This document shows positions 1-46,001 of a stretch of 46,001 nucleotides of DNA, in pieces. The notes under the pieces are model-generated. The model was not told the DNA's origin. It ran no database searches and saw nothing but the letters and a program-made list of their open reading frames with translations. Positions within the stretch are counted from its first letter, which is position 1, and each line of letters opens with the position of its first letter. The DNA comes from a virus, in the UHGV virus genome UHGV-0199506. The stretch is one strand, 5' to 3'. The translations under genes and the position numbers were made by a program.

Positions 1-10
1 ATCCAGTTCA

Positions 11-34
11 GGCCACCTTGCGGTGGCTTTTTTT
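11..34 (+). terminator. Rho-independent terminator (GCCACC-TTGC-GGTGGC + T7) upstream of J; presumably ends the upstream tail gene (I-like) of prophage A
   Basis: Perfect 6-bp GC-rich stem, 4-nt loop, then TTTTTTT, read directly from the sequence. Confidence 0.6.
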
Positions 35-45
35 ATGGGCGTAAT

Positions 46-3000
46 ATGGCAAATAACATCATTAAAGGGCGCAAGGGTGGCGGCTCAAAGCAGCGTACAC
101 CGACGGAACAGCCGGATGATTTACAGTCCGTTGCGAAAGCCAAAATTCTGCTCGCATTAGGTGAGGGTGAATTTGCAGGTGGTTTAACCGGTAAAGATAT
201 TTATCTTGATGGCACCCCGCTTGAAAATGCTGATGGTTCGCAAAACTTCAGTGGCGTGTCCTGGGAATTTCGCCCCGGCACGCAGGCTCAGACTTATATT
301 CAGGGTATTCCCGGTACTGAAAATGAAATCAGTGTGGGATTGGAAGTTTCCAGCAAGACAGCCTGGACCCATACCTTTACTAATACCCAGCTTTCTGCCG
401 TTCGTTTTCGTCTGAAATGGCCGTCCCTGATGAAACAGGAAGATGACGGCGACGTGGTGGGCAATACCGTCAGGTATGCGATTGACCTGCAGACCGACGG
501 CGGCGCCTGGCAGACGGTGCTGGAAACCGCTGTCTCGGGTAAAACCACCACCGGTTATGAGCGGAGCCATCGTATTGATCTGCCCCAGGCCTGCAGTACT
601 TGGACGCTACGTCTGCGTAAAATCTCTCCGGATGCAAACAGTGTCAAAACTGGCGACGTGATGACGCTGCAGAGCTATACCGAAGTGATTGACGCGAAGC
701 TGCGTTATCCCAACACCGCACTGCTTTATATCGAGTTCGACTCCAGCCAGTTTAATGGCTCCATTCCGCAAATTTCCTGTGAGCCGCGTGGGCGCGTAAT
801 CCGGGTGCCGGATAACTACAATCCGGAAACCCGCGAATATACCGGCGTCTGGACCGGCGGGTTTAAATGGGCCTGGACGGATAACCCGGCCTGGATCTAT
901 TACGACATTGTTATCGCTGACCGTTTTGGTCTCGGTAATCGTCTGAGCAGCGCCAATATTTCGAAATGGACGTTGTACCAGATTGCACAGTACTGCGATC
1001 AGCTGGTTCCTGACGGGCGCGGTGGTGACGGCATGGAGCCGCGCTATACCTGTAACGTCTATGTCCAGGAACGCAACGATGCTTACACCGTGCTGCGAGA
1101 TTTTGCCGCCATCTTCCGGGGCATGACCTGCTGGAACGGTGAGCAGATTGTTGTGCTGGCTGATATGCCGCGTGATGTCGATTTTACTTATACGCGCGCC
1201 AATATTGTCGGCAAACCCCGTTATTCGAGCAGCAGCAGCCAGGTTCGGTACACCAACGCCCTGGTTTCCTGGTCTGATCCGGATAATGCTTATGCTGATG
1301 CGATGGAGCCTGCGTTTATCCCTGAACTGGTTTCCCGCTACAGTTTTAACCAGCTCGAAATGACCGCGATTGGCTGTACGCGCCAGAGCGAAGCCCACCG
1401 TAAGGGACTGTGGGGCATACTGACCAACAATAAGGACCGCATGGTCGAAATTGATGTGGGGCTGGACGGTCGCATTCCTCAACCCGGTTATATCATTGCC
1501 CTGGCGGATGAGTTGCTGGCCGGACGGGTCAACGGCGGGCGAATCAGCGCGGTGAATGGCCGGGTGATTACGCTGGATCGTGATGTGGATGCCAAACCTG
1601 GCGACCGCCTCCAGCTAAACCTGCCATCAGGGATCTCACAGAGCCGGACCATTCAGGCTGTTAATGGACGCCGACAGATTACGGTCACAACGGCGTACAG
1701 TGAGACGCCGGAACGGGAATGCGTCTGGGCCATTGAATCCGATGACCTCTTCCTGCAGCAGTACCGGGTTACAGGGGTAAAAGAGAACAACGATGCCACC
1801 CTCACGATCACCGGCGTGGCACATGACCCGGATAAATTCGCCCGCATCGATACCGGCGCTAATATCGACCAACGCCCGGTTAGCGTATTGCCGGCGGGCA
1901 ACCAGTCACCTCCTGACGATATTGTCATCACATCCCGCTCGGTCGTGAATCAGGGGATCAGCGTCGAAACGATGCAGGTTAACTGGTCAGCGGTCAGCGG
2001 TGCTATTGCCTACGAGGCGCAGTGGCGCCGTAACGACGGGAACTGGATTAATGTGCCGCGCAGCTCGACCACCTCGTTTGAGGTCAGCGGCATCTATGCC
2101 GGTCGTTACCTGATTCGCGTCCGCGCGATCAATGCGGCGGAGATTTCGAGCGGGTGGGCGTATTCCGAAGAGAAAACCCTGACCGGCAAGGTCGGCGAGC
2201 CGCTGGCACCGCTGGCGCTGGCAACCCGTTCGCTGGTTCATGGGGTCCAGGTTAGCTGGGAGTTCCCGACCGGCTCCGGGGATACGCTGCGCACGGAACT
2301 GCAGTACAGCAAAAATCAGGACGGCAGTGCGCCGATGCCGTTATCAGACGTGGCCTATCCGGGGAAAAGCTATCAGCAGATGGGCCTCAGTATGGGCGCA
2401 GAATTCTGGTATCGGGCGCGCCTTGTTGATCGTCTGGGCAATGAAAGCCCGTGGACCGGCTGGGTCCAGGGGATGGCCAGCGATAACTTTGATGACTACT
2501 ACGAAAACCTGACTGACGCGATCAAGGATACGGCTGCCTGGGAGGAAACGCAGCGTACCATTAGCGAAACGCAGGAAGGTATCCGCAATACGCAGCAGGA
2601 ACTGGAGCAGACCGCTGAAGAGCTGCGTCAGGAAGCCGCAGATCAGGCGAAGCAGGTCAGCCAGAATATTGATGCATCGGCGAAAAGCATCACTGCTGAT
2701 GTGAATCAGCAGATAGCAGTTTTGAGCAAGTCGCTTGCCGACGGCGATGCCGCATTGAATGCGCAGATTAAAACTGCCGAGAATGGCCTGAAGCAGTCGT
2801 TGTCTCAGGTCAACACCACGTTAACCAATGCGGTTAAGCAGGAAACTGCGGATCGTATCGCAGATATTAACGCGAAGGCGGCACAGGCTGCTGATGAACT
2901 GCTGGCGGCAACGCAGGGGATTGAGGCGAGTATCGAGAGCCTGACTCAGGTAATGAAGAGTGCCGATGAAAATCTGGCGCGGGAAATGTCCAGCCTCGCT

Positions 3001-6000
3001 GCCGGCGCCAATATCCAGTTCGATTCGCAGGTTATCTGGCATTTCAACAGTCAGACGACCGAGGGCTGGACCGGCAGCGCCGGCGTACCGGGTGTGTCCC
3101 GGGATGGCTGGTTACGCCCTGCGGACAGCGCCACCGATCCGTACATTACCTCTCCCGGCGGTCTGGCTGTCGATGGTGCAGCGTACCGCTTCATCATGCT
3201 GCGCTTTCGTAAAACCGGCAAACCAGTCTGGGCGGGTGAGATCCGTTGGGTGTCTGCCGGCGAAAACTTTAATAACACGAAGCGATACATTGTTGCTGAG
3301 CCGGAATATGCCGATGGGGTGGCAACCCTGACGGTGCGTGATATTCCGTGGACAGGGAACATTGATCGTATTCGCCTGGACCTGACGAACCAGCAGGATG
3401 CCAGCAACTTTATCGAATTCGACTGGATCGCCGTTGGCCGGCCAGCACCCGGCGCCAGTACGGCGGCTCTGCAGGATGTGCGCAGTACGCTGAGTAACGC
3501 GCTGACCTCCGAAGCACAGGCACGCAGCACGCTGGCGGCGCAGATGCGTGGCTCCTATGATGGCAGCGATCTGGAGAAAGTCACCTCCGGGCTGCTATAC
3601 CAGGAAAAAACGGCGCGCGTTACCGCCATCCAGGCGGAAGTTAAGGCCAGAGAGTCCCTTCAGACGCAGTTTAACGACAACAAAGCTGCTGTTTCTGGTG
3701 AACTGAGTTCTCTGACGACAGAGCAGCGCGCGCAGGCGAGCCGTATCGGTGGTCTGGAAACCAGCCTCGGGAAAAAAGCCGATGCGACCGCGCTGACGTC
3801 CCTGACGCAGAAAGTTGAGCAACAGGGCGCCACGCTGACATCGCAGGGCGCCGCGTTAACATCACTCACTAACCGGGTGGGCCAGACGGAAACGGGCCTG
3901 GCTGGTACGCATGAGGCGCTGAGCGGGCTGCAGTCTGTTGTTACCCGTCAGGGCGACAGGATAACCAGCCAGGGTCAGTCCATCACAAAACTGACGAGCG
4001 ATTTGGGCACGACAAATTCCGCGCTGGTGAAGAAAGCCGAAGCGGCTGCGGTCACTGCCTTAACGCAGCAGGTGGAGCAAAACGGGCGGGATATTCGCAG
4101 CAATACTGACAGTATCACCCGCCTGTCGAATCAGCTGGTCAATGGCCAGCCGAATAGCTGGTCCCGTCGGATCTATCCTGTGCAGCTGGCTAACGCCGTG
4201 ACAGTCCCGTCATTCAGCGATATTCGCGCCGTGGCGCCAGTGGTCGTGGATGAGGTGGCCGACGCGACCAGACTGGACTTTACGTCCGCTGGGAGCTATC
4301 TGATCGCGCTGTATTCCTGCCAGGTGAAAGTGGCGGCCGATACCACCATCACAATGACGCCCGGTAACAGGGTTTTTGATGATACCGGTGCTGTATTTGT
4401 AAATGGCGTTCAGGTTGCCTGGGGAAACGCCAGCTGGACTACCGTCAGTTTTGATCTGAAAGCCGGCTGGAACACAGTTGAGTTTCTGGTGAATCAGTGG
4501 GCTGGCCAGGCGTATATCAACCTGGGACTGAAGCTGTCAGACAAGGTTGCTGAGATGTACTCCGGTCTCGGTGTTTCCGCGCTGGCAAACGCAGCCGGCG
4601 TACTCAGCTCGAATGTCAGCCAGATTGGCAACGATGTGGTCAGCAATTCGCAGAGCATCACCCAGCTCCGGAATGCGCTGACGCAGACAGACGCGAATGT
4701 GGCCAGCAAAGCGGATCAGACGGCGATGAACTCCCTAACCGGACGAGTGGAGAAGACGGAGTCCGGTCTGACGGCGGCGAACAGCAACATTACGTCGCTC
4801 AGCAGCTCTCTGAGCCAGCAATCCAAACGCGGCGCTAATCTGCTTCCTGATGGCACTTTTGAAAGTTACGCGGTTGGTCACAATCTGGCGAATAACCGTG
4901 CCATCGTGACCACTGACGACTCGCATGGCGGCAATAAATGCATTCGTGTGACGCGTCCGAATGACTACAATGCCAATGCAACTGACAACACTGACACCCA
5001 CATTTTCAGCGGATTCCAGGTTCGCGATAACGCAGTCTTCTATATGGAATGCTGGGTTAAGCTGGATTCCAGGAGTACCGCTATGGCCGGGAACGTGCAG
5101 ATTTCCGTCGGCTTATCGCTCCAGTATCAGGACAACTCCTGGCAGTGGCCGGCAGTTACCAAAGCGGCAAAGGATCTCTCTTCAACTCAATGGACGAAGG
5201 TTTCTGGTTACCTGAAATCAACGAAGAGCGGTATTAAGCAGGCAATGGTCAGGATTTCTATTCCTAACGTTAGCAGCGTTAAGGCGGGTAACTCATTCCT
5301 CATTGATGACCTGGTCATTACCGAAGTGACTGATGCCTACAATGCGCAAAGTACAGCAGATGCTAACGCTAATGCGATTTCGACACTGAACTCGACCGTA
5401 TCCCAACAGAGCGGCCAGATCACCAGTCAGGGTAACAGCATCACTAAACTGATAAATGACCTGGCGACGACTAATAATAACGTCAGCAATAAAGCAGACG
5501 CTAATGCTCTGACGGCACTGACCAACCGTGTTACCCAGACCGAAAAAGACATTAACTCAACGAGTTCTTCTGTCACGAATCTGAACAACAAGGTTGATGC
5601 AATTTCTGTCGGGGGTACAAACCTGATCAAGAACTCCGGCGATATGACCGGCTGGTCGAACGTTGTCAGCGATACGTATCGTGGTAACGCGGTAATTAGC
5701 GCAACTGTAAAAGCCGGCGCCGGTTACAGGGATTTGCGGGAAATCACGCTTGAGTCGCCGGTCGATGCAGGGGAGTACGTTTACAGCTTCTATGCGAAAG
5801 GCGGCGTTGCTGGCCAGACGATGACGGCGTTCTTCTACAATCCGAACACCACAACGTCTATCGAGACCAGCCAGGGTGCGAAAGGTAACAACACTGATGG
5901 TCGTGCGCAGTTCACGCTGACCACTTCATGGGCCCGTTATTGGGTTAAGTGGAAACAGACACCTACCACGGGCACGAAGCGCCTGATTCTGTGCCGTATC

Positions 6001-8862
6001 GAGAGCAATACCTCCAAAGACCAGACGGTGTACATCAACAGTCCGAAGTTTGAGGTAGGTAACGTTGTTTCCGACTGGAACGAGTCTCCGTCTGATAGCG
6101 CCAGTGCGTCGGCTGTGGATTCGCTGACAACGAAAGTGAATCAGCAAGGCACTTCCATTAGCTCTATCGGAAATCGCACTACATCGTTGGAAAACAGGTT
6201 ATCGACAGCTCAGAACAACATTGCCAAGAAGGCTGATGCTTCTGCATTGCAGGATCTCCGGAACACGGTGACATCTCAGGGGGGCGATTTAACCGCGGCG
6301 AACAGTAGCATTACCAGCCTGCAGGCCTCGATGAACCGTCGCACTGTGTTTACTGTCACTGCACGGGGGAATGGCAACAGCGTAACTCCTGGGGTTTTTG
6401 ATGAAAGCGGCAAAAACCTGTTTACCCCTGGTCGCAGCTGGGCACTGGTCACTTTTGCAAAACACAGCAACGGATCAACGGTGATTGCGACATCCAAAAC
6501 ATACGATGTCTTTGGCCGCGCGAATAATGGCGCCACGATGTCGGCTGATATCGAGGCGTTGGCCAGTGGCACTTACGTTTGCGTCCTGACATTCGATGAG
6601 CCATCTGGCAACCGAGGTAAGATATTGTCTGCTCTGGAATCTCTTGGTGGTACATCCGAAGTCGTCAACTCCCTGCCGTATCGTGGTGCCTATATTCTCC
6701 TTGGCCGCAAAGGCATGAGGCCGGGCGATGGTCTGGAACTGCGTGCGCCAACCGGTGGTGACGCCACTGCCCACATTTCGACCTCAGTCGAGTTTGTGAA
6801 CGGGGTAATGATGGGACTGGGCGCCGCCGGCGGTGTGATGATGAAGGCTGATGCGAACGCGTCGGCAATTACCACGCTCCAGAACACAGTGAAGGCCCAG
6901 GGGGGTAATATTGACTCCCTGAGTTCCTCGGTAACGGCGCTGGAGAACAGCCTCAGGTCGACAAACGATACGGTGAGTAAAAAGGCCGACACGTCCGCGG
7001 TGAGTTCACTGACCGGTCGCGTAAGCCAGGTGGAAAACACCATCACCAGCCAGTCGCAGAGCATCACGTCGCTGACCAGCACCATCAATACCATCCGCAC
7101 TCAGGGAGCTAATCCGTGGGTTGACGGTACGTTCGAAAGCTACGGAGATGGTCATGTGCTGGGCGGGAGAGGCACCGCCGTTGTGGTGGAGTCGCAGAAA
7201 TTCACCGGCAATAAGAGCCTGCAGGTGAGCCGGGGGGCGAACAATAACGGCAACAGCGATAAACAGCTTGGGAGCTGGCAGTCAGTCCGTGAGGATGCGA
7301 AGTTCCGGTTTGAGTTCTGGGCCATGATGCCGTCGGATCAGAAACCCTCCTCCGGGTGGACAACGCTGGTCGGTATCAACTCACTGAATGCTGCTGGTCA
7401 AAACTCCTGGCAGTCGGCGGTCACTGTCAGCGAAGCCGCTCTTGGTGCGCGTGATAAGTGGGTGAAATTTACGGGTATTGCCAGTAACAACGGGGGTGGC
7501 AGAACACGCGCGGTGGTCTGGATCTCCACCCGTGGCGCCTCCGGCAGCGGCACCCCCGGTTATTCGCTGTATATCGACGATCTGGTTATCACGGATGTTA
7601 CCGATGCGAAAGCGGCACAGGATGCCTCTGACGCGACGGCGAGTGCCGTAAGCGGTCTGACGGCTCGCGTAACGGATGCCGAAGGGAAAATCACTGCCCA
7701 GGCGCAGCAGCAGACGGCACTGGCCACGAAAGTGGATAACGCCAACTCCCGCGTCGATAACATGGCGAAGACGCTGAGCGACAGCCAGAGCACACAGGCC
7801 AGCCTGAATACCTCGCTTCAGTCGCAGATTGACGCCCAGGCGGCCGCCAACATCAAAAACCAGACGACGCTGGACAACACGATTAAATCGGTGGCCAGTA
7901 TCACCAGTACCCAGCAGACGCATGCAACGGCACTGGAGGCGCTGGCAACGCAGCAGACGACCCTGACATCCAGTGTCGGGGATCTCAGCGCTTCCGTTCA
8001 GAACACCGCTAAAACCGTGGCGGATGTGAATGGTACGGTGAGTTCGCTGTGGTCGATGAAGGTTGAGACGGTTAACGGGAAGAATGTTGGCGCGGGGATT
8101 ACGCTGGGCAGCAATGGTCAAACGAGCGACATGATCCTCTACGCCGACCGCTTCTCGCTGTTTAACCGTAACAATGCGACGGCAGTGCCGGTGATGATTG
8201 CCGAAGGCAATGAACTGTATATCGATACGGCACGTATCAAAAACAGTTCCCTGACCTCAACCAAAATCGCGGACGGTTCCATCACGAACGCGAAGATCGG
8301 CAACGAGATCCGCTCGAATAACTTTGTTGACGGGTCGCAAGGCTGGCGTATCGCCAAGGATGGCTCTTCGCAGTTCAATAACGTGATCGTTCGTGGCAGG
8401 GTCGAAGCGAATAGCGGCGTGTTCCGTGGCACTGTCCAGGCGGATGCGTTCATCGGTGACATTGCGGTGGCAAAAGGTTACGACAGCCTGACCTTCCGCC
8501 GCAACCAGACGGTACAGCGGAACGGTGCGTATCAGAATAGGGGGTATAGCATGACAGTGGTTCTGGCCTGCACCCTGGTGTGCCAGACCTATGGGACGGG
8601 CAGTGGCCTGGGGTATACCTCTGATATTACGTTCAACATTGGTGGGCAGGAGGTAACCCGCCGTATCTTCGTCGATGCCGGTAATATCACAGCTGGCACC
8701 ACGGCCTTTGAATTGCGGTTTGCCGCGCGCCTGAATGCTGACTACAACAATGTCGGCTTCTTTATCAAGGCTACAGGTCGAAATGCCGCGATTGATTACA
8801 CCTGCACAGTCGAGAACATCACCGCAACCGCCTTCCGAACGGACAGCAGTTCATTTAGCTAA
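46..8862 (+). CDS. J: Giant host-specificity / central tail fibre protein (lambda J-like), 2938 aa
   Basis: N-terminal ~900 aa is collinear with the lambda gpJ family, including an FN3-like segment. The C-terminal 2000 aa consists of repeated Ala/Thr/Ser/Gln-rich coiled-coil-like units (e.g. ALTSLT.RV.QTE..L) alternating with two laminin-G/CBM-like modules ('DGTFESY...'). It ends in a J-like distal region. Confidence 0.9.
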   Translation: MANNIIKGRKGGGSKQRTPTEQPDDLQSVAKAKILLALGEGEFAGGLTGKDIYLDGTPLENADGSQNFSGVSWEFRPGTQAQTYIQGIPGTENEISVGLEVSSKTAWTHTFTNTQLSAVRFRLKWPSLMKQEDDGDVVGNTVRYAIDLQTDGGAWQTVLETAVSGKTTTGYERSHRIDLPQACSTWTLRLRKISPDANSVKTGDVMTLQSYTEVIDAKLRYPNTALLYIEFDSSQFNGSIPQISCEPRGRVIRVPDNYNPETREYTGVWTGGFKWAWTDNPAWIYYDIVIADRFGLGNRLSSANISKWTLYQIAQYCDQLVPDGRGGDGMEPRYTCNVYVQERNDAYTVLRDFAAIFRGMTCWNGEQIVVLADMPRDVDFTYTRANIVGKPRYSSSSSQVRYTNALVSWSDPDNAYADAMEPAFIPELVSRYSFNQLEMTAIGCTRQSEAHRKGLWGILTNNKDRMVEIDVGLDGRIPQPGYIIALADELLAGRVNGGRISAVNGRVITLDRDVDAKPGDRLQLNLPSGISQSRTIQAVNGRRQITVTTAYSETPERECVWAIESDDLFLQQYRVTGVKENNDATLTITGVAHDPDKFARIDTGANIDQRPVSVLPAGNQSPPDDIVITSRSVVNQGISVETMQVNWSAVSGAIAYEAQWRRNDGNWINVPRSSTTSFEVSGIYAGRYLIRVRAINAAEISSGWAYSEEKTLTGKVGEPLAPLALATRSLVHGVQVSWEFPTGSGDTLRTELQYSKNQDGSAPMPLSDVAYPGKSYQQMGLSMGAEFWYRARLVDRLGNESPWTGWVQGMASDNFDDYYENLTDAIKDTAAWEETQRTISETQEGIRNTQQELEQTAEELRQEAADQAKQVSQNIDASAKSITADVNQQIAVLSKSLADGDAALNAQIKTAENGLKQSLSQVNTTLTNAVKQETADRIADINAKAAQAADELLAATQGIEASIESLTQVMKSADENLAREMSSLAAGANIQFDSQVIWHFNSQTTEGWTGSAGVPGVSRDGWLRPADSATDPYITSPGGLAVDGAAYRFIMLRFRKTGKPVWAGEIRWVSAGENFNNTKRYIVAEPEYADGVATLTVRDIPWTGNIDRIRLDLTNQQDASNFIEFDWIAVGRPAPGASTAALQDVRSTLSNALTSEAQARSTLAAQMRGSYDGSDLEKVTSGLLYQEKTARVTAIQAEVKARESLQTQFNDNKAAVSGELSSLTTEQRAQASRIGGLETSLGKKADATALTSLTQKVEQQGATLTSQGAALTSLTNRVGQTETGLAGTHEALSGLQSVVTRQGDRITSQGQSITKLTSDLGTTNSALVKKAEAAAVTALTQQVEQNGRDIRSNTDSITRLSNQLVNGQPNSWSRRIYPVQLANAVTVPSFSDIRAVAPVVVDEVADATRLDFTSAGSYLIALYSCQVKVAADTTITMTPGNRVFDDTGAVFVNGVQVAWGNASWTTVSFDLKAGWNTVEFLVNQWAGQAYINLGLKLSDKVAEMYSGLGVSALANAAGVLSSNVSQIGNDVVSNSQSITQLRNALTQTDANVASKADQTAMNSLTGRVEKTESGLTAANSNITSLSSSLSQQSKRGANLLPDGTFESYAVGHNLANNRAIVTTDDSHGGNKCIRVTRPNDYNANATDNTDTHIFSGFQVRDNAVFYMECWVKLDSRSTAMAGNVQISVGLSLQYQDNSWQWPAVTKAAKDLSSTQWTKVSGYLKSTKSGIKQAMVRISIPNVSSVKAGNSFLIDDLVITEVTDAYNAQSTADANANAISTLNSTVSQQSGQITSQGNSITKLINDLATTNNNVSNKADANALTALTNRVTQTEKDINSTSSSVTNLNNKVDAISVGGTNLIKNSGDMTGWSNVVSDTYRGNAVISATVKAGAGYRDLREITLESPVDAGEYVYSFYAKGGVAGQTMTAFFYNPNTTTSIETSQGAKGNNTDGRAQFTLTTSWARYWVKWKQTPTTGTKRLILCRIESNTSKDQTVYINSPKFEVGNVVSDWNESPSDSASASAVDSLTTKVNQQGTSISSIGNRTTSLENRLSTAQNNIAKKADASALQDLRNTVTSQGGDLTAANSSITSLQASMNRRTVFTVTARGNGNSVTPGVFDESGKNLFTPGRSWALVTFAKHSNGSTVIATSKTYDVFGRANNGATMSADIEALASGTYVCVLTFDEPSGNRGKILSALESLGGTSEVVNSLPYRGAYILLGRKGMRPGDGLELRAPTGGDATAHISTSVEFVNGVMMGLGAAGGVMMKADANASAITTLQNTVKAQGGNIDSLSSSVTALENSLRSTNDTVSKKADTSAVSSLTGRVSQVENTITSQSQSITSLTSTINTIRTQGANPWVDGTFESYGDGHVLGGRGTAVVVESQKFTGNKSLQVSRGANNNGNSDKQLGSWQSVREDAKFRFEFWAMMPSDQKPSSGWTTLVGINSLNAAGQNSWQSAVTVSEAALGARDKWVKFTGIASNNGGGRTRAVVWISTRGASGSGTPGYSLYIDDLVITDVTDAKAAQDASDATASAVSGLTARVTDAEGKITAQAQQQTALATKVDNANSRVDNMAKTLSDSQSTQASLNTSLQSQIDAQAAANIKNQTTLDNTIKSVASITSTQQTHATALEALATQQTTLTSSVGDLSASVQNTAKTVADVNGTVSSLWSMKVETVNGKNVGAGITLGSNGQTSDMILYADRFSLFNRNNATAVPVMIAEGNELYIDTARIKNSSLTSTKIADGSITNAKIGNEIRSNNFVDGSQGWRIAKDGSSQFNNVIVRGRVEANSGVFRGTVQADAFIGDIAVAKGYDSLTFRRNQTVQRNGAYQNRGYSMTVVLACTLVCQTYGTGSGLGYTSDITFNIGGQEVTRRIFVDAGNITAGTTAFELRFAARLNADYNNVGFFIKATGRNAAIDYTCTVENITATAFRTDSSSFS

Positions 8863-8866
8863 CAGA

Positions 8867-8892
8867 GGCCCCGCCAGGGGCCTTTTCTTTTT
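8867..8892 (+). terminator. Rho-independent terminator after J (GGCCCC-GCCA-GGGGCC + TTTTCTTTTT)
   Basis: Hairpin plus T-run 5 nt after the J stop codon. Confidence 0.7.
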
Positions 8893-8923
8893 CCAGGGAA
8901 AACCATCCAGGAGCAACTTTATT

Positions 8924-10420
8924 ATGGCGATGTATGAAGTCGGCACCGTCACGGGTGCAGCGTCGCAAGCACGGGTGACAGGTGCGACAACAAAATGGTC
9001 ACAGGTGGCGCTGGGGATACTGCCCGGGTCGATTCTGGTGGTCTACCGCAGCGGTAGTGCTGACCTGTATGCGATCAAATCTGTGGACAGCGACACGCAA
9101 CTGACGCTGACCCGGAATATCACCACCGCATTTTCCGGTGCCTCTTACGGCATTATTACAGCTGAAACCGCCAGCACCTCGTCGTTTGCTAACCAGCTGG
9201 CCAGCGCGTTTGCATTCTGGCGTAGTGTAGTGGAGGGCTGGTCGATGGCCCTGACCGGCAGCGGCAATATTACCCTGACTGACCCGATCACAGGAAAGCA
9301 GGTGACCGTGCCGGCGATAGCCGGGATGGCGAAAGCATCGGATCTTAACGCGCTGGCAAAACTCACCGGAGGAAACAACCTCGCCGGCTCGCAAATTATA
9401 ACTAGCGATAATTCCGGTTTTATTTTGGGCAGGAACTCAGATCTGGCTCTGCTTAAAAAACAAGGGCAAGGCGGGACAATTGCCGTCGGCTCGGGAACAC
9501 CGTTCAGGGTTCAGCGTTCAAGAGCGACCACTGTATCACCGTCAGAAACCTATGATGACATCCTCGTTATTGGCACCAATAACCAGACGACGTTGCCCGG
9601 AGATTTGGTTGTCGGTGGTGGTTTCGATAATACGGCAAAGGGCAAGCTGTATTCCCAGGCGTTAGAGCTGTCGATGGGCACTCCGTACATCGATTTTCAC
9701 CATAACAAAAGTGCTAACGACTACACCGCACGCCTCATCACCACCTCTGCAGACCAGCTGAGTGTGCAGGGAAGCCATCTACGGGTAGACAGAGACCTGC
9801 GGGTGGGGCAAGCGGCCGACATCGGCAGTTGGATACAGTGTCGCTATGACTGTGTGTCGCAGCGGAGCGACTTCGGTTCCCCTGCCATTGGCTCGTTAGT
9901 TTCCGGGGGCAGAGTTCGGTCCCGCATATCAGGGCGCGGAGGAAACGGGGACACATCAGGAGCGTGGGGGGGATTCTACCTTGAGGAGTACGTAGGCACT
10001 GAGCACCGGATCGTTCTGTACATGGATGGGTTCGGCAGGACGGACGCGTGGACCTTCCGCTCTGGCGGTGCCGTCTCCACCCCGAAGGGGGATGTCATGA
10101 CCACCGGCTCAGACGTGCGGCTGAAAGAGGATTTTACGGAATCCCAGGAAGGGGCCTCCAGGCGTATTAACGCGCTGGGGATATGTGAGTTCAACATGAA
10201 AGGCGAAACACGCCGTAGGCGTGGATTTATTGCTCAACAAGCTGAAAAAGTTGACCCGATTTACACCTTTCAAAGCGGCGATGTAGAAATTGATGGCGAG
10301 AAGATCAATATCCTTAACGTAGACCATACGGCCATCATCGCGGATCTTGTTCTTACGGTGCAGGAGTTAACAAAACAAGTGCGTGATTTGAACAAGCAGG
10401 TTCAAACAAAAGAGTACTGA
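8924..10420 (+). CDS. Tail fibre protein with C-terminal intramolecular chaperone auto-processing domain (peptidase S74-like)
   Basis: Start at MAMYEVG, with AGGAG 12 nt upstream. The ORF-track start at 8735 overlaps the J 3' end and has no RBS. The C-terminus '...DVRLKEDFTESQEGASRRINALGICEFNMKGE...IDGEKINILNVDHTAIIADLVLTVQEL' is the characteristic endosialidase-chaperone (S74) tail-fibre/tailspike self-cleaving domain. Confidence 0.8.
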   Translation: MAMYEVGTVTGAASQARVTGATTKWSQVALGILPGSILVVYRSGSADLYAIKSVDSDTQLTLTRNITTAFSGASYGIITAETASTSSFANQLASAFAFWRSVVEGWSMALTGSGNITLTDPITGKQVTVPAIAGMAKASDLNALAKLTGGNNLAGSQIITSDNSGFILGRNSDLALLKKQGQGGTIAVGSGTPFRVQRSRATTVSPSETYDDILVIGTNNQTTLPGDLVVGGGFDNTAKGKLYSQALELSMGTPYIDFHHNKSANDYTARLITTSADQLSVQGSHLRVDRDLRVGQAADIGSWIQCRYDCVSQRSDFGSPAIGSLVSGGRVRSRISGRGGNGDTSGAWGGFYLEEYVGTEHRIVLYMDGFGRTDAWTFRSGGAVSTPKGDVMTTGSDVRLKEDFTESQEGASRRINALGICEFNMKGETRRRRGFIAQQAEKVDPIYTFQSGDVEIDGEKINILNVDHTAIIADLVLTVQELTKQVRDLNKQVQTKEY

Positions 10421-10552
10421 TTGAGAGAAAATAGGTTATCAAAACTCGGATAATTTATCATGTAATCAGCATGTTAGAATTAACATAAAAATGGTTCTAG
10501 ACAAGTGTTCAGAAACATATTTTTTCAAAAAATCAAAGGATTAAGAGTAATG

Positions 10553-10726
10553 CAGAGAACTACTGCTGCGCCACATGCAGTGGTTCGAAGCCGCAGACCT
10601 GATTGTCAAAGGCATGGAAGGCGCTATCGCTGCCAAGACCGTGACCTATGACTTCGAACGTCTGATGGAAGGCGCTAAACTGCTGAAATGTAGCGAGTTT
10701 GGCGACGCGATTATCGCGAACATGTA
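10553..10726 (+). pseudogene. icd: 3' fragment of icd (isocitrate dehydrogenase), last ~57 codons; attachment-site remnant / replacement segment of an icd-integrating prophage
   Basis: Translation [56 protein letters not shown] matches the E. coli Icd C-terminus (..[56 protein letters not shown]). Homology begins abruptly at ~10553, with a stop codon in frame just upstream. e14-family phages are known to integrate in the icd 3' end and carry a substitute 3' end. Confidence 0.8.
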
Positions 10727-10751
10727 ATCTGGCCCCCAGATTATGTCAGAA

Positions 10752-10778
10752 CGGGAACCTGGTGGTTCCCGTTTTTAT
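10752..10778 (+). terminator. icd rho-independent terminator (CGGGAACC-TGGT-GGTTCCCG + TTTTT)
   Basis: Perfect 8-bp stem plus T-run 25 nt after the icd stop. Confidence 0.75.
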
Positions 10779-10796
10779 TATTAGTTTTCGAACGGT

Positions 10797-10830
10797 TATC
10801 AAAATTTTATCAAAACAAGTTATCAAAACC
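10797..10830 (+). repeat. Three direct repeats of GTTATCAAAA, candidate integrase arm-type binding sites (P' arm) adjacent to the int 3' end. A related copy GGTTATCAAAACTCGG lies at 10434-10449 on the other side of the core
   Basis: gttatcaaaattt / ttatcaaaacaa / gttatcaaaaccc read directly. The position, between the att core and int, is typical of lambda-family arm sites. Confidence 0.45.
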
Positions 10831-10844
10831 CCTCCCAAAAAACC

Positions 10845-11972
10845 TCATAAGGCCACCGTTGTCCACCCCTTCCCACGATCATCATGGTACCTATCCGTTT
10901 GTTGTTGAGTTTTATGTCCAAGTAAATCTTTCGTGTTTATACCCTGGGCTTTATATAACCGCTCGGAAAGCGATCTTTGTTCATGGAAAGTTGCCGGTGT
11001 ACCTTGTCCCCAGTCAATATCTGCACTGTCTCTTGCCTTGCTGAAATTCATGGTCAGTGTTCTGGGTTTCACCTGTGCTCCTCGCTCAGCCTGTGAGGTG
11101 GTTCTAAAGAAATGAACCAAATAAGGGCTTACTGCATAATCCCGGCAACGACTGATTACATCTCGGAGGCTCCAGTTGATTGCGTTGCAACGCAGAGCTA
11201 ATGGTATAGCGATTTTGCTTCCGGTTTTCTCTTGCTCAACGTGTAGATGATCGTCCCAGATGTCCGAGAATTTCATACGGGATATATCACCTAGTCGCTG
11301 TCCTGTTACTATGGCTAAAAGCATGGCGTTCCCCATGTATTTGTGATTTTCATCGGCTATATCAAAAATCTTTTGCCATTCCTCAAGAGTGAGGCGCTGG
11401 CGAGTGATCTTTCTACGAGGTTGTTTAGTTGCTAGTGCAGGGTTATAACCAGGAGGTACTTCTCCCGCATGCTGAGCTTCTTTAAAAACATCTATTAGGA
11501 CAGAGCGAATGACCTGAGCCATTCTGGGTTGTCCCTCCGCTAAATATTCATCAAGAATTTGCGCAACATCTCGAACATTGACAGCGGATATTAATTTCAT
11601 TCCTACCCGTTCCTTAAGCAGAGATACTGGTTTTGCTTTTTGTTTGATAGTGTTTTCTTTAATATCTCCGGACTTCAATCTTTCCTGCTGAATCTTCCAG
11701 TAACGTTCAAGCCAGGTGTTAGTTGATATTGATTTTCCTGAGCTGGTGGAAATTCTGTCAGTGATTGCCATTATCTGGCGGGTTTGTTGTTCCGCCAGTC
11801 TTTTATTTGCTTCAATAGCTATTGCCGTGGCCTCTGCTTCGTCTGTTCCTAGACTATGAAACTTACCAGTTATCGGGTGCTTATAACGCCAGTATACTTT
11901 ATTAACCTTTCTGCTGAAGAGCGGGTATAAATTTGGAATAGATATATTATTTTTACGTGGTCTGGCAGCCAT
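10845..11972 (-). CDS. int: Tyrosine integrase, lambda Int / e14 IntE family
   Basis: 375 aa. The C-terminal catalytic region ...FHEQRSLSERLYKAQGINTKDLLGHKTQQQTDRYHDDRG... matches the lambda Int R..HxxR..Y signature region. The N-terminal part is an arm-binding-type domain. It sits next to the icd fragment. Confidence 0.9.
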   Translation of the reverse strand: MAARPRKNNISIPNLYPLFSRKVNKVYWRYKHPITGKFHSLGTDEAEATAIAIEANKRLAEQQTRQIMAITDRISTSSGKSISTNTWLERYWKIQQERLKSGDIKENTIKQKAKPVSLLKERVGMKLISAVNVRDVAQILDEYLAEGQPRMAQVIRSVLIDVFKEAQHAGEVPPGYNPALATKQPRRKITRQRLTLEEWQKIFDIADENHKYMGNAMLLAIVTGQRLGDISRMKFSDIWDDHLHVEQEKTGSKIAIPLALRCNAINWSLRDVISRCRDYAVSPYLVHFFRTTSQAERGAQVKPRTLTMNFSKARDSADIDWGQGTPATFHEQRSLSERLYKAQGINTKDLLGHKTQQQTDRYHDDRGKGWTTVAL

Positions 11973-12222
11973 CGTTCAAAATCCTCTGCAAAAGAACAGG
12001 GTCGCTTTTCTTTACTACAGGAGTGGTCAATGTACCGACCAACTCAGCATCCTCCCTGACGCGCCAGAATCGACCTTCTTTTTTGGCTGGGGGAGAAAAC
12101 ATATTCTGTTTAGCATAATTCCTGAGAGTGGAAACACTTGGAGGATTGCTTCTGTATTTCTCGTTTGCCCACTCTTCAAGGGTTAACATCTGGAGCATAT
12201 GTTTTACCTCATCATGGCCCAT
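11953..12222 (-). CDS. xis: Excisionase / AlpA-like small DNA-binding protein
   Basis: 89-aa ORF immediately upstream of int and overlapping it by 20 nt. It has a 'LTLEEWANEKYRSNPPSVSTLRNYAKQN' helix-turn-helix-like motif typical of Xis/Vis proteins. The true start may be an internal Met. Confidence 0.55.
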   Translation of the reverse strand: MGHDEVKHMLQMLTLEEWANEKYRSNPPSVSTLRNYAKQNMFSPPAKKEGRFWRVREDAELVGTLTTPVVKKSDPVLLQRILNDGCQTT

Positions 12223-12250
12223 TGCTGGGCCAGTATCTGAAAATACAAAA

Positions 12251-14389
12251 TCAGTTTTGCATCAATTTTTGCAGCACCTGATTGCCGGCAATTATTCGCT
12301 GCCAGATCGCTGATACATAGCGGGCCTGATGAATAGCATCAGCGAGGGCATTGTGACGAGACCCTTCAAACGGGATCGTTGTTTTGGGGTCGAAGCTAAT
12401 GGCTTGGCCGAGCTCTACCATTGTTCGTACGTCCCGATCGTTCCAGTATTCCCACGGATAATCTTCAGCAATGCAATCGTAAGAAGAACGCAGAATAGAG
12501 TTGTCGAATGACGCACCGTTACCCCATACCTGCGCCTTTTTGCTCCCACCAGCAACATTATCAGAAACAAATTCTCTGAACTGGAGTAATGCATCCTGCA
12601 ACGGGATAGCATCATCATTTACGATCGCAGAGCGTGCTTCGGAGGACTGTCTAAGCCACCAGATAACAGTAGATGGATCGATTACGGCGCCCCAGTTCAC
12701 GGAGGATTCAAGGCATACGACTTTATAGAAACTTTCTCCAATAGAGCCGGTTGCCGGGTCAAAAACAACCGCACCAATAGCGACGATAGGGGCGTTATGT
12801 TTTTTACCCATGGTTTCCAGATCAACCATAACGTGAACATAATCAATTGGCTGATCTTCCTCCTTATTATGAAGACCGGATTCAATATCTACAGAATCCG
12901 TTTGATGAACAACTTCATCTGTTTTTTCTTTTTGGTTAACCTTGCCCGTAACGTCAACAAGACCTTCAATGGAAAATACTCCGTCCCCAATTTTTGAAAC
13001 TTCAGGCTGCCTGGTCTTGGTAAGGTCTTCGGTTACCCACTTCGGATCCGTAGGGTCGCTAACCCCTTCAACATATTCGCCGCGCTCGGCGGCCAGAACC
13101 TGATTAGCGTCCGGACGTTGCTTTTGAGCCTCTTTTACCAGTTCGGCACCAACTGCTTTAATGTCGGAGGAGAGTGTTTCCAGTTTTGCGCTGCTATCCT
13201 CTCCGGCGATTACTTGGTTTGTTGCATCCAGAGTGACTGCAGCAGATGGAATATGTCCCGCCTTGGTAAGCGTCTCAGCGCTCGGGGTATCATGCTTATG
13301 TTCAGTCAGATTCGCGTTGATGTAGCCACGCAACCGATCTGGAAAAGGAGTTATTCCACTGGATGCTTCCCTGATCAGTGCAAAAATCGCTGCACGGGAA
13401 TAATCAAGGATGCCTGGTGTGCTCCGTAATGCTGCAGACCATTCTTTAAATGGACTTTCTTTCTTCTGTACTATTTCCTTCGCGCGGCGGTGGACTGATG
13501 CCGGAAAATTATAGATGTCAAAATCCATAGGCATCGTTGCAAGAGCGATCTCTATATCCAGAGTATCCAGCGAATGCTGATAATCCGGATTGCGGTCAGT
13601 TTTGTTACCGCCGCCAGCATTGGCGCCGGCATCGGTTTTGTTTATTGAGGTGATATAGTTTCCAGCAGCCCATTCCTTTGTAAGGATCCCGCGGTCAATG
13701 TGCGACGTTTCAAGCCACAATTTGGCGAACTGAATTTGCTTGCCGAGCTCATGGCGTTTCCCCACAGGAAATACGCTCTTAAATGCACTGGTAAATTTCC
13801 ACAGGCCAGGCATATCATATTTTTTAAGCTCCGGAATATTTTCTGCCGTCAGCAGCAGATTCTGCACACCGTGATTATCCGTATCCATTTCCATCGCTGA
13901 AAGGCGGTTACGATGAGGAATGCTAATGTGATACACGTGACGCTCGTCGGCCATATACTGGGCAAGCAGCTGCGTGCGGAATGACATTTCCGCCAGGTTG
14001 AAGAGTGCTTCTTCATTGTTCGAATAGTCCTCTTCATCGCTATTTGCAGGAGAGATATCGTTTTCTGGTTTACTGGAGGGCTGTGGTTCAGCAGCCGCTG
14101 GCGCAACGATTTTTTGCCATGTCAGCCCGTCTTCACCACCAAGCTCGTAGCGATCGCACCAGGTGTCATCCAGTACACCTTCTTCCGGTAAGTCATCAAC
14201 GATGAGCCAGTTGGTGCGGATCGGCAGCTGATGGCTGGCGCCGCGGCCAACGTTAATTTCAGCGTCTTCCAGGATGTCCAGGATTTTGCGCTCGGCGCGA
14301 GAATCGGATTTAGCAGAGAACCAGCAGAAGAGACTTTTCGCTTCGTTTGCTTTTGCCTTCGCTTTAATGAGATACGGGTAGTTGTTCAT
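12251..14389 (-). CDS. RecE (exodeoxyribonuclease VIII)-like N-terminal region fused to a DnaQ-like DEDDh 3'-5' exonuclease domain
   Basis: N-terminal segments (IVDDLPEEGVLDDTWCDRYEL; DRGILTKEWAAGNYITSINKTDAGANAGGGNKTDR) resemble what I recall of the RecE N-terminal region. The C-terminal 190 aa carries Exo I (MVDLETMG), Exo II (WGNGASFDNSIL) and Exo III (HNALADA) motifs of the DEDDh superfamily. Confidence 0.6.
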   Translation of the reverse strand: MNNYPYLIKAKAKANEAKSLFCWFSAKSDSRAERKILDILEDAEINVGRGASHQLPIRTNWLIVDDLPEEGVLDDTWCDRYELGGEDGLTWQKIVAPAAAEPQPSSKPENDISPANSDEEDYSNNEEALFNLAEMSFRTQLLAQYMADERHVYHISIPHRNRLSAMEMDTDNHGVQNLLLTAENIPELKKYDMPGLWKFTSAFKSVFPVGKRHELGKQIQFAKLWLETSHIDRGILTKEWAAGNYITSINKTDAGANAGGGNKTDRNPDYQHSLDTLDIEIALATMPMDFDIYNFPASVHRRAKEIVQKKESPFKEWSAALRSTPGILDYSRAAIFALIREASSGITPFPDRLRGYINANLTEHKHDTPSAETLTKAGHIPSAAVTLDATNQVIAGEDSSAKLETLSSDIKAVGAELVKEAQKQRPDANQVLAAERGEYVEGVSDPTDPKWVTEDLTKTRQPEVSKIGDGVFSIEGLVDVTGKVNQKEKTDEVVHQTDSVDIESGLHNKEEDQPIDYVHVMVDLETMGKKHNAPIVAIGAVVFDPATGSIGESFYKVVCLESSVNWGAVIDPSTVIWWLRQSSEARSAIVNDDAIPLQDALLQFREFVSDNVAGGSKKAQVWGNGASFDNSILRSSYDCIAEDYPWEYWNDRDVRTMVELGQAISFDPKTTIPFEGSRHNALADAIHQARYVSAIWQRIIAGNQVLQKLMQN

Positions 14390-14530
14390 TGCGTTTGGGC
14401 TCCTTTGGATTGTAAGATACCCGGCAGCTGATGGCAGCCGCCCTGGTGGTGGTCATTGGTCAAAACTCGATTCCGGAAAGCTTTGGTCGGCTGACCGGGT
14501 ACTTAACCCGCCTTGCGCGGGTTTTGTGCT

Positions 14531-14902
14531 TTATGGGGCTGGCGAATCGCCCCGCAGCAGCTGTGATACGCGAACGTCGTCAAGCGCTCGCAGGATAGGC
14601 TCAAAAGTTTTATGGGCTGGCAGTTTAGATACCGCAGTGATCACTTCTGTAACGGTGATGTCATCGCCGCGGGGGCTATAACCACCACCTGGGCCACGCT
14701 GTGAAATTACCAGGTTACCCGCCCGCAGCTTTTTGAAGATCTGCTCAAGGTATGAAGTAGACAGCTTTGACTCTTTACTGATGGCCGTCAGTGAAACGGG
14801 CGAGCCGTCATAGAGCTTATTCAAAGTGGCGGCGGCCTGGACAGATGCCAGAACGCGTTTCATTCCAAATTCCATAATCACTTCTCCGGCCGTAACGGCC
14901 AT
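14531..14902 (-). CDS. Rrf2-family transcriptional regulator (winged HTH), cysteine-free
   Basis: 'SLTAISKESKLSTSYLEQIFKKLRAGNLVISQRGPGGGY' matches the IscR/NsrR/CymR family HTH and the GPGGGY wing. The protein has no Cys, so it has no Fe-S ligands. The likely start is at MEFGMKRV (14875), which has a GGAGAAG RBS. The first ATG lies inside a repeated motif. Confidence 0.7.
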   Translation of the reverse strand: MAVTAGEVIMEFGMKRVLASVQAAATLNKLYDGSPVSLTAISKESKLSTSYLEQIFKKLRAGNLVISQRGPGGGYSPRGDDITVTEVITAVSKLPAHKTFEPILRALDDVRVSQLLRGDSPAP

Positions 14903-14917
14903 TGGTCAAAACTCGAT

Positions 14918-15112
14918 TCAAAAACTCACTGCAGGCTGTTGGTCGTCAGCCATGTTTTGTGCATTTCGGTAGGGGAGGCACTGGCCCTGTACTTTTTGTT
15001 CATCGGCGTTGCTGTTGCAACTGGCCTCTGATGGATAAACACCGATCAGAACATCAGAGCATTCACCAGTGAGAGCACAAACGCTGATGACAAGGGCAAA
15101 CAGGGTATTCAT
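14918..15112 (-). CDS. Small secreted Cys-rich hypothetical protein (64 aa, predicted Sec signal peptide, 4 Cys)
   Basis: MNTLFALVISVCALTG|EC.. has a hydrophobic N-terminus. It is translationally coupled (ATGA overlap) to an upstream 40-aa ORF in the same leftward operon as Rrf2, exo, xis and int. Confidence 0.4.
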   Translation of the reverse strand: MNTLFALVISVCALTGECSDVLIGVYPSEASCNSNADEQKVQGQCLPYRNAQNMADDQQPAVSF

Positions 15113-15231
15113 GCCTCAGCCTCAGGGTTTCCTTTCTGCGCCAGCAAGTAACACAGCTGGCGTAGTCTCACCTCGAACCAGTTCAGGCGGGTCGCCTGGT
15201 TCCCGGTAGGTACTCGGGCAAAATCCTTCAT
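15109..15231 (-). CDS. Possible 40-aa micro-ORF (MKDFARVPTGNQATRLNWFEVRLRQLCYLLAQKGNPEAEA)
   Basis: A GGAGA RBS lies 6 nt upstream. Its stop overlaps the start of the downstream secreted-peptide gene (ATGA). It is not in the ORF track because it is under 60 aa. Confidence 0.25.
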   Translation of the reverse strand: MKDFARVPTGNQATRLNWFEVRLRQLCYLLAQKGNPEAEA

Positions 15232-15502
15232 AGTTATCTCCAGTTAACTCAGTATTAGAATGTGGTTTTGCAATGCGGCGCCGGGTGCCTCCCGGTGACG
15301 GCAGCCAGTTAACAACTACCGCCGACAACTTTTTCCCCACAACGTGTGAATAACCGCCATGTTTACTTTTTTAACTGTGTCGCGTGCGCATAGCCGCATT
15401 CACCGCATTGCAAACCCTACTAGTCGTCATGCCTGTCTTTTCACCACTTCAGGCTCGGTGGTATTCTTGGCGCTCTCACACAGCCAAATAAAAGAGAGCA
15501 AA

Positions 15503-15817
15503 ATGTCTCGTAGCCCTATACCTGTCTTCTGGTACGAAAATCCCGCTCACTATGAAGAATTCCAAAAAATCCTTTCAGATGCTTACGTCCTTCCCTTTGA
15601 CTACCACGACTGGCGTATCCGCACCGATAGCATGGTGGAGCGCTACGAAAACAGCGGTATCCAGGCTGTGAAGGTGGTAGCCAGCACTTACGATTTCATC
15701 ACCTGGTGCCAGGCCCATGGACGTGATATCAGTACCAAAAGCTGCAATGATTACGCGGTCTCCGAATCGGGCCTCCAAATCCTGCGCGACAGAGAGTTTG
15801 ATTGGGGAGACGAGTAA
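15503..15817 (+). CDS. Hypothetical protein (104 aa), probably starting at MSRSPIPVFWYENPAHYEEF..
   Basis: The ORF-track extension upstream of 15503 lacks an RBS. The internal Met has an AGAGAG RBS. No recognisable family. Confidence 0.45.
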   Translation: MSRSPIPVFWYENPAHYEEFQKILSDAYVLPFDYHDWRIRTDSMVERYENSGIQAVKVVASTYDFITWCQAHGRDISTKSCNDYAVSESGLQILRDREFDWGDE

Positions 15818-16037
15818 AAAGTAAATTTTCCCTATCTTGGATATATCTATTCTCATAGTGATGTCCTATCTCATGCCTGTAACGCCGGCCGGCGGAACGT
15901 TATAACCTGCTGCGATTGATATTGCTGTCATCTCATCCGGTGTTTCGTATGCCGCCGGCAGCTACTTCGTGGGCTTCCTGCCTCGATGACTCATTGCATT
16001 TCGTGTTTATAGTAAAACCCATTTTGTGTTTGATTGT

Positions 16038-16054
16038 CAACACGGTGTGTGTTG
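16038..16054. promoter_or_regulatory. Operator-like inverted repeat CAACACGGTGTGTGTTG, distal copy beyond the repressor terminator
   Basis: Near-palindrome (CAACAC..GTGTTG) read directly. It is related to the site at 16597-16615. Confidence 0.4.
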
Positions 16055-16093
16055 AAAGTTGGGGTGGGGGTTTGTGATGAGTTCAAAGTGAGG

Positions 16094-16134
16094 GAAAAAA
16101 ATTACAAAAAAAAACCAGCACATAGTGCTGGTTT
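16094..16134 (-). terminator. Rho-independent terminator of the repressor gene (CCAGCAC-ATA-GTGCTGG with a long T-run on the minus strand). Bidirectional-looking
   Basis: aaaaaaaaaCCAGCACataGTGCTGGttt read directly. It lies 25 nt after the stop of the 16159..16539 gene. Confidence 0.75.
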
Positions 16135-16158
16135 ATGCATTCGCTAAACGTATAGAGG

Positions 16159-16539
16159 TTATTCGTCTGCTTTTTTAAAACGGCCTCTCAGATATTTCTC
16201 GACATACTCATCGATTTCTTTAAGTCGTAGTTGAAAGGTATCAATCATCCGCTCTTGTTCAGACTCTGGAAGCTGGTCAAAAAGTGAAATCAATTTTCTG
16301 TGCTTAGGAGTGAGCCAAGACTCAGCGTTATCCTCACCAAAAATGAGCTCTGACGGGCTGATGCCTAAGGCTTTCGAGATGGTTATAGCATCATCAACGC
16401 CTATGTTCCGACGCCCAGCCTCATAATTTCCGATACGTGACTGTACCCACCCGCATAATTCCGCGAGTTTGGCTTGAGACATGCCTTTCTTCTCGCGTGT
16501 CTCTTTCAGTCTGGAAGCAATAGTCATGTTTATGTTCAT
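16159..16539 (-). CDS. Prophage immunity repressor, XRE-family HTH without a peptidase (S24) domain
   Basis: 126 aa. HTH 'MSQAKLAELCGWVQSRIGNYEAGRRNIGVDDAITISKALGISPSEL'. It is transcribed divergently from a Cro-like gene across a 105-bp operator region. The C-terminal half has no Ala-Gly/Ser-Lys LexA-type cleavage motifs. Confidence 0.8.
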   Translation of the reverse strand: MNINMTIASRLKETREKKGMSQAKLAELCGWVQSRIGNYEAGRRNIGVDDAITISKALGISPSELIFGEDNAESWLTPKHRKLISLFDQLPESEQERMIDTFQLRLKEIDEYVEKYLRGRFKKADE

Positions 16540-16596
16540 CAGATATTTTTACCACGCTACGTGTTATTCATCAAAGTACGTTTCGTCTTGACTCCT

Positions 16597-16615
16597 AAAC
16601 ACGATGTGTGTTTAA
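16597..16615. promoter_or_regulatory. Operator-like inverted repeat AAACACGATGTGTGTTTAA in the repressor/cro intergenic region, overlapping a TTGACT -35 element at 16587-16592
   Basis: Palindromic half-sites AAACAC/GTGTTT. The site lies between the divergent repressor and cro starts. Confidence 0.5.
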
Positions 16616-16644
16616 CTTAATTAAACATCAGACGTGAGGATAGA

Positions 16645-16857
16645 ATGAACAACATCGCCAAAGAACGACAAGCTCTTGGATTAACTCAGGCGCAACTCGC
16701 TAGCTTGTTTGGCTGGCGCCAGTCCCGTATATCGAATTATGAAAACGGAACACGTAACCCGGGATTGACTGAGTGCAGGCTTATTGTTGAGAAACTGAAT
16801 GAATTAGGTCGGACTTGCACCATTGATTCTGTTTTTCCTCCATTAGGCCGGGGTTAA
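16645..16857 (+). CDS. Cro-like HTH regulator (70 aa)
   Basis: HTH 'LGLTQAQLASLFGWRQSRISNYENG'. It has a GAGGA RBS and is divergent from the repressor. Confidence 0.7.
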   Translation: MNNIAKERQALGLTQAQLASLFGWRQSRISNYENGTRNPGLTECRLIVEKLNELGRTCTIDSVFPPLGRG

Positions 16858-16859
16858 CC

Positions 16860-17414
16860 ATGCAGTCAGTCACTTATCAACATCATAACCAGAATCTGCC
16901 TGGATCGCTGAAAACTCAAAATCAGTATTCACCGCAGCGTCGTGACCGCTTGAAGTGCAGAACGATATACACCGCGGTTCGGGAGTGGGAGTCCACTTTA
17001 CCTGGGCGAGCTCAGGAGCTTGTCGCGCAGCTGGTGGCCGAACAGTGGGAAAAACAAAACGGTCGCGGAATAAGCGTTAACAAACAGAATCTGTACCGAT
17101 ACCTGAAAAACGAGGGCGGCTCGGAGAAATACACCCGCTATGTCATACAGCTTTCGACAGCGATCGTTGATGCAATGCCTATTGAGATTGCGCGCAAACA
17201 TGGCCTAAAACGTGGCTTAACTGAAACCGAGCTGGTGGCCAATGCAATCAAAGAGTGTAGCGAAGCACACCAGGCCAAGTTACTTGGCGCACCTCTGCAG
17301 AAACTAGAGCGTGAAATACGGGAAGCTGCAATTGCACTTTTTAACATGCTCCCTGCAGATGCGGCGGGACCACTACTGGCGAGCATCAGCGCCGTAGCGC
17401 CGCAGTTTTTCTAA
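16860..17414 (+). CDS. Phage regulatory protein, CII/YdaT-like (184 aa)
   Basis: Sits at the cII position, immediately after cro with a 3-nt gap. It has a helical, basic C-terminal half. The family assignment is from memory of Rac YdaT-like proteins and is not certain. Confidence 0.45.
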   Translation: MQSVTYQHHNQNLPGSLKTQNQYSPQRRDRLKCRTIYTAVREWESTLPGRAQELVAQLVAEQWEKQNGRGISVNKQNLYRYLKNEGGSEKYTRYVIQLSTAIVDAMPIEIARKHGLKRGLTETELVANAIKECSEAHQAKLLGAPLQKLEREIREAAIALFNMLPADAAGPLLASISAVAPQFF

Positions 17415-17465
17415 TCGAGTTTTGACAATGACCACCAGCACCAGCTGGTTAATAAGAGGTTTCAG

Positions 17466-18449
17466 ATGGCCCGCATCAGAACAGTTAAACCTGAATTCTG
17501 GACAGATGAGAAGGTGGTGGAATGTTCAATTCCAGCGCGTCTCCTGTTTATCGGGTTGTTCAACTTCGCCAACGATATGGGATGCCTTGAGCGTTCGCCA
17601 AAACGGTTGAAGATGCAAATCTTCCCTGCGGACGCGCTCGATTGCGAACCACTAATACAGGAACTGATTACTCATGGATTACTCATTGAGTATTCAGTGA
17701 ATGATGTCTGCTATTTACAGATTAAAGGTTTCCTTAAGCATCAAAAAATAAACAGGCCTTCGGCCTCAAAAATACCTCTTCCGCCAGAATTCACTGAGTC
17801 TAAGGCAGGAAAGGAAGAAAAGAGAGCTCCTAATCAAGGAGGGCTCAGTGAGGACTCAGTGAATCCTCATGGAGGACTCACTGACGGAAAAGGAAGGGAA
17901 GGGAAGGGAAAAGGATCAAACCCCACTCTCTATGCGCAGGAGAGAAATTTTCCCCAGCAACCTCAGTATCTACCTGGAGTGGATATTCCGATCGGAAAAT
18001 TCACCATGCACGACCTTTGGCTGCCGTCACAGGACTGGCCGCGACTGGCTGCTACCTGGGGTATAGCGCTTCCCGAACCGGCATACCTGCCGACAGAGCT
18101 GGCAGAGTTCATCGCGTACTGGAAATCCGAGGGGAAAGTGTTCACTCAGATTCAGTGGGAGCAGAAATTTGCCCGCAGCGTGATAAGTGCCAGAGCCAAA
18201 TCTAAACCACAACCAGCAACCGGAGGTAAAGGCCATGCAGGAATTCAACCAGCTAACACCGCATCCCGGGCAGTTCAGGAAATTCAGGCAGCCAGAGAGC
18301 GCTGGGAAAAGCAAAACGGACTTGCTGGCGGCGGATACGGCTTGGCGGCTATGGACGGTAATGGGGGAGATATTCTCGAACCGGTGGACCCAGAAGAACG
18401 GGGCGGCGCCCTCGGATATGTGGATTGCCCAGATTGGATCGATGAGTGA
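17466..18449 (+). CDS. Replication initiation protein, O-like / DUF1376 (YdaU-like)
   Basis: The N-terminus MARIRTVKPEFW.. is the conserved start of the DUF1376 family found at the O position of Rac-like prophages. It has an AAGAGG RBS. Its 3' 215 nt overlap the P-like gene in another frame. Confidence 0.6.
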   Translation: MARIRTVKPEFWTDEKVVECSIPARLLFIGLFNFANDMGCLERSPKRLKMQIFPADALDCEPLIQELITHGLLIEYSVNDVCYLQIKGFLKHQKINRPSASKIPLPPEFTESKAGKEEKRAPNQGGLSEDSVNPHGGLTDGKGREGKGKGSNPTLYAQERNFPQQPQYLPGVDIPIGKFTMHDLWLPSQDWPRLAATWGIALPEPAYLPTELAEFIAYWKSEGKVFTQIQWEQKFARSVISARAKSKPQPATGGKGHAGIQPANTASRAVQEIQAARERWEKQNGLAGGGYGLAAMDGNGGDILEPVDPEERGGALGYVDCPDWIDE

Positions 18450-18906
18450 TGCCCAGATTATGCTGGTCTGCAGGCAGTGTATGGAGCGCTGTGCGGCGGG
18501 AAACACATGGCCGCCGGATCTTGCTGAGTTCGTTGCGCTGGTGTCAGCCAGCGGTGCTAATCCATTCAATCTGACATCCGATGCAGTGATGGCGGAGTAC
18601 AAACGCTGGAGAAACGAATCTTATCGATACTCGGGCAGCGACAAATACCCATGGAAACAGGATGTTCTGTATCACATTTGCATTGAGATGCGCAGAACTG
18701 GAGTTGAGAGGAACCTGACGGAGGGAGAGCTGAAAAAACTGGCAGAAAACTTACTCACGAAATGGACCAAACGCCTGGCTAACGGGTTTTCGATTCCCCC
18801 GATTCGTCGGCAGTTGGCAGCACCGAGGCATCCAGCAGGGCCGACGCCAGCGCAGGTTCTGATGGAAGAGTACAAACGCCGCAAGGCGGCAGGTTTAACC
18901 AAGTAA
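18235..18906 (+). CDS. Replication protein P-like (DnaB helicase loader), 223 aa from MQEFNQ
   Basis: Collinear similarity to lambda P: WPPDLAEFVALV ~ PSPGQFVAWC; YSGSDKYPWKQDVLYHICIEM ~ YPDAESYPWKSNAHYWLVTNL; LTEGELKKLAENLLTKWTKRLANGFSIPP ~ LTDAELRRKAADELVHMTARINRGEAIPEP. A strong GGAGGT RBS lies 8 nt before the ATG at 18235. The ORF-track start at 18187 has no RBS. Confidence 0.75.
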   Translation: MQEFNQLTPHPGQFRKFRQPESAGKSKTDLLAADTAWRLWTVMGEIFSNRWTQKNGAAPSDMWIAQIGSMSDAQIMLVCRQCMERCAAGNTWPPDLAEFVALVSASGANPFNLTSDAVMAEYKRWRNESYRYSGSDKYPWKQDVLYHICIEMRRTGVERNLTEGELKKLAENLLTKWTKRLANGFSIPPIRRQLAAPRHPAGPTPAQVLMEEYKRRKAAGLTK

Positions 18907-18913
18907 ACGAGTT

Positions 18914-19360
18914 TTGACCATGGCCAAACAATCAAAAACCAAAGTAACCAAAGCACAGATGGTGCTTGCCATCGTTAGCCGGACGCCAGAATGCGTTCTG
19001 CAGGATGTCTGCGATGCGCTCGACTTGCAAGCCAGTACAGCAGGTAACTTGCTGCGGCAGCTACATGCCGCGGGAAAACTCCATCGTACCCATAACGGCT
19101 ACCAGTACGTCTATCGAGTGGTTGCAGGCGTTGAGGTTCCCGATGTTGCCTTGCCGCAGACTGCAACACCATTATCTGAAGAGGATGTGAAACAAGTCCA
19201 GGACGCACTGTCCCTGGCGAAGACGCTGGAAGACAAAAAGCTGTGGCGCCGGGCTGCGACTGTTTACACATCGACGCTTGGGATGGCTTCAACAGCAAAC
19301 GAACTCTGGTTGCTTGCCAAAATGCGTAACCGCTGCCTGCGCAATGCGACGAGGTGCTGA
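18914..19360 (+). CDS. Winged-helix protein with C-terminal ANR (AraC-negative-regulator)-like motif
   Basis: The C-terminus 'KKLWRRAATVYTSTLGMASTANELWLLAKMRNRCLRNA' fits the W..AA...W..A..RC pattern of ANR-family small regulators, which are common in enterobacterial prophages. A TTG/ATG start lies inside a repeated motif. Confidence 0.45.
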   Translation: MTMAKQSKTKVTKAQMVLAIVSRTPECVLQDVCDALDLQASTAGNLLRQLHAAGKLHRTHNGYQYVYRVVAGVEVPDVALPQTATPLSEEDVKQVQDALSLAKTLEDKKLWRRAATVYTSTLGMASTANELWLLAKMRNRCLRNATRC

Positions 19361-19847
19361 TTATGCCTTAAACAGAATCAACTGCAGCTGGTACGGGATG
19401 TCAAAGTTAAGTTTAATTATTGCGGGGTTAGGCAAAGCTAAGATGTCCACTGAGTGCCAACAGCGGACGTTGGAGTACCAGAGAGCTTCTAAAAGTGAAA
19501 GGCATAGATTATGCTGAATACTTATACATCAATGTGGTCTCACAGACTTGAAGCAACTTAAGATTTAATAATTTATATAACAAAAATGTCAGCAGACATT
19601 TTTGTTAACTAAGAGGTCATTCCGAGGCAGAAGGACTTCAATCTTACATGTGGCCACTGAATGAGCTCCCCTTCCCGTACTAATGCAGAATGGCCATTAA
19701 CAGGCGGCAGACAATTCTAACGGAACTAACGAAAAATCATATCATTGACTGCTTCGGCTTTTCATCAACCATCACCACAGCGTTGACTGAGCATCACTTA
19801 GGCATCATATTAGGTGCCTATCTAACTTCAAACGCAACGACAAGCTC

Positions 19848-20369
19848 ATGACTATTCTAGAAGAGGTCCAAAACGAAGCCTGGTTTGCTCTGGTATCTAT
19901 CTACACACATCAGGAGTTAATGGGGACTCTGGCATCCAGCCCAACGAGATATGAAATGGGCAATCAGCTTATCGCGCTAAATGCGATAGTTGAATTATTA
20001 ATTCTGCGTATTGCTCGTTTGGCAGATAGTACCAAGAAAGTACGTAATGCTAAGATGCTGTTGGAGAAAGGTACATATCCCGGTACATATGCCGACGTTA
20101 AATTAGCAGCAGAGCGGTTTATGTCATTTGCAGCCCCTATCGTCAAGATTAGACATGAAGAGGTTGCGCACATGAAGCCCGGCATTGTGAGCACCTATGG
20201 ACCTCGAATTATACCTACAGAAGCTTTGAGGGCTACTGAGTCCCTTATAGAACTCATTGATGTCGCCTACGATCAACAGCAGTCTTACTCATACAGAGTA
20301 GGCTCCTGCGAACCTGAAGTTGATTTAAGAGCATCTGTGGTGGCAGGTAAAAGAGTGTTCGTAAAATAA
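19848..20369 (+). CDS. Hypothetical protein (173 aa) in the low-GC island; contains a single Rx5H (RHEEVAH) motif
   Basis: No recognisable family. The ORF is ~38% GC against ~55% for the phage backbone. The HEPN-type motif is short and could arise by chance. Confidence 0.4.
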   Translation: MTILEEVQNEAWFALVSIYTHQELMGTLASSPTRYEMGNQLIALNAIVELLILRIARLADSTKKVRNAKMLLEKGTYPGTYADVKLAAERFMSFAAPIVKIRHEEVAHMKPGIVSTYGPRIIPTEALRATESLIELIDVAYDQQQSYSYRVGSCEPEVDLRASVVAGKRVFVK

Positions 20370-20399
20370 ATTAGTTAAACTCAAGTTCATGAGGGAAAC

Positions 20400-21209
20400 A
20401 TGATTAAACAAACAGATGTCGATTTTCTATACGGAACATTTAAAGATTTTATAGTTGAAGACAAGCAAAACCTTTTAAAGAATTTTAGCGAAAGATTTCA
20501 GCTAGCGGTTGCAATGGAAGTCTCCTTTACTAATAGTAAGTCTGAACTTTACAATCGAGTTCATGCGAAGACCATCAAGTTATCGGAGCTGTGGTACTGC
20601 TTTGAATTGCTTTCTACTGCTACGGAATATGGGTTTGGTAATGCAAAGGAAAAATCAGAAGAACAAATCAATAAGGAATGGCTGGATACGCTGAGAGTTT
20701 CTGCGATAGGCAAGATTGAACCCGAAAAGCCTAGAAAGAAAAATCTATTTGTTAATGTAGACTTAACTTACAACCCAGTCGGAAAGGCAAGACTGATCAA
20801 TGAAGAACACTTTACAGGACGGTGGTTCTTATCTTCATACCAAGATGTTTTGTGGGCATTTTCGATAACTAGAAGCATTCCCGACACGCTCCCAGATGAT
20901 GTGGCAAAGGACGCATTATCTCACTACCTAAAGATTCTAATATCGCATGCTCAAGGTGAGCAAGAACAGTTCCTAAATCGTGGTTATAATGCACTGATGG
21001 GTAATAGTGCGGATATGCCAAAATCCTCCAATATACTATCATTTATTTATGCTTTGAGGTGTAGCTATGTTCATCAAGGTGAATTACCAGACAGTTCGCA
21101 TATGCCAATCGAGTACAAAGAATTTATTTTAGATGAATGCATTAAGTTCCTAATAAGTTATTGCTCTTTGGCTTATTCTACAGTTATAGATGAGATCTAT
21201 TTTCATTAA
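20400..21209 (+). CDS. Hypothetical protein (269 aa), low-GC island, probably co-transcribed with 19848..20369
   Basis: It starts 31 nt after the upstream stop and has a GAGGGAAAC RBS. The C-terminal RCSYVH is an Rx4H motif. No recognisable family. Confidence 0.4.
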   Translation: MIKQTDVDFLYGTFKDFIVEDKQNLLKNFSERFQLAVAMEVSFTNSKSELYNRVHAKTIKLSELWYCFELLSTATEYGFGNAKEKSEEQINKEWLDTLRVSAIGKIEPEKPRKKNLFVNVDLTYNPVGKARLINEEHFTGRWFLSSYQDVLWAFSITRSIPDTLPDDVAKDALSHYLKILISHAQGEQEQFLNRGYNALMGNSADMPKSSNILSFIYALRCSYVHQGELPDSSHMPIEYKEFILDECIKFLISYCSLAYSTVIDEIYFH

Positions 21210-21361
21210 CCAGACATTTTGGTCCGGTTTCTGGAGATATAATAATTTTATGCAAACATAGTAGATGCAACAGTTGAGTTCAGCTGTTATTGTAAGCACC
21301 CCTTAAAAACAGTGCATACTCTTTTAGAGATCTACCCGTCTCTCTTTACACAGAGGCAAAA

Positions 21362-21427
21362 GTCCGCTTCTCGCTCATAGCGGACCAGAGGACCAGTGGG
21401 TAGGTTCGCTTCGTGCCAAAAGCAGAC
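21362..21427 (+). repeat. Two-hairpin repeat element, copy A (HP1 GTCCGC-TTCTCGCTCATA-GCGGAC; HP2 loop GTGCCAA)
   Basis: Read directly. The first hairpin has perfect 6-bp arms and a conserved 12-nt loop. It is related to copies at 22381 and 24246. Confidence 0.6.
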
Positions 21428-21560
21428 ATTTGATAAGTCTTTGTTACTTATAAGGGTACAAGCCAACTGATATGATAGACTGTTTAATAGCTAGTGTGTT
21501 AACAAGTCAAAAAATGTAGAATTTAATTCCTAGCCACTTCTGAATACATATGGATGCTGT

Positions 21561-22289
21561 ATGAGTAACCCATTCACTCTTGAAATACTTCAGGCTATCA
21601 ACGATTGGCAGCGCAGTACGACTAAAAATCGTGGTAAAAAATTAGAGACTCTATGTGTAAATCTTCCCGCTCAATACAAAACTGTTGATTTTGCCTGCTA
21701 CAGGAAAATAAATTTGCAGAAGGATGGTGTATTTAGCATGTTCGCCCACTATCGTCTCCCGGAAAGAAGTTCCTCATGGTCTTCTTCAGTCGACGTCGTC
21801 AAAAATTTTAAACACGGTGTATCGTTAAATATCGTCGAACAATCTTTTATCTATCAAACTATTCCAACTCCAAATGAAATCATTCTTAATCTTATAGCAG
21901 TCTACAATTCTTCTGATTTTCAAAGTGCTCTTAGCCTACATAGAAAGGATATTGATAATGTTCATCTAGGTATTGATAAATATGGTAATAGCCAACTTGA
22001 AGTGGTCTTAAAAAAGGATTTTGTTACACACAATGACATATACATGCTGGGTGGTCGTTCAAGCGCTTTCTGTGTTTCTCACTCTCCAGTCATCCAAAAG
22101 ATGTCATTAAGTTACTTGGATTACGATATCAGAAAAAATAAAGTTATCACTTTCAAATGGTTAAGCCATGAAATAACACGACGAATCATTGATAGGATTC
22201 TCAGGAAGTACCCTCAACCTTTCAATGCTTATGGGAAGAGCTACGGATATATCATCCCTAAGAAAAGAAAGAAGAAATCTAGAAGGTGA
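21561..22289 (+). CDS. Hypothetical protein (242 aa) with a basic C-terminal tail (KKRKKKSRR), low-GC island
   Basis: Stand-alone ORF flanked on both sides by copies of the two-hairpin repeat. Confidence 0.4.
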   Translation: MSNPFTLEILQAINDWQRSTTKNRGKKLETLCVNLPAQYKTVDFACYRKINLQKDGVFSMFAHYRLPERSSSWSSSVDVVKNFKHGVSLNIVEQSFIYQTIPTPNEIILNLIAVYNSSDFQSALSLHRKDIDNVHLGIDKYGNSQLEVVLKKDFVTHNDIYMLGGRSSAFCVSHSPVIQKMSLSYLDYDIRKNKVITFKWLSHEITRRIIDRILRKYPQPFNAYGKSYGYIIPKKRKKKSRR

Positions 22290-22380
22290 CTTATAAACCT
22301 AACTGGGTTGATCTGCTTCCCGTTAATTAACACTCCGCAATGCAAGTAACATCCCCTGGTTGGTGATAACAATTACCATC

Positions 22381-22441
22381 GTCCGCTCCTCGCTCATAGC
22401 AGACTTGTTGTGGTTTCCTACGTGTCTGGAGCAAACGCTGC
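22381..22441 (+). repeat. Two-hairpin repeat element, copy B (GTCCGCTCCTCGCTCATAGCAGAC ...)
   Basis: 22/24 identity to copy A over hairpin 1. It lies between convergent genes. Confidence 0.55.
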
Positions 22442-22635
22442 TAACATAAAGGACAACCACTATTTAGATCAGTTCAGAAAAACTTCGTTCTGAACTATCA
22501 AAAAGCTTTGATCCAAAGTACGGAAACCCTCAATAGCTTAAAGTATATATCCTGGGTGCAGGTAATGTTGACCCGACCCAGGTGAGTTAATAGGTGATAA
22601 CTAAATGACGCCTGTTAAATATTTGTTGAAATATA

Positions 22636-23301
22636 TTAGGCATGCTTTTTTTTACCAACAACCACATATGAACTGCCCGCTTTGCTCCATGAGCTTAATA
22701 CTGATAAATTGTTATCCAAGCAAATTTTACTCACGACATCCACATCCAATAAACCATAGTAAGATGCGTTGCGAGAGTTTTGGTATATATATCCATGTAA
22801 ATGCTTAATACCCCTCTCATACTTCTTAAAATATGAGCTTTTAAATTGATTGACAATCATTGCCTCTCCATCATCCTTTAATAAATCTCTAATTCCGCTG
22901 ATAATTTTGTCAATTGTAGATTTACATGGAATGGCGGAAAGCACGTTTGCGCAAAGTATAAAATCATAACGACTAGTTATTTTATGCATGTTTTCAAAGG
23001 GAACTACATTAGCTTTTCTATAGTTATTAGCTACATATTGTGGAATTGTGGTTTGTACACCTCTTATAATTTGTACTCTTTCTAGCTGCTTTCTGGAATC
23101 TAAAAAGGTCACAGTTTCAAATTTATCGACCAATTGTTCAGAATATCTAAGTTTCCCACATCCAAAATCAAGGGCGCTGCCATTTTTTAGAGAGTGTTTG
23201 ATATGATCGCAGAGATAGTTAGATGGCATAGTATGAGGTTTGGCTGCATTTTCTGAACGTATTGTTATTCCATTCACTTCGTAGTTCAAAGTTAACTCCA
23301 T
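22636..23301 (-). CDS. Class I SAM-dependent methyltransferase (221 aa), not a DNA-methyltransferase type
   Basis: Motif I 'ALDFGCGKLRY' (hh(D/E)hGxGxG) and a Rossmann-fold pattern. No DPPY/NPPY/SPPY motif IV, so it is probably not a DNA MTase. 31% GC. Confidence 0.6.
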   Translation of the reverse strand: MELTLNYEVNGITIRSENAAKPHTMPSNYLCDHIKHSLKNGSALDFGCGKLRYSEQLVDKFETVTFLDSRKQLERVQIIRGVQTTIPQYVANNYRKANVVPFENMHKITSRYDFILCANVLSAIPCKSTIDKIISGIRDLLKDDGEAMIVNQFKSSYFKKYERGIKHLHGYIYQNSRNASYYGLLDVDVVSKICLDNNLSVLSSWSKAGSSYVVVGKKKHA

Positions 23302-24024
23302 TTAAGAAATATTGTTTTTATTAAAAAATTCTATTATTTTATCATCAGGTATTTGTCTTACTTGGCTTTCGGTTCTTGGCTTAACAGATGCTATAAAAAT
23401 AAGAAAATTGAAGACGACGAGAAAAATAACCCACAACCAAACATTATTTAAAGAGCCTGTAACAGAGAATAGATTAGTTAATTTAGCAAAGCTTATTACT
23501 ACAACAGTAATAAATGCAATCACCGTATGCTCAAAGAAAACCCAGAAATAATAAACTTTGTTCCAAAAAAGTTCAACGTAATGTTTATCTTTTAACTCTT
23601 TAACTTCTGGGTAATACAATTTACTCATTACCTTGTAAGATTCATCACTAGATAATTTCCTCGTAACGTTCGCGATTTTTGCCAATGGCTGAACAATTAA
23701 ATAATTATCCCATGCTTTTCTTATGCCAACTACTTTTGCTACATTGTTATGCAGATCTAAAGCCCCGCTAACAATGGACCAAAAAATTGAAAATGCAATT
23801 GGTAAAACTCCGAATGTTAATATCCACTTAATAAACTCTTCGTAGTCTTTAATGGGTGGGATGTATTTGGCATTAATGCCAACCAATGGCATGTAGCCAA
23901 AAATAACTAATGATAGATAAAATAGAAATGTAGTAATAAAAGTTGCCTTATGAAGCATCGGCAACATTTCATTGTAACTTTTTGGTGGTTCTAACATTTT
24001 ACTCTCCATGCATTCCAAAAGCAT
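23302..24024 (-). CDS. Polytopic membrane protein (240 aa, ~5-6 predicted TM helices), immediately upstream of and contiguous with the methyltransferase gene
   Basis: Long hydrophobic stretches (FITTFLFYLSLVIFGYMPLVG; ILTFGVLPIAFSIFWSIVSGAL; VIAFITVVVISFAKL; VWLWVIFLVVFNFLIFIAS). Its stop abuts the MTase start, forming an operon. 30% GC. Confidence 0.55.
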   Translation of the reverse strand: MLLECMESKMLEPPKSYNEMLPMLHKATFITTFLFYLSLVIFGYMPLVGINAKYIPPIKDYEEFIKWILTFGVLPIAFSIFWSIVSGALDLHNNVAKVVGIRKAWDNYLIVQPLAKIANVTRKLSSDESYKVMSKLYYPEVKELKDKHYVELFWNKVYYFWVFFEHTVIAFITVVVISFAKLTNLFSVTGSLNNVWLWVIFLVVFNFLIFIASVKPRTESQVRQIPDDKIIEFFNKNNIS

Positions 24025-24245
24025 TCATTATCAATAATCACATGGCTCAACTAACGCATTTAAAGCTTAATTACCGCTAGTTTCTTAATTGAACACTGCG
24101 ATTTTATCTACATTTTTTTGATTGTTCTAGTTCTCAAAATGACCTAATGAGCTGATATCTATTCTAATCGCACCCACGCTAGCATCTGTAATACATTAAG
24201 CAACCAAATTCCATCATCAGTACCGATGTAAAAATCAGCCTCGAT

Positions 24246-24310
24246 GTCCGCTTCTCGCTCGAAGCAGACCTTCATCCCATTAAGATTGTCCGCTCTGTGC
24301 CAAGAGCGGA
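24246..24310 (+). repeat. Two-hairpin repeat element, copy C (GTCCGCTTCTCGCTCGAAGCAGAC ... GTCCGCTCT-GTGCCA-AGAGCGGA)
   Basis: Hairpin 1 is 22/24 identical to copy A. Hairpin 2 has a perfect 8-bp stem with a GTGCCA loop, homologous to the A-copy hairpin 2. Confidence 0.6.
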
Positions 24311-24483
24311 ATCTGGAGCGCCAGAGGTAGCAACGTTTCTTATCAACGGTGTTGATCACCACAAAAATGACTGTATCCCTGTGATAGCGGATTTCGTCCT
24401 TTGTGGAGAAAAGATCAATCTAAACATGAGCATGGGTTAGCGAAAAGTGGCATTAAGAACTTGAACATTTTACCTAACAGGTA

Positions 24484-24503
24484 TACTGTTTATTTATACA
24501 GTA
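24484..24503. promoter_or_regulatory. LexA (SOS) box TACTGTTTATTTATACAGTA, 20 nt upstream of the dinI-like gene
   Basis: Perfect CTGT-N8-ACAG palindrome matching the E. coli LexA consensus TACTGTATATATATACAGTA at 16/20. Confidence 0.8.
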
Positions 24504-24522
24504 CTTGAGTGAGGAGCTAGTT

Positions 24523-24756
24523 ATGAAAGTGGAAATCACAATTGATCGCCAAAAAAAATTGCCGGATGGCGCTGTGCCTGCTCTGGAGAAGGAGCTACTG
24601 CGGCGATTGGATCAAAACTTTAATAACTGCAGTCTTGTGATTCGTCGGGCCAGCTCCGATGGGTTGACCGTGCTTGGTGGAATGGACGGAGATAAAAAAC
24701 GTATTGAGGAAATCCTGCAAGACACTTGGGAAAGCGCTGATGACTGGTTCTGTTAA
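24523..24756 (+). CDS. dinI: DinI-family protein (77 aa)
   Basis: MKVEITIDRQKKLPDGAVPALEKELLRRL...DKKRIEEILQDTWESADDWFC compares with E. coli DinI MRIEVTIAKTSPLPAGAIDALAGELSRRI...DKQRISEILQETWESADDWF. It has a GAGGAG RBS. The ORF-track start at 24505 is a short extension. Confidence 0.85.
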   Translation: MKVEITIDRQKKLPDGAVPALEKELLRRLDQNFNNCSLVIRRASSDGLTVLGGMDGDKKRIEEILQDTWESADDWFC

Positions 24757-24818
24757 GTTGAGGTCCAGTGGCTTGCCTGGTTTATTTTGAGGATTTTGCT
24801 GTGAGTAAAAAACAAGAA

Positions 24819-25058
24819 ATGCCGAACACCGGCTATGCAATCATCAGATGCGACGATGGGGTGATCGTTGCTCGTCTGACATCCTTTCCTGTGTGTGAGC
24901 GCGCTCTGATGTACCGGCGCGGCGACACTGTTTCGTTTATGCCTTTGCAGCCGGATGAGATAGTGGGGACTCTCTCTCTTTTTTCACAGATGATTGAAAA
25001 GGCTAAGTCTGGAGTTGGTTACCAGGTTCCCCCTGATTCTGTTACAATCCCGTCATAG
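24819..25058 (+). CDS. Hypothetical small protein (79 aa) downstream of dinI; candidate antirepressor
   Basis: MPNTGYAIIRCDDGVIVARL... No recognisable family. It sits in the LexA-box operon. The antirepressor role is an inference. Confidence 0.35.
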   Translation: MPNTGYAIIRCDDGVIVARLTSFPVCERALMYRRGDTVSFMPLQPDEIVGTLSLFSQMIEKAKSGVGYQVPPDSVTIPS

Positions 25059-25098
25059 GCCTGAACAACCTATACCTGCTGCGTCGCGGAGAGAAGCC

Positions 25099-25491
25099 AT
25101 GACGCAAACCCCCGAAGTATCAAAATCCCATCAGACTGGTGCTCCTTCATCGAGCGCCGGTTTGCTTTCGTCTTCAAAACTAACTTTTCGACAGCAGGAA
25201 GTTTTCGATCTGCTGGTGGCCTACATCAATCAGCATGGCTACCCACCTACGCTAACTGAGCTAGCCGATATGCTCGGTGTTAGCTCGTCTAATGCTGTCC
25301 TGTTGCATCTGCGTGCGTTAGAGAGAAAAAATTTTATAAAACTCTCTCGCCGCGTCTCCAGAGGAATTTCCATCGTCGGGCGAAAGGAGCCTATGCTCGC
25401 CGTGCTGCTGCTGCAGGAAATGATCGCTGAAGAACCCGGCGCGCGTGAAAGAGCGATTGAGTTTTTGCGACTGTTCGGTGATCAGCCATGA
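25099..25491 (+). CDS. LexA-like winged-HTH DNA-binding protein lacking the S24 autocleavage domain (131 aa)
   Basis: '[66 protein letters not shown]' compares with LexA '[66 protein letters not shown]'. It has an S/P-rich N-terminal tail and a GGAGAG RBS. Confidence 0.65.
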   Translation: [130 protein letters not shown]

Positions 25492-25691
25492 AGAAAAGTT
25501 GGTTTTTACACGAGCAACTTTCAGAGGCTGAGGCTACAGAGCTGGTGGAGCGATACCGTAAAAATAACTGTGTGGTTGAGAAAAGCTTGTCCAGAGACTT
25601 TACATCGTGGGAGATCCGCGTGCTGTTGCCGGAATCGAAGAAGCCGCCACGGATTGACAGGACCTACATACAGAAGATGTGGAGGGACTGA
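25488..25691 (+). CDS. Hypothetical protein (67 aa), translationally coupled at both ends (ATGA / TGATG)
   Basis: Overlapping start/stop codons with both neighbours, read directly. Confidence 0.4.
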   Translation: MKKSWFLHEQLSEAEATELVERYRKNNCVVEKSLSRDFTSWEIRVLLPESKKPPRIDRTYIQKMWRD

Positions 25692-26749
25692 TGCGAGCTT
25701 TGCTTAACGTCGATATTGCACGCCATCTTGGAATTGTGCTGCTTAAGCCGGGTAGTGAATTAATGCCGTTATTCGGTGCCGGCCGGGTTCTTGTTGAAAT
25801 GCCGCCGGCAAGCATGAAAAAGATACCCAGTGGACGTCTTCCTGATGCCCGGCAGCCGTTGGCAGAGGATCCCACCCTTCATGTGTTCTTTTCCGATGAG
25901 CGCGTGATCCAGGCTGCTGGTGGGTTATCAGCGCTTGAGCGTTGGCTTAATTACCGGCATAAGGCATGCCAGTATCCTCACTCCGAATACCACCACGCTG
26001 AGTTGGTAACCATGCGGTACCCGCCCGGTGCGCTTCTGGTGTGCTGGTACTGCGACAATAATTTGCGTGAACAGACTACAGCGGAACTCCAGGATCTGGC
26101 GCTGAAAAACGTCATCGACTGGGTTATTGATACTGTACTGATCGCCCTTGGCTACAACAAAGAACGTTCTCTTTCTCTCGCTGAGCTGTGTTGGTGGGCT
26201 GTGCAGTCTGGTATTGCCGACACCATTACGGAGACCATGGCGCAGCGCGCTCTGCGTATGCCGGAGGAGCCATTTTTATCAGTTTATAAAGAAAGCGACA
26301 TTATTCCGATGCCAGCGGCCACCAGCGTTCTGCAGGAGAAAGTGAAACCTGCAGGAGTTGCGACGAAGCGCAGGAATAACGAATTCCTGCAGACCGAGCA
26401 GCAGGCGGAGATTCTGGCATTAAAGGTGGATCCTGAATCACCAGAGTCGTTCATGCTGCGACCGAAGCGGCGCCGTTGGACCTGTGAGCAGTACACTCGT
26501 TGGGTTAAAACGCAACCCTGCGAGGGCTGCCGCCGCCCGGCAGACGACCCGCACCATATCATCGGGCATGGTATGGGCGGTACAGCAACAAAAGCACATG
26601 ACCTCTTCGTGATCCCACTGTGCAGAGTGTGCCACGAAGAATTACATACCGATCTTGCGGCATTCGAGAAGAAATACGGCACGCAGTTAGAACTGTTTGC
26701 GCGTTTCCTGGATCGGGTGCTGGCGATCGGCGCAATTATAAAAGCATAG
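25691..26749 (+). CDS. DUF968-family protein with a C-terminal HNH-like zinc-finger nuclease motif
   Basis: C-terminal 'CEGCRRPADDPHHIIGHGMGGTATKAHDLFVIPLCRVCHEELH' (CxxC...HH...CxxCH) is typical of lambdoid nin-region DUF968 proteins. Start at MRALLNVD, with a GGAGGGA RBS. Confidence 0.7.
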   Translation: MRALLNVDIARHLGIVLLKPGSELMPLFGAGRVLVEMPPASMKKIPSGRLPDARQPLAEDPTLHVFFSDERVIQAAGGLSALERWLNYRHKACQYPHSEYHHAELVTMRYPPGALLVCWYCDNNLREQTTAELQDLALKNVIDWVIDTVLIALGYNKERSLSLAELCWWAVQSGIADTITETMAQRALRMPEEPFLSVYKESDIIPMPAATSVLQEKVKPAGVATKRRNNEFLQTEQQAEILALKVDPESPESFMLRPKRRRWTCEQYTRWVKTQPCEGCRRPADDPHHIIGHGMGGTATKAHDLFVIPLCRVCHEELHTDLAAFEKKYGTQLELFARFLDRVLAIGAIIKA

Positions 26750-26769
26750 TGTATGGAGCATTGAGCAGT

Positions 26770-27468
26770 ATGAACCTACAAAATCTGGAATATACCCGTA
26801 TTGAAGTGCGTCGAGCGTTGTTGGATTTATCCGGTGCAACAAAGGGACAACTCGAGGCATTTAGCGAGAATCCACCAGCAGACAAAAATAAAAATCCACG
26901 GTGCTCTCGCCATCTTGTCGATCTGGATGGGGGAATCGGTTGTGGCCCGTCGGTGGTTAAGGCACTGACTACTCCAGTTTATGTGATTGAGACCCGTAGC
27001 CGCCGTCGACCAATGCCGCCCATCAATGATATTGAATTCGGTTATTCGCCGTGGCGGCGCGCTGTAAACCTGCTGGAAGAACATCACCAGGCATGGGTGC
27101 GCTATTGCTATGGCTTCGATCTAAATTTCCGTTACCAGACGTTGATGTGCGAACACGTCTGGACTGAATACCAGAGCTATCAAGTGGGCAGGGCGATCCA
27201 ATCGAGAGTAATAAAAAAGCTTGTGGGACTGGTCTGGTTGGCTGGTCAGGAGGTTGCAGCGACCCGGAATAATGAAACGTATAAAGCCTACGCTGGCGCA
27301 GCTCTGGCACGTATGGTTTCAGTTGACCGCTCAACCTGGAAAAGGGTTTATGCCGGGCACTGGGAACGGCTTAAAAGGGCATTCGTTGAGATGGATAGCA
27401 ATGCATTGCAAATCATCTACAGATATCATGAGCAAATAGAAGACACCAAAACGGAAAAATGTGACTAA
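26770..27468 (+). CDS. Late antiterminator Q-like protein (approx. 232 aa from MNLQNLEY)
   Basis: Sits immediately upstream of a PR'/tR'-like region and the lysis cassette. Cys-rich segment NPRCSRHLVDLDGGIGCGPS. The ORF-track start at 26620 overlaps the DUF968 gene, so an internal start was chosen. The family call is positional plus weak motif evidence. Confidence 0.5.
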   Translation: MNLQNLEYTRIEVRRALLDLSGATKGQLEAFSENPPADKNKNPRCSRHLVDLDGGIGCGPSVVKALTTPVYVIETRSRRRPMPPINDIEFGYSPWRRAVNLLEEHHQAWVRYCYGFDLNFRYQTLMCEHVWTEYQSYQVGRAIQSRVIKKLVGLVWLAGQEVAATRNNETYKAYAGAALARMVSVDRSTWKRVYAGHWERLKRAFVEMDSNALQIIYRYHEQIEDTKTEKCD

Positions 27469-27556
27469 ATTTGGCTATCTTCTACAATTGAGCTTGCAAA
27501 ATGCAACAAAATGAGCGATATTTAAAGCTAATTTGATATGCTGCCAAAAACTTATG

Positions 27557-27580
27557 AACCCGCCATTGAGCGGGTTTTTG
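27557..27580 (+). terminator. tR'-like terminator (ACCCGC-CATTGA-GCGGGT + TTTT) in the late leader downstream of Q
   Basis: Hairpin plus T-run read directly. An AT-rich putative PR' region at 27500-27545 lies upstream. Confidence 0.65.
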
Positions 27581-27626
27581 CGTTACAATTCACCTGTTTA
27601 AATAAATTCTTTCGGACAGGTGACGC

Positions 27627-28478
27627 ATGAAAACAGATAGCCCAGAAAATCCATTTGAACGCAATGATTTTTCGATGGATGACTTCCACCACTACCTGAG
27701 GGAGTTTGATAAAGCGGTATGTGAAGCGAATGCTGTAAGTCAGGGGGTTGGAGTGCGAATGGCTGAAGCTTATAAAGGGTGGTCGACTTATATTTTTTCA
27801 CGAATTTGTATTCATGCATCAATAATGATTTCTAACGTACCCAAATCTAGGTGGGCGAAGAGGGATTATGATTTTTGGGATTTTTCTTCTATTGCAACCC
27901 ATGTAAGAGCGATTATCGAAGCTGAGTTGTTGTTTATGTATTTAGCTGAGAATCCAGATTCAACTGATGAGTGGTCAGCAAAGTTGAATGTTATGCACAT
28001 GAATGATTGTGCAAAGAGAATTGAGTTATTTACATCCAGTGGTAATACAAAAGCGTTGAGATTTTATAATGAACAACAAGAAATAATTACTGAGAGGCTT
28101 AGTAATAACCCATTTTTTATGACTCTTGATCAAGGAACCAGAAAGCGATGCTTGGCTGGAAAAGCCCTTACGATCCCTAATCGAGATGAGTTACTGATTA
28201 AACAGGGGAAAGATCCAAAGCAATTTAAGATTATGTTTGATTTTTTATCTCATTATACGCATATACTTCCTATGTCATATTATAAAATGGAGCCAAACGG
28301 GAGAGGTACCGGTTGTTTTAATAACTATGATTTTGGTTATATGATTATGGGTGTTTTTATTTGTACTGAATCTTTGACTCAATGCACAAATAGATTGGTA
28401 GAGCTTTTTCCTGATGTTAAAAGATTGAGAAAAGGAACTAAATCAAAATTTACGTTAGGGCCTAAACCTACAAAATAA
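27627..28478 (+). CDS. Hypothetical protein (283 aa), low-GC moron between tR' and the holin gene
   Basis: ~37% GC against ~55% for flanking late genes. It sits at the classical late-operon cargo position (where stx/bor-type morons reside). No recognisable family. Confidence 0.5.
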   Translation: MKTDSPENPFERNDFSMDDFHHYLREFDKAVCEANAVSQGVGVRMAEAYKGWSTYIFSRICIHASIMISNVPKSRWAKRDYDFWDFSSIATHVRAIIEAELLFMYLAENPDSTDEWSAKLNVMHMNDCAKRIELFTSSGNTKALRFYNEQQEIITERLSNNPFFMTLDQGTRKRCLAGKALTIPNRDELLIKQGKDPKQFKIMFDFLSHYTHILPMSYYKMEPNGRGTGCFNNYDFGYMIMGVFICTESLTQCTNRLVELFPDVKRLRKGTKSKFTLGPKPTK

Positions 28479-28631
28479 AAATGAATGGCTTGTTGCTATT
28501 ATAAAGGCTTCCAATCGGCGGCCTTTTTTAGTTTAAGACTTTTGGTATTACACTTGCATTTCCATAAGAGCCTAAAAGTCATAATCCATTCCATCAATCA
28601 CAGAGCCATCCGAAATATCGGAGGTGAGGCT

Positions 28632-28901
28632 ATGATCAGAATGAGCATCATATACAGCAGACTTTCATATGGAACAGGAACCACGCTTGCCGGCTGCGGT
28701 GTATCAGCGAAGGCATATGCCGAAACAGTAAAAGGTGTGTCTTGGATATTGGCCGATAGAATTGCAGGGTTAAGTCTCAGTGACTGGGCAATAATTGTCG
28801 GTATCGCCTGTACCGTCATTACCTGTGCAGTTAACTGGTATTACCGCCGTAAGGAAAGGGAGGACCGTCTTAATGGTAACGTCAACGGCATTGAAAAATA
28901 A
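28632..28901 (+). CDS. Holin, phage-21 S-like (pinholin-type), with dual-start motif MIRM
   Basis: MIRMSIIYSRLSYGTGTTLAGCGVSAKAY...WAIIVGIACTVITCAVNWYYRRKEREDR has two TM segments and a charged C-terminus. GGAGGTGAGG RBS. Two Met codons 3 residues apart, as in holin/antiholin pairs. Confidence 0.65.
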   Translation: MIRMSIIYSRLSYGTGTTLAGCGVSAKAYAETVKGVSWILADRIAGLSLSDWAIIVGIACTVITCAVNWYYRRKEREDRLNGNVNGIEK

Positions 28902-29412
28902 GCTAAGTGCGGCGGTCGTTGGCTTGATTCTTGCCGGAGCATCCGCTCCAGTAATTTTTGAACAGTTCATCAGCGAGAAAGAAGGTAATGCGCTGGTGGC
29001 AGTTGTTGATCCCGGCGGTGTGTGGTCATTGTGCCATGGCGTAACGACCATCGATGGCAAGTCCGTCGTTAAAGGGCAAAGAGCAACTGAGGCGCAGTGC
29101 AAGCAGGTAAATGCCATCGAGCGGAAAAAGGCGCTGGCTTGGGTAGACCGGAATATCAAGGTATCGCTTACCGCCCCGCAGAAGGTAGGTATTGCCAGCT
29201 TCTGCCCGTATAACATCGGCCCAGGTAAATGTTTCTCGTCTACGTTCTACCAGCGGATTAACGCTGGCGACCGTAAAGGCGCATGTGAAGCGATTCGCTG
29301 GTGGATTAAGGACGGTGGGAAGGATTGCCGCATACGCTCTAATAACTGCTATGGGCAGGTAACTCGCCGGGATCAGGAAAGTGCGCTGACGTGCTGGGGG
29401 ATTGACCAGTGA
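28873..29412 (+). CDS. SAR-endolysin (T4-lysozyme/GH24 family) with N-terminal signal-anchor-release segment
   Basis: [29 protein letters not shown] (SAR) followed by ...[23 protein letters not shown]... and ...[32 protein letters not shown]..., matching R21-type lysozymes. Catalytic E-8aa-D-5aa-T pattern. GGGAGGA RBS. Overlaps the holin 3' end by 29 nt. Confidence 0.8.
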
Positions 29413-29921
29413 ATGCAGCCTACTTAAAGCCAGCTATCGCCGTAATGATTATCGCTGGTGCCTTTGTTGCTGGTTTAGCCTGGAGCGATCGGGCATGGGA
29501 AAAGCGGTGGGCAGAACGTGATAGCGCCGAATCGTCCCAGGAAGTTAACGCGCAAACCGCCGCCCGGATAATTGAACAAGGGCGTTTAATCGCCCGCGAT
29601 GAGGCTGTAAAAAATGCTCAAGCGCAAACAGCTGCAGCGCGTACTGCTGCCGCTAATCTCTCTGATACTGTTAGCCAGCTGCGGCAGCAGGCAAAAAACC
29701 TTGCCACCCGCCTGGACGCCGCAAGCCACACCGCAAGTCTTGCCGCTACCGTCAGAAGCAAAACAACCGGCGCCACCGCCGGAGTGCTCGCCGACATGCT
29801 TGGAAACCTTGCAGAAGAAACTCGACGGTATGCTGCAATCGCTGACGAACGCTACACAGCAGGAATGACCTGTGAGCGGATTTACGAATCAGTAAGAACG
29901 TCTATCCCCAATAAGGGATAA
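29409..29921 (+). CDS. i-spanin Rz
   Basis: N-terminal TM ([17 protein letters not shown]), coiled-coil periplasmic domain. Start overlaps the endolysin stop (ATGA). Confidence 0.7.
29614..29868 (+). CDS. o-spanin Rz1, embedded in the +1 frame of Rz
   Basis: Lipoprotein signal peptide with lipobox LLASC, Pro-rich mature part. Fully embedded in Rz, as in lambda. Confidence 0.7.
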
Positions 29922-29959
29922 GATGGTGTTTATCCCTTTGTGGGGATATCAACTGTATA

Positions 29960-29985
29960 GCCTCGCATCTGCGGGGCTTTTTTAT
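29960..29985 (+). terminator. Rho-independent terminator after the lysis cassette (GCCTCGC-ATCT-GCGGGGC + T6)
   Basis: Read directly, 40 nt after the Rz stop. Confidence 0.65.
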
Positions 29986-30002
29986 TCGCAAAAGGTAACG
30001 CG

Positions 30003-30311
30003 ATGAAGAGCTTAAAAATTGAATACGTAGACGGGAAGCTGGTGGCCCTCGAGCGGGATGGTAAATCCTACATGGATTTGCCGGTAAGCGCGGTTCACTT
30101 CACACATAGTATGAAAAATAACCCGTATCTCAAGGTTGAGATTGAGGCTGGTGGTGAGCCATATGTCCCGGCAGAACCGGCGCAGCCACCAGCGGCCGCC
30201 GAAAAAACGGTGACAGTGAAGGAAGGAGAGCTTATGCCTCCTGATGATAGTGCCCCCAGGGCAGAACGCCGTTCCCGTCATCGCAACCGTAACCGTAACA
30301 GGAGCCAGTAA
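30003..30311 (+). CDS. Hypothetical protein (102 aa) with Arg/Asn-rich C-terminus
   Basis: Between the lysis genes and cos. No family recognised. Confidence 0.4.
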   Translation: MKSLKIEYVDGKLVALERDGKSYMDLPVSAVHFTHSMKNNPYLKVEIEAGGEPYVPAEPAQPPAAAEKTVTVKEGELMPPDDSAPRAERRSRHRNRNRNRSQ

Positions 30312-30730
30312 TGTTTAACCGTAATGATCTAACCCTCACACTGTTCTATGCATCCAGCACGAGTGATGAGGGGAGTAAAGTCGCAATGTTCACTGTGCAG
30401 GTAAACAATACAGACATGGTGGCTGTGCAGAGCAATACGCTGCAATGCATTACTGACAAGTCTGGTAAGAAGGGTTATTCCGTTGGTGAACAAACGATAA
30501 GTAATGGCTCAGATCCACTGCTGATTGCCCTCGAAAACTACTGGCGAGTGAATACCGAGGCCGTCGTTAATGGATTGATGGCAGATGTGAGCGACTTTAT
30601 CGCGGGTAACGTCAGCCAGTCCTCTACATACCTTGGATTCAGTGGTTTGAAGATCTTCAACAATGTGCCGTTGGCGGAGCGTATCCCTGAAAGTGTATTG
30701 CAGGCCGACGGTGGCTCATCTGCAGGCTGA
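30311..30730 (+). CDS. Hypothetical protein (139 aa)
   Basis: ATGA-coupled to the upstream ORF. No family recognised. Confidence 0.4.
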   Translation: MFNRNDLTLTLFYASSTSDEGSKVAMFTVQVNNTDMVAVQSNTLQCITDKSGKKGYSVGEQTISNGSDPLLIALENYWRVNTEAVVNGLMADVSDFIAGNVSQSSTYLGFSGLKIFNNVPLAERIPESVLQADGGSSAG

Positions 30731-30825
30731 GTATTCACAGAGGCTGTTCAATGAGCGGCCTCGATAATTGCCCAGCAATTACAAACGATAATCATTATCC
30801 AATGGGTCCTCCCGGCGGGGTGGCC

Positions 30826-30850
30826 TTCCACGGGGCGGCGCGCTCGCGGG
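30826..30850. other. cos: cos site: cosN-like sequence ACGGGGCGGCGCGCTCGCGGG (predicted 12-nt cohesive end GGGCGGCGCGCT)
   Basis: Near-identical to lambda cosN ACGGGGCGGCGACCTCGCGGG. It lies ~110 bp upstream of the small terminase gene, as in lambda. Confidence 0.65.
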
Positions 30851-30961
30851 AATCGGCTGGTTTTCTGGATCCATGGTCATCATCATCATTTGCACAGGTT
30901 GTTGATTTTATTGATGCCTGTTTTGCAATGATGTCGAAATGGTTAAAAAGTGTTCATCATC

Positions 30962-31450
30962 ATGGATCAGGAAATCGCTTCTCTGAAGCTGAATATCAAT
31001 CAGCTGGCGGGCATAACCAATGTCCACCGTCAGACAGTGGCCGCCAGGCTGAAAAATGTTGAGCCGGCGCCAGGCAGCAACAGCAAACTAAAACTGTATT
31101 TAGTTACCGACGTTCTGGCTGAGTTAATGATCCCCACGGTTTCAACAAATCTTGAGGACATGCCGCCGGCTGACAGGCTGGCGCACTGGAAAGCAGAGAA
31201 CGAGCGGATTAAGTTTGAGCAGGATACGGGGCAACTGATCCCGGCAGATGAAGTTGCCAGGGAGTTTTCAGTAATGGCAAAAGCTGTAGTGATGGTGCTT
31301 GAAACCCTCCCTGATGTACTCGAGCGCGATTGTGCGCTTCCACCTGCAGCGGTTTCCCGTGTTCAAAGTGTGATTGACGATTTGCGCGACCAGATGGCCC
31401 AGAAGGTCATGGAAGCCGAAGCAGAGGAGGATGAGCCAGAGGAGGACTGA
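30962..31450 (+). CDS. Terminase small subunit (Nu1-like)
   Basis: N-terminal winged-HTH 'LAGITNVHRQTVAARLKN' resembles Nu1 'LADIFGASIRTIQNWQEQ'. Acidic C-terminus. Immediately upstream of the large terminase, with ATGA coupling. Confidence 0.6.
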   Translation: MDQEIASLKLNINQLAGITNVHRQTVAARLKNVEPAPGSNSKLKLYLVTDVLAELMIPTVSTNLEDMPPADRLAHWKAENERIKFEQDTGQLIPADEVAREFSVMAKAVVMVLETLPDVLERDCALPPAAVSRVQSVIDDLRDQMAQKVMEAEAEEDEPEED

Positions 31451-33552
31451 TGGCAAAGCGGGCATCCGCCAGGGGGATCCGTCGGGATGTCTCCGGAATT
31501 TTACGCGCGCCACGCCGCATGCTGGTTGCCGACGCGGTGGCCGAGTATATGCGTGTGCCAATGGGCGCTGGTAACTCGGTCCCGTGGGATCCTAATCTGG
31601 CCCCTTATGTTATCGAGCCAATGAATTGCCTGGCGTCACGCGAGTATGATGCTGTGGTGTTTGTCGGCCCGGCACGAACGGGTAAGACTATTGGCCTGAT
31701 TGATGGCTGGATTGTATACAGCATCGTTTGTGACCCGGCTGATATGCTGGTAATCCAGGTCTCCGAAGAGAAAGCGCGCGAACATTCAAAAAAGCGTCTT
31801 GATCGCACATTCCGTTGCAGCCCGCAGGTTAAATCAAGACTGAGCCCTCGCCGTAACGATAACAACGTTCACGATCGCACATTCCGTGCAGGTAACTATC
31901 TGAAGCTAGGCTGGCCTTCAGTCAATATTATGTCCTCGTCGGACTATAAATTTGTTGCTCTCACCGACTACGACCGCTTCCCGGAGGACATCGACGGGGA
32001 GGGGGACGGATTCTCGCTTGCCTCCAAACGTACCACCACATTTATGTCATCGGGGATGACCTTGGTCGAAAGCTCACCTGGCCGCGACATTCTCGATACG
32101 AAATGGCGGCAGAGTTCACCCCATGAAGCACCGCCCACAACGGGCGTGTTGTCGCTGTATAACCGCGGGGACCGCCGGCGGCTTTACTGGCCTTGCCCGC
32201 ATTGTGGGGAATATTTTCAGCCTGAAGTTGCCAACATGACTGGCTACCGTGACACGACGGACCTGGTCACAGCCAGCGAAGCGGCCTATCTGCAATGCCC
32301 GGCCTGCAAAGGAAAAGTGCTTCCTGCGATGAAGCGCGAGCTGAACATGAAAAGCGTCTGGCTACGTGACGGGCAGTCAATTGATCGGGATGGAAACATT
32401 ACAGGGGAGGGGCGGCGGTCACGCATTGCTTCTTTCTGGATGGAAGGGCCAGCAGCTGCTTACCAGACCTGGTCACAGCTAATTTATAAATATCTGGCGG
32501 CTGAACAGGAATACGAAAAAACCCATAGCGAAGAAACACTAAAAACGGTCGTTAACACTGACTTTGGTCGCCCTTATCTGCCGCGGGCGAGTACCGAACA
32601 GCGTAAAAGCGAACTGCTCGAACAGCGGGCCGAGGATGTCCCGAAACGTTGTGTGCCTGATGGTGTTTGTTTCCTGGTGGCAACGGTTGACGTTCAGGGG
32701 GGACGTAATCGCCGCTTTGTCGTTCAGGTCACTGGCTACGGAAGCATGGGCGAACGGTGGCTGGTGGACCGTTATAACATCCGCCAGTCACTCCGCTGCG
32801 ACGCTAACGGCGAAAGCCTGCCCATCGATCCAGCCAGTTATCCGGAGGACTGGGATCTGCTGCTGACCGATGTCTTTTACAAGACGTGGCGAATGGCATC
32901 CGATCCCCGCCGGTGTATGCGCCTGATGGCAATGGCAGTCGATTCCGGCGGTGAGGATGGTGTCACCGATAATGCCTACCGATTCTGGCGTAAATGCCGT
33001 CGGGAGGGAATTGGCCGGAATGTTTACCTGTTTAAAGGTGACGGTCATCGACGCGAAAAGCTGATCACCCAATCCCTGCCAGATAACACCGGCCGTTCGG
33101 CGCGCCGGGCGAAAGCCGCTGGGGATGTCCCGCTATATCTGCTGCAAACCAATGACCTCAAAGACCGGGTAAACAATGCCTTGTGGCGCGAAACACCGGG
33201 GCCGAATTACATCCATTTCCCGAAGTGGCTGGGGAGCTGGTTTTACGACGAACTGACTTACGAGGAGCGTGATTCTGATGGCAAATGGAGCAAGCCGGGT
33301 CGCGGCGCCAACGAAGCTTTTGACCTGCTGGTTTACGCTGATGCGCTGGTTATCCTTCGCGGATACGAAAAAATTAAATGGCCTGATGCGCCTGACTGGG
33401 CGCGGCGGGAAACGTGGATGGAGAACGTGCCGCCGGAAACTGGCGAAGAAGCACCCCCGGCGCCAGCGCCGGTCCAGACCAAAAAGGGCAAACGCAAAAA
33501 AACCGTAACTGATGATGCTAACCCATGGGCCACCTCAGGAGGCTGGTTATGA
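31450..33552 (+). CDS. Terminase large subunit (lambda gpA family)
   Basis: 700 aa. Walker A VFVGPARTGKT. Lambda-A-like length and position. Confidence 0.9.
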   Translation: MAKRASARGIRRDVSGILRAPRRMLVADAVAEYMRVPMGAGNSVPWDPNLAPYVIEPMNCLASREYDAVVFVGPARTGKTIGLIDGWIVYSIVCDPADMLVIQVSEEKAREHSKKRLDRTFRCSPQVKSRLSPRRNDNNVHDRTFRAGNYLKLGWPSVNIMSSSDYKFVALTDYDRFPEDIDGEGDGFSLASKRTTTFMSSGMTLVESSPGRDILDTKWRQSSPHEAPPTTGVLSLYNRGDRRRLYWPCPHCGEYFQPEVANMTGYRDTTDLVTASEAAYLQCPACKGKVLPAMKRELNMKSVWLRDGQSIDRDGNITGEGRRSRIASFWMEGPAAAYQTWSQLIYKYLAAEQEYEKTHSEETLKTVVNTDFGRPYLPRASTEQRKSELLEQRAEDVPKRCVPDGVCFLVATVDVQGGRNRRFVVQVTGYGSMGERWLVDRYNIRQSLRCDANGESLPIDPASYPEDWDLLLTDVFYKTWRMASDPRRCMRLMAMAVDSGGEDGVTDNAYRFWRKCRREGIGRNVYLFKGDGHRREKLITQSLPDNTGRSARRAKAAGDVPLYLLQTNDLKDRVNNALWRETPGPNYIHFPKWLGSWFYDELTYEERDSDGKWSKPGRGANEAFDLLVYADALVILRGYEKIKWPDAPDWARRETWMENVPPETGEEAPPAPAPVQTKKGKRKKTVTDDANPWATSGGWL

Positions 33553-33761
33553 ATAAAAGTGATATTGAGGCCATGATCCAGCGCTATGCCGAAGCGGAGA
33601 TGGCGGTACTGGATGGCAAATCCATCAAATTTAACGGTCAGGAAATGACCATGGAAAACCTGTCCGAAATCCGTAAAGGGCGGCAGGAGTGGGAGCGGCG
33701 TCTTACTTCCCTGAATAATCAGCGCCGGGGGCGGCCTGGCTACAAACTGGCGAGGTTTTAA
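33549..33761 (+). CDS. Head-tail joining protein gpW-like (70 aa)
   Basis: AGGAGG RBS. ATGA overlap with the terminase stop. Size and position match lambda W. Confidence 0.6.
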   Translation: MNKSDIEAMIQRYAEAEMAVLDGKSIKFNGQEMTMENLSEIRKGRQEWERRLTSLNNQRRGRPGYKLARF

Positions 33762-35263
33762 TGTCTTTACTTGATGATGCGATAGGTGTCATTTCTCCCG
33801 GCTGGAAGGCTGCGAGGCTAAGATCCCGCGCCATGATACAGGCATATGAAGCCGTTAAGCCCACCCGCACCCACAAAGCCCGAAGAGAGAATCGTTCCGC
33901 TGACCAGCTCAGCAAGATGGGGGCCGTCTCTCTCCGTGAGCAGGCGAGGTGGCTTGATAATAACCACGATTTAGTGATTGGCATTTTCGATAAGCTTGAA
34001 GAGCGGGTGGTAGGTAAAAGCGGGATTATCGTGGAGCCGCATCCGAAGCTCAAGAATGGCAAGATCGCTAAAAAGCTGGCGGCGGATATCCGGCAGAAAT
34101 GGGGGGAATGGTCTATTCGACCGGAAGTGACCCATCAGTTTACCCGCCCCATGCTGGAGCGCCTGATGTTACGCAGCTGGTTGCGCGACGGGGAGGTTTT
34201 TGCACAGATCGTCAGCGGCACAGGCAATGGCCTGACGCCTACCGCCGGGGTGCCGTTCTGGCTGGAAGCGCTTGAGGCTGATTTTGTTCCCCAGACCAGC
34301 AACGAGTCAGACAAGCTAAATCAGGGGGTATATACCGATAACTGGGGCAGGCCAAAGGGCTATCTGGTTTATAAAAGCCTGCCGATCTCTGGCAGGCAAC
34401 TGGAAACGAAACGGGTTGATGCGGAAAACATGCTCCACCTGAAGTTTGTCCGCCGGCTGCATCAGACGCGCGGAACGTCGCTTTTGTCCGGCGTTCTTAT
34501 GCGACTCAGTGCTCTGAAAGAATACGAAGATGCTGAACTGACTGCAGCACGCATCGCCGCCGCCCTTGGGATGTATATCAAAAAAGGGGATGGGCAAAGC
34601 TGGGATGAAAACGCCGGTAAGGATGATGATCGTGAGCTGAATATTCAGCCCGGCATTATCTACGACGACCTGCTGCCCGGCGAGGATATCGGCATGGTCA
34701 AATCCGATCGCCCGAATCCCAATCTTGAAACCTTCCGCAACGGCCAGCTGCGAGCTGTGTCCGCGGGCAGCCGTCTGAGTTTTTCCAGTACCGCCAGAAA
34801 CTATAACGGCACTTACAGTGCTCAGCGGCAGGAGCTGGTGGAATCGACAGACGGATATCTCATTCTCCAGGACTGGTTTATTGGCGCCGTGACACGTCCG
34901 ATGTATCGCGCCTGGCTGAAGATGGCTGTCGCCAGCGGCCAAATCACGTTACCACGCGGGCTGGATATTGAGTCCTTATACACCGCTGTGTATTCCGGCC
35001 CGGTCATGCCATGGATTGATCCCGTCAAGGAGGCTAATGCCTGGAAGGCTCAAATACGCGGTGGCGCTGCGACGGAATCAGACTGGGTTCGTGCCAGCGG
35101 GCGTCATCCCGATGATGTGAAAGCACGCCGGAAGGCCGAAATCGATGAAAACCGTGAGCAGGGGCTGATATTTGATACTGATCCTGCCAATGACAGAGGA
35201 GGCACCAGTGCCGATGCCAAAGAACTGGACGCTTCAACGTCCGAAAGCAAGCGTAAAAAGTAA
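33761..35263 (+). CDS. Portal protein (lambda gpB family)
   Basis: 500 aa, at the canonical position after W. Charged C-terminal tail. Confidence 0.85.
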   Translation: MSLLDDAIGVISPGWKAARLRSRAMIQAYEAVKPTRTHKARRENRSADQLSKMGAVSLREQARWLDNNHDLVIGIFDKLEERVVGKSGIIVEPHPKLKNGKIAKKLAADIRQKWGEWSIRPEVTHQFTRPMLERLMLRSWLRDGEVFAQIVSGTGNGLTPTAGVPFWLEALEADFVPQTSNESDKLNQGVYTDNWGRPKGYLVYKSLPISGRQLETKRVDAENMLHLKFVRRLHQTRGTSLLSGVLMRLSALKEYEDAELTAARIAAALGMYIKKGDGQSWDENAGKDDDRELNIQPGIIYDDLLPGEDIGMVKSDRPNPNLETFRNGQLRAVSAGSRLSFSSTARNYNGTYSAQRQELVESTDGYLILQDWFIGAVTRPMYRAWLKMAVASGQITLPRGLDIESLYTAVYSGPVMPWIDPVKEANAWKAQIRGGAATESDWVRASGRHPDDVKARRKAEIDENREQGLIFDTDPANDRGGTSADAKELDASTSESKRKK

Positions 35264-37235
35264 TACGTGGTTCCGTATGAAGGCGAGCGCCAACAACGAA
35301 GCGGATATCTATATCTATGACGAAATTGGTTATTGGGGAGTGACGGCCAAACAGTTTGTTAACGACCTTAAAGCGCTGGGTGATGTCAGCCATATTAATC
35401 TTCACATTAACTCGCCTGGTGGCGATGTCTTTGATGGCATCGCCATTTTTAATGCCCTGAAACATCACGGTGCCGCAATCACCGTTCACATAGATGGCCT
35501 GGCTGCCTCCATGGCTTCTGTCATCGCAATGGTGGGTAATCCGGTCATCATGCCGGAAAACACCATGATGATGATCCATAAGCCATGGGGCTTTGCCGGC
35601 GGCGATGCCAACGACATGCGCGACTACGCTGATTTGCTGGATAAAGTTGAATCGGTCTTAATCCCCGCCTATGCAGCAAAAACCGGAAAAACCTCTGATG
35701 AGATTGCCGCAATGCTGGAAGACGAAACCTGGCTGGATGGCGCTGAATGCCTTGCCATGGGTTTTGCTGACCAGGTGATCCCATCCCTTCAGGCAATGGC
35801 CTGTATTCATTCAAAACGTATTGAGGAATTTGAAAAAATGCCAAACAGCATTCGTAATATGGTCACCCCGCCGCGTAATTCCACCCAGTGCGAACCGCAG
35901 CAGCCTGTACCACAACCTCAGGCACACCAACCTACCGCCCCTCAGCCTGCCGCTGTGGATGAGAATGCTATCCGGGCGCAGGTTTATGCCGAACAGCGTA
36001 ACCGTGTGAACGGGATTAATGATCTGTTTGCTATGTTCGGCGGTAAGCACCAGGAGCTGCAAAACCAGTGTATTGCGGACCCCGATTGCACTGTGGAGCA
36101 GGCGAAAGATGTTCTGCTGGCTGCTCTGGGCAAGGCTGCTACTCCATCGAACAAAAACGAACAGCCGCACATTTATGCCGGGAACGGGAATTTTGTTGGC
36201 GATGGCATCCGCCAGGCGCTGATGGCCCGTGCAGGGTATGAAAATCAGGAGCGCGATAACGTGTACAACGGGATGACGCTACGTGAGTATGCGCGTATGG
36301 CACTGACGGAACGCGGTATCGGGGTCGCCAGTTACAATCCGATGCAGATGGTTGGCCTGGCATTGACTCACAGTACCTCTGATTTTGGCAATATTCTGCT
36401 CGACGTGGCGAATAAGGCGCTTCTGCAGGGGTGGGATGAGGCAGCAGAGACCTTTGATCTGTGGACGAAGAAAGGTCAGTTGTCTGATTTTAAAACTGCT
36501 CACCGCGTTGGAATGGGCGGTTTTAACTCCCTCCGCAAGGTTCGCGAAGGGGCTGAATATAAATATGTGACCACGGGCGATAAAGGCGAAACGATCGCAC
36601 TGGCTACCTATGGGGAAATTTTCTCAATTACCCGCCAGGCGATTATCAACGATGATCTGAACGCATTGACTGACGTCCCGGCGAAAATGGGACGTGCTGC
36701 GAAAGCTACCATTGGTGATTTGGTATATGCGATTCTGCTGGATAACCCGAAACTGTCCGACGGCAAACCGCTGTTCCATGCCGATCACAAAAACCTCTCC
36801 TCTGGCGCCATTTCTGTTTCGAGCATTGATGATGCCCGCAAACTGATGCGCCTGCAGAAAGAAGGGGAACGATCGCTGAATATTCGTCCAGCTTACATGC
36901 TGGTGCCGGTAGGGCTCGAAACGATTGCCAGTCAGACCATTAAATCGGCAAGCGTTAAGGGCGCAGATATTAACGCCGGGATCATTAACCCTATCCAGAA
37001 CTTTGCCGAAGTGATTGCTGAAGCACGGCTGGATGACAAGGATCCGAACGCCTGGTACCTGGCCGCTGCGAAAGGCACCGATACCATCGAAGTAGCTTAT
37101 CTGAATGGTGTTGACACGCCTTACATTGACCAGCAGGAAGGTTTCAATACCGACGGGATCGCCACGAAGGTGCGTATCGATGCGGGTGTTGCGCCGTTAG
37201 ACTTCCGCGGCCTGGCGAAATCAACTGGCAAGTAA
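35214..37235 (+). CDS. Prohead protease (ClpP/S14-like) - scaffold - HK97-fold major capsid protein fusion
   Basis: N-terminal ClpP-like IYIYDEIGYWGV...HINSPGGDVFDGIAIFNAL...HIDGLAASMASVI, then a Gln/Pro-rich linker, then a phage major-capsid domain (..GMTLREYARMALTERGIGVASYNPMQMVGL..). The start at MPKNW was chosen for its GAGGAGG RBS. An alternative in-frame Met lies at 35277. Confidence 0.75.
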   Translation: MPKNWTLQRPKASVKSNTWFRMKASANNEADIYIYDEIGYWGVTAKQFVNDLKALGDVSHINLHINSPGGDVFDGIAIFNALKHHGAAITVHIDGLAASMASVIAMVGNPVIMPENTMMMIHKPWGFAGGDANDMRDYADLLDKVESVLIPAYAAKTGKTSDEIAAMLEDETWLDGAECLAMGFADQVIPSLQAMACIHSKRIEEFEKMPNSIRNMVTPPRNSTQCEPQQPVPQPQAHQPTAPQPAAVDENAIRAQVYAEQRNRVNGINDLFAMFGGKHQELQNQCIADPDCTVEQAKDVLLAALGKAATPSNKNEQPHIYAGNGNFVGDGIRQALMARAGYENQERDNVYNGMTLREYARMALTERGIGVASYNPMQMVGLALTHSTSDFGNILLDVANKALLQGWDEAAETFDLWTKKGQLSDFKTAHRVGMGGFNSLRKVREGAEYKYVTTGDKGETIALATYGEIFSITRQAIINDDLNALTDVPAKMGRAAKATIGDLVYAILLDNPKLSDGKPLFHADHKNLSSGAISVSSIDDARKLMRLQKEGERSLNIRPAYMLVPVGLETIASQTIKSASVKGADINAGIINPIQNFAEVIAEARLDDKDPNAWYLAAAKGTDTIEVAYLNGVDTPYIDQQEGFNTDGIATKVRIDAGVAPLDFRGLAKSTGK

Positions 37236-37249
37236 TTCTCTGCCAACTC

Positions 37250-37270
37250 ATATCTCATTAGCCCATCAGG
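37250..37270 (+). terminator. Rho-independent terminator after the capsid gene (AGCCC-ATCA-GGGCT + T7)
   Basis: Read directly. Confidence 0.6.
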
Positions 37271-37318
37271 GCTTTTTTTATACCTGAAATCAGCCCTGCG
37301 GGGCTGCCAGGAGATGTT

Positions 37319-37645
37319 ATGGCTAAAAACTTTGTGCAGGAAGGAAAGACGATTCATCTGGTTAATGCCGGACAGGAACCGATTCTGAGTGGGGCAGCTG
37401 TTGTTGTCGGTGAGCTGATTGCTATCGCGATCACTGATATTCCCGGCGGCGATACTGGCGATGGTCTTACTGAAGGGGTATTCCAGCTGCCGAAGCTGCC
37501 CGCTGATGAAATTAAAGCGGGAAAGAAGGTGTATTTCAAGGCGGGCAAGGTACAGCTGGAAGCAACAGGCGCAGTTTTTGCTGGGGTTGCCTGGGAAGAT
37601 GCGGGCGCAAACAGTACCGTCATTGACGTCAAGATCAATGCCTAA
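37319..37645 (+). CDS. Head decoration / capsid cement protein (DUF2190-like)
   Basis: 108 aa, Gly/Ala-rich, at the lambda D position. AGGAG RBS preceded by a GC hairpin. Confidence 0.55.
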   Translation: MAKNFVQEGKTIHLVNAGQEPILSGAAVVVGELIAIAITDIPGGDTGDGLTEGVFQLPKLPADEIKAGKKVYFKAGKVQLEATGAVFAGVAWEDAGANSTVIDVKINA

Positions 37646-37658
37646 CCCTTTCGACAAG

Positions 37659-37913
37659 ATGGCGGCCCGGATGGATGCCGCCACCCTCAAAAAAATGGGC
37701 AAGGAAGCGGTCATTAACGGCATAAGCGTTGACGTCGTGCCTGCTGAGTTGCTGGAGGAGATGGGCGCACTTTCCGGAGCCGCCACGGTGCTGGTCGTGT
37801 TTGCTGCTGGTTATCGGCCCGCCAGAAACGATGCCGTGGAATATGACGGTAAAGACTGGATCGTTACCCGCTATCAGTTTTTTAACGGAAAGCCTCAAAT
37901 CTGGCTGGAGTGA
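37659..37913 (+). CDS. Putative head-tail connector protein (84 aa; FII-position)
   Basis: An internal Met of the 37419 ORF was chosen because the 5' part overlaps the decoration gene. Positional call only. Confidence 0.35.
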   Translation: MAARMDAATLKKMGKEAVINGISVDVVPAELLEEMGALSGAATVLVVFAAGYRPARNDAVEYDGKDWIVTRYQFFNGKPQIWLE

Positions 37914-37916
37914 ATC

Positions 37917-38495
37917 ATGTCTCTGAAAGGTCTTGAGCGTGCTATCCAGAATCTGAACAGTCTGAGCCGACTGATGGTACCGACGGCTACCGCGCAGGCG
38001 CTTAACCGGGTTGCCGGGCGAACAATTACGCAAGGTAGCCGCAAGGTGGCGAAAGAAGCAACGGTTGGTGATAACCGCAAAAAAGGGTTGCCGGTGAGGC
38101 TGGTCCGGCAGCGGTCGCGTCTTAAGCGCGCGAAACCTGATCGTCTGGTGGCGGCCATTCGTATTAACAGAGGGAACCTGCCTGCAATCAAACTGGGTGC
38201 TGCACGGGTGCAGCTTTCGAGGCGAAAAGGCGAAAAACGCGGGCGCGGGAGTGTGCTTCGTATTGGACCGTACATTTTCAAAAATGCATTTATCCAGCAG
38301 CTTGCGAACGGGCGGTGGCAGGTGATGCACCGTCTGGGTAAATCCCGCTACCCGATTGATGTTGTGAAAGTTCCTCTCGAAACCCCGTTAACCCAAAACT
38401 TCACCGCTATATCAAAGCAGCTTATCGACAGTGACATGCCGAAGGAGCTGTCGTCCGCGCTGAAAAATCAACTGAGGATCCACCTGAAGCGATGA
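37917..38495 (+). CDS. Minor tail protein, Z-position (192 aa)
   Basis: Same length and gene position as lambda Z. Basic protein. No sequence-level match could be verified from memory. Confidence 0.45.
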   Translation: MSLKGLERAIQNLNSLSRLMVPTATAQALNRVAGRTITQGSRKVAKEATVGDNRKKGLPVRLVRQRSRLKRAKPDRLVAAIRINRGNLPAIKLGAARVQLSRRKGEKRGRGSVLRIGPYIFKNAFIQQLANGRWQVMHRLGKSRYPIDVVKVPLETPLTQNFTAISKQLIDSDMPKELSSALKNQLRIHLKR

Positions 38496-38893
38496 GCAAA
38501 CACACCGCTATTCGTCTTGCTGTTCTGGACCAGTTAAAGACGTCCATTCCGGACCGTGTGACATGGTTTGACGGACGCCCTGTCTTTCTGGAAGAGCAGG
38601 ATCTACCGGCGCTCGCAGTCTATCTGACGGATGCCGAATACACGGGAGAAAGCCTGGATGAGGATAGCTGGCAAGCAGTCCTTCATATCGAGGTATTTCT
38701 GAAATCCACCACGCCGGATAGCGCGCTGGATGCGTGGATGGAAGAGAAGGTGTATCCGGCTCTTGAAACTATCCCGGCGCTATTTCCCTTAATCGAAACG
38801 ATGATCCCCATGGGCTACGACTACCAGCGTGATGACGAAATGGCCACCTGGGGATCGGTCGATCTGACCTATACCCTCACTTATTTTAGATAA
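38492..38893 (+). CDS. U: Tail terminator protein U
   Basis: [16 protein letters not shown]...[79 protein letters not shown] is collinear with lambda gpU. Confidence 0.85.
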
Positions 38894-38901
38894 GGAATTT
38901 T

Positions 38902-39645
38902 ATGGCAACTCCTAATCCAATGGCCCCGGTAAAAGGGGCTGGTACCACGCTCTGGCTGTATACCGGAACGGGGAACCCCTACGCTAACCCGCTTTCCGAT
39001 GCTGACTGGCAGCGCCTGGCGAAAATTAAGGAACTGACGCCGGGCGAAATGACGGCGGAGTCCTACGATGACACCTACCTTGACGATGAAAACGCAGACT
39101 GGACTGCGACAGCGCAGGGGGCAAAATCGGCAGGTGATACGTCTTTAACCCTGGCCTGGAAGCCAGGGGAAGAGGGGCAAAAGTCGCTGGTGGCCTGGTT
39201 TGTCGATGGCGATGTGCGGGCCTACAAAATTAAATACCCGAATGGCACCGTGGATGTGTTCAAAGGGTGGTGCAGTAGCCTGGGTAAAGCCATTCCCGCG
39301 AAGGAAGTGATCACCCGTACAGCCAAAATCACCAATACCGGGAAACCTGAACTGGCGGAAGAAAGCGGTAATCCGCCGATCGCGGTGACCGGGATCAAAC
39401 TCGATAAGGCAACGGCCAGCGTGGCAGTCGGCACCACCACAACGCTAAATGTTACTTTCCTGCCTGCCAGCGCGTCGATGCAGTCGTTCCGCGCAGCGAC
39501 CTCGGATAGCTCGAAAGCGAAGGTGGTCGTGAGTGGCAAATCTCTGATCGTCACCGGCGTGGCACCTGGTGCTGCCGACATTATTGTCATGAGTAATGAC
39601 GGTAATTTTGTGGCGACCTGCAAAACCACCGTGACGGCTTCCTGA
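38902..39645 (+). CDS. V: Major tail protein V with C-terminal Ig-like (Big_2) domain
   Basis: [81 protein letters not shown]... matches lambda gpV almost residue for residue over the N-terminal 160 aa. Confidence 0.9.
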
Positions 39646-39655
39646 TAACAGAGGA

Positions 39656-40084
39656 ATGAGCATGTTTCTGAAAAAAGACGAATTTACCCATAACGGCGCT
39701 ACGGTGCCGATCACCGAATTGTCGGCATTGCAGCGCATTACTTATCTCGAATATCTGGCCGCAGAAGAAAAAGCCTTATCCGCCATTTCTGATGACGTGG
39801 ATGACCAGAAAATGTCCGCCGGGCTGGTCAGTATGAGTATCCGCGCAGGCGCGCGCCTGATTGCGCTCTCGCTCTGGCATAACGATCCTAAAGGGCCCTC
39901 TGAAGAGGAGCTCCACCAGCAGGTGATGAGTACCTGGCCGCCGGAAGCGATTGGCAAAGCGGAAATGCAGATCAAGCTGCTCTCCGGCATGCTGGCGCCG
40001 GTTGCCGAAGAAGAGCAATCTACGGATGAAGATATTGATACCACCGTGCTGGGTGATGAACCTGTTACAGCGGAAAAGCCCTAG
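39656..40084 (+). CDS. G: Tail assembly chaperone G
   Basis: [26 protein letters not shown]...SLWHNDP...[20 protein letters not shown] matches lambda gpG. Confidence 0.85.
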   Translation: MSMFLKKDEFTHNGATVPITELSALQRITYLEYLAAEEKALSAISDDVDDQKMSAGLVSMSIRAGARLIALSLWHNDPKGPSEEELHQQVMSTWPPEAIGKAEMQIKLLSGMLAPVAEEEQSTDEDIDTTVLGDEPVTAEKP

Positions 40085-40419
40085 CCAGCGAGCTTGATTT
40101 TGTCCTGAAGCTGGCGCGTGAGTTCGGGCGACCTGACTGGCGCGCCATGCTTGCTGGCATGACGTCCTCCGAGCTGGGCGACTGGCATCACTTTTACCGG
40201 GAGCGTTTTTTTCAGGACGCGCAGCTCGATGCCCACTTCTCCGGGCTGCTTTACACCATTTCAACCTTCTTATACCGGGATCCAGACATCACCCCTGCAC
40301 ACTTCAGCCTGCTGTCTCCCTCCGCTGAGGCTGCAGCGGATAATATACAGGACGATGAAGCCATGATGCTGGCCGCGGAGGGAATTACAGGAGGCACCAG
40401 ATATGGCCCAGCAGATTAG
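39656..40419 (+). CDS. GT: Tail assembly chaperone G-T fusion, produced by a -1 programmed frameshift near 40072-40079
   Basis: The T frame (-1 relative to G) is open from before the G stop through 40419. It encodes ...[22 protein letters not shown]..., matching lambda gpT ...LAGMSSRELSEWYAFYRLEPF. The slippery context is cGGAAAAGccc, versus lambda's G GGA AAG. Confidence 0.6.
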
Positions 40420-43400
40420 CGACCTTGTCATTAACCTGGATGTCGACAGCGCCACATTCACCGAACAGATTGCCAGGATTAAGGGGCAACTGTCCGGTGT
40501 GGCGAATGAGTCGGAAAAAGTGCAGACGCGCATGCGCAGTGCGGCAGAGGCGCAAATCACCGCGCTTAAAACGACAAGCGATGCCGGTGCCGGCGCCGTG
40601 TCCGATATGCAGAGGCGGCAGGCGGATGCCGCCGCCGGGCTTCAGAACGAATTGCAGCGGGTCTCCAAATCGGTCGATGAGACTTACCAGCGCGTCACCG
40701 GGTTAAACCAGCGTTATCGGGAGAACGACGCTCAGGCAGAGGCGCTGGCGCGGCGGCAGGATGCGCTTGCGGAGTCGTTCTTCAGGCAGATAGATGGTGT
40801 CAGAACACTCAACGGCGAAACACGAACGCTTGCCAGTATCCAGGAACAATTCCGTAAGGCACGCGCGCAGGGAAATATTACCCAGGGCGATTACCTTTCT
40901 CTGATCTCCCATACTACTGCGAGGCAGAAAGAGCTCCAGCAGGTAGAGGAAAAAGCGAACCTGGCTCGCGAAAAATTTCTTCGCCAGCTTAAGGCCCAGG
41001 TGGTCGAACAAAAACTATCAGGTACTGAGCTGCTGAGAATGAAAGCCGCGCAGGTAGGCGCCAGCGATGCTGCTGAAGTTTATATCCGCAAACTGGAAGC
41101 GGCAAAGGTCGCAACGCACAGCCTTGGTCTCGAGAGCGCCGGCGCACGTCGGGAGCTTGGTGTTCTGGCTGGAGAGTTATTGCGGGGCAACTTCGGCGCG
41201 CTGCGTGGCTCCGGGATAACCCTGGCGAATCAGGCCGGGTGGCTCGAAAAAATGATGACGCTACGCGGACTGGGGATCGCTGGCGTGGTCGGTGGCATAG
41301 CGGCATCCGTCGTTCTGCTGGGAAAGGCGTGGTATGAGGGCGGGAAGGAAGCCGAGGAGTTTAACAAACAGCTCATTCTCACCGGGAACTATGCCGGTAA
41401 AACCTCGGGACAACTGCAGGCGCTGGCACGGAACATCTCAGGAAATGGAGTCACTCAGCACGCCGCGGCAGCCGTATTAGCGCAGGTTGTGGGAAGCGGG
41501 GCATTCGGCGGCGCCGACGTCGAACGGATTGCCAATGTGGCTGCGAGGCTTCAACAGGCTACCGGCCAGGCGGTGGATGAAACCATTAACCAGTTTAAGC
41601 GGCTAAAAGAAGATCCGGTTAATGCGGTCGCAACGCTGAATGAATCTCTGCATTTTCTGACCGCAAGTCAGTTTGAGCAGATTTCAGCTGCTCAGGCAAT
41701 GGGGGATTCGCAGCGCGCTGCCGAGCTTGCGATGCGCGCCTATTCCGACAGCGTTATCCAGCGTGCGAATGCGGTGAAGGAAAACCTGGGGACACTGGAA
41801 ACGGCGTGGAACTGGGTGAAAAATGCCGCCAGCGGCGCCTGGGATGCCATGATGGGCATTGGTCGTAATCCTGATGCGGCCATGAAGCGGCAGGGGGCTT
41901 TTGCAGACTGGCAGGCAGCGGAAAAAGAACGCCGGCAACTGGCCGCCAACCTGAACGTCGATCCCAACTATTCCGGTAATAACCCCCTCATTAAGGCTGA
42001 TGCAGAACGTTTGCGTATTGCCACTCAACGTGCTGAGTTGCTGAAACAAACTTATGATGAAGCCGACAAAGCATACGCTAAGGAAGGTTTAGCCGCGGCA
42101 CGCGAGAAGCTGCGTAACGAACAACAACAGCAAGCCATCAGGAACCAGCAGCAGTTTAATCAACTTCTGGAATCAGGCCTCAAGCCGGCAGAGAGACGGG
42201 CTCGCGCCCAGGCCGAATTTAATAAGCTTGTTGAGAAAAACAAGCAAGATGCGATCGATGGGATTGCGACCCGCTGGACAGCCAGCGATATAGAAAAAAT
42301 TCGCGCAAGTATTGATGCGAAGTACAAAGACCCTAAAACGCCGAAAGGGAGGCAGTACACAACACCCGCGGGGAGTAAAGCAGAGGAAGGGGCTCAGGCC
42401 GAATTACTGACCCTGCAGGCTCAGTTGAAAACCCTCCAGCAGCATACAGACGTCAACGACGTGATCAGTAAGCAACGTCGGGATCTCTGGCAGGCAGAAA
42501 ATCAGTATGCTGTTTTGCAGGAAGCGGCCGGCCGCCGCCAGCTCTCCGCCCAGGAAAAATCACTGCTGGCCCACAAAAACGAAACCCTGGAATACAAACG
42601 TCAGCTGGCAGATCTCGGTGATAAGGTCGCCCGGCAGCAGAAGCTGAATAATCTGGCAGATCAGGCCAATAAATTCGCTCAGCAGCAGAGTGCGATCCGG
42701 GCGGGGATCAAGGCTCAGGCCGACGGACTTTCTGGCAGGGAAGCGAACAGAAGAAGCACGCTTGAAAAGCTGAGTGAAACGTACGCCTTCAATCCTGGTG
42801 CGCAGCGCAAGGTGCTGGAGGAACAGCAAGCCACCTATGAAGCCGAGGACGCATTGCGCGGTAACTGGCTGGCCGGCGCCAAACAGGGCTGGGCAGAGTA
42901 TCAGGATTCCGCCACTAATGTATTTTCCTCTGTTCAACAAATATCCCAGGCTACCTTCGGGGGGCTGGCAAATCAGCTGACATTGCTGAATACCACCGGC
43001 AAAGCGAGTTTTAAGGAATTCACCACATCCATTCTGAAGATGATCGCTCAGGTCATCGATCAGCTTATTGTGGCCTACACCTTTCAGGCTGCAATGGGGT
43101 GGATCAGCGGCGGGAGCAGTTCTTCAAATTCTGGTCAGTCTTTTGCCGTTCCTTCCTATCGTCCCTCTGGCTTTGATGGTGGTGGTTATACCGGGCATGG
43201 TGGTAAGTACGAGCCCGCGGGGGTTGTCCACCGCGGCGAATTCGTTTTCACCAAAGAGGCAACCAGCCGCATCGGCGTGAGCAACCTGTACCGGATGATG
43301 CGTGGTTATGCTTCAGGCGGGTATGTTGGTGCTGGTGGTGCGCCTGCAGGTGTATTCGCAGGCGGCGTGAATGTCTATGCGCCTGTCAGCGTGACAACAC

Positions 43401-43546
43401 AGCAGACTGGAAACAATCTGCAGCAGGGTAATTCTGATTCTGTCGGAAAAGCTTATCAGCAGGTTGTAAATCGATCCGTGCAGGATGGGATAGCCAAAGC
43501 GCTGCGTCCGGGTGGACTTATCTGGAATGCAACTAACCGGAGGTAA
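40403..43546 (+). CDS. H: Tail tape measure protein H
   Basis: 1047 aa, highly alpha-helical and Ala/Gln/Arg-rich, with a Gly-rich C-terminal domain. At the canonical position. Confidence 0.9.
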
Positions 43547-43550
43547 TATT

Positions 43551-43898
43551 ATGGCAATTGAAACATTCGCCTGGCGTATTCAGGCAGCCAGTCAACCTAC
43601 GTTAAAAAGCAAAGATAATATCCGGAGGGTTCAATTTGGTGATGGCTATGCACAGGTATCCGGGAACGGCATAAATAATGAAACACTGAGTTATGAGTTC
43701 TCTTTTTCTGGCGACCCGGATACTGCTCTGGAAATTTATAAGTTTTTGCGTCGTCACAAAACCAAGGCGTTTTCTTTTAAACCGCCAGGTGGTGAATTAG
43801 CGTTGTGGCGGGTTCAGGCCGACAGCCTGCAAAAAGTTATTCAGGGAAAGAAAGTCATCACCATTACTGCAACGTTTGAACAGGCATTCGTACCATGA
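43551..43898 (+). CDS. M: Minor tail protein M
   Basis: MAIETFAWRIQ...VQFGDGYAQ...FSFKPPGG..WRV compares with lambda gpM MKTFRWKVKPG..VRFGDGYSQ..FLWTPPY. GGAGGTAA RBS. The ORF-track start at 43512 lies inside H. Confidence 0.8.
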   Translation: MAIETFAWRIQAASQPTLKSKDNIRRVQFGDGYAQVSGNGINNETLSYEFSFSGDPDTALEIYKFLRRHKTKAFSFKPPGGELALWRVQADSLQKVIQGKKVITITATFEQAFVP

Positions 43899-44650
43899 GT
43901 CTTCACGCTGATTATCAGAAACTGGAGCCGGGAGATGAAATCCGGCTATTCGAAATTGACGGAAGTGCTTTTAATATGGGTGATATTTTATATTTTCACG
44001 GATATAACATACCCCATACCGAAGCGGAAATTGTGGCTGCTGGTGGCGATGAATCGAAGCTACCGGCCAAAAGCATCTGGTGGCAGGGCATCGAATATAA
44101 AGCATGGCCTTGTGAATTAGAGGGGATTGAATCCTCGACTTCAGGAAGCGACGCGCAGCCGACACTGAGGGTAGGCAACATTGATGGTTCGATTTCCGCG
44201 CTCTGTCTTCATTACGACGATCTGGCTCTGGCGCGGGTTGTCATCCACGATACGCAAAAACAGTATCTCGATGCGAAGAACTTTCCGGACGGGAATGCTT
44301 CAGCTGATCCGACACAGGAGAAACGGCGCCTTTTCTTCATCGACGTAAAGCATTATGAAGACGATGAGAAGGTGGAATTTACTCTCTCCAGCCCGTTTGC
44401 CCTGCAGGGGATGATGATCCCCACTCGCCAGCTGCATGCGATTTGCAGCTGGTGTATTCGCAATCAGTACCGCAGTGGTAACGGGTGCGATTATGCCGGC
44501 ACCCGGTATTTTGACAGGAACAATCAGCCAGTTGATGACCCGTCGCAGGATGTCTGCCCCGGCACGCTCACGGCCTGCAAATTACGTCATGGTGAGAATA
44601 GTGAACTGCCGTTTGGCGGGTTCCCTGGCACCTCATTAATCAGGAGCTGA
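43895..44650 (+). CDS. L: Minor tail protein L
   Basis: Lambda gpL family, including the C-terminal Cys cluster CSWCIRNQYRSGNGCDYAGTRYFD...CPGTLTACKLRHG. Confidence 0.85.
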   Translation: MSLHADYQKLEPGDEIRLFEIDGSAFNMGDILYFHGYNIPHTEAEIVAAGGDESKLPAKSIWWQGIEYKAWPCELEGIESSTSGSDAQPTLRVGNIDGSISALCLHYDDLALARVVIHDTQKQYLDAKNFPDGNASADPTQEKRRLFFIDVKHYEDDEKVEFTLSSPFALQGMMIPTRQLHAICSWCIRNQYRSGNGCDYAGTRYFDRNNQPVDDPSQDVCPGTLTACKLRHGENSELPFGGFPGTSLIRS

Positions 44651-44651
44651 T

Positions 44652-45362
44652 ATGCGTCAGAAAACGATTAAGGCCATCCAGGAACATGCCGCCGCAGAAT
44701 ATCCGCGCGAGGCCTGCGGCCTTGTCGCCCAGAGGGGCCGGGCGGAGCGTTATTTCCCCTGCCGGAACCTGGCCACAGAGTCGAAAGATAATTTTGTGCT
44801 GGCGCCGGAGGATTATGCGGAGGTTGAGGAATGGGGAGCGATCACCGGTATTGTTCACAGCCATCCTGATGCCACCACCCAGCCGAGCGAACTGGATAAA
44901 GCACAATGCGACACGACCCTTCTCCCCTGGCATATTATCAGCTGGCCAGAAGGAGATCTCCGTACCATTCACCCGCGTGGTGAGTTGCCGCTCCTCGAGC
45001 GACCATTCGTGCTGGGCCACTACGATTGCTGGGGCCTGGTGATGAGCTATTTTCGGCAAACCCACGGCATCGAGCTGCACGATTACCGCGTCGACTATCC
45101 GTGGTGGGAAAAGGAGTATCCCGATAATTTTTATCAGGACTGCTGGTATGAATGCGGGTTCCGTGAGTTTGATGGTCCACCGCAACCGGGTGATATGGTT
45201 ATCATGCAGGTGCAGGCGGATAAGTGGAACCACGCCGGGATTTTGCTGGAAGGGAACATGCTACTTCACCATTTGTATGGTCACCTGAGTCAGCGCGTGC
45301 CCTATGGCGGGTACTGGCAGGAAAGAACAATGAAAATCGTCAGGTATTTTTCACTATGTTAA
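44652..45362 (+). CDS. K: Tail assembly protein K (MPN/JAB + NlpC/P60 domains)
   Basis: N-terminal ...EYPREACGLV...HSHPD (JAMM-like) and a C-terminal NlpC/P60-like Cys/His region, matching lambda gpK. Confidence 0.85.
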   Translation: MRQKTIKAIQEHAAAEYPREACGLVAQRGRAERYFPCRNLATESKDNFVLAPEDYAEVEEWGAITGIVHSHPDATTQPSELDKAQCDTTLLPWHIISWPEGDLRTIHPRGELPLLERPFVLGHYDCWGLVMSYFRQTHGIELHDYRVDYPWWEKEYPDNFYQDCWYECGFREFDGPPQPGDMVIMQVQADKWNHAGILLEGNMLLHHLYGHLSQRVPYGGYWQERTMKIVRYFSLC

Positions 45363-45393
45363 TGAACCTCACGGTAAGTTTGGGAGCGGGATA

Positions 45394-45984
45394 ATGCATG
45401 AAGTTATGATGCGAATTGAACTGAACGGGCCGTTGGGGAAACGGTTTGGGAAAATTCATCACCGACTTATTTCCACCACTAAAGAGGCGGTGGTGGCGCT
45501 GGCAAAAACAATTCCTGGATTTGAAAAGTTCATGATCACCAGCGAAGACCGTGGATTAACCTATGCGATATTTCAGGATGAAAAAAATATAGGGCTGGAT
45601 GATCTTGGTTTTCCTGTGAAGGGTGACGTGATACGGATAACGCCGGTTGTTATCGGGAGTAAAAAGGCGGGGCTTTTACAAACTATTCTCGGTGCAGTCC
45701 TTGTTGTTGTGGGGGTCATTTCCACATTCACTCCGGCTAATGCGGCCGCACCATATCTTTATAGTACAGGAGCATCAATGATGCTCGGCGGCGTCGTTCA
45801 GATGCTTTCCCCACAGCCAGCAGGCCTGGCACGAAAAGAATCCGCTGACAATAAAGCGTCCTACGCCTTTGGGGGCGTGACGAATACTGCCTCTCAGGGA
45901 TATCCGGTCCCTTTGCTTTATGGCAAACGCCGAATTGGCGGCGCCATTATATCAGCCGGTATTTACACAGAAGATCAGCAATAA
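45394..45984 (+). CDS. I: Tail assembly protein I
   Basis: Ubiquitin-like N-terminal domain plus a hydrophobic Gly/Val-rich segment, LLQTILGAVLVVVGVI. Matches the lambda gpI architecture. J would be expected next, but the window ends. Confidence 0.8.
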   Translation: MHEVMMRIELNGPLGKRFGKIHHRLISTTKEAVVALAKTIPGFEKFMITSEDRGLTYAIFQDEKNIGLDDLGFPVKGDVIRITPVVIGSKKAGLLQTILGAVLVVVGVISTFTPANAAAPYLYSTGASMMLGGVVQMLSPQPAGLARKESADNKASYAFGGVTNTASQGYPVPLLYGKRRIGGAIISAGIYTEDQQ

Positions 45985-46001
45985 GTTTTATTCAGTAAAC
46001 C

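What the first reader, a model, noticed from the sequence alone, without database searches (positions are those of the whole stretch)
14447..18925. Four copies of a ~24-bp TCAAAACTCG-containing motif as two inverted pairs at gene starts in the early region
Copies: GGTGGTCATTGGTCAAAACTCGATTCC (14447-14470, minus-sense), GGCCATTGGTCAAAACTCGATTCA (14897-14920, minus-sense), and the reverse complements TAATCGAGTTTTGACAATGACCACC (17413-17437) and AACGAGTTTTGACCATGGCC (18906-18925). Copies 1 and 3 form a near-identical inverted pair, as do copies 2 and 4. Each sits at or just upstream of a start codon: the exonuclease leader, Rrf2, the O-like gene and the ANR-like gene. The ATG lies inside the motif. 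The arrangement is symmetric about the immunity region. A 10-mer, TCAAAACTCG, is shared with the putative Int arm site at 10437. Possible roles are binding sites for a phage regulator (the Rrf2 protein is a candidate), conserved translation-initiation/antisense elements, or recombination sites flanking an invertible or exchangeable immunity module.
Basis: seen in the sequence. Interest (0 to 1): 0.55.

Follow-up and report, generated by a model that had tools for sequence, protein, structure and literature searches.

The report
Phage antisense RNA and its targets
The four repeats are real and most likely mark a small antisense RNA gene in a Klebsiella prophage plus three matching sites in its early messenger RNAs, so that one RNA could throttle replication, recombination and regulator genes on both sides of the immunity region.

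Summary
TCAAAACTCG occurs 5 times against 0.11 expected, and four occurrences belong to a ~23-nt asymmetric motif, AATCGAGTTTTGAC(C)(A)ATG(A/G)CCA. Each copy is oriented with local transcription and lies at an intercistronic junction: DUF1482|Rrf2, Rrf2|exonuclease leader, YdaT(CII-like)|O and P|wHTH. The fifth 10-mer (10439) belongs to a different repeat, TTATCAAAAC, at the att/int region.

The motif is conserved in hundreds of Klebsiella, Enterobacter, Citrobacter and Kluyvera prophages, always in a "--++" arrangement. No inversion was seen, no cassette moves between arms, and Rrf2 is dispensable.

Read on the opposite strand, the exonuclease-leader copy looks like an sRNA gene. It has an invariant -10 (GTAnnnT), an antisense-facing intrinsic terminator, and a hairpin whose wobble pairs form only in the antisense RNA. 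Its unpaired stretch is complementary to the 5' half of the motif.

All copies change together in independent lineages. Aeromonas phages carry GGAGCATAAACCAATG at the same junctions, and one Klebsiella-type lineage has the same two deletions in all four copies.

Best reading (confidence ~0.55): a cis-encoded antisense RNA that also acts in trans on a shared initiation-like sequence. Expression is untested. I found no Rfam family or paper describing it. I class it as a new variant of phage antisense control (OOP, C4, P4 CI).

The parts
14389..14418 (+). Candidate promoter of the antisense RNA. The -35 is TTGCGT (14389-14394), which overlaps the exonuclease start codon on the other strand. An 18-nt spacer follows, then the -10 TAAGAT (14413-14418) preceded by TG.
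   Evidence: In 21 diverse leaders, including the distant L236, the invariant columns are exactly G-T-A-n-n-n-T. The three middle bases vary: TAAGAT, TAGAAT, TACAAT, TAGACT. Aeromonas leaders keep TTGTGT, 18 nt, then TA(C/G)AAT. The consensus scan did not call it, because it scores 7 of 12. It is inferred, not shown.
14425..14532 (+). Predicted ~108-nt antisense small RNA, antisense to the exonuclease leader. It has a variable 5' part, a seed, hairpin A' and a terminator.
   Evidence: Covariance model R1 scores 148.9 bits at 14410-14536(+). It finds one strong hit per related locus, always on the strand opposite the leftward operon. The fold has an unpaired stretch, CAAAACUCGAUU. No Rfam family reaches threshold. 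The ends of the RNA are inferred.
14450..14472 (-). Motif copy 1, AATCGAGTTTTGACCAATGACCA, in the exonuclease leader mRNA. On the + strand the same bases form the seed of the predicted RNA.
   Evidence: The motif is unpaired in the consensus fold of the leader.
14473..14498 (+). Hairpin A' with the invariant loop CUUUGGUCG.
   Evidence: On the antisense strand, 83.3% of cells pair and the covariation score is 0.245. U.G wobbles occur in L006 (x2), L081, L213, L215 and L236, and a closing U.G in 21 of 21 sequences. On the sense strand the figures are 71.0% and 0.162, and the same cells are C.A or A.C mismatches.
14505..14532 (+). Intrinsic terminator that points against the leftward operon: AACCCGCCTTGCGCGGGTT followed by TTGTGCTTT.
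   Evidence: Called on the + strand by the terminator scan. The A-run 5' of the hairpin in the sense orientation, which is the U-tract in the antisense orientation, is invariant. In the sense orientation no U-tract follows the hairpin.
14897..14920 (-). Motif copy 2, at the DUF1482 stop codon (TGA, 14920-14918), upstream of Rrf2.
   Evidence: The position is conserved in relatives.
17412..17434 (+). Motif copy 3. It starts at the YdaT/CII-like stop codon (TAA, 17412-17414), upstream of the replication gene O. Complementarity to the predicted RNA runs to 17440.
   Evidence: (I13, I14). Sampling by YdaT homology, without using the motif, finds the motif after the stop codon in every junction variant.
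18904..18926 (+). Motif copy 4. It starts at the P-like stop codon (TAA, 18904-18906). Its ATG (18920-18922) is the start codon of the wHTH/PerC-like gene.

Best explanation
Shown by sequence comparison: the four repeats are one functional system that acts on early transcripts. Inferred: how that system works, as follows.

The copy in the ~135-nt exonuclease leader lies inside a small RNA gene read from the opposite (+) strand.
- The gene has a weak sigma-70 promoter whose -35 overlaps the exonuclease start codon.
- The transcript is about 105-110 nt.
- It contains an unpaired seed (…GGUCAUUGGUCAAAACUCGAUU…), a conserved hairpin and a Rho-independent terminator.

This RNA is fully complementary to the exonuclease leader, its cis target. 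Through ~20-25 nt it is also complementary to the same motif at three junctions:
- the DUF1482|Rrf2 junction in the leftward early mRNA;
- the YdaT|O junction in the rightward early mRNA;
- the P|wHTH junction in the rightward early mRNA.

The motif is a shared initiation-like sequence: SD-like GAG or GGAG, a 9-nt spacer, then AUG. It sits directly after the previous stop codon.

By analogy with phage P1 C4, lambda OOP and P22 sar RNAs, pairing would lower expression of the modules behind each junction. It could do so by blocking ribosome loading or re-initiation, or by creating an RNase III substrate. The affected modules are recombination/excision, replication and the wHTH regulator. The direction of the effect (repression) and the time of action (lysogen or establishment) are inferred only.
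For: 1. Every motif copy is co-oriented with transcription. The strand order is divergent in every multi-copy locus (most often '--++'), and 582 instances show no arm crossing.
2. The motif is an island of conservation between variable modules. Orthologous copies keep class-specific variants, so each site is under its own purifying selection.
3. sRNA-gene signals lie on the antisense strand of the leader. They are the invariant GTAnnnT, an antisense-facing terminator with a conserved U-tract, and hairpin A', whose wobble pairs form only in the antisense RNA (versus 79).
4. All copies evolve in concert.
   - Aeromonas-lineage phages carry CGGAGCATAAACCAATG(A/G)C at the exonuclease leader, a second left-arm site, the cII stop and the DnaC stop. 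There it is the annotated initiation region of gp24 and gp27.
   - L128 has the same deletions of one T and one C in all four copies.
5. Seed-to-target duplexes are stronger within a genome than between genomes: -40.2 versus -36.3 kcal/mol, better in 89% of comparisons, 0 of 300 permutations as good.
6. The type of junction motif and the type of leader always go together: 94 K-type (plus 3 that my pattern missed) and 12 of 12 A-type.
7. Chris1, an isolated phage, has only the leader copy and one target.
8. Distant relatives carry an OOP/M3-type antisense RNA at the very cII|O junction where this family has the motif.
9. Lineages with the leader element but no extra copies exist, which suggests a cis-only ancestor.
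Against: - No expression data exist. The promoter is weak by consensus (7 of 12) and the scan did not call it.
- The variable hairpin 5' of the seed has G.U pairs that favour folding in the sense mRNA. The conserved GGGUAUCUU could also act in the sense leader as an anti-SD element.
- Some lineages carry a single seed-to-target mismatch (GAAC against GACC in L006, L019 and L103), and the window's copies 3 and 4 would each form a 1-nt bulge.
- The within-genome test does not control for phylogeny.
- The predicted MFE fold sequesters the 3' half of the seed.
- In L264 and L265 the terminator lacks a U-tract.
- Concerted change would also fit a sequence-specific protein whose specificity drifted, or gene conversion.
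Confidence: 0.55

Rival explanations
1. The motif is a shared operator for a sequence-specific protein. This could be a RegA-like translational repressor that binds the RNA around the AUG. It could also be a monomeric DNA-binding protein that blocks elongation, like the stoperators of mycobacteriophage L5. The antisense-strand signals in the leader would then be unrelated, or cis-acting only.
For: - The site is asymmetric, its orientation is tied to transcription, and it overlaps stop and start codons in short intergenic gaps. My recollection is that L5 stoperators are distributed the same way.
- Concerted change at all sites would follow a change in protein specificity.
- YdaT, the exonuclease-like protein and (where the locus extends that far) a wHTH gene after copy 4 recur across the divergent motif phages compared.
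Against: - No phage protein tracks the motif. Rrf2 is optional. The repressor varies from 20% to 84% identity, and its operators look like CAACAC-N5-GTGTTG. P is replaced by DnaC-type loaders. The wHTH families differ.
- YdaT homologues bind an ATGATT-N6-AATCAA inverted repeat (PMC11879457).
- The Aeromonas phage has equally similar repressor, Cro and YdaT proteins but a different motif.
- Indels of 1-2 nt between GAC and ATG are tolerated.
- This model does not explain the antisense -10, the terminator or the wobble asymmetry.
Confidence: 0.2
2. The motif is a recombination 'linker'. Short conserved boundary sequences let homologous recombination swap modules between related phages, and their identity is maintained by recombination or gene conversion rather than by a regulatory role.
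For: - Sequence downstream of each copy is highly variable, with alternative replication modules, an Rrf2 slot that may be other genes or empty, and extra cassettes in L080 each bounded by a copy.
- Alleles of YdaT and of O are reassorted across the junction.
Against: - Orthologous copies keep class-specific variants instead of being homogenised within a genome.
- Cassettes never move between slots or arms.
- A neutral 23-bp linker would not stay nearly invariant while the flanking genes drop to 44-60% identity.
- Strict orientation and placement at stop codons are not required for recombination.
- It leaves the leader's sRNA-like features unexplained.
Confidence: 0.1
3. The motif is a nut- or put-like signal. 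It would be an RNA or non-template-strand element in both early operons that modifies RNA polymerase or recruits Nus factors, so that transcription reads through terminators into the delayed-early genes.
For: - It is symmetric about the immunity region and oriented with transcription.
- The minimal set in Chris1 is one copy per arm.
- Copies 2 and 3 lie where the immediate-early units end.
- The resemblance to boxA is loose (8 of 13 positions by my own alignment).
Against: - No N-like gene is present.
- No conserved boxB-type hairpin follows the motif. Downstream structure is enriched only in the exonuclease leader.
- No intrinsic terminators lie downstream in the operon direction.
- Most phages have two or more copies per arm.
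- The GCUC core of boxA is absent.
Confidence: 0.07
4. The motif copies are sigma-70 promoters (TTGACC/TTGACA as the -35), or operators of the Rrf2 regulator.
For: Every copy contains a consensus-like TTGAC. Rrf2 lies between copies 1 and 2 in this window.
Against: - A -10 at 16-18 bp is no more frequent than at random positions: 2.5% against 5.0% scoring at least 4 of 6.
- The motif has no dyad symmetry.
- Rrf2 is absent from many phages that carry the motif.
Confidence: 0.03

Closest known systems
Phage P1/P7 C4 antisense RNA (immI region: c4-icd-ant)
   Same: A small phage RNA pairs through short complementary stretches with repeated target sequences in an early or immunity operon. It covers the initiation region of a small upstream ORF, so downstream genes are silenced by coupling or polarity. 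Seed and targets must co-vary, which in P1 and P7 defines immunity specificity. These statements come from my knowledge and from the review PMC12197685.
   Different: C4 is processed from the same transcript that carries its targets, so it is encoded in the sense orientation. Here the RNA would be read from its own promoter, antisense to one target, and would act on both divergent early operons. There is no sequence or Rfam similarity.
Lambda OOP RNA / phi80 M3 RNA
   Same: A short terminator-ended antisense RNA in the early region of a lambdoid phage, acting on a lysis-lysogeny or replication junction. In phi80-type relatives of this phage's CII/YdaT, the M3/OOP-like gene occupies the cII|O junction, where this family has motif copy 3.
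   Different: OOP is purely cis-antisense to the cII 3' end and has no known repeated trans targets. Its location and sequence differ, because this candidate lies in the exonuclease leader.
Satellite phage P4 CI RNA (seqB against seqA/seqC)
   Same: One small RNA acts on two or more copies of a short complementary sequence in the early leader transcript, giving RNA-based immunity. This is from my knowledge.
   Different: P4 CI is cut from the leader transcript itself and causes premature termination. Its targets are in one operon only.
Stoperators of cluster A mycobacteriophages (L5 gp71)
   Same: Short asymmetric sites in small intergenic gaps on both arms, oriented with transcription, often overlapping start or stop codons.
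   Different: Stoperators are DNA sites for the immunity repressor, number 20-30 and are spread over the whole genome. Here there are 2-6 copies in the early region only, they are unlike the repressor's operators, and there is evidence for an RNA partner.

Membership tests
Base-pairing phage antisense/small RNA regulator (general class) | Own promoter and Rho-independent terminator bounding a ~50-300-nt non-coding transcript | tested here: inconclusive
   The terminator is called on the + strand. The -10 pattern GTAnnnT is invariant in 21 leaders. The -35 is weak and the scan did not call the promoter. No transcript data exist.
Base-pairing phage antisense/small RNA regulator (general class) | RNA secondary structure conserved through compensatory changes on the transcribed strand | tested here: met
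   Hairpin A' on the antisense strand: 83.3% of cells paired, 6 pairs with changes on both sides, covariation score 0.245, 0 of 500 shuffles as high, and strand-specific U.G pairs. On the sense strand: 71.0% and 0.162.
Base-pairing phage antisense/small RNA regulator (general class) | Accessible seed complementary to the target mRNAs, with seed-target co-variation | tested here: met
   Duplexes of 20-25 bp form with copies 2-4. Part of the seed is unpaired in the predicted fold. Concerted variants occur in the Aeromonas lineage and in L128. Within-genome duplexes beat between-genome ones.
Base-pairing phage antisense/small RNA regulator (general class) | Demonstrated expression and a regulatory effect on targets | not testable with these tools
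   Needs RNA-seq or Northern blotting and reporter assays.
Lambda OOP / phi80 M3 RNA | Transcribed from pO at the cII-O boundary, antisense to the cII 3' end | tested here: not met
   The cII|O gap here is 51 nt. It holds the sense-oriented motif and has no antisense terminator. The candidate gene is ~3 kb away, in the exonuclease leader.
Lambda nut site (boxA + boxB with N protein) | A boxB hairpin at fixed distance from boxA, and an N-family antiterminator gene | tested here: not met
   No structure is enriched downstream of the motif outside the leader. No N-like protein appears in the Pfam or PHROG scans.
Rrf2-family operator | Co-occurrence with an Rrf2 regulator, and a dyad-symmetric site | tested here: not met
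   The motif persists without Rrf2 (L081, L006, L080). The motif is asymmetric.
Rfam families (any) | Score at or above the gathering threshold | tested here: not met
   There are no gathering-level hits in the window. The best scores over the candidate are isrB 16.3 bits and isrK 15.3 bits, E-values 0.2-0.5.
Invertible or cassette-type recombination system (inverted repeats as crossover sites) | Polymorphism in orientation, or cassettes found at more than one site | tested here: not met
   None of 582 instances joins genes of opposite arms. No cassette protein family is shared between arms.

The most novel reading that the evidence does not exclude
A widespread family of Enterobacterales and Aeromonas prophages would run an RNA-based second layer of immunity. 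One antisense RNA, templated by the exonuclease leader, holds down replication, recombination/excision and a regulator gene on both early operons. It does so by pairing with a 'copy-pasted' initiation sequence at every module junction. Because seed and targets co-evolve (K-type, A-type, L128-type), the seed would define RNA-level specificity groups. These would decide whether co-resident or superinfecting relatives cross-silence each other. That would be a lambdoid counterpart of P1/P7 C4 heteroimmunity, and a built-in constraint on which modules can be exchanged.
Probability: 0.3. Interest if true: 0.78.

Novelty: new variant of a known kind. Interest (0 to 1): 0.62.

Why it matters
If the RNA exists, it gives a testable post-transcriptional circuit for a common but unstudied group of Klebsiella, Enterobacter and Citrobacter prophages.
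- It would explain why module junctions in these mosaic genomes carry an invariant sequence: any incoming module must keep the target.
- It would add a trans-acting, two-operon antisense regulator to lambdoid biology, where OOP, anti-Q and sar RNAs are all cis-acting.
- It would offer a handle, through seed swaps, for controlling prophage induction or cross-immunity in clinical Klebsiella.

Even if the RNA model fails, the concerted evolution of 4-6 dispersed 23-nt sites shows a coupled regulatory system that is not yet described.

Tried and rejected
- Sigma-70 promoter (TTGAC as the -35): a -10 at 16-18 bp is no more frequent than at random positions.
- General boxA-boxB (nut-like) design: downstream hairpins are enriched only in the exonuclease leader (z = -1.78). 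At the other junctions z = -0.29, against -0.13 for random windows.
- Obligatory uORF: about 11% of distinct contexts lack the ATG, some have ATG-GCC-TGA, and the ATG frame is no more open than another frame in the leader.
- Separate trans antisense partner elsewhere in the early region: only the complements of the copies themselves pair strongly.
- Integron-like cassette mobility or an invertible immunity region: rejected.
- Rrf2, the repressor, Cro, YdaT or P as a dedicated binding protein: none tracks the motif.
- Literal sequence search of the literature: no relevant paper. A review of phage sRNAs lists nothing at this position.
- Rfam: nothing at threshold.
- E. coli: the leader occurs in only 2 of 5426 complete genomes. 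Among deposited phages only Kp4865-4 and Chris1 carry it. Among plasmid records it occurs in only four 50-70 kb Klebsiella records.
- Two of my scripts gave nothing usable. One was meant to tabulate copy variants per genome. The other was a first association test confounded by orientation (replaced).

Full report
**1. Observation**

The 10-mer TCAAAACTCG occurs five times in the 46-kb window, against 0.11 expected. Reading the sequence and the repeat finder (D5, D6, I2, I8, I9, I13, I14) show that four occurrences belong to one ~23-nt asymmetric motif, AATCGAGTTTTGAC(C)(A)ATG(A/G)CCA. The copies lie at 14450-14472(-), 14897-14920(-), 17412-17434(+) and 18904-18926(+).

The fifth occurrence (10439) sits in GGTTATCAAAACTCGG. 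It belongs to a different repeat, TTATCAAAAC, found at 10436, 10796, 10807 and 10820. These flank an icd 3' fragment next to the integrase gene, and look like att or arm-type sites.

**2. Context**

The window holds a lambdoid prophage integrated at icd. It is 96% identical to Klebsiella phage Kp4865-4 and about 75% identical to Citrobacter phage Chris1. Pfam and PHROG scans give this early region:

| Gene | Coordinates |
|---|---|
| int | 10845-11972(-) |
| xis | 11953-12222(-) |
| ExoVIII-like | 12251-14389(-) |
| Rrf2 | 14531-14902(-) |
| DUF1482 | 14918-15112(-) |
| Xre-type repressor, with its own terminator | 16159-16539(-) |
| cro | 16645-16857(+) |
| YdaT/CII-like | 16860-17414(+) |
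| O | 17466-18449(+) |
| P-like | 18442-18906(+) |
| wHTH/PerC-like | 18920-19360(+) |

The motif copies therefore mark four junctions: DUF1482|Rrf2, Rrf2|exonuclease leader, YdaT|O and P|wHTH.
- Each copy is in the sense of the local operon.
- Each of copies 2-4 begins at the stop codon of the upstream gene.
- The internal ATG is a working start codon only for the wHTH gene. In relatives, wHTH genes of different families all start there.

**3. Distribution**

- A 19-mer scan of one genome per species found the motif in Klebsiella, Enterobacter, Citrobacter, Kluyvera, Phytobacter, Leclercia, Pluralibacter, Buttiauxella, Dryocola, Scandinavium and Pectobacterium.
- It is nearly absent from E. 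coli, where 2 of 5426 genomes carry it.
- Among deposited phages only Kp4865-4 and Chris1 carry it.
- Sampling by YdaT homology, without using the motif, shows the motif directly after the YdaT stop codon in every junction variant, while the sequence behind it changes completely.
- Across roughly 230 loci the strand order is always divergent, most often '--++'.
- Information content falls off sharply outside (T)AAT-CGAGTTTTGACCAATG(A/G)CC.

**4. What the motif is not**

- Not a sigma-70 promoter: there is no -10 at 16-18 bp.
- Not an Rrf2 operator: L081 and L006 keep both flanking copies with no Rrf2, and the motif has no dyad symmetry.
- Not recombination sites for an invertible or hopping module. 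None of 582 instances joins left-arm genes to right-arm genes. No cassette protein family is shared between arms.
- Not a general boxA-boxB design: structure downstream of the motif is enriched only in the exonuclease leader.
- Not an obligatory uORF.
- No phage protein tracks the motif. Published YdaT homologues bind an unrelated inverted repeat (PMC11879457).
- No Rfam family matches.

**5. The exonuclease leader read backwards**

Copy 1 lies in a ~135-nt non-coding leader that is more conserved than the genes around it. Three features make sense only on the opposite (+) strand.

(a) Terminator. The hairpin AACCCGCCTTGCGCGGGTT is followed by TTGTGCTTT, and the scan calls it as an intrinsic terminator on the + strand. 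In the operon sense, an invariant A-run precedes the hairpin and no U-tract follows it.

(b) Promoter element. About 105 nt upstream on the + strand, the invariant columns of 21 diverse leaders spell G-T-A-n-n-n-T with variable middle bases: TAAGAT, TAGAAT, TACAAT, TAGACT. That is the signature of a -10 hexamer. A TTGCGT or TTGTGT lies 18 nt further upstream and overlaps the exonuclease start codon.

(c) Hairpin strand asymmetry. The hairpin between seed and terminator (loop CUUUGGUCG) carries compensatory changes.
- In L006, L081, L213, L215 and L236 it has U.G or G.U pairs in the antisense RNA, where the sense RNA would have C.A or A.C mismatches.
- There is no case of the opposite pattern.
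- Formal counts are 83.3% of cells paired and score 0.245 on the antisense strand. On the sense strand they are 71.0% and 0.162.

The predicted transcript runs from about 14425 to 14532 and is 108 nt long. It folds with an unpaired CAAAACUCGAUU, which is the complement of the lineage-specific 5' half of the motif. A covariance model of this element finds one strong hit per related locus, always opposite to the leftward operon.

**6. Coupling of the copies**

The RNA would be complementary to all four motif copies, because each copy is in the sense of its mRNA. Three independent lines show that the copies evolve as a set.

- **Aeromonas lineage.** Phage pAEv1818 and its relatives have the same leader architecture: -35 TTGTGT, -10 TA(C/G)AAT, and the terminator GGCCCGCCTTGTGCGGGCC followed by TTTTT. 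Their motif differs. CGGAGCATAAACCAATG(A/G)C occurs at the exonuclease leader, a second left-arm site, directly after the cII stop and directly after the DnaC stop. At the last two sites it is the annotated initiation region of gp24 and gp27. Six of the eleven positions of the 5' half differ from the Klebsiella type at every copy. The 3' half, CCAATG, is kept.
- **L128.** Its YdaT is 85% identical to the window's. All four copies have lost the same T and the same C, giving GAGTTTGA(C/G)AATGA.
- **Within-genome pairing.** Seed-target duplexes are stronger within a genome than between genomes: -40.2 against -36.3 kcal/mol, better in 89% of comparisons, 0 of 300 permutations as good. Phylogeny is not controlled in this test.

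Junction type and leader type always match. Orthologous copies keep class-specific variants, for example AACGAG…GACCATG at the P|wHTH site. Simple homogenisation therefore does not explain the pattern.

Two kinds of relatives frame the history.
- L236, L264 and L265 have the leader element but no extra copies, which suggests a cis-only ancestor.
- Phi80-type relatives carry an OOP/M3-type antisense RNA at the cII|O junction instead.

**7. Mechanism proposed, and its status**

Shown:
- the repeats are real and oriented with transcription;
- they are under selection at each site;
- they co-evolve.

Supported by comparative evidence but not shown: the leader copy encodes an antisense RNA.

Inferred: the RNA pairs in cis with the exonuclease leader and in trans with the shared initiation-like sequence at the other junctions (SD-like GAG or GGAG, 9 nt, AUG, directly after the previous stop). 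Pairing would block ribosome loading or re-initiation, or create an RNase III substrate. That would lower expression of the recombination/excision, replication and wHTH modules. This could happen in the lysogen as a threshold against leaky early transcription, or during establishment of lysogeny.

Weak points:
- the promoter is weak;
- the variable 5' hairpin has G.U pairs that favour the sense strand;
- an alternative sense-strand role (anti-SD) is possible for GGGUAUCUU;
- some lineages carry single mismatches or bulges;
- there are no expression data.

**8. Comparison and novelty**

The closest known systems are the P1/P7 C4 RNA, the P4 CI RNA, and lambda OOP with phi80 M3.
- It works like C4 and CI, which are small RNAs acting on repeated complementary sites that cover an upstream initiation region.
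- It is not a member of any of them. It is encoded antisense with its own promoter, it acts on both divergent operons, and it shares neither their sequence nor any Rfam family.
- Mycobacteriophage stoperators resemble it in distribution only.

I found no description in the searchable literature. I therefore class it as a new variant of a known kind, with moderate to high interest. My confidence is about 0.55 in the sRNA mechanism. It is about 0.85 in the narrower claim that the copies form a coupled, transcript-level regulatory set rather than recombination or Rrf2 sites.

Noticed in passing
window 15267-15412 (-): Sub-threshold match to Rfam STnc100 (34.6 bits against a gathering score of 47; E = 6e-5). 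It lies in the leader ahead of a 40-aa ORF and DUF1482 at the start of the leftward operon, and may be a second structured RNA in the early-left region.
   Followed up: partly
window 10436-10833: A 3' fragment of icd (10575-10727) with its terminator is flanked by four TTATCAAAAC repeats (10436, 10796, 10807, 10820) next to int. These look like the attachment region with arm-type sites.
   Followed up: partly
window 46-10420 (+): A 2938-aa ORF (46-8862) and a 561-aa ORF (8735-10420) end just left of the att region. They may be the tail-fibre end of a second element lying in tandem at icd.
   Followed up: no
window 17658-17713 and 17831-17886: Two clusters of ~11-nt-spaced direct repeats (TACTCATTGAGT / GACTCAGTGA type) lie inside the O gene and are probably the origin iterons.
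   Followed up: no
window 16036-16052 and 16597-16613: Palindromes CAACAC-N5-GTGTTG and AAACAC-N5-GTGTTT lie on either side of the repressor gene and are likely operators at pL and pR. The 126-aa repressor has only an HTH_3 domain, with no peptidase domain, and has its own strong terminator (16112-16134, -).
   Followed up: partly
window 14440-14456 / 14678-14694: A 17-nt stretch of 88% complementarity links the sequence just 3' of motif copy 1 to a stretch inside the Rrf2 coding region. It could be chance or a long-range pairing.
   Followed up: no
L080 3826-10822 (IMGVR_UViG_2882464097_000002): This relative has five motif copies. The extra ones bound additional gene cassettes inserted between YdaT and the replication genes, so new modules seem to arrive with, or acquire, a motif copy.
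   Followed up: partly
L239 191-208 (-) (Aeromonas phage pAEv1818): The A-type motif (GGAGCATACCAATGACC) also forms the initiation region of the recT-like gene. The Aeromonas phage therefore has at least five copies.
   Followed up: partly
L237 6559-6618, L236 ~7920-7990, L238 ~6570-6640: Phi80, Klebsiella phage ST974-OXA48phi18.2 and Enterobacter phage ENT1 share a conserved OOP/M3-type antisense terminator (AAAAAGCCCTTGAAGCGGT.ACTTCAAAGGCCC) at the cII|O junction. They have no motif.
   Followed up: partly
window 19848-22289 (+): Three AT-rich ORFs (173, 269 and 242 aa) lie downstream of the wHTH gene. I ran no family or homology search on them. They could be moron or defence-type cargo.
   Followed up: no

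Follow-up and report, generated by a model that had tools for sequence, protein, structure and literature searches.

Inverted pairs of a 24-bp site at cassette boundaries in prophages, plasmids and chromosomes of Enterobacterales as candidate sites of cargo exchange

The hairpin repeats that separate the gene cassettes of a lambdoid prophage island are probably recombination sites that work as double-stranded DNA in cassette exchange, with a putative enzyme provided in trans. In the window, the 46,001-nucleotide stretch of UHGV virus genome UHGV-0199506 that was analysed, they define a three-cassette hotspot between the replication genes and Q of the prophage. By comparing sequences, we document the architecture and distribution of the sites, the mobility of the cassettes and the position of the breakpoints, and we infer a sequence-specific recombinase, of the tyrosine or serine type, that would break and join the sites in trans. 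The sites themselves are already known, being annotated in GenBank entries for the Z region of phage P2, while their wide distribution and array structure seem under-appreciated. The repeats that the original prediction had described from the letters of the window were confirmed, and its interpretation of them is partly supported.

Site architecture and the island in the window

The window holds a Klebsiella-type lambdoid prophage with a lambda-type Int, P, DUF968 and Q, and the sites delimit three low-GC cassettes between its replication genes and Q (Table 1); GC content is 0.32-0.41 in the island (0.37-0.41 in cassette 1) vs ~0.52 in the backbone. The first hairpin, predicted in three copies (A, B and C), was recovered at all three places, and we call it the F site (24 bases, consensus GTCCGCTYC-TCGCTC-RWAGCRGAC); 0 matches were expected by chance in 100 shuffles. 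Copy B had been drawn as far as 22441, and while its first hairpin stands, 22405-22441 lies outside the repeat. The second hairpin, described in copies A and C, is indeed present there as a 24-base site with a GTGCCA core, the V site, whose start follows that of F by 42 nt in both copies. An additional V site at the left end of the island (GTCCACTGAGTGCCAACAGCGGAC) had been missed, and the chance expectation for V is again 0. The second hairpin is not an independent motif, however, since the reverse complement of F fits the V pattern with just 2 mismatches, both of them core bases (identity of V and inverted F, 20-21/24); F and V are inverted variants of a single 24-mer, distinguished by the central 6 bp.

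Table 1. Sites, spacers and cassettes of the island in the window (F copies are compared with copy A)
Feature	Position	Strand	Remarks
V site, left island boundary	19445..19468	+	1 mismatch to V pattern; homology to L014 stops exactly at 19468
Cassette 1	19469..21361	+	ORFs 19690-19851, 19848-20369 (weak HEPN_AbiU2) and 20400-21209, all +
F site, cassette 1 right end (copy A)	21362..21385	+	pattern match; 0 mismatches
F-V junction spacer, 18 nt	21386..21403	+	42-nt start spacing
V site, cassette 2 left end	21404..21427	+	pattern match
Cassette 2	21428..22380	+	ORF 21561-22289, 242 aa, without family match
Solo F site, cassette 2 right end (copy B)	22381..22404	+	no V partner after it; 2 mismatches
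Cassette 3	22405..24245	-	class I SAM methyltransferase 22636-23301 and membrane protein 23302-24024, both -
F site, right island boundary (copy C)	24246..24269	+	3 mismatches; homology to L007, L014, L070 and L079 begins at 24244
Junction spacer, 18 nt, CTTCATCCCATTAAGATT	24270..24287	+	matches loose consensus CTTCAGCTCAGTnAGCyT
V site, last member of F.V junction	24288..24311	+	kept together with dinI-side backbone

Each site is a dyad in which two 9-bp arms (GTCCGCTyy / rrAGCGGAC) enclose a 6-bp core, and on the cargo side the arm reaches ~12 bp, with AAN preceding F and NTT following V. There are two core types, GTGCCA in V and TCGCTC in F (inverted, GAGCGA), and their central G12 and C13 are invariant. 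When sites were anchored by their arms alone, 314 of 328 cores were exactly TCGCTC or GTGCCA and none was a V/F hybrid, a near-invariance that is inflated by the retrieval of the loci through exact F or V patterns. Inverted arms of 9 bp (12 bp on the cargo side) around a 6-bp core agree with the generic layout of a tyrosine or serine recombinase site, in which a short asymmetric core separates two inverted arms of 9-13 bp.

Distribution of the sites and possible roles other than exchange

V and F sites are widespread in Enterobacterales, where phages of the P2-like and lambdoid types carry them, as do phage-plasmids, plasmids, islands and chromosomes. A cassette takes the form V-cargo-F, and tandem arrays, linked by junctions of F, ~18 nt and V, are frequent. 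This layout, with F-to-V junctions that mostly measure 42 nt from start to start, was found in 153 viral and 84 genome loci, and in all of these every site within an array has the same orientation; the junction spacer is 18 nt long in 38 of 80 distinct junctions. The ~2.6 Mb of retrieved loci contain 197 distinct cassettes with 228 ORF clusters, including TIR, RES/HEPN, DUF4209 and mSLOG/DuOB genes, and the cargo ORFs show no strand bias (182 on + vs 164 on -). The prediction that the sites keep one orientation whatever the flanking genes do also holds within the window, where all copies are on the + strand and cassette 3 is encoded on the - strand.

An alternative is that the hairpins act in RNA: they could form a small RNA, direct the processing or stability of transcripts, or serve each inserted gene as an atypical terminator or insulator. 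This would agree with the folding of individual copies (z-score -4.6 for copy A on the - strand, about -2.6 to -2.9 for copy C) and with the sites pointing in the direction of backbone transcription in P2-like and most lambdoid backbones, but the stems show no compensatory changes. Pairing was found in 76.6% of cells vs 77.3% in shuffles (460 of 500 shuffles reach the observed value), the covariation score was 0.116 vs 0.128 in shuffles (481 of 500 at least as high), and F position 4 varies independently of F position 21, as does F position 21 of V position 4. The stem-preserving covariation that was to be looked for is thus not above the shuffled level, and this lack of covariation implies that the arms are conserved as sequence and not as pairs. 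Moreover, the cargo genes lie on both strands, the sites run against the flanking genes in Klebsiella phage ST13-OXA48phi12.3 and E. coli CP049101, and the strand on which pairing is better is not the same for V and F, as inverted DNA repeats would have it. Rfam searches (gathering and E-value thresholds) gave no match at the sites, and tRNA and tmRNA scans found nothing there. We consider a function in RNA very improbable, and the earlier suggestion of a small RNA or RNA-processing element is not borne out. An intrinsic terminator was also rejected, as the scan made no call at any copy and TTTT follows the stem only in copy A, on the - strand. The absence of a T-run noted in the original prediction was confirmed, no terminator-like site overlapping any copy, and together with the near-invariant cores this upholds its argument for sequence-specific recognition rather than a generic terminator.

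The sites could also be operators at which a DNA-binding protein, be it a regulator, a silencer or an insulator, keeps foreign genes under control, with recombination as a by-product. A dyad site whose central bases are invariant and whose arms do not covary suits a protein that binds duplex DNA; however, no co-occurring regulator candidate was found among the ORFs near the array ends, the genes flanked are unrelated and span all kinds of replicons as well as distant genera, and regulation does not predict two heterotypic cores to the left and right of each cassette. We regard this reading as improbable.

The sites could also be a selfish palindromic repeat of the host, of the REP/BIME/REPIN kind, that is moved by a RAYT-like transposase and lies beside cargo by chance. 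In form, the F-spacer-V junction is an inverted palindrome pair of ~66 nt that resembles a BIME or REPIN doublet and is able to form a single long hairpin, but its copy number is far too low and the sites consistently bound variable cargo. F was found in 2325 of 5426 E. coli genomes and is absent from 57% of them, with a median of 1 and a maximum of 6 copies in the positive genomes, and a survey of one genome per species (185,579 species) gave 84 matching stretches, with at most 4 from any record. A host repeat moved in this way is highly improbable, and the original prediction, for which a REP/ERIC-type repeat scattered genome-wide would have been fatal, withstands these counts.

Cassette exchange and the position of the breakpoints

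The proposal that the repeats are cassette boundaries at which cargo is exchanged is strongly supported by comparison with related elements. A related prophage (L014) is 95-97% identical to the window as far as 19468 and once more from 24244 on, and carries three unrelated cassettes in between, so that the same backbone is seen with other cargo. Among 81 F instances, we distinguished 45 left-flank classes and 32 right-flank classes in 51 combinations, with homology that stops at the site edges, and 43 pairs of cassettes were found that are 97-99.9% identical while both of their outer flanks are unrelated, the identity breaking within the sites. A megablast search of the island against the phage collection gave matches solely in the backbone, to the right of 24387.

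The breakpoints can be located more closely from pairs that share only one flank, which are not independent of each other: in both V and F, positions 1-9 track the left flank and positions 17-24 the right flank, placing the breakpoints between positions 9 and 16. As left arms go with left flanks and right arms with right flanks, the crossovers map to the 6-bp core. In each cassette, V and F bound the cargo as heterotypic inverted repeats, and we propose that exchange between replicons would pair V with V and F with F, with a crossover within the core, so that the cargo-side arm would move with the cargo and the outer arm would remain with the backbone. One outcome would be replacement of a cassette; the other would be the addition of a circle bearing an F-spacer-V junction, which could give rise to tandem arrays.

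Some events in the island nevertheless took place off the sites, which counts against our reading. The gene pair of cassette 3 has counterparts of 83-84% identity in 151 E. coli genomes, lying in a lambdoid prophage and adjoining the replication genes in both contexts inspected, and the homology to these E. coli relatives begins at 22566-22618, away from any site.

The behavior of the arms bears on the possibility that the cargo is carried by a non-autonomous transposon, MITE-like or composite, with V and F as its terminal inverted repeats. Their inverted arrangement around the cargo and the extension of the P2 repeat to ~100 bp would both be consistent with a transposon, but the cargo ORFs examined included no transposase, and a transposon would carry its whole repeat, whereas here only the inner arms move with the cargo. 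As the outer arms remain on the backbone, we reject this model and attach next to no probability to it. In phage P2-EC46, the bases immediately outside V and F are inverted (AATCTGACA / TGTCAGATT) and not direct.

Also against our reading, no recurrent recombinase family was found when ORFs within 3.5 kb of the array ends were clustered, a search that returned backbone families only. Of ~280 loci, 2 have a lambda-type integrase in the vicinity and ~10 a Hin-type invertase, none of them within cassettes, and the 15 kb around a Pantoea plasmid array contain no annotated recombinase; the genes that neighbor the sites are phage and accessory genes. The sites might then be passive homology anchors, kept since cassettes with common sequences spread more easily, with exchange carried out by RecA or by Red/RecET-type systems on ~24-30 bp of identity. 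RecA-dependent recombination can be supported by a short minimal length of identity, and the shared block of AAN + 24 bp + NTT is close to that minimum. The prophage in the window encodes an exonuclease VIII-like protein, which would fit such a mechanism, as would the lack of a dedicated recombinase in the array neighborhoods. Breakpoints within the 24-bp block are expected under homologous recombination as well, and so are uniform cores and arms if common 'adapter' sequences merely help cassettes to spread.

Passive anchoring, however, leaves unexplained both the dyad symmetry and the existence of exactly two core types, and V/F hybrid cores are absent despite the similarity of V and inverted F. 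In one backbone class, the left arm of V has been swapped for an unrelated sequence (AGCAGCCCT), and yet this class has taken up 9 different cargos and right arms with at most 7 bp of shared sequence at the joint, which is insufficient for RecA- or Red-type homologous recombination. The sites are also carried by P2-like phages, which are not known to encode a general recombinase. We consider homology anchoring unlikely, and exchange by a putative recombinase acting in trans on the V and F cores remains our preferred reading.

P2-like and lambdoid prophages hold hotspots of anti-phage genes that are by now intensively mined, yet how cargo enters and exits these hotspots is seldom addressed. The V/F sites provide a precise, sequence-defined boundary of the cassettes and a simple search key for new ones, and they tie the hotspots of unrelated phage families, plasmids and chromosomes into a single exchange network. 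A dedicated recombinase, should there be one, would fill a gap in mobile-element biology and be a new tool-like enzyme; should there be none, the sites would be a striking example of a selfish 'adapter' sequence.

Relation to known systems

The closest precedent is the variable Z/fun locus of P2-like coliphages, where V and F belong to the inverted repeats annotated on its left and right sides (GenBank AJ512680/AJ512676, entries that we take to be those of Nilsson, Karlsson and Haggard-Ljungquist, Mol Biol Evol 2004). At their inner ends, the annotated Z repeats of P2-like phages carry these sites: in P2-EC46, the left repeat ends in V (GTCCGCTATGTGCCAAGAGCGGAC, 92-115) and the right repeat starts with F (CTTCGCTCCTCGCTCAAAGCAGAC, 3166-3189), and there are 2 differences over 24 positions between the V site at 24288 in the window and that of P2-EC46. 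In P2, V at 15423 and F at 17021 bracket the Z region, and neither site is present in the P2 TO region or in P4. The passage of a review that cites Nilsson et al. 2004 states that the repeats at the P2 locus enable site-specific recombination (PMC8987985), so the element and its proposed role, site-specific exchange of foreign genes, are the same as here. As in the window, low-GC foreign genes are flanked that differ between similar phages, as the cargo of L014 differs from that of the window. The P2 locus, however, lies between tail genes G and FI and is a single flanked locus, whereas the island in the window belongs to a lambdoid prophage, where it separates the replication genes from Q, and forms a three-cassette array with F.V junctions. 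Rousset 2022 makes no mention of the repeats, and a full-text literature search for the site sequences returned no relevant paper.

The original prediction likened the repeats to integron attC sites. Like V/F arrays, integrons hold tandem arrays of promoter-poor, very diverse cassettes of 0.4-4 kb, with imperfect palindromes of ~60 nt between them that can fold as one hairpin, and CALIN arrays, which are attC clusters without an integrase, resemble V/F arrays in having no integrase nearby. An IntI integrase, which in integrons lies with attI next to the array, was not found beside V/F arrays (ORFs within 3.5 kb of the ends), and the boxes at the ends of attC, R'' RYYYAAC and R' GTTRRRY, occur in 3 and 2 of 82 V/F junctions, respectively, and never together. 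An integron cassette has one site and is mostly co-oriented with its neighbors, whereas a V/F cassette has two heterotypic sites and cargo on either strand, and the V/F crossover maps to the center of each 24-mer, in contrast to G/TT on one edge of attC. Since V/F arrays have neither attC motifs nor an integrase close by, and their cassettes are not co-oriented, the comparison holds only as an analogy.

The pdif modules of Acinetobacter plasmids are flanked by inversely oriented XerC/XerD sites. They are likewise discrete accessory modules with short inverted dyad sites, found on many replicons with no attached recombinase gene, and their enzyme is presumed to act in trans. The best ungapped alignments of dif, cer and psi with the V/F arms gave 10-13 matches in 28-29 aligned bases, which is the random level, and pdif modules share sites with their neighbors, whereas each V/F cassette owns a pair with two core types. 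REP, BIME and REPIN elements are also intergenic inverted doublets of short GC-rich palindromes, but REP/BIME elements number in the hundreds of copies, in contrast to the 0-6 copies per E. coli genome here, which are accessory and linked to mobile elements.

The sfx sites of the Rci recombinase (R64/IncI shufflon) have a 7-bp core, GTGCCAA (PMC4176322), within an arm-core-arm layout of ~31 bp in which one arm is conserved and the other variable (PMC4176322, PMC11852207, PMC5430464). This core equals the V core plus the next base, V reading GTGCCA followed by A or G, and in V/F as in sfx one arm, here that on the cargo side, is better conserved and the other replaceable. Identity with sfx was nonetheless rejected, as the 7-bp core alone matches and the arms differ: the conserved right arm of sfx (TCCGGTNNGTGG) is unrelated to RAGCGGACNTT of V/F, and overall identity is 12/30. 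Rci inverts segments inside the single pilV locus, unlike the proposed V/F exchange between replicons, and the core match, which was noticed post hoc, may be due to chance.

Tentatively, V/F might represent a second integron-like, integrase-less cassette system of Gammaproteobacteria, in which a recombinase supplied in trans would act on two heterospecific core sites of 24-30 bp, shuttle defence and accessory genes among P2-like and lambdoid phages, phage-plasmids, plasmids, islands and chromosomes, and build tandem arrays, in effect a natural form of recombinase-mediated cassette exchange. As an engineering method, recombinase-mediated cassette exchange uses heterospecific lox or FRT sites, whose common arms and incompatible cores on either side of a cassette allow swapping from one molecule to another while blocking excision or inversion between its ends. 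With their shared arms and two core types, the V/F sites would be the natural counterpart of this lox/FRT exchange, served by a putative enzyme.

Dyad sites and cassettes in the window

The 24-mer GTCCGCTTCTCGCTCATAGCGGAC (hairpin 1) was found on the + strand at 21362, 22381 and 24246, with 0, 2 and 3 mismatches, respectively (0 expected in shuffles), and a hairpin with a GTGCCA loop starts at 21404 and 24288, each 42 nt downstream of a hairpin 1 start. The original prediction of a repeat in three copies held, the copy at 22381 being without the second hairpin, and a further GTGCCA-loop hairpin at 19445 (0 expected by chance) was absent from it. Since hairpin 1, when reverse-complemented, matches the hairpin 2 pattern with 2 mismatches, the two are a single dyad in opposite orientations, with different 6-bp centres. 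We named the sites by this core, F for TCGCTC and V for GTGCCA.

Features of the window
Feature	Position	Strand	Remark
2938-aa ORF	46-8862	+	left end of window
Tail-fibre gene, S74 chaperone domain	8735-10420
50-aa ORF, isocitrate dehydrogenase-like	10575-10727	+
Lambda-type integrase	10845-11972	-
Exonuclease VIII N-terminal segment and Rv2179c-like 3'-5' exoribonuclease domain	12251-14389	-	one 712-aa protein
cI-type repressor			prophage gene
DnaT/O-like and lambda-P-like replication genes	17466-18906
V	19445	+	island start
Cassette 1	between V19445 and F21362
F-18 nt-V junction	F21362, V21404	+	between cassettes 1 and 2
Cassette 2	between V21404 and F22381
F, solo	22381	+	between cassettes 2 and 3
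Cassette 3	between F22381 and F24246	-
Methyltransferase and membrane-protein pair	22636-24024	-
F-18 nt-V junction	F24246, V24288	+	then backbone
DinI and LexA DNA-binding-domain protein	24505-25491
DUF968	25679-26749
Antiterminator Q	26620-27468
283-aa ORF	27627-28478	+	between Q and holin
Lysozyme			prophage gene

In 153 viral and 84 genome loci, the arrangement that recurs is V, a cargo of 0.4-4 kb and F on the same strand. Such units frequently stand in tandem, as V F V F V F V F V in one retrieved locus (L222; further examples L199, L264 and L232), and F-to-V junctions mostly measure 42 nt from start to start. The spacer is mostly 18 nt in 80 distinct junctions, with the loose consensus CTTCAGCTCAGTnAGCyT, and towards the cargo the consensus of the sites is longer, by AAN before F and NTT after V. 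The core was exactly of the V or F type in 314 of 328 arm-anchored sites, a count that exact-pattern retrieval biases upward, and none of the 328 had a V/F hybrid core. In the 197 distinct cassettes extracted (median 1.47 kb), 346 ORFs form 228 clusters; with the sites as reference, 182 ORFs are on the + strand and 164 on the - strand. Examples of cargo are LysR, NUDIX, DUF7380/DUF4209, TIR, trypsin-like and RES/HEPN proteins, and mSLOG/DuOB cargo was seen in a Pseudidiomarina chromosome, where the surroundings hold no phage genes.

The predicted gene content identifies a lambdoid prophage, with a backbone that matches Klebsiella phages at 95-97% rightwards of 24387. Between the replication genes and dinI, GC is 0.32-0.41 versus ~0.52 in the backbone, and the six ORFs there have weak or absent family matches, among them a weak HEPN_AbiU2 match, a class I SAM methyltransferase and a membrane protein. 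The last two form a pair 83-84% identical to one in 151 complete E. coli genomes, which in the two contexts inspected adjoins the replication genes of a lambdoid prophage, after a SMEK-domain gene; in E. coli CP049101 the whole island is flipped relative to the replication genes. Homology to the window starts at 22566-22618, away from any site, so the cassette has undergone internal remodelling as well.

Elsewhere, the 283-aa ORF (GC ~0.39-0.44; no Pfam or PADLOC match and no flanking V/F sites) is probably another moron. The 50-aa ORF is similar to the C terminus of isocitrate dehydrogenase (Pfam Iso_dh 306-348 of 348, E 4.8e-4, a match below the family cut-off) and, lying between the tail-fibre gene and the integrase, has the appearance of an icd 3' end duplicated at an attachment site between two tandem prophages. 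The 2938-aa ORF, which precedes the tail-fibre gene, is presumably part of an adjacent prophage or element.

Evidence for exchange at the site cores

In L014, a related prophage, similarity to the window runs as far as 19468, where V19445 ends, and resumes at 24244, two bases ahead of F24246, with three unrelated cassettes between the equivalent positions; matches of L007, L070 and L079 to the window likewise begin at 24244. Among 81 F instances, 45 left-flank and 32 right-flank classes occurred in 51 combinations, with as many as nine different cargo flanks next to a single backbone flank. Both outer flanks were unrelated in 43 of 117 near-identical cassette pairs, and identity broke inside the 24-mers. 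When pairs with only one flank in common, which are not independent, were used for a linkage map, positions 1-9 tracked the left flank and positions 17-24 the right flank in V and F alike, placing the breakpoints in the core. On this evidence, which is comparative throughout, the repeats were rightly proposed as cassette boundaries.

In one backbone family (L124, L230, L088, L269, L071, L246, L258, L231 and L210), the left arm of V has given way to AGCAGCCCT, which forms the 3' half of an upstream GC hairpin, AGGGCTGC-AAC-AGCAGCCCT. This V still precedes nine different cargos with differing right arms, so the joints formed on at most 7 bp of shared sequence. Together, these sequence comparisons argue for exchange by core-directed breakage and joining and not by general homologous recombination. 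A transposon model is rejected by the exchange data, as it would require the complete terminal repeat to travel with the cargo.

The alternative that the repeats act as RNA was unsupported. Pairing among 130 distinct sites was 76.6% versus 77.3% in column shuffles, their covariation score was below the shuffled mean, and the F4/F21, V4/V21 and F21/V4 combinations were as expected under independence; the suggested search for stem-preserving co-variation thus gave nothing above shuffles. No Rfam match, tRNA or terminator signature was found at the sites, and cargo orientation relative to them was random. The sites run with backbone transcription in P2, mEp460 and the window and against flanking genes in Klebsiella phage ST13-OXA48phi12.3 and E. 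coli CP049101. The favourable fold z-scores of the copies at 21362 and 24246 arise because the sites are inverted repeats.

Distribution and relation to the P2 Z/fun repeats

Exact-pattern scanning of viral contigs located F in 80 and V in at least 120. With one genome for each of 185,579 species, F occurred in 84 stretches, from genera including Klebsiella, Kluyvera, Citrobacter, Pantoea, Erwinia, Yersinia, Morganella, Pectobacterium and Rahnella, and also Pseudidiomarina and Alteromonas. BLAST with a 30-mer placed F in P2, P2-like phages, the lambdoid phages mEp460, Tritos and Evi, and Klebsiella phage records of ~110-120 kb, which we take to be phage-plasmids. F was present in 704 plasmid records and in 2325 of 5426 complete E. 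coli genomes; genomes with F had it at a median of 1 and at most 6 places. A host repeat of the REP/ERIC type, scattered genome-wide, had been named as the finding that would refute the original prediction, and this distribution rules it out. Other contexts were a CP4-like island, an island adjoining tRNA-Pro and a Pantoea megaplasmid array holding lac genes and acetyltransferases. In viral loci such as L005 and L015, a Chi sequence, GCTGGTGG, lies ~45 nt 3' of F in the common backbone right-flank class 'tagaaggttagc...'.

The GenBank Z-region records of P2-EC46 and P2-EC30 presumably come from Nilsson et al. 2004, whose title reportedly names site-specific recombination. In both, V is the exact end of the annotated 'left inverted repeat' and F the exact start of the right repeat; in P2 itself, V at 15423 and F at 17021 lie on either side of the Z region, and the site scan found neither in the P2 TO region or in P4. 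In a passage on that study, a 2022 review (PMC8987985) states that the inverted repeats flanking fun enable site-specific exchange. By sequence, the element in the window and the inverted repeats of P2 Z/fun are one and the same, although in the window the phage family and hotspot are different and the sites form a multi-cassette array. In P2-like backbones the inverted repeat extends beyond the sites as AATCTGACA / TGTCAGATT(T) (80-91 and 3190-3200 of the P2-EC46 locus, L081), an extension missing from lambdoid copies.

Candidate mechanism and known systems

Each site resembles the core site of a recombinase: inverted arms enclose a short, asymmetric core, and the central GC is invariant. V and inverted F have common arms and differ at two core positions (GTGCCA versus GAGCGA), so the two ends of one cassette would not recombine together. 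Exchange of V with V and F with F between replicons would swap a cassette, and the observed arrays would result if circles with an F-spacer-V junction integrated, as they could at either site. Neighbourhood clustering of the array surroundings, searched for a recombinase, gave backbone genes only. A lambda-type Int was near arrays in 2 and a Hin-type invertase in about 10 of ~280 loci, and neither was found inside cassettes. The Hin-type serine recombinase, the sole recombinase family recurring near arrays, is encoded 90-1900 nt from the outermost site (L037, L159, L174, L204 and six more loci) and is probably the tail-fibre invertase of the backbone. The enzyme, if one exists, must act in trans.

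Tested for membership, the V/F sites fell outside attC, Xer sites, REP elements, terminators and transposon ends. They merit attention for their arrays, their presence in several types of replicon, the logic of their two cores and the enzyme that is missing. The core of sfx, the site of the Rci shufflon recombinase, is GTGCCAA (PMC4176322), which equals the V core plus the next base, and sfx likewise has one conserved and one variable arm; its arms, however, are unrelated to those of V and F, and the core match may be due to chance. By analogy, V/F cassettes would work similarly to integron arrays, pdif modules and engineered cassette exchange with heterospecific sites.

Follow-up and report, generated by a model that had tools for sequence, protein, structure and literature searches.

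Organization of the locus

The DNA analysed here is a viral stretch of 46,001 nucleotides (UHGV virus genome UHGV-0199506), hereafter called the window. On its plus strand, an SOS box precedes a dinI homologue and a series of small genes which leads to the gene of the late antiterminator Q; the prophage repressor is encoded on the minus strand. The features are listed below.

16159..16539, minus strand: prophage repressor of the DicA/GfoR type (126 aa), made of HTH_3 and a short, helical C-terminal region; the antirepressor is predicted to act on it
24461..24487, plus strand: SOS operon promoter, with -35 TTGAAC (24461-24466), a 15-nt spacer and -10 TATACT (24482-24487)
24484..24503, no strand assigned: SOS (LexA) box TACTGTTTATTTATACAGTA, which covers part of the -10 hexamer and ends 19 nt ahead of the dinI ATG
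24523..24756, plus strand: dinI homologue (77 aa), with which the operon opens; Pfam DinI 1.3e-25, phrog_189
24801..25058, plus strand: ORF2, predicted antirepressor of the GfoA/GfhA family (85 aa, GTG start), from BLASTP to GfoA
25081..25105, plus strand: conserved hairpin (9 pairs, nearly invariant) around the Shine-Dalgarno sequence and AUG of the third gene
25099..25491, plus strand: truncated LexA paralogue (130 aa), from Pfam, NCBIfam, AlphaFold2 and Foldseek
25132..25164, plus strand: 13-bp GC-rich hairpin, then a U-rich tract, CUUUCGUCUUC, at codons 12-22 of the LexA-like ORF
25488..25691, plus strand: 67-aa protein, phrog_1212, translationally coupled on both sides
25691..26749, plus strand: DUF968/HNH-like protein (352 aa; Pfam DUF968 1.2e-72; phrog_96), into which the transcription unit continues
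26770..27468, plus strand: late-gene antiterminator Q (Pfam Phage_antiter_Q 2.6e-34)

The dinI product reached 89.9 bits against the Pfam DinI model (cutoff 24.2 bits) and carries DTWESADDWF as its acidic C-terminal helix. Its score against the NCBIfam DinI equivalog was 91 bits, under the cutoff of 111 bits, and it is therefore regarded as a phage DinI-like paralogue. A previous sequence-only reading of this DNA had proposed that each gene of the operon is translationally coupled to the next. This was borne out for the LexA-like gene and the 67-aa ORF, which are present as described and overlap by ATGA at 25488-25491, but not for the dinI/ORF2 and ORF2/LexA-like junctions, where gaps of 44 nt and 40 nt were found. 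With the 1-nt overlap between the 67-aa ORF and DUF968 at 25691, two of the four junctions of the operon are overlapping. The transcription unit continues beyond 25691 into DUF968 and Q, no convincing terminator being found between the 67-aa ORF, DUF968 and Q (the start of Q was inferred as the first in-frame ATG past the DUF968 stop).

The order dinI, antirepressor, third gene, 66/67-aa gene, nuclease and Q is common to the window, Gifsy-2, SPN3UB and mEp237, the third gene being irsA in the latter three, and the homologue of the 67-aa protein in Gifsy-2 is STM1021.1n. Rfam and tRNA scans gave no matches, nor did PADLOC with the operon proteins, and no PDB relative was found by sequence for the 67-aa protein or ORF2. 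The operon was essentially absent from E. coli complete genomes in a DNA-level search.

The SOS box and the operon promoter

In agreement with the sequence-only reading, a consensus SOS box is present at 24484: it is identical to TACTG(TA)5CAGTA at 18 of 20 positions and is unique in the window. The exact core CTGT-N8-ACAG occurs a single time in the 46 kb, within this box, and the exact TACTGT-N8-ACAGTA likewise at 24484-24503 only, for a chance expectation of 0.75 sites with up to two mismatches. The box had been placed 20 nt before a DinI homologue; the homologue is genuine and the distance is 19 nt, which is also the box-to-ATG distance of the Gifsy dinI genes, known to be induced 4.5- to 23-fold by SOS (PMC8072944).

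A simple promoter scan did not call the promoter at 24461..24487. The promoter/operator region nevertheless lines up, base for base, with that of dinI in Gifsy-2 (TTGAAT...TATACT), which is LexA-controlled and whose replacement, as a promoter/operator element, led to the loss of mitomycin induction (Lemire et al., PMC3121763). TACTGT represents an alternative -10, in which case the spacer is 17 nt. The box at 24484-24503 is the predicted target of host LexA, whose binding may be expected from sequence. A context survey covered 80 related IMG/VR loci. Most loci with a long-form LexA-like gene (see below) possess an exact SOS-box core at the operon start, and in most related loci the box lies at -613 from the LexA-like gene, in the same relative place. 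Its position is retained in dozens of diverged loci, including those in which recA replaces dinI or dinI is absent.

The predicted antirepressor and the prophage repressor

The second gene of the operon had been described as a 79-aa unknown. Its start is most likely GTG 24801, which gives a protein of 85 aa, since a GAGGA motif lies 7 nt upstream of this codon and since the residues ahead of the ATG are conserved in homologues, with K4 and P8 being nearly invariant. Gifsy antirepressors also have non-AUG starts (GUG or UUG). In BLASTP against GfoA, the sequence of which was retrieved via a published cloning primer, ORF2 was 37% identical along its full length (E 3e-12). ORF2 belongs to phrog_1813 and has a weaker match to phrog_340, the family of the GfoA-like mEp237 gp49. 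Its AlphaFold2 model was unreliable (pLDDT 49).

The sequence-only reading had also stated that the repressor at 16159 has no autocleavage domain. Indeed, only HTH_3 was recovered from Pfam, and Peptidase_S24 was not found in 16159-16539; lacking a self-cleavage domain, such a repressor needs another SOS input. The protein matched the NCBIfam DicA model at 3.5e-14, below the cutoff of that model. By BLASTP it is 33% identical to GfoR over its full length, C-terminal part included (E 2e-20), and 25% identical to the Gifsy-2 repressor (E 4e-8), with which it has a LxxLFxQLPExE motif in common. Repeats resembling operators are located at 15999-16056 and 16581-16615. From these homologies, ORF2, and not the LexA-like protein, is predicted to be the antirepressor of the relay; a contact between ORF2 and the repressor, and the dependence of induction on the operon, are likewise predicted from homology to the Gifsy proteins at 33-37% identity.

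Relationship to Gifsy-type operons and other antirepressor systems

Judged from sequence, the module and the Salmonella Gifsy dinI-antirepressor operon are homologous. The closest likeness is with dinI-gfoA/gfhA-irsA of Gifsy-1 and Gifsy-3, with their repressors GfoR and GfhR: an SOS box lies over the promoter and is followed, after 19 nt, by a dinI homologue; next comes the gene of a small, same-family antirepressor that starts with a codon other than AUG; the repressor is DicA-like and devoid of S24; and the operon is located between replication genes and Q, with a 66/67-aa gene coming next. Since promoter/operator, GfoA-type antirepressor and GfoR-type repressor are all homologous to their Gifsy counterparts, the relay corresponds to known biology, and the antirepressor-mediated induction that had been proposed by reference to Gifsy phages is supported. 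[quoted passage not shown]

The window differs from Gifsy-1/-3 mainly by its third gene, a truncated LexA paralogue in place of irsA (200 aa, STM1020, phrog_319). We considered whether the LexA-like gene might be irsA itself and rejected this, IrsA being an unrelated protein. Deletions of irsA and of dinI leave Gifsy induction unaffected (PMC3121763), so that the third-gene slot appears as variable and without functional requirement. Further differences are DUF968 downstream instead of NinG, an additional hairpin and U-rich tract where the third gene starts, and the region just upstream of the promoter, where no terminator was found in the window and where a minus-strand two-gene cassette is present.

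Other antirepressors resemble ORF2 by position or mode of action. GftA of Gifsy-2 occupies the same operon position and, like FsoA of Fels-1, is proposed to bind and displace a DicA-type repressor; yet these proteins belong to another PHROG (4847) and have no detectable relationship to ORF2, BLASTP and hhalign profile comparison of ORF2 with GftA having given no similarity. Coliphage 186 Tum, N15 AntC and the LexA-controlled Ant of P22-like phages are LexA-repressed antirepressors acting against non-cleavable repressors, and were compared by mode of action. The match to Tum suggested by the sequence-only reading holds as an analogy but not in architecture, since in Tum the antirepressor forms the N-terminal half of a fusion with a DinI-like C-terminal half, whereas the window has separate genes in the opposite order, dinI first (PMC3121763).

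A truncated LexA paralogue in the third position

The third gene had been read as a LexA DNA-binding domain (DBD) without S24, and this was confirmed: residues 26-89 match Pfam LexA_DNA_bind (PF01726, 1.9e-20), and neither an S24 domain (Pfam) nor an Ala-Gly cleavage site was found. The protein consists of a disordered extension (residues 1-24), a LexA winged helix-turn-helix (30-92) and a two-helix hairpin (96-126), and ends 41 residues beyond the DBD. It obtained 67.5 bits against the NCBIfam lexA equivalog, for a cutoff of 110.95. In the AlphaFold2 model the pLDDT was 78 for the whole protein and about 90 for its folded parts, and Foldseek superposed the model on E. coli LexA (3jso/1jhh) with an rmsd of 0.6-1.8 A and 51-52% identity in the DBD. 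BLASTP with Salmonella LexA gave 44% identity over 94 residues with a weak extension to LexA residue 95, whereas profile homology stops at residue 74, ahead of the cleavage site. We examined the tail as a possible mimic of the cleavage loop and rejected this, because the profile ends at 74, the tail is predicted to be helical and the equivalent of Gly85 is Glu. Non-cleavability is known for the LexA mutant G85D (title of PDB 1jhf).

Compared with LexA of E. coli, Salmonella or Klebsiella, the protein lacks S24, Ser119, Lys156 and the Ala84-Gly85 site, carries a disordered N-terminal extension of about 24-25 residues and has a helical hairpin instead of the dimerisation domain. Its DBD is basic like that of LexA (charge +4, pI 10.1). 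According to a secondary source (PMC3091678), the DNA-contacting residues of LexA are S39, N41, A42, E44 and E45. The first three are kept as S63, N65 and A66, as are the equivalents of R64 and G65, while E44 and E45 are replaced by Leu-Leu (L68/L69) in the window protein and its close Klebsiella relatives. The two leucines lie on the exposed face of helix 3. Such a pair is unusual on a surface that reads DNA; specific binding could instead have been lost, or the surface could serve to bind a protein.

The gene belongs to a small family of enterobacterial prophages; our literature searches found no paper on an enterobacterial truncated-LexA family. The long form is found downstream of a GfoA-like gene in every copy (more than 50 of the 80 IMG/VR loci, from several lineages with identities as low as 50%) and is followed by the 67-aa gene in all loci but one (L150). 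The Q type varies between loci with the LexA-like gene. Among 58 family members, no variation occurs at the positions equivalent to S39, N41 and the wing residue R64, and hardly any at G65, while positions 43-45 (LexA numbering) are hypervariable, with an acidic residue retained at position 45 in many members. The recognition-helix variants include LL, AL, TL, AE and LT. The C-terminal hairpin, predicted with confidence, is conserved in the family. Short-form relatives are located after a DNA methyltransferase and before rusA, without SOS box, and retain an 'L-V-A-G-E' motif resembling the V-A-A-G-E of LexA. Their different context suggests that the core function of the family is not tied to SOS control.

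To look for an operator, we searched for a second SOS-like palindrome and for variant half-sites (xTGT-N4-12-ACAx') in regulatory position, and found none beyond the one SOS box. In an inverted-repeat scan of 23900-27700, the sole palindrome lay inside Q, so that no candidate operator for the LexA-like protein emerged; spacing of the half-sites need not equal 16 bp, as its dimerisation module differs from S24. With the Leu-Leu pair, this different module and the location of the gene in the slot of irsA, itself dispensable in Gifsy, the sequence evidence leans against a canonical SOS box as target. We infer that the protein dimerises and binds DNA, at a target which would differ from the SOS box of LexA.

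RNA hairpins around the third gene

Two hairpins lie at the beginning of this gene. In the first (25081..25105), one pair is U-A in the window, C-G in most loci and U.G in one of them (L070). Gifsy-2, SPN3UB and mEp237 have the same hairpin where irsA begins, and it marks the mosaic junction. The second (25132..25164) has a dG of -20.4 kcal/mol (z -4.65) and was flagged by a terminator scan. A hairpin is found at this position in eight of nine other lineages, with differing inner-stem sequences, and its outer stem is 79% paired versus 24-47% in slid controls. Together with the U-rich tract, it is a candidate intrinsic terminator or attenuator.

A precedent in phage GIL01

The closest precedent for the LexA-like protein is gp6 of GIL01, a tectivirus of Bacillus thuringiensis (Fornelos et al. 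2018). A LexA-repressed promoter drives this truncated LexA homologue, which recognises a palindrome of its own and switches on the late promoter (PMC6182141). Both proteins are phage-encoded and limited to the LexA DBD, and the window protein would also be expressed from a LexA-repressed promoter; gp6 has acquired a DNA specificity distinct to itself. Its capture was an independent event, from a Bacillus LexA. BLASTP with the window protein gives no alignment, and the two align solely through the shared LexA fold. In addition, gp6 has 66 aa, without C-terminal hairpin or N-terminal extension, and acts on P3, a late promoter which it turns on at GaCACAnnTGTGaC, whereas lambdoid late genes are under the control of Q.

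Proposed mechanism and alternative explanations

Considering the homologies, architecture, conserved gene context and fold documented above, we propose, with a probability of roughly 0.75, that the window carries the Gifsy-type SOS relay in the version of a Klebsiella phage, to which the LexA-like protein has been added as an accessory, re-tuned DNA-binding regulator. In a lysogen, host LexA bound to 24484-24503 would block the promoter of the dinI-led operon. Upon DNA damage, LexA would be removed and the operon transcribed; the 85-aa GfoA-family protein would then bind the non-cleavable 126-aa repressor and pull it off its operators, and the prophage would be induced without repressor cleavage. 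The LexA-like gene would be a cassette in the irsA slot rather than a part of the relay. Its product, a host-derived LexA DBD with a two-helix hairpin in place of the S24 cleavage/dimerisation domain, would act as a dimeric, cleavage-proof regulator whose re-tuned base reading may direct it away from the canonical SOS box, to another site. By analogy with gp6, it may be expressed after SOS and in lytic growth.

The alternatives concern mostly the LexA-like protein. It might be an uncleavable LexA mimic acting on canonical SOS boxes, re-repressing its own promoter in a negative-feedback pulse, host SOS genes or the antirepressors of competing prophages. Its derivation from enterobacterial LexA, the conservation of S39, N41, A42 and the wing Arg-Gly, and the acidic position 45 of many family members would fit this role, and the SOS-box promoter is the sole non-coding element common to the long-form loci examined. 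The lexA gene is itself autoregulated via SOS boxes. We nevertheless find this role unlikely, because two of the five listed LexA contacts are Leu-Leu here (PMC3091678), because positions 43-45 vary by lineage though all the boxes must still fit host LexA, because the dimerisation module is unrelated to S24, which sets the 16-bp half-site spacing of LexA, and because short-form relatives occur in phages without a nearby SOS box. Still less probable is an action on proteins instead of DNA (RecA filaments, host LexA or the phage repressor), as a second SOS modulator beside DinI. This would account for the exposed hydrophobic leucines of helix 3 and for the constant linkage of the gene to RecA/SOS-acting genes, DinI in most loci and a phage RecA homologue in others; the weak BLASTP extension into the linker/cleavage-site region of LexA and the short-form 'L-V-A-G-E' point the same way. 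Against it, the profile search ends at LexA residue 74, the tail is predicted to be helical with no cleavage loop, the Gly85 equivalent is Glu as compared with Asp in the non-cleavable G85D LexA (PDB 1jhf), and the invariant S39 and N41 with a DBD of pI 10.1 fit selection for DNA binding.

As to the relay itself, the SOS box could be incidental, the genes being only part of the PR delayed-early (nin) transcript and induction being independent of the operon. By chance, the core CTGT-N8-ACAG alone would indeed turn up about 0.7 times in 46 kb (our estimate, 46001/4^8), and the operon genes sit in the nin region, where they would also be read from PR after antitermination. This explanation is very improbable, given that the full 20-mer is unique, that it overlaps a promoter homologous to the validated Gifsy-2 promoter, that its position is kept over dozens of diverged loci, even with recA for dinI or with neither, and that the repressor requires an SOS input other than self-cleavage.

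Within the Gifsy-type relay with an accessory regulator, which we prefer, a more detailed scheme can be put forward tentatively, although it is rather doubtful as a whole. The long-form truncated LexA would be a dedicated and hitherto unrecognised third component of Gifsy-type operons, resistant to cleavage, dimerised by its hairpin and endowed with a reading head diversified by lineage. It would either re-repress a subset of LexA-type operators, in feedback on its own operon or to silence the antirepressors of rival prophages, or activate a later promoter in the manner of gp6. Its synthesis would be gated by the attenuator, so that only antiterminated, that is committed, transcription would make the protein.

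Implications for phage biology

The relay would extend a mechanism known from Salmonella to Klebsiella phages, and would help to single out the Klebsiella prophages that SOS-triggering antibiotics induce, as well as those that can cross-induce one another via trans-acting antirepressors. Phages of Enterobacteriaceae have repeatedly retained an uncleavable, host-derived LexA DBD, the long form exclusively in LexA-controlled operons beside DinI or a phage RecA. Should the LexA-like protein work on SOS-type operators, phages would have in it a tool to reshape or terminate the host SOS response, or for competition between prophages. If it resembles GIL01 gp6, it would represent a second, independent case of LexA recruited as a developmental regulator of a phage.

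Genome organization around the SOS operon

The window appears to be the complete genome of a lambdoid Klebsiella phage; the closest database records are those of Klebsiella phages Kp4865-4 and ST846-OXA48phi9.1 (95-97% identity across the region of interest). A 2938-aa ORF and a 561-aa ORF with an endosialidase-chaperone (Peptidase_S74) domain, which we read as tail-fibre genes (46-10420), directly precede the integrase gene, which makes the window look like an entire phage genome in circular permutation and not like an excerpt from a chromosome.

Gene order in the window
10845-11972, minus strand: integrase
12251-14389, minus strand: ExoVIII-like gene
16159-16539, minus strand: HTH repressor of 126 aa, HTH_3 only
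after the repressor gene and before the replication genes: cro-like and cII/YdaT-like genes
to about 18906: replication genes, then a stretch of small genes
22636-24024, minus strand: two-gene insert between the small genes and the SOS operon
24484-24503: SOS box
24523-24756: dinI (Pfam DinI, 1.3e-25)
24801-25058, plus strand: ORF2, the second gene of the operon
25099-25491: LexA_DNA_bind-only protein gene (Pfam 1.9e-20)
25488-25691: 67-aa ORF (phrog_1212)
25691-26749: DUF968 gene, then Q
26770-27468: Q, then lysis and structural genes

The 712-aa early-left protein (12251-14389, minus strand) has an ExoVIII-like N-terminal region and, in addition, an Rv2179c-like 3'-5' exoribonuclease domain (Pfam 4e-70), and the early-left operon also encodes an Rrf2-family winged-helix regulator (14531-14902, minus strand). 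The minus-strand insert, which adjoins the SOS promoter on its upstream side where Gifsy phages have a terminator, looks like a moron or possible defence cassette. Its products are a SAM-methyltransferase-like protein of 221 aa with a weak PADLOC mad2 match and a 240-aa protein without family match, membrane-embedded by the look of its sequence. The 3' end of Q contains a 30-bp imperfect palindrome, AGATGGATAGCAATGCATTGCAAATCATCT (27389-27418), and a promoter-like site (27461-27488) lies ~45 nt 3' of it. The Q-to-holin interval, a frequent place for cargo such as toxins in lambdoid phages, holds here a DUF5677-like ORF (27627-28478, weak Pfam match).

A probable Gifsy-type SOS relay

The sequence-only reading had placed an SOS box ahead of a DinI homologue, and this was confirmed: the 20-mer TACTGTTTATTTATACAGTA is the sole exact CTGT-N8-ACAG core in the window and also its only exact TACTGT-N8-ACAGTA, a type of which shuffles gave 0.75 sites with two mismatches permitted. 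Pfam likewise agreed that the LexA-like protein consists of a LexA DNA-binding domain (DBD; residues 26-89) with no S24 match, and that the prophage repressor at 16159 lacks an autocleavage domain. ORF2, described before as a 79-aa unknown, probably encodes 85 aa from GTG 24801, which is preceded 7 nt upstream by GAGGA; its homologues conserve residues ahead of the internal ATG. The proposal that each gene is translationally coupled to the next fits the last two junctions, which overlap (ATGA at 25488-25491 between the LexA-like and 67-aa genes, a single nucleotide at 25691 between the 67-aa and DUF968 genes), but not the first two, which are separated by 44- and 40-nt gaps. No convincing terminator was found ahead of DUF968 and Q.

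The repressors of the Gifsy prophages of Salmonella are not cleaved; a LexA box by a dinI homologue, 1.3 kb 3' of the replication genes, governs expression of dinI, a small antirepressor gene and irsA as one operon, the antirepressor by itself induces the prophage through repressor binding, and induction is unaffected by dinI or irsA deletions (Lemire et al., PMC3121763). At the sequence level, every element of this system is found in the window. The Gifsy-2 promoter/operator aligns with the one studied here (TTGAAC/TTGAAT, TATACT, box, Shine-Dalgarno, ATG), and the box-to-ATG distance is 19 bp, equal to that tabulated for SOS-induced Gifsy dinI genes (PMC8072944).

The sequence of GfoA, the antirepressor that is paired with the GfoR repressor in Gifsy prophages, was obtained through the published primer for gfoA cloning: a search of viral contigs with it led to a protein of 82 aa with a TTG start, present in 58 contigs. 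ORF2 aligns with GfoA from end to end (37% identity, E 3e-12); it belongs to phrog_1813 with a weaker match to phrog_340, and the GfoA-like mEp237 gp49 matches both. ORF2 showed no relationship to GftA, the other antirepressor type. The full length of the 126-aa repressor aligns with GfoR (33%, E 2e-20); there is a weaker alignment with the Gifsy-2 repressor, with which it has a C-terminal LxxLFxQLPExE motif in common. Based on this homology, we take ORF2 to be the putative antirepressor, with the 126-aa protein as its predicted target; the earlier interpretation of a Gifsy-type relay stands, with the antirepressor now named. Repeats of the TTTCGTGTTT/AAACACG type occur on either side of the repressor gene (15999-16056 and 16581-16615) and probably serve as OL and OR, the operators for the GfoR-type repressor.

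A truncated LexA at the position of irsA

Gifsy-2, SPN3UB and mEp237 share the order dinI, antirepressor, irsA (200 aa, phrog_319), 66-aa gene (phrog_1212), nuclease and Q. In the window the irsA slot is exactly taken by the LexA-like gene, as a cassette; in Citrobacter phage Chris1 the homologues of ORF2 and the 67-aa gene are ~130 nt apart, which leaves no room for one. The exact mosaic junction is marked by a conserved 25-nt hairpin holding the Shine-Dalgarno and AUG (25081-25105; 11750-11776 in L007), of one design before irsA in the three phages and before the LexA-like gene, with one pair compensated in the window (U-A vs C-G). This hairpin is also a possible translational control element. 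The irsA product and the LexA-like protein both begin Met-Ala/Thr.

The AlphaFold2 model of the LexA-like protein (pLDDT 78 overall, ~90 in folded parts) shows disorder at the N-terminus (1-24), then a winged helix-turn-helix from residue 30 to 92 and, at the C-terminus, a two-helix hairpin (96-126). Its DBD superposes on E. coli LexA (3jso, 1jhh, 1lea) at 0.6-1.8 A with 51-52% identity, and the protein is 44% identical to Salmonella LexA across 94 residues. Profile homology with PDB LexA chains stops at residue 74, short of the Ala84-Gly85 site.

The sequence-only reading had proposed that the protein could serve as an uncleavable LexA mimic. The DBD matches that of LexA in net charge (+4) and has a pI of 10.1. 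Residues equivalent to S39, N41 and R64 do not vary among 58 family members, and the one equivalent to G65 hardly does. DNA-contacting residues listed for LexA are S39, N41, A42, E44 and E45 (PMC3091678). Recognition-helix positions 43-45 are hypervariable in the family (AAE, AAD, AND, VLL, VAL, VTL, ALT and others), and E44/E45 of LexA are Leu-Leu in the LexA-like protein, a variant for which mimicry is disfavoured; we consider it unlikely. Our reading of sequence and model is that DNA binding may be kept with altered specificity, the C-terminal hairpin being a putative dimerisation element that replaces S24. The closest precedent is GIL01 gp6, a truncated LexA homologue of 66 aa. It is made from the P1 promoter, which LexA represses, binds to a palindrome of its own and switches on the late promoter (PMC6182141). 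BLASTP detected no similarity between gp6 and the LexA-like protein; they therefore represent separate captures, from Bacillus and enterobacterial LexA. With this precedent, a re-tuned regulator is the most economical reading of the LexA-like protein. A search of the window for its target site found none. Q is not of one type in the loci that have the gene, and this speaks against a target in Q or PR'.

The family is small, since only ~20 clusters at 50% identity match DBD plus hairpin among 29,252 LexA-DBD matches. Its members are annotated only as 'LexA family protein' or 'DNA-binding protein' in the sources and as 'transcriptional repressor' in PHROGs, and literature searches returned no paper on them. 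LexA DBDs without S24 domains seem common outside this family, and many metagenomic proteins (e.g. P0242, P0244, P0248, P0251) contain a tandem pair of LexA-DBD-like stretches or join a LexA DBD to other domains.

Two clean contexts emerged from 80 IMG/VR loci and individually fetched contigs. The long form (~130 aa with the N-terminal extension) follows a GfoA-like gene in all of >50 loci, in operons that start with an exact SOS-box core in most loci. The first gene codes for DinI in most loci and for a phage RecA homologue in others (e.g. L066), or is missing (e.g. L069). The 67-aa gene comes next in all loci but one (L150), and DUF968 in all. The short form (~106 aa; SfV orf42, Stx2 phages, mEp460, cdtI) is nearly always found immediately after a DNA methyltransferase or PAPS-reductase-like gene (L002 2342-3704, L073-L076, L130-L156) and usually before rusA and DUF968, with neither an SOS box nor an antirepressor nearby. 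The RecA homologue (361 aa) that replaces DinI in L066 (1540-2684), L071, L126-L129 and L150 belongs to some Raoultella and other enterobacterial prophages; in L066, a terminator and two tandem SOS boxes lie 5' of recA, and downstream come the antirepressor, truncated LexA and 67-aa genes as in the other operons.

A candidate attenuator within the LexA-like gene

Codons 12-22, in the N-terminal extension, contain a 13-bp hairpin (25132-25164; dG -20.4 kcal/mol, z -4.65) followed by the U-rich tract CUUUCGUCUUC, with the tail reaching 25175. A hairpin occupies the same place in 8/9 other long-form lineages, with different inner-stem sequences and encoded amino acids. The outer stem is 79% paired, vs 24-47% in slid controls, and only 2/500 shuffles reached its covariation score. 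The extension has only one conserved peptide motif, AGL(S/L)S; it maps to the 3' arm and U-rich tract, of which it appears to be a by-product. Since position and shape are conserved, sequence is not, and the motif tracks the 3' arm, it is apparently the nucleic acid that is constrained. The U tracts show imperfections, and L069 has a weak version of the element. There is moderate support for a candidate attenuator separating the antirepressor from the LexA-like, 67-aa, DUF968 and Q genes.

The predicted relay in the window adds a member to a known system. We found no earlier description of a truncated LexA occupying the irsA position, of its strict linkage to operons with GfoA-type antirepressors or of the hairpin embedded in its gene. 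Acting as a leaky terminator or attenuator, the element at 25132-25164 would restrict SOS-promoter transcripts to dinI and the antirepressor.
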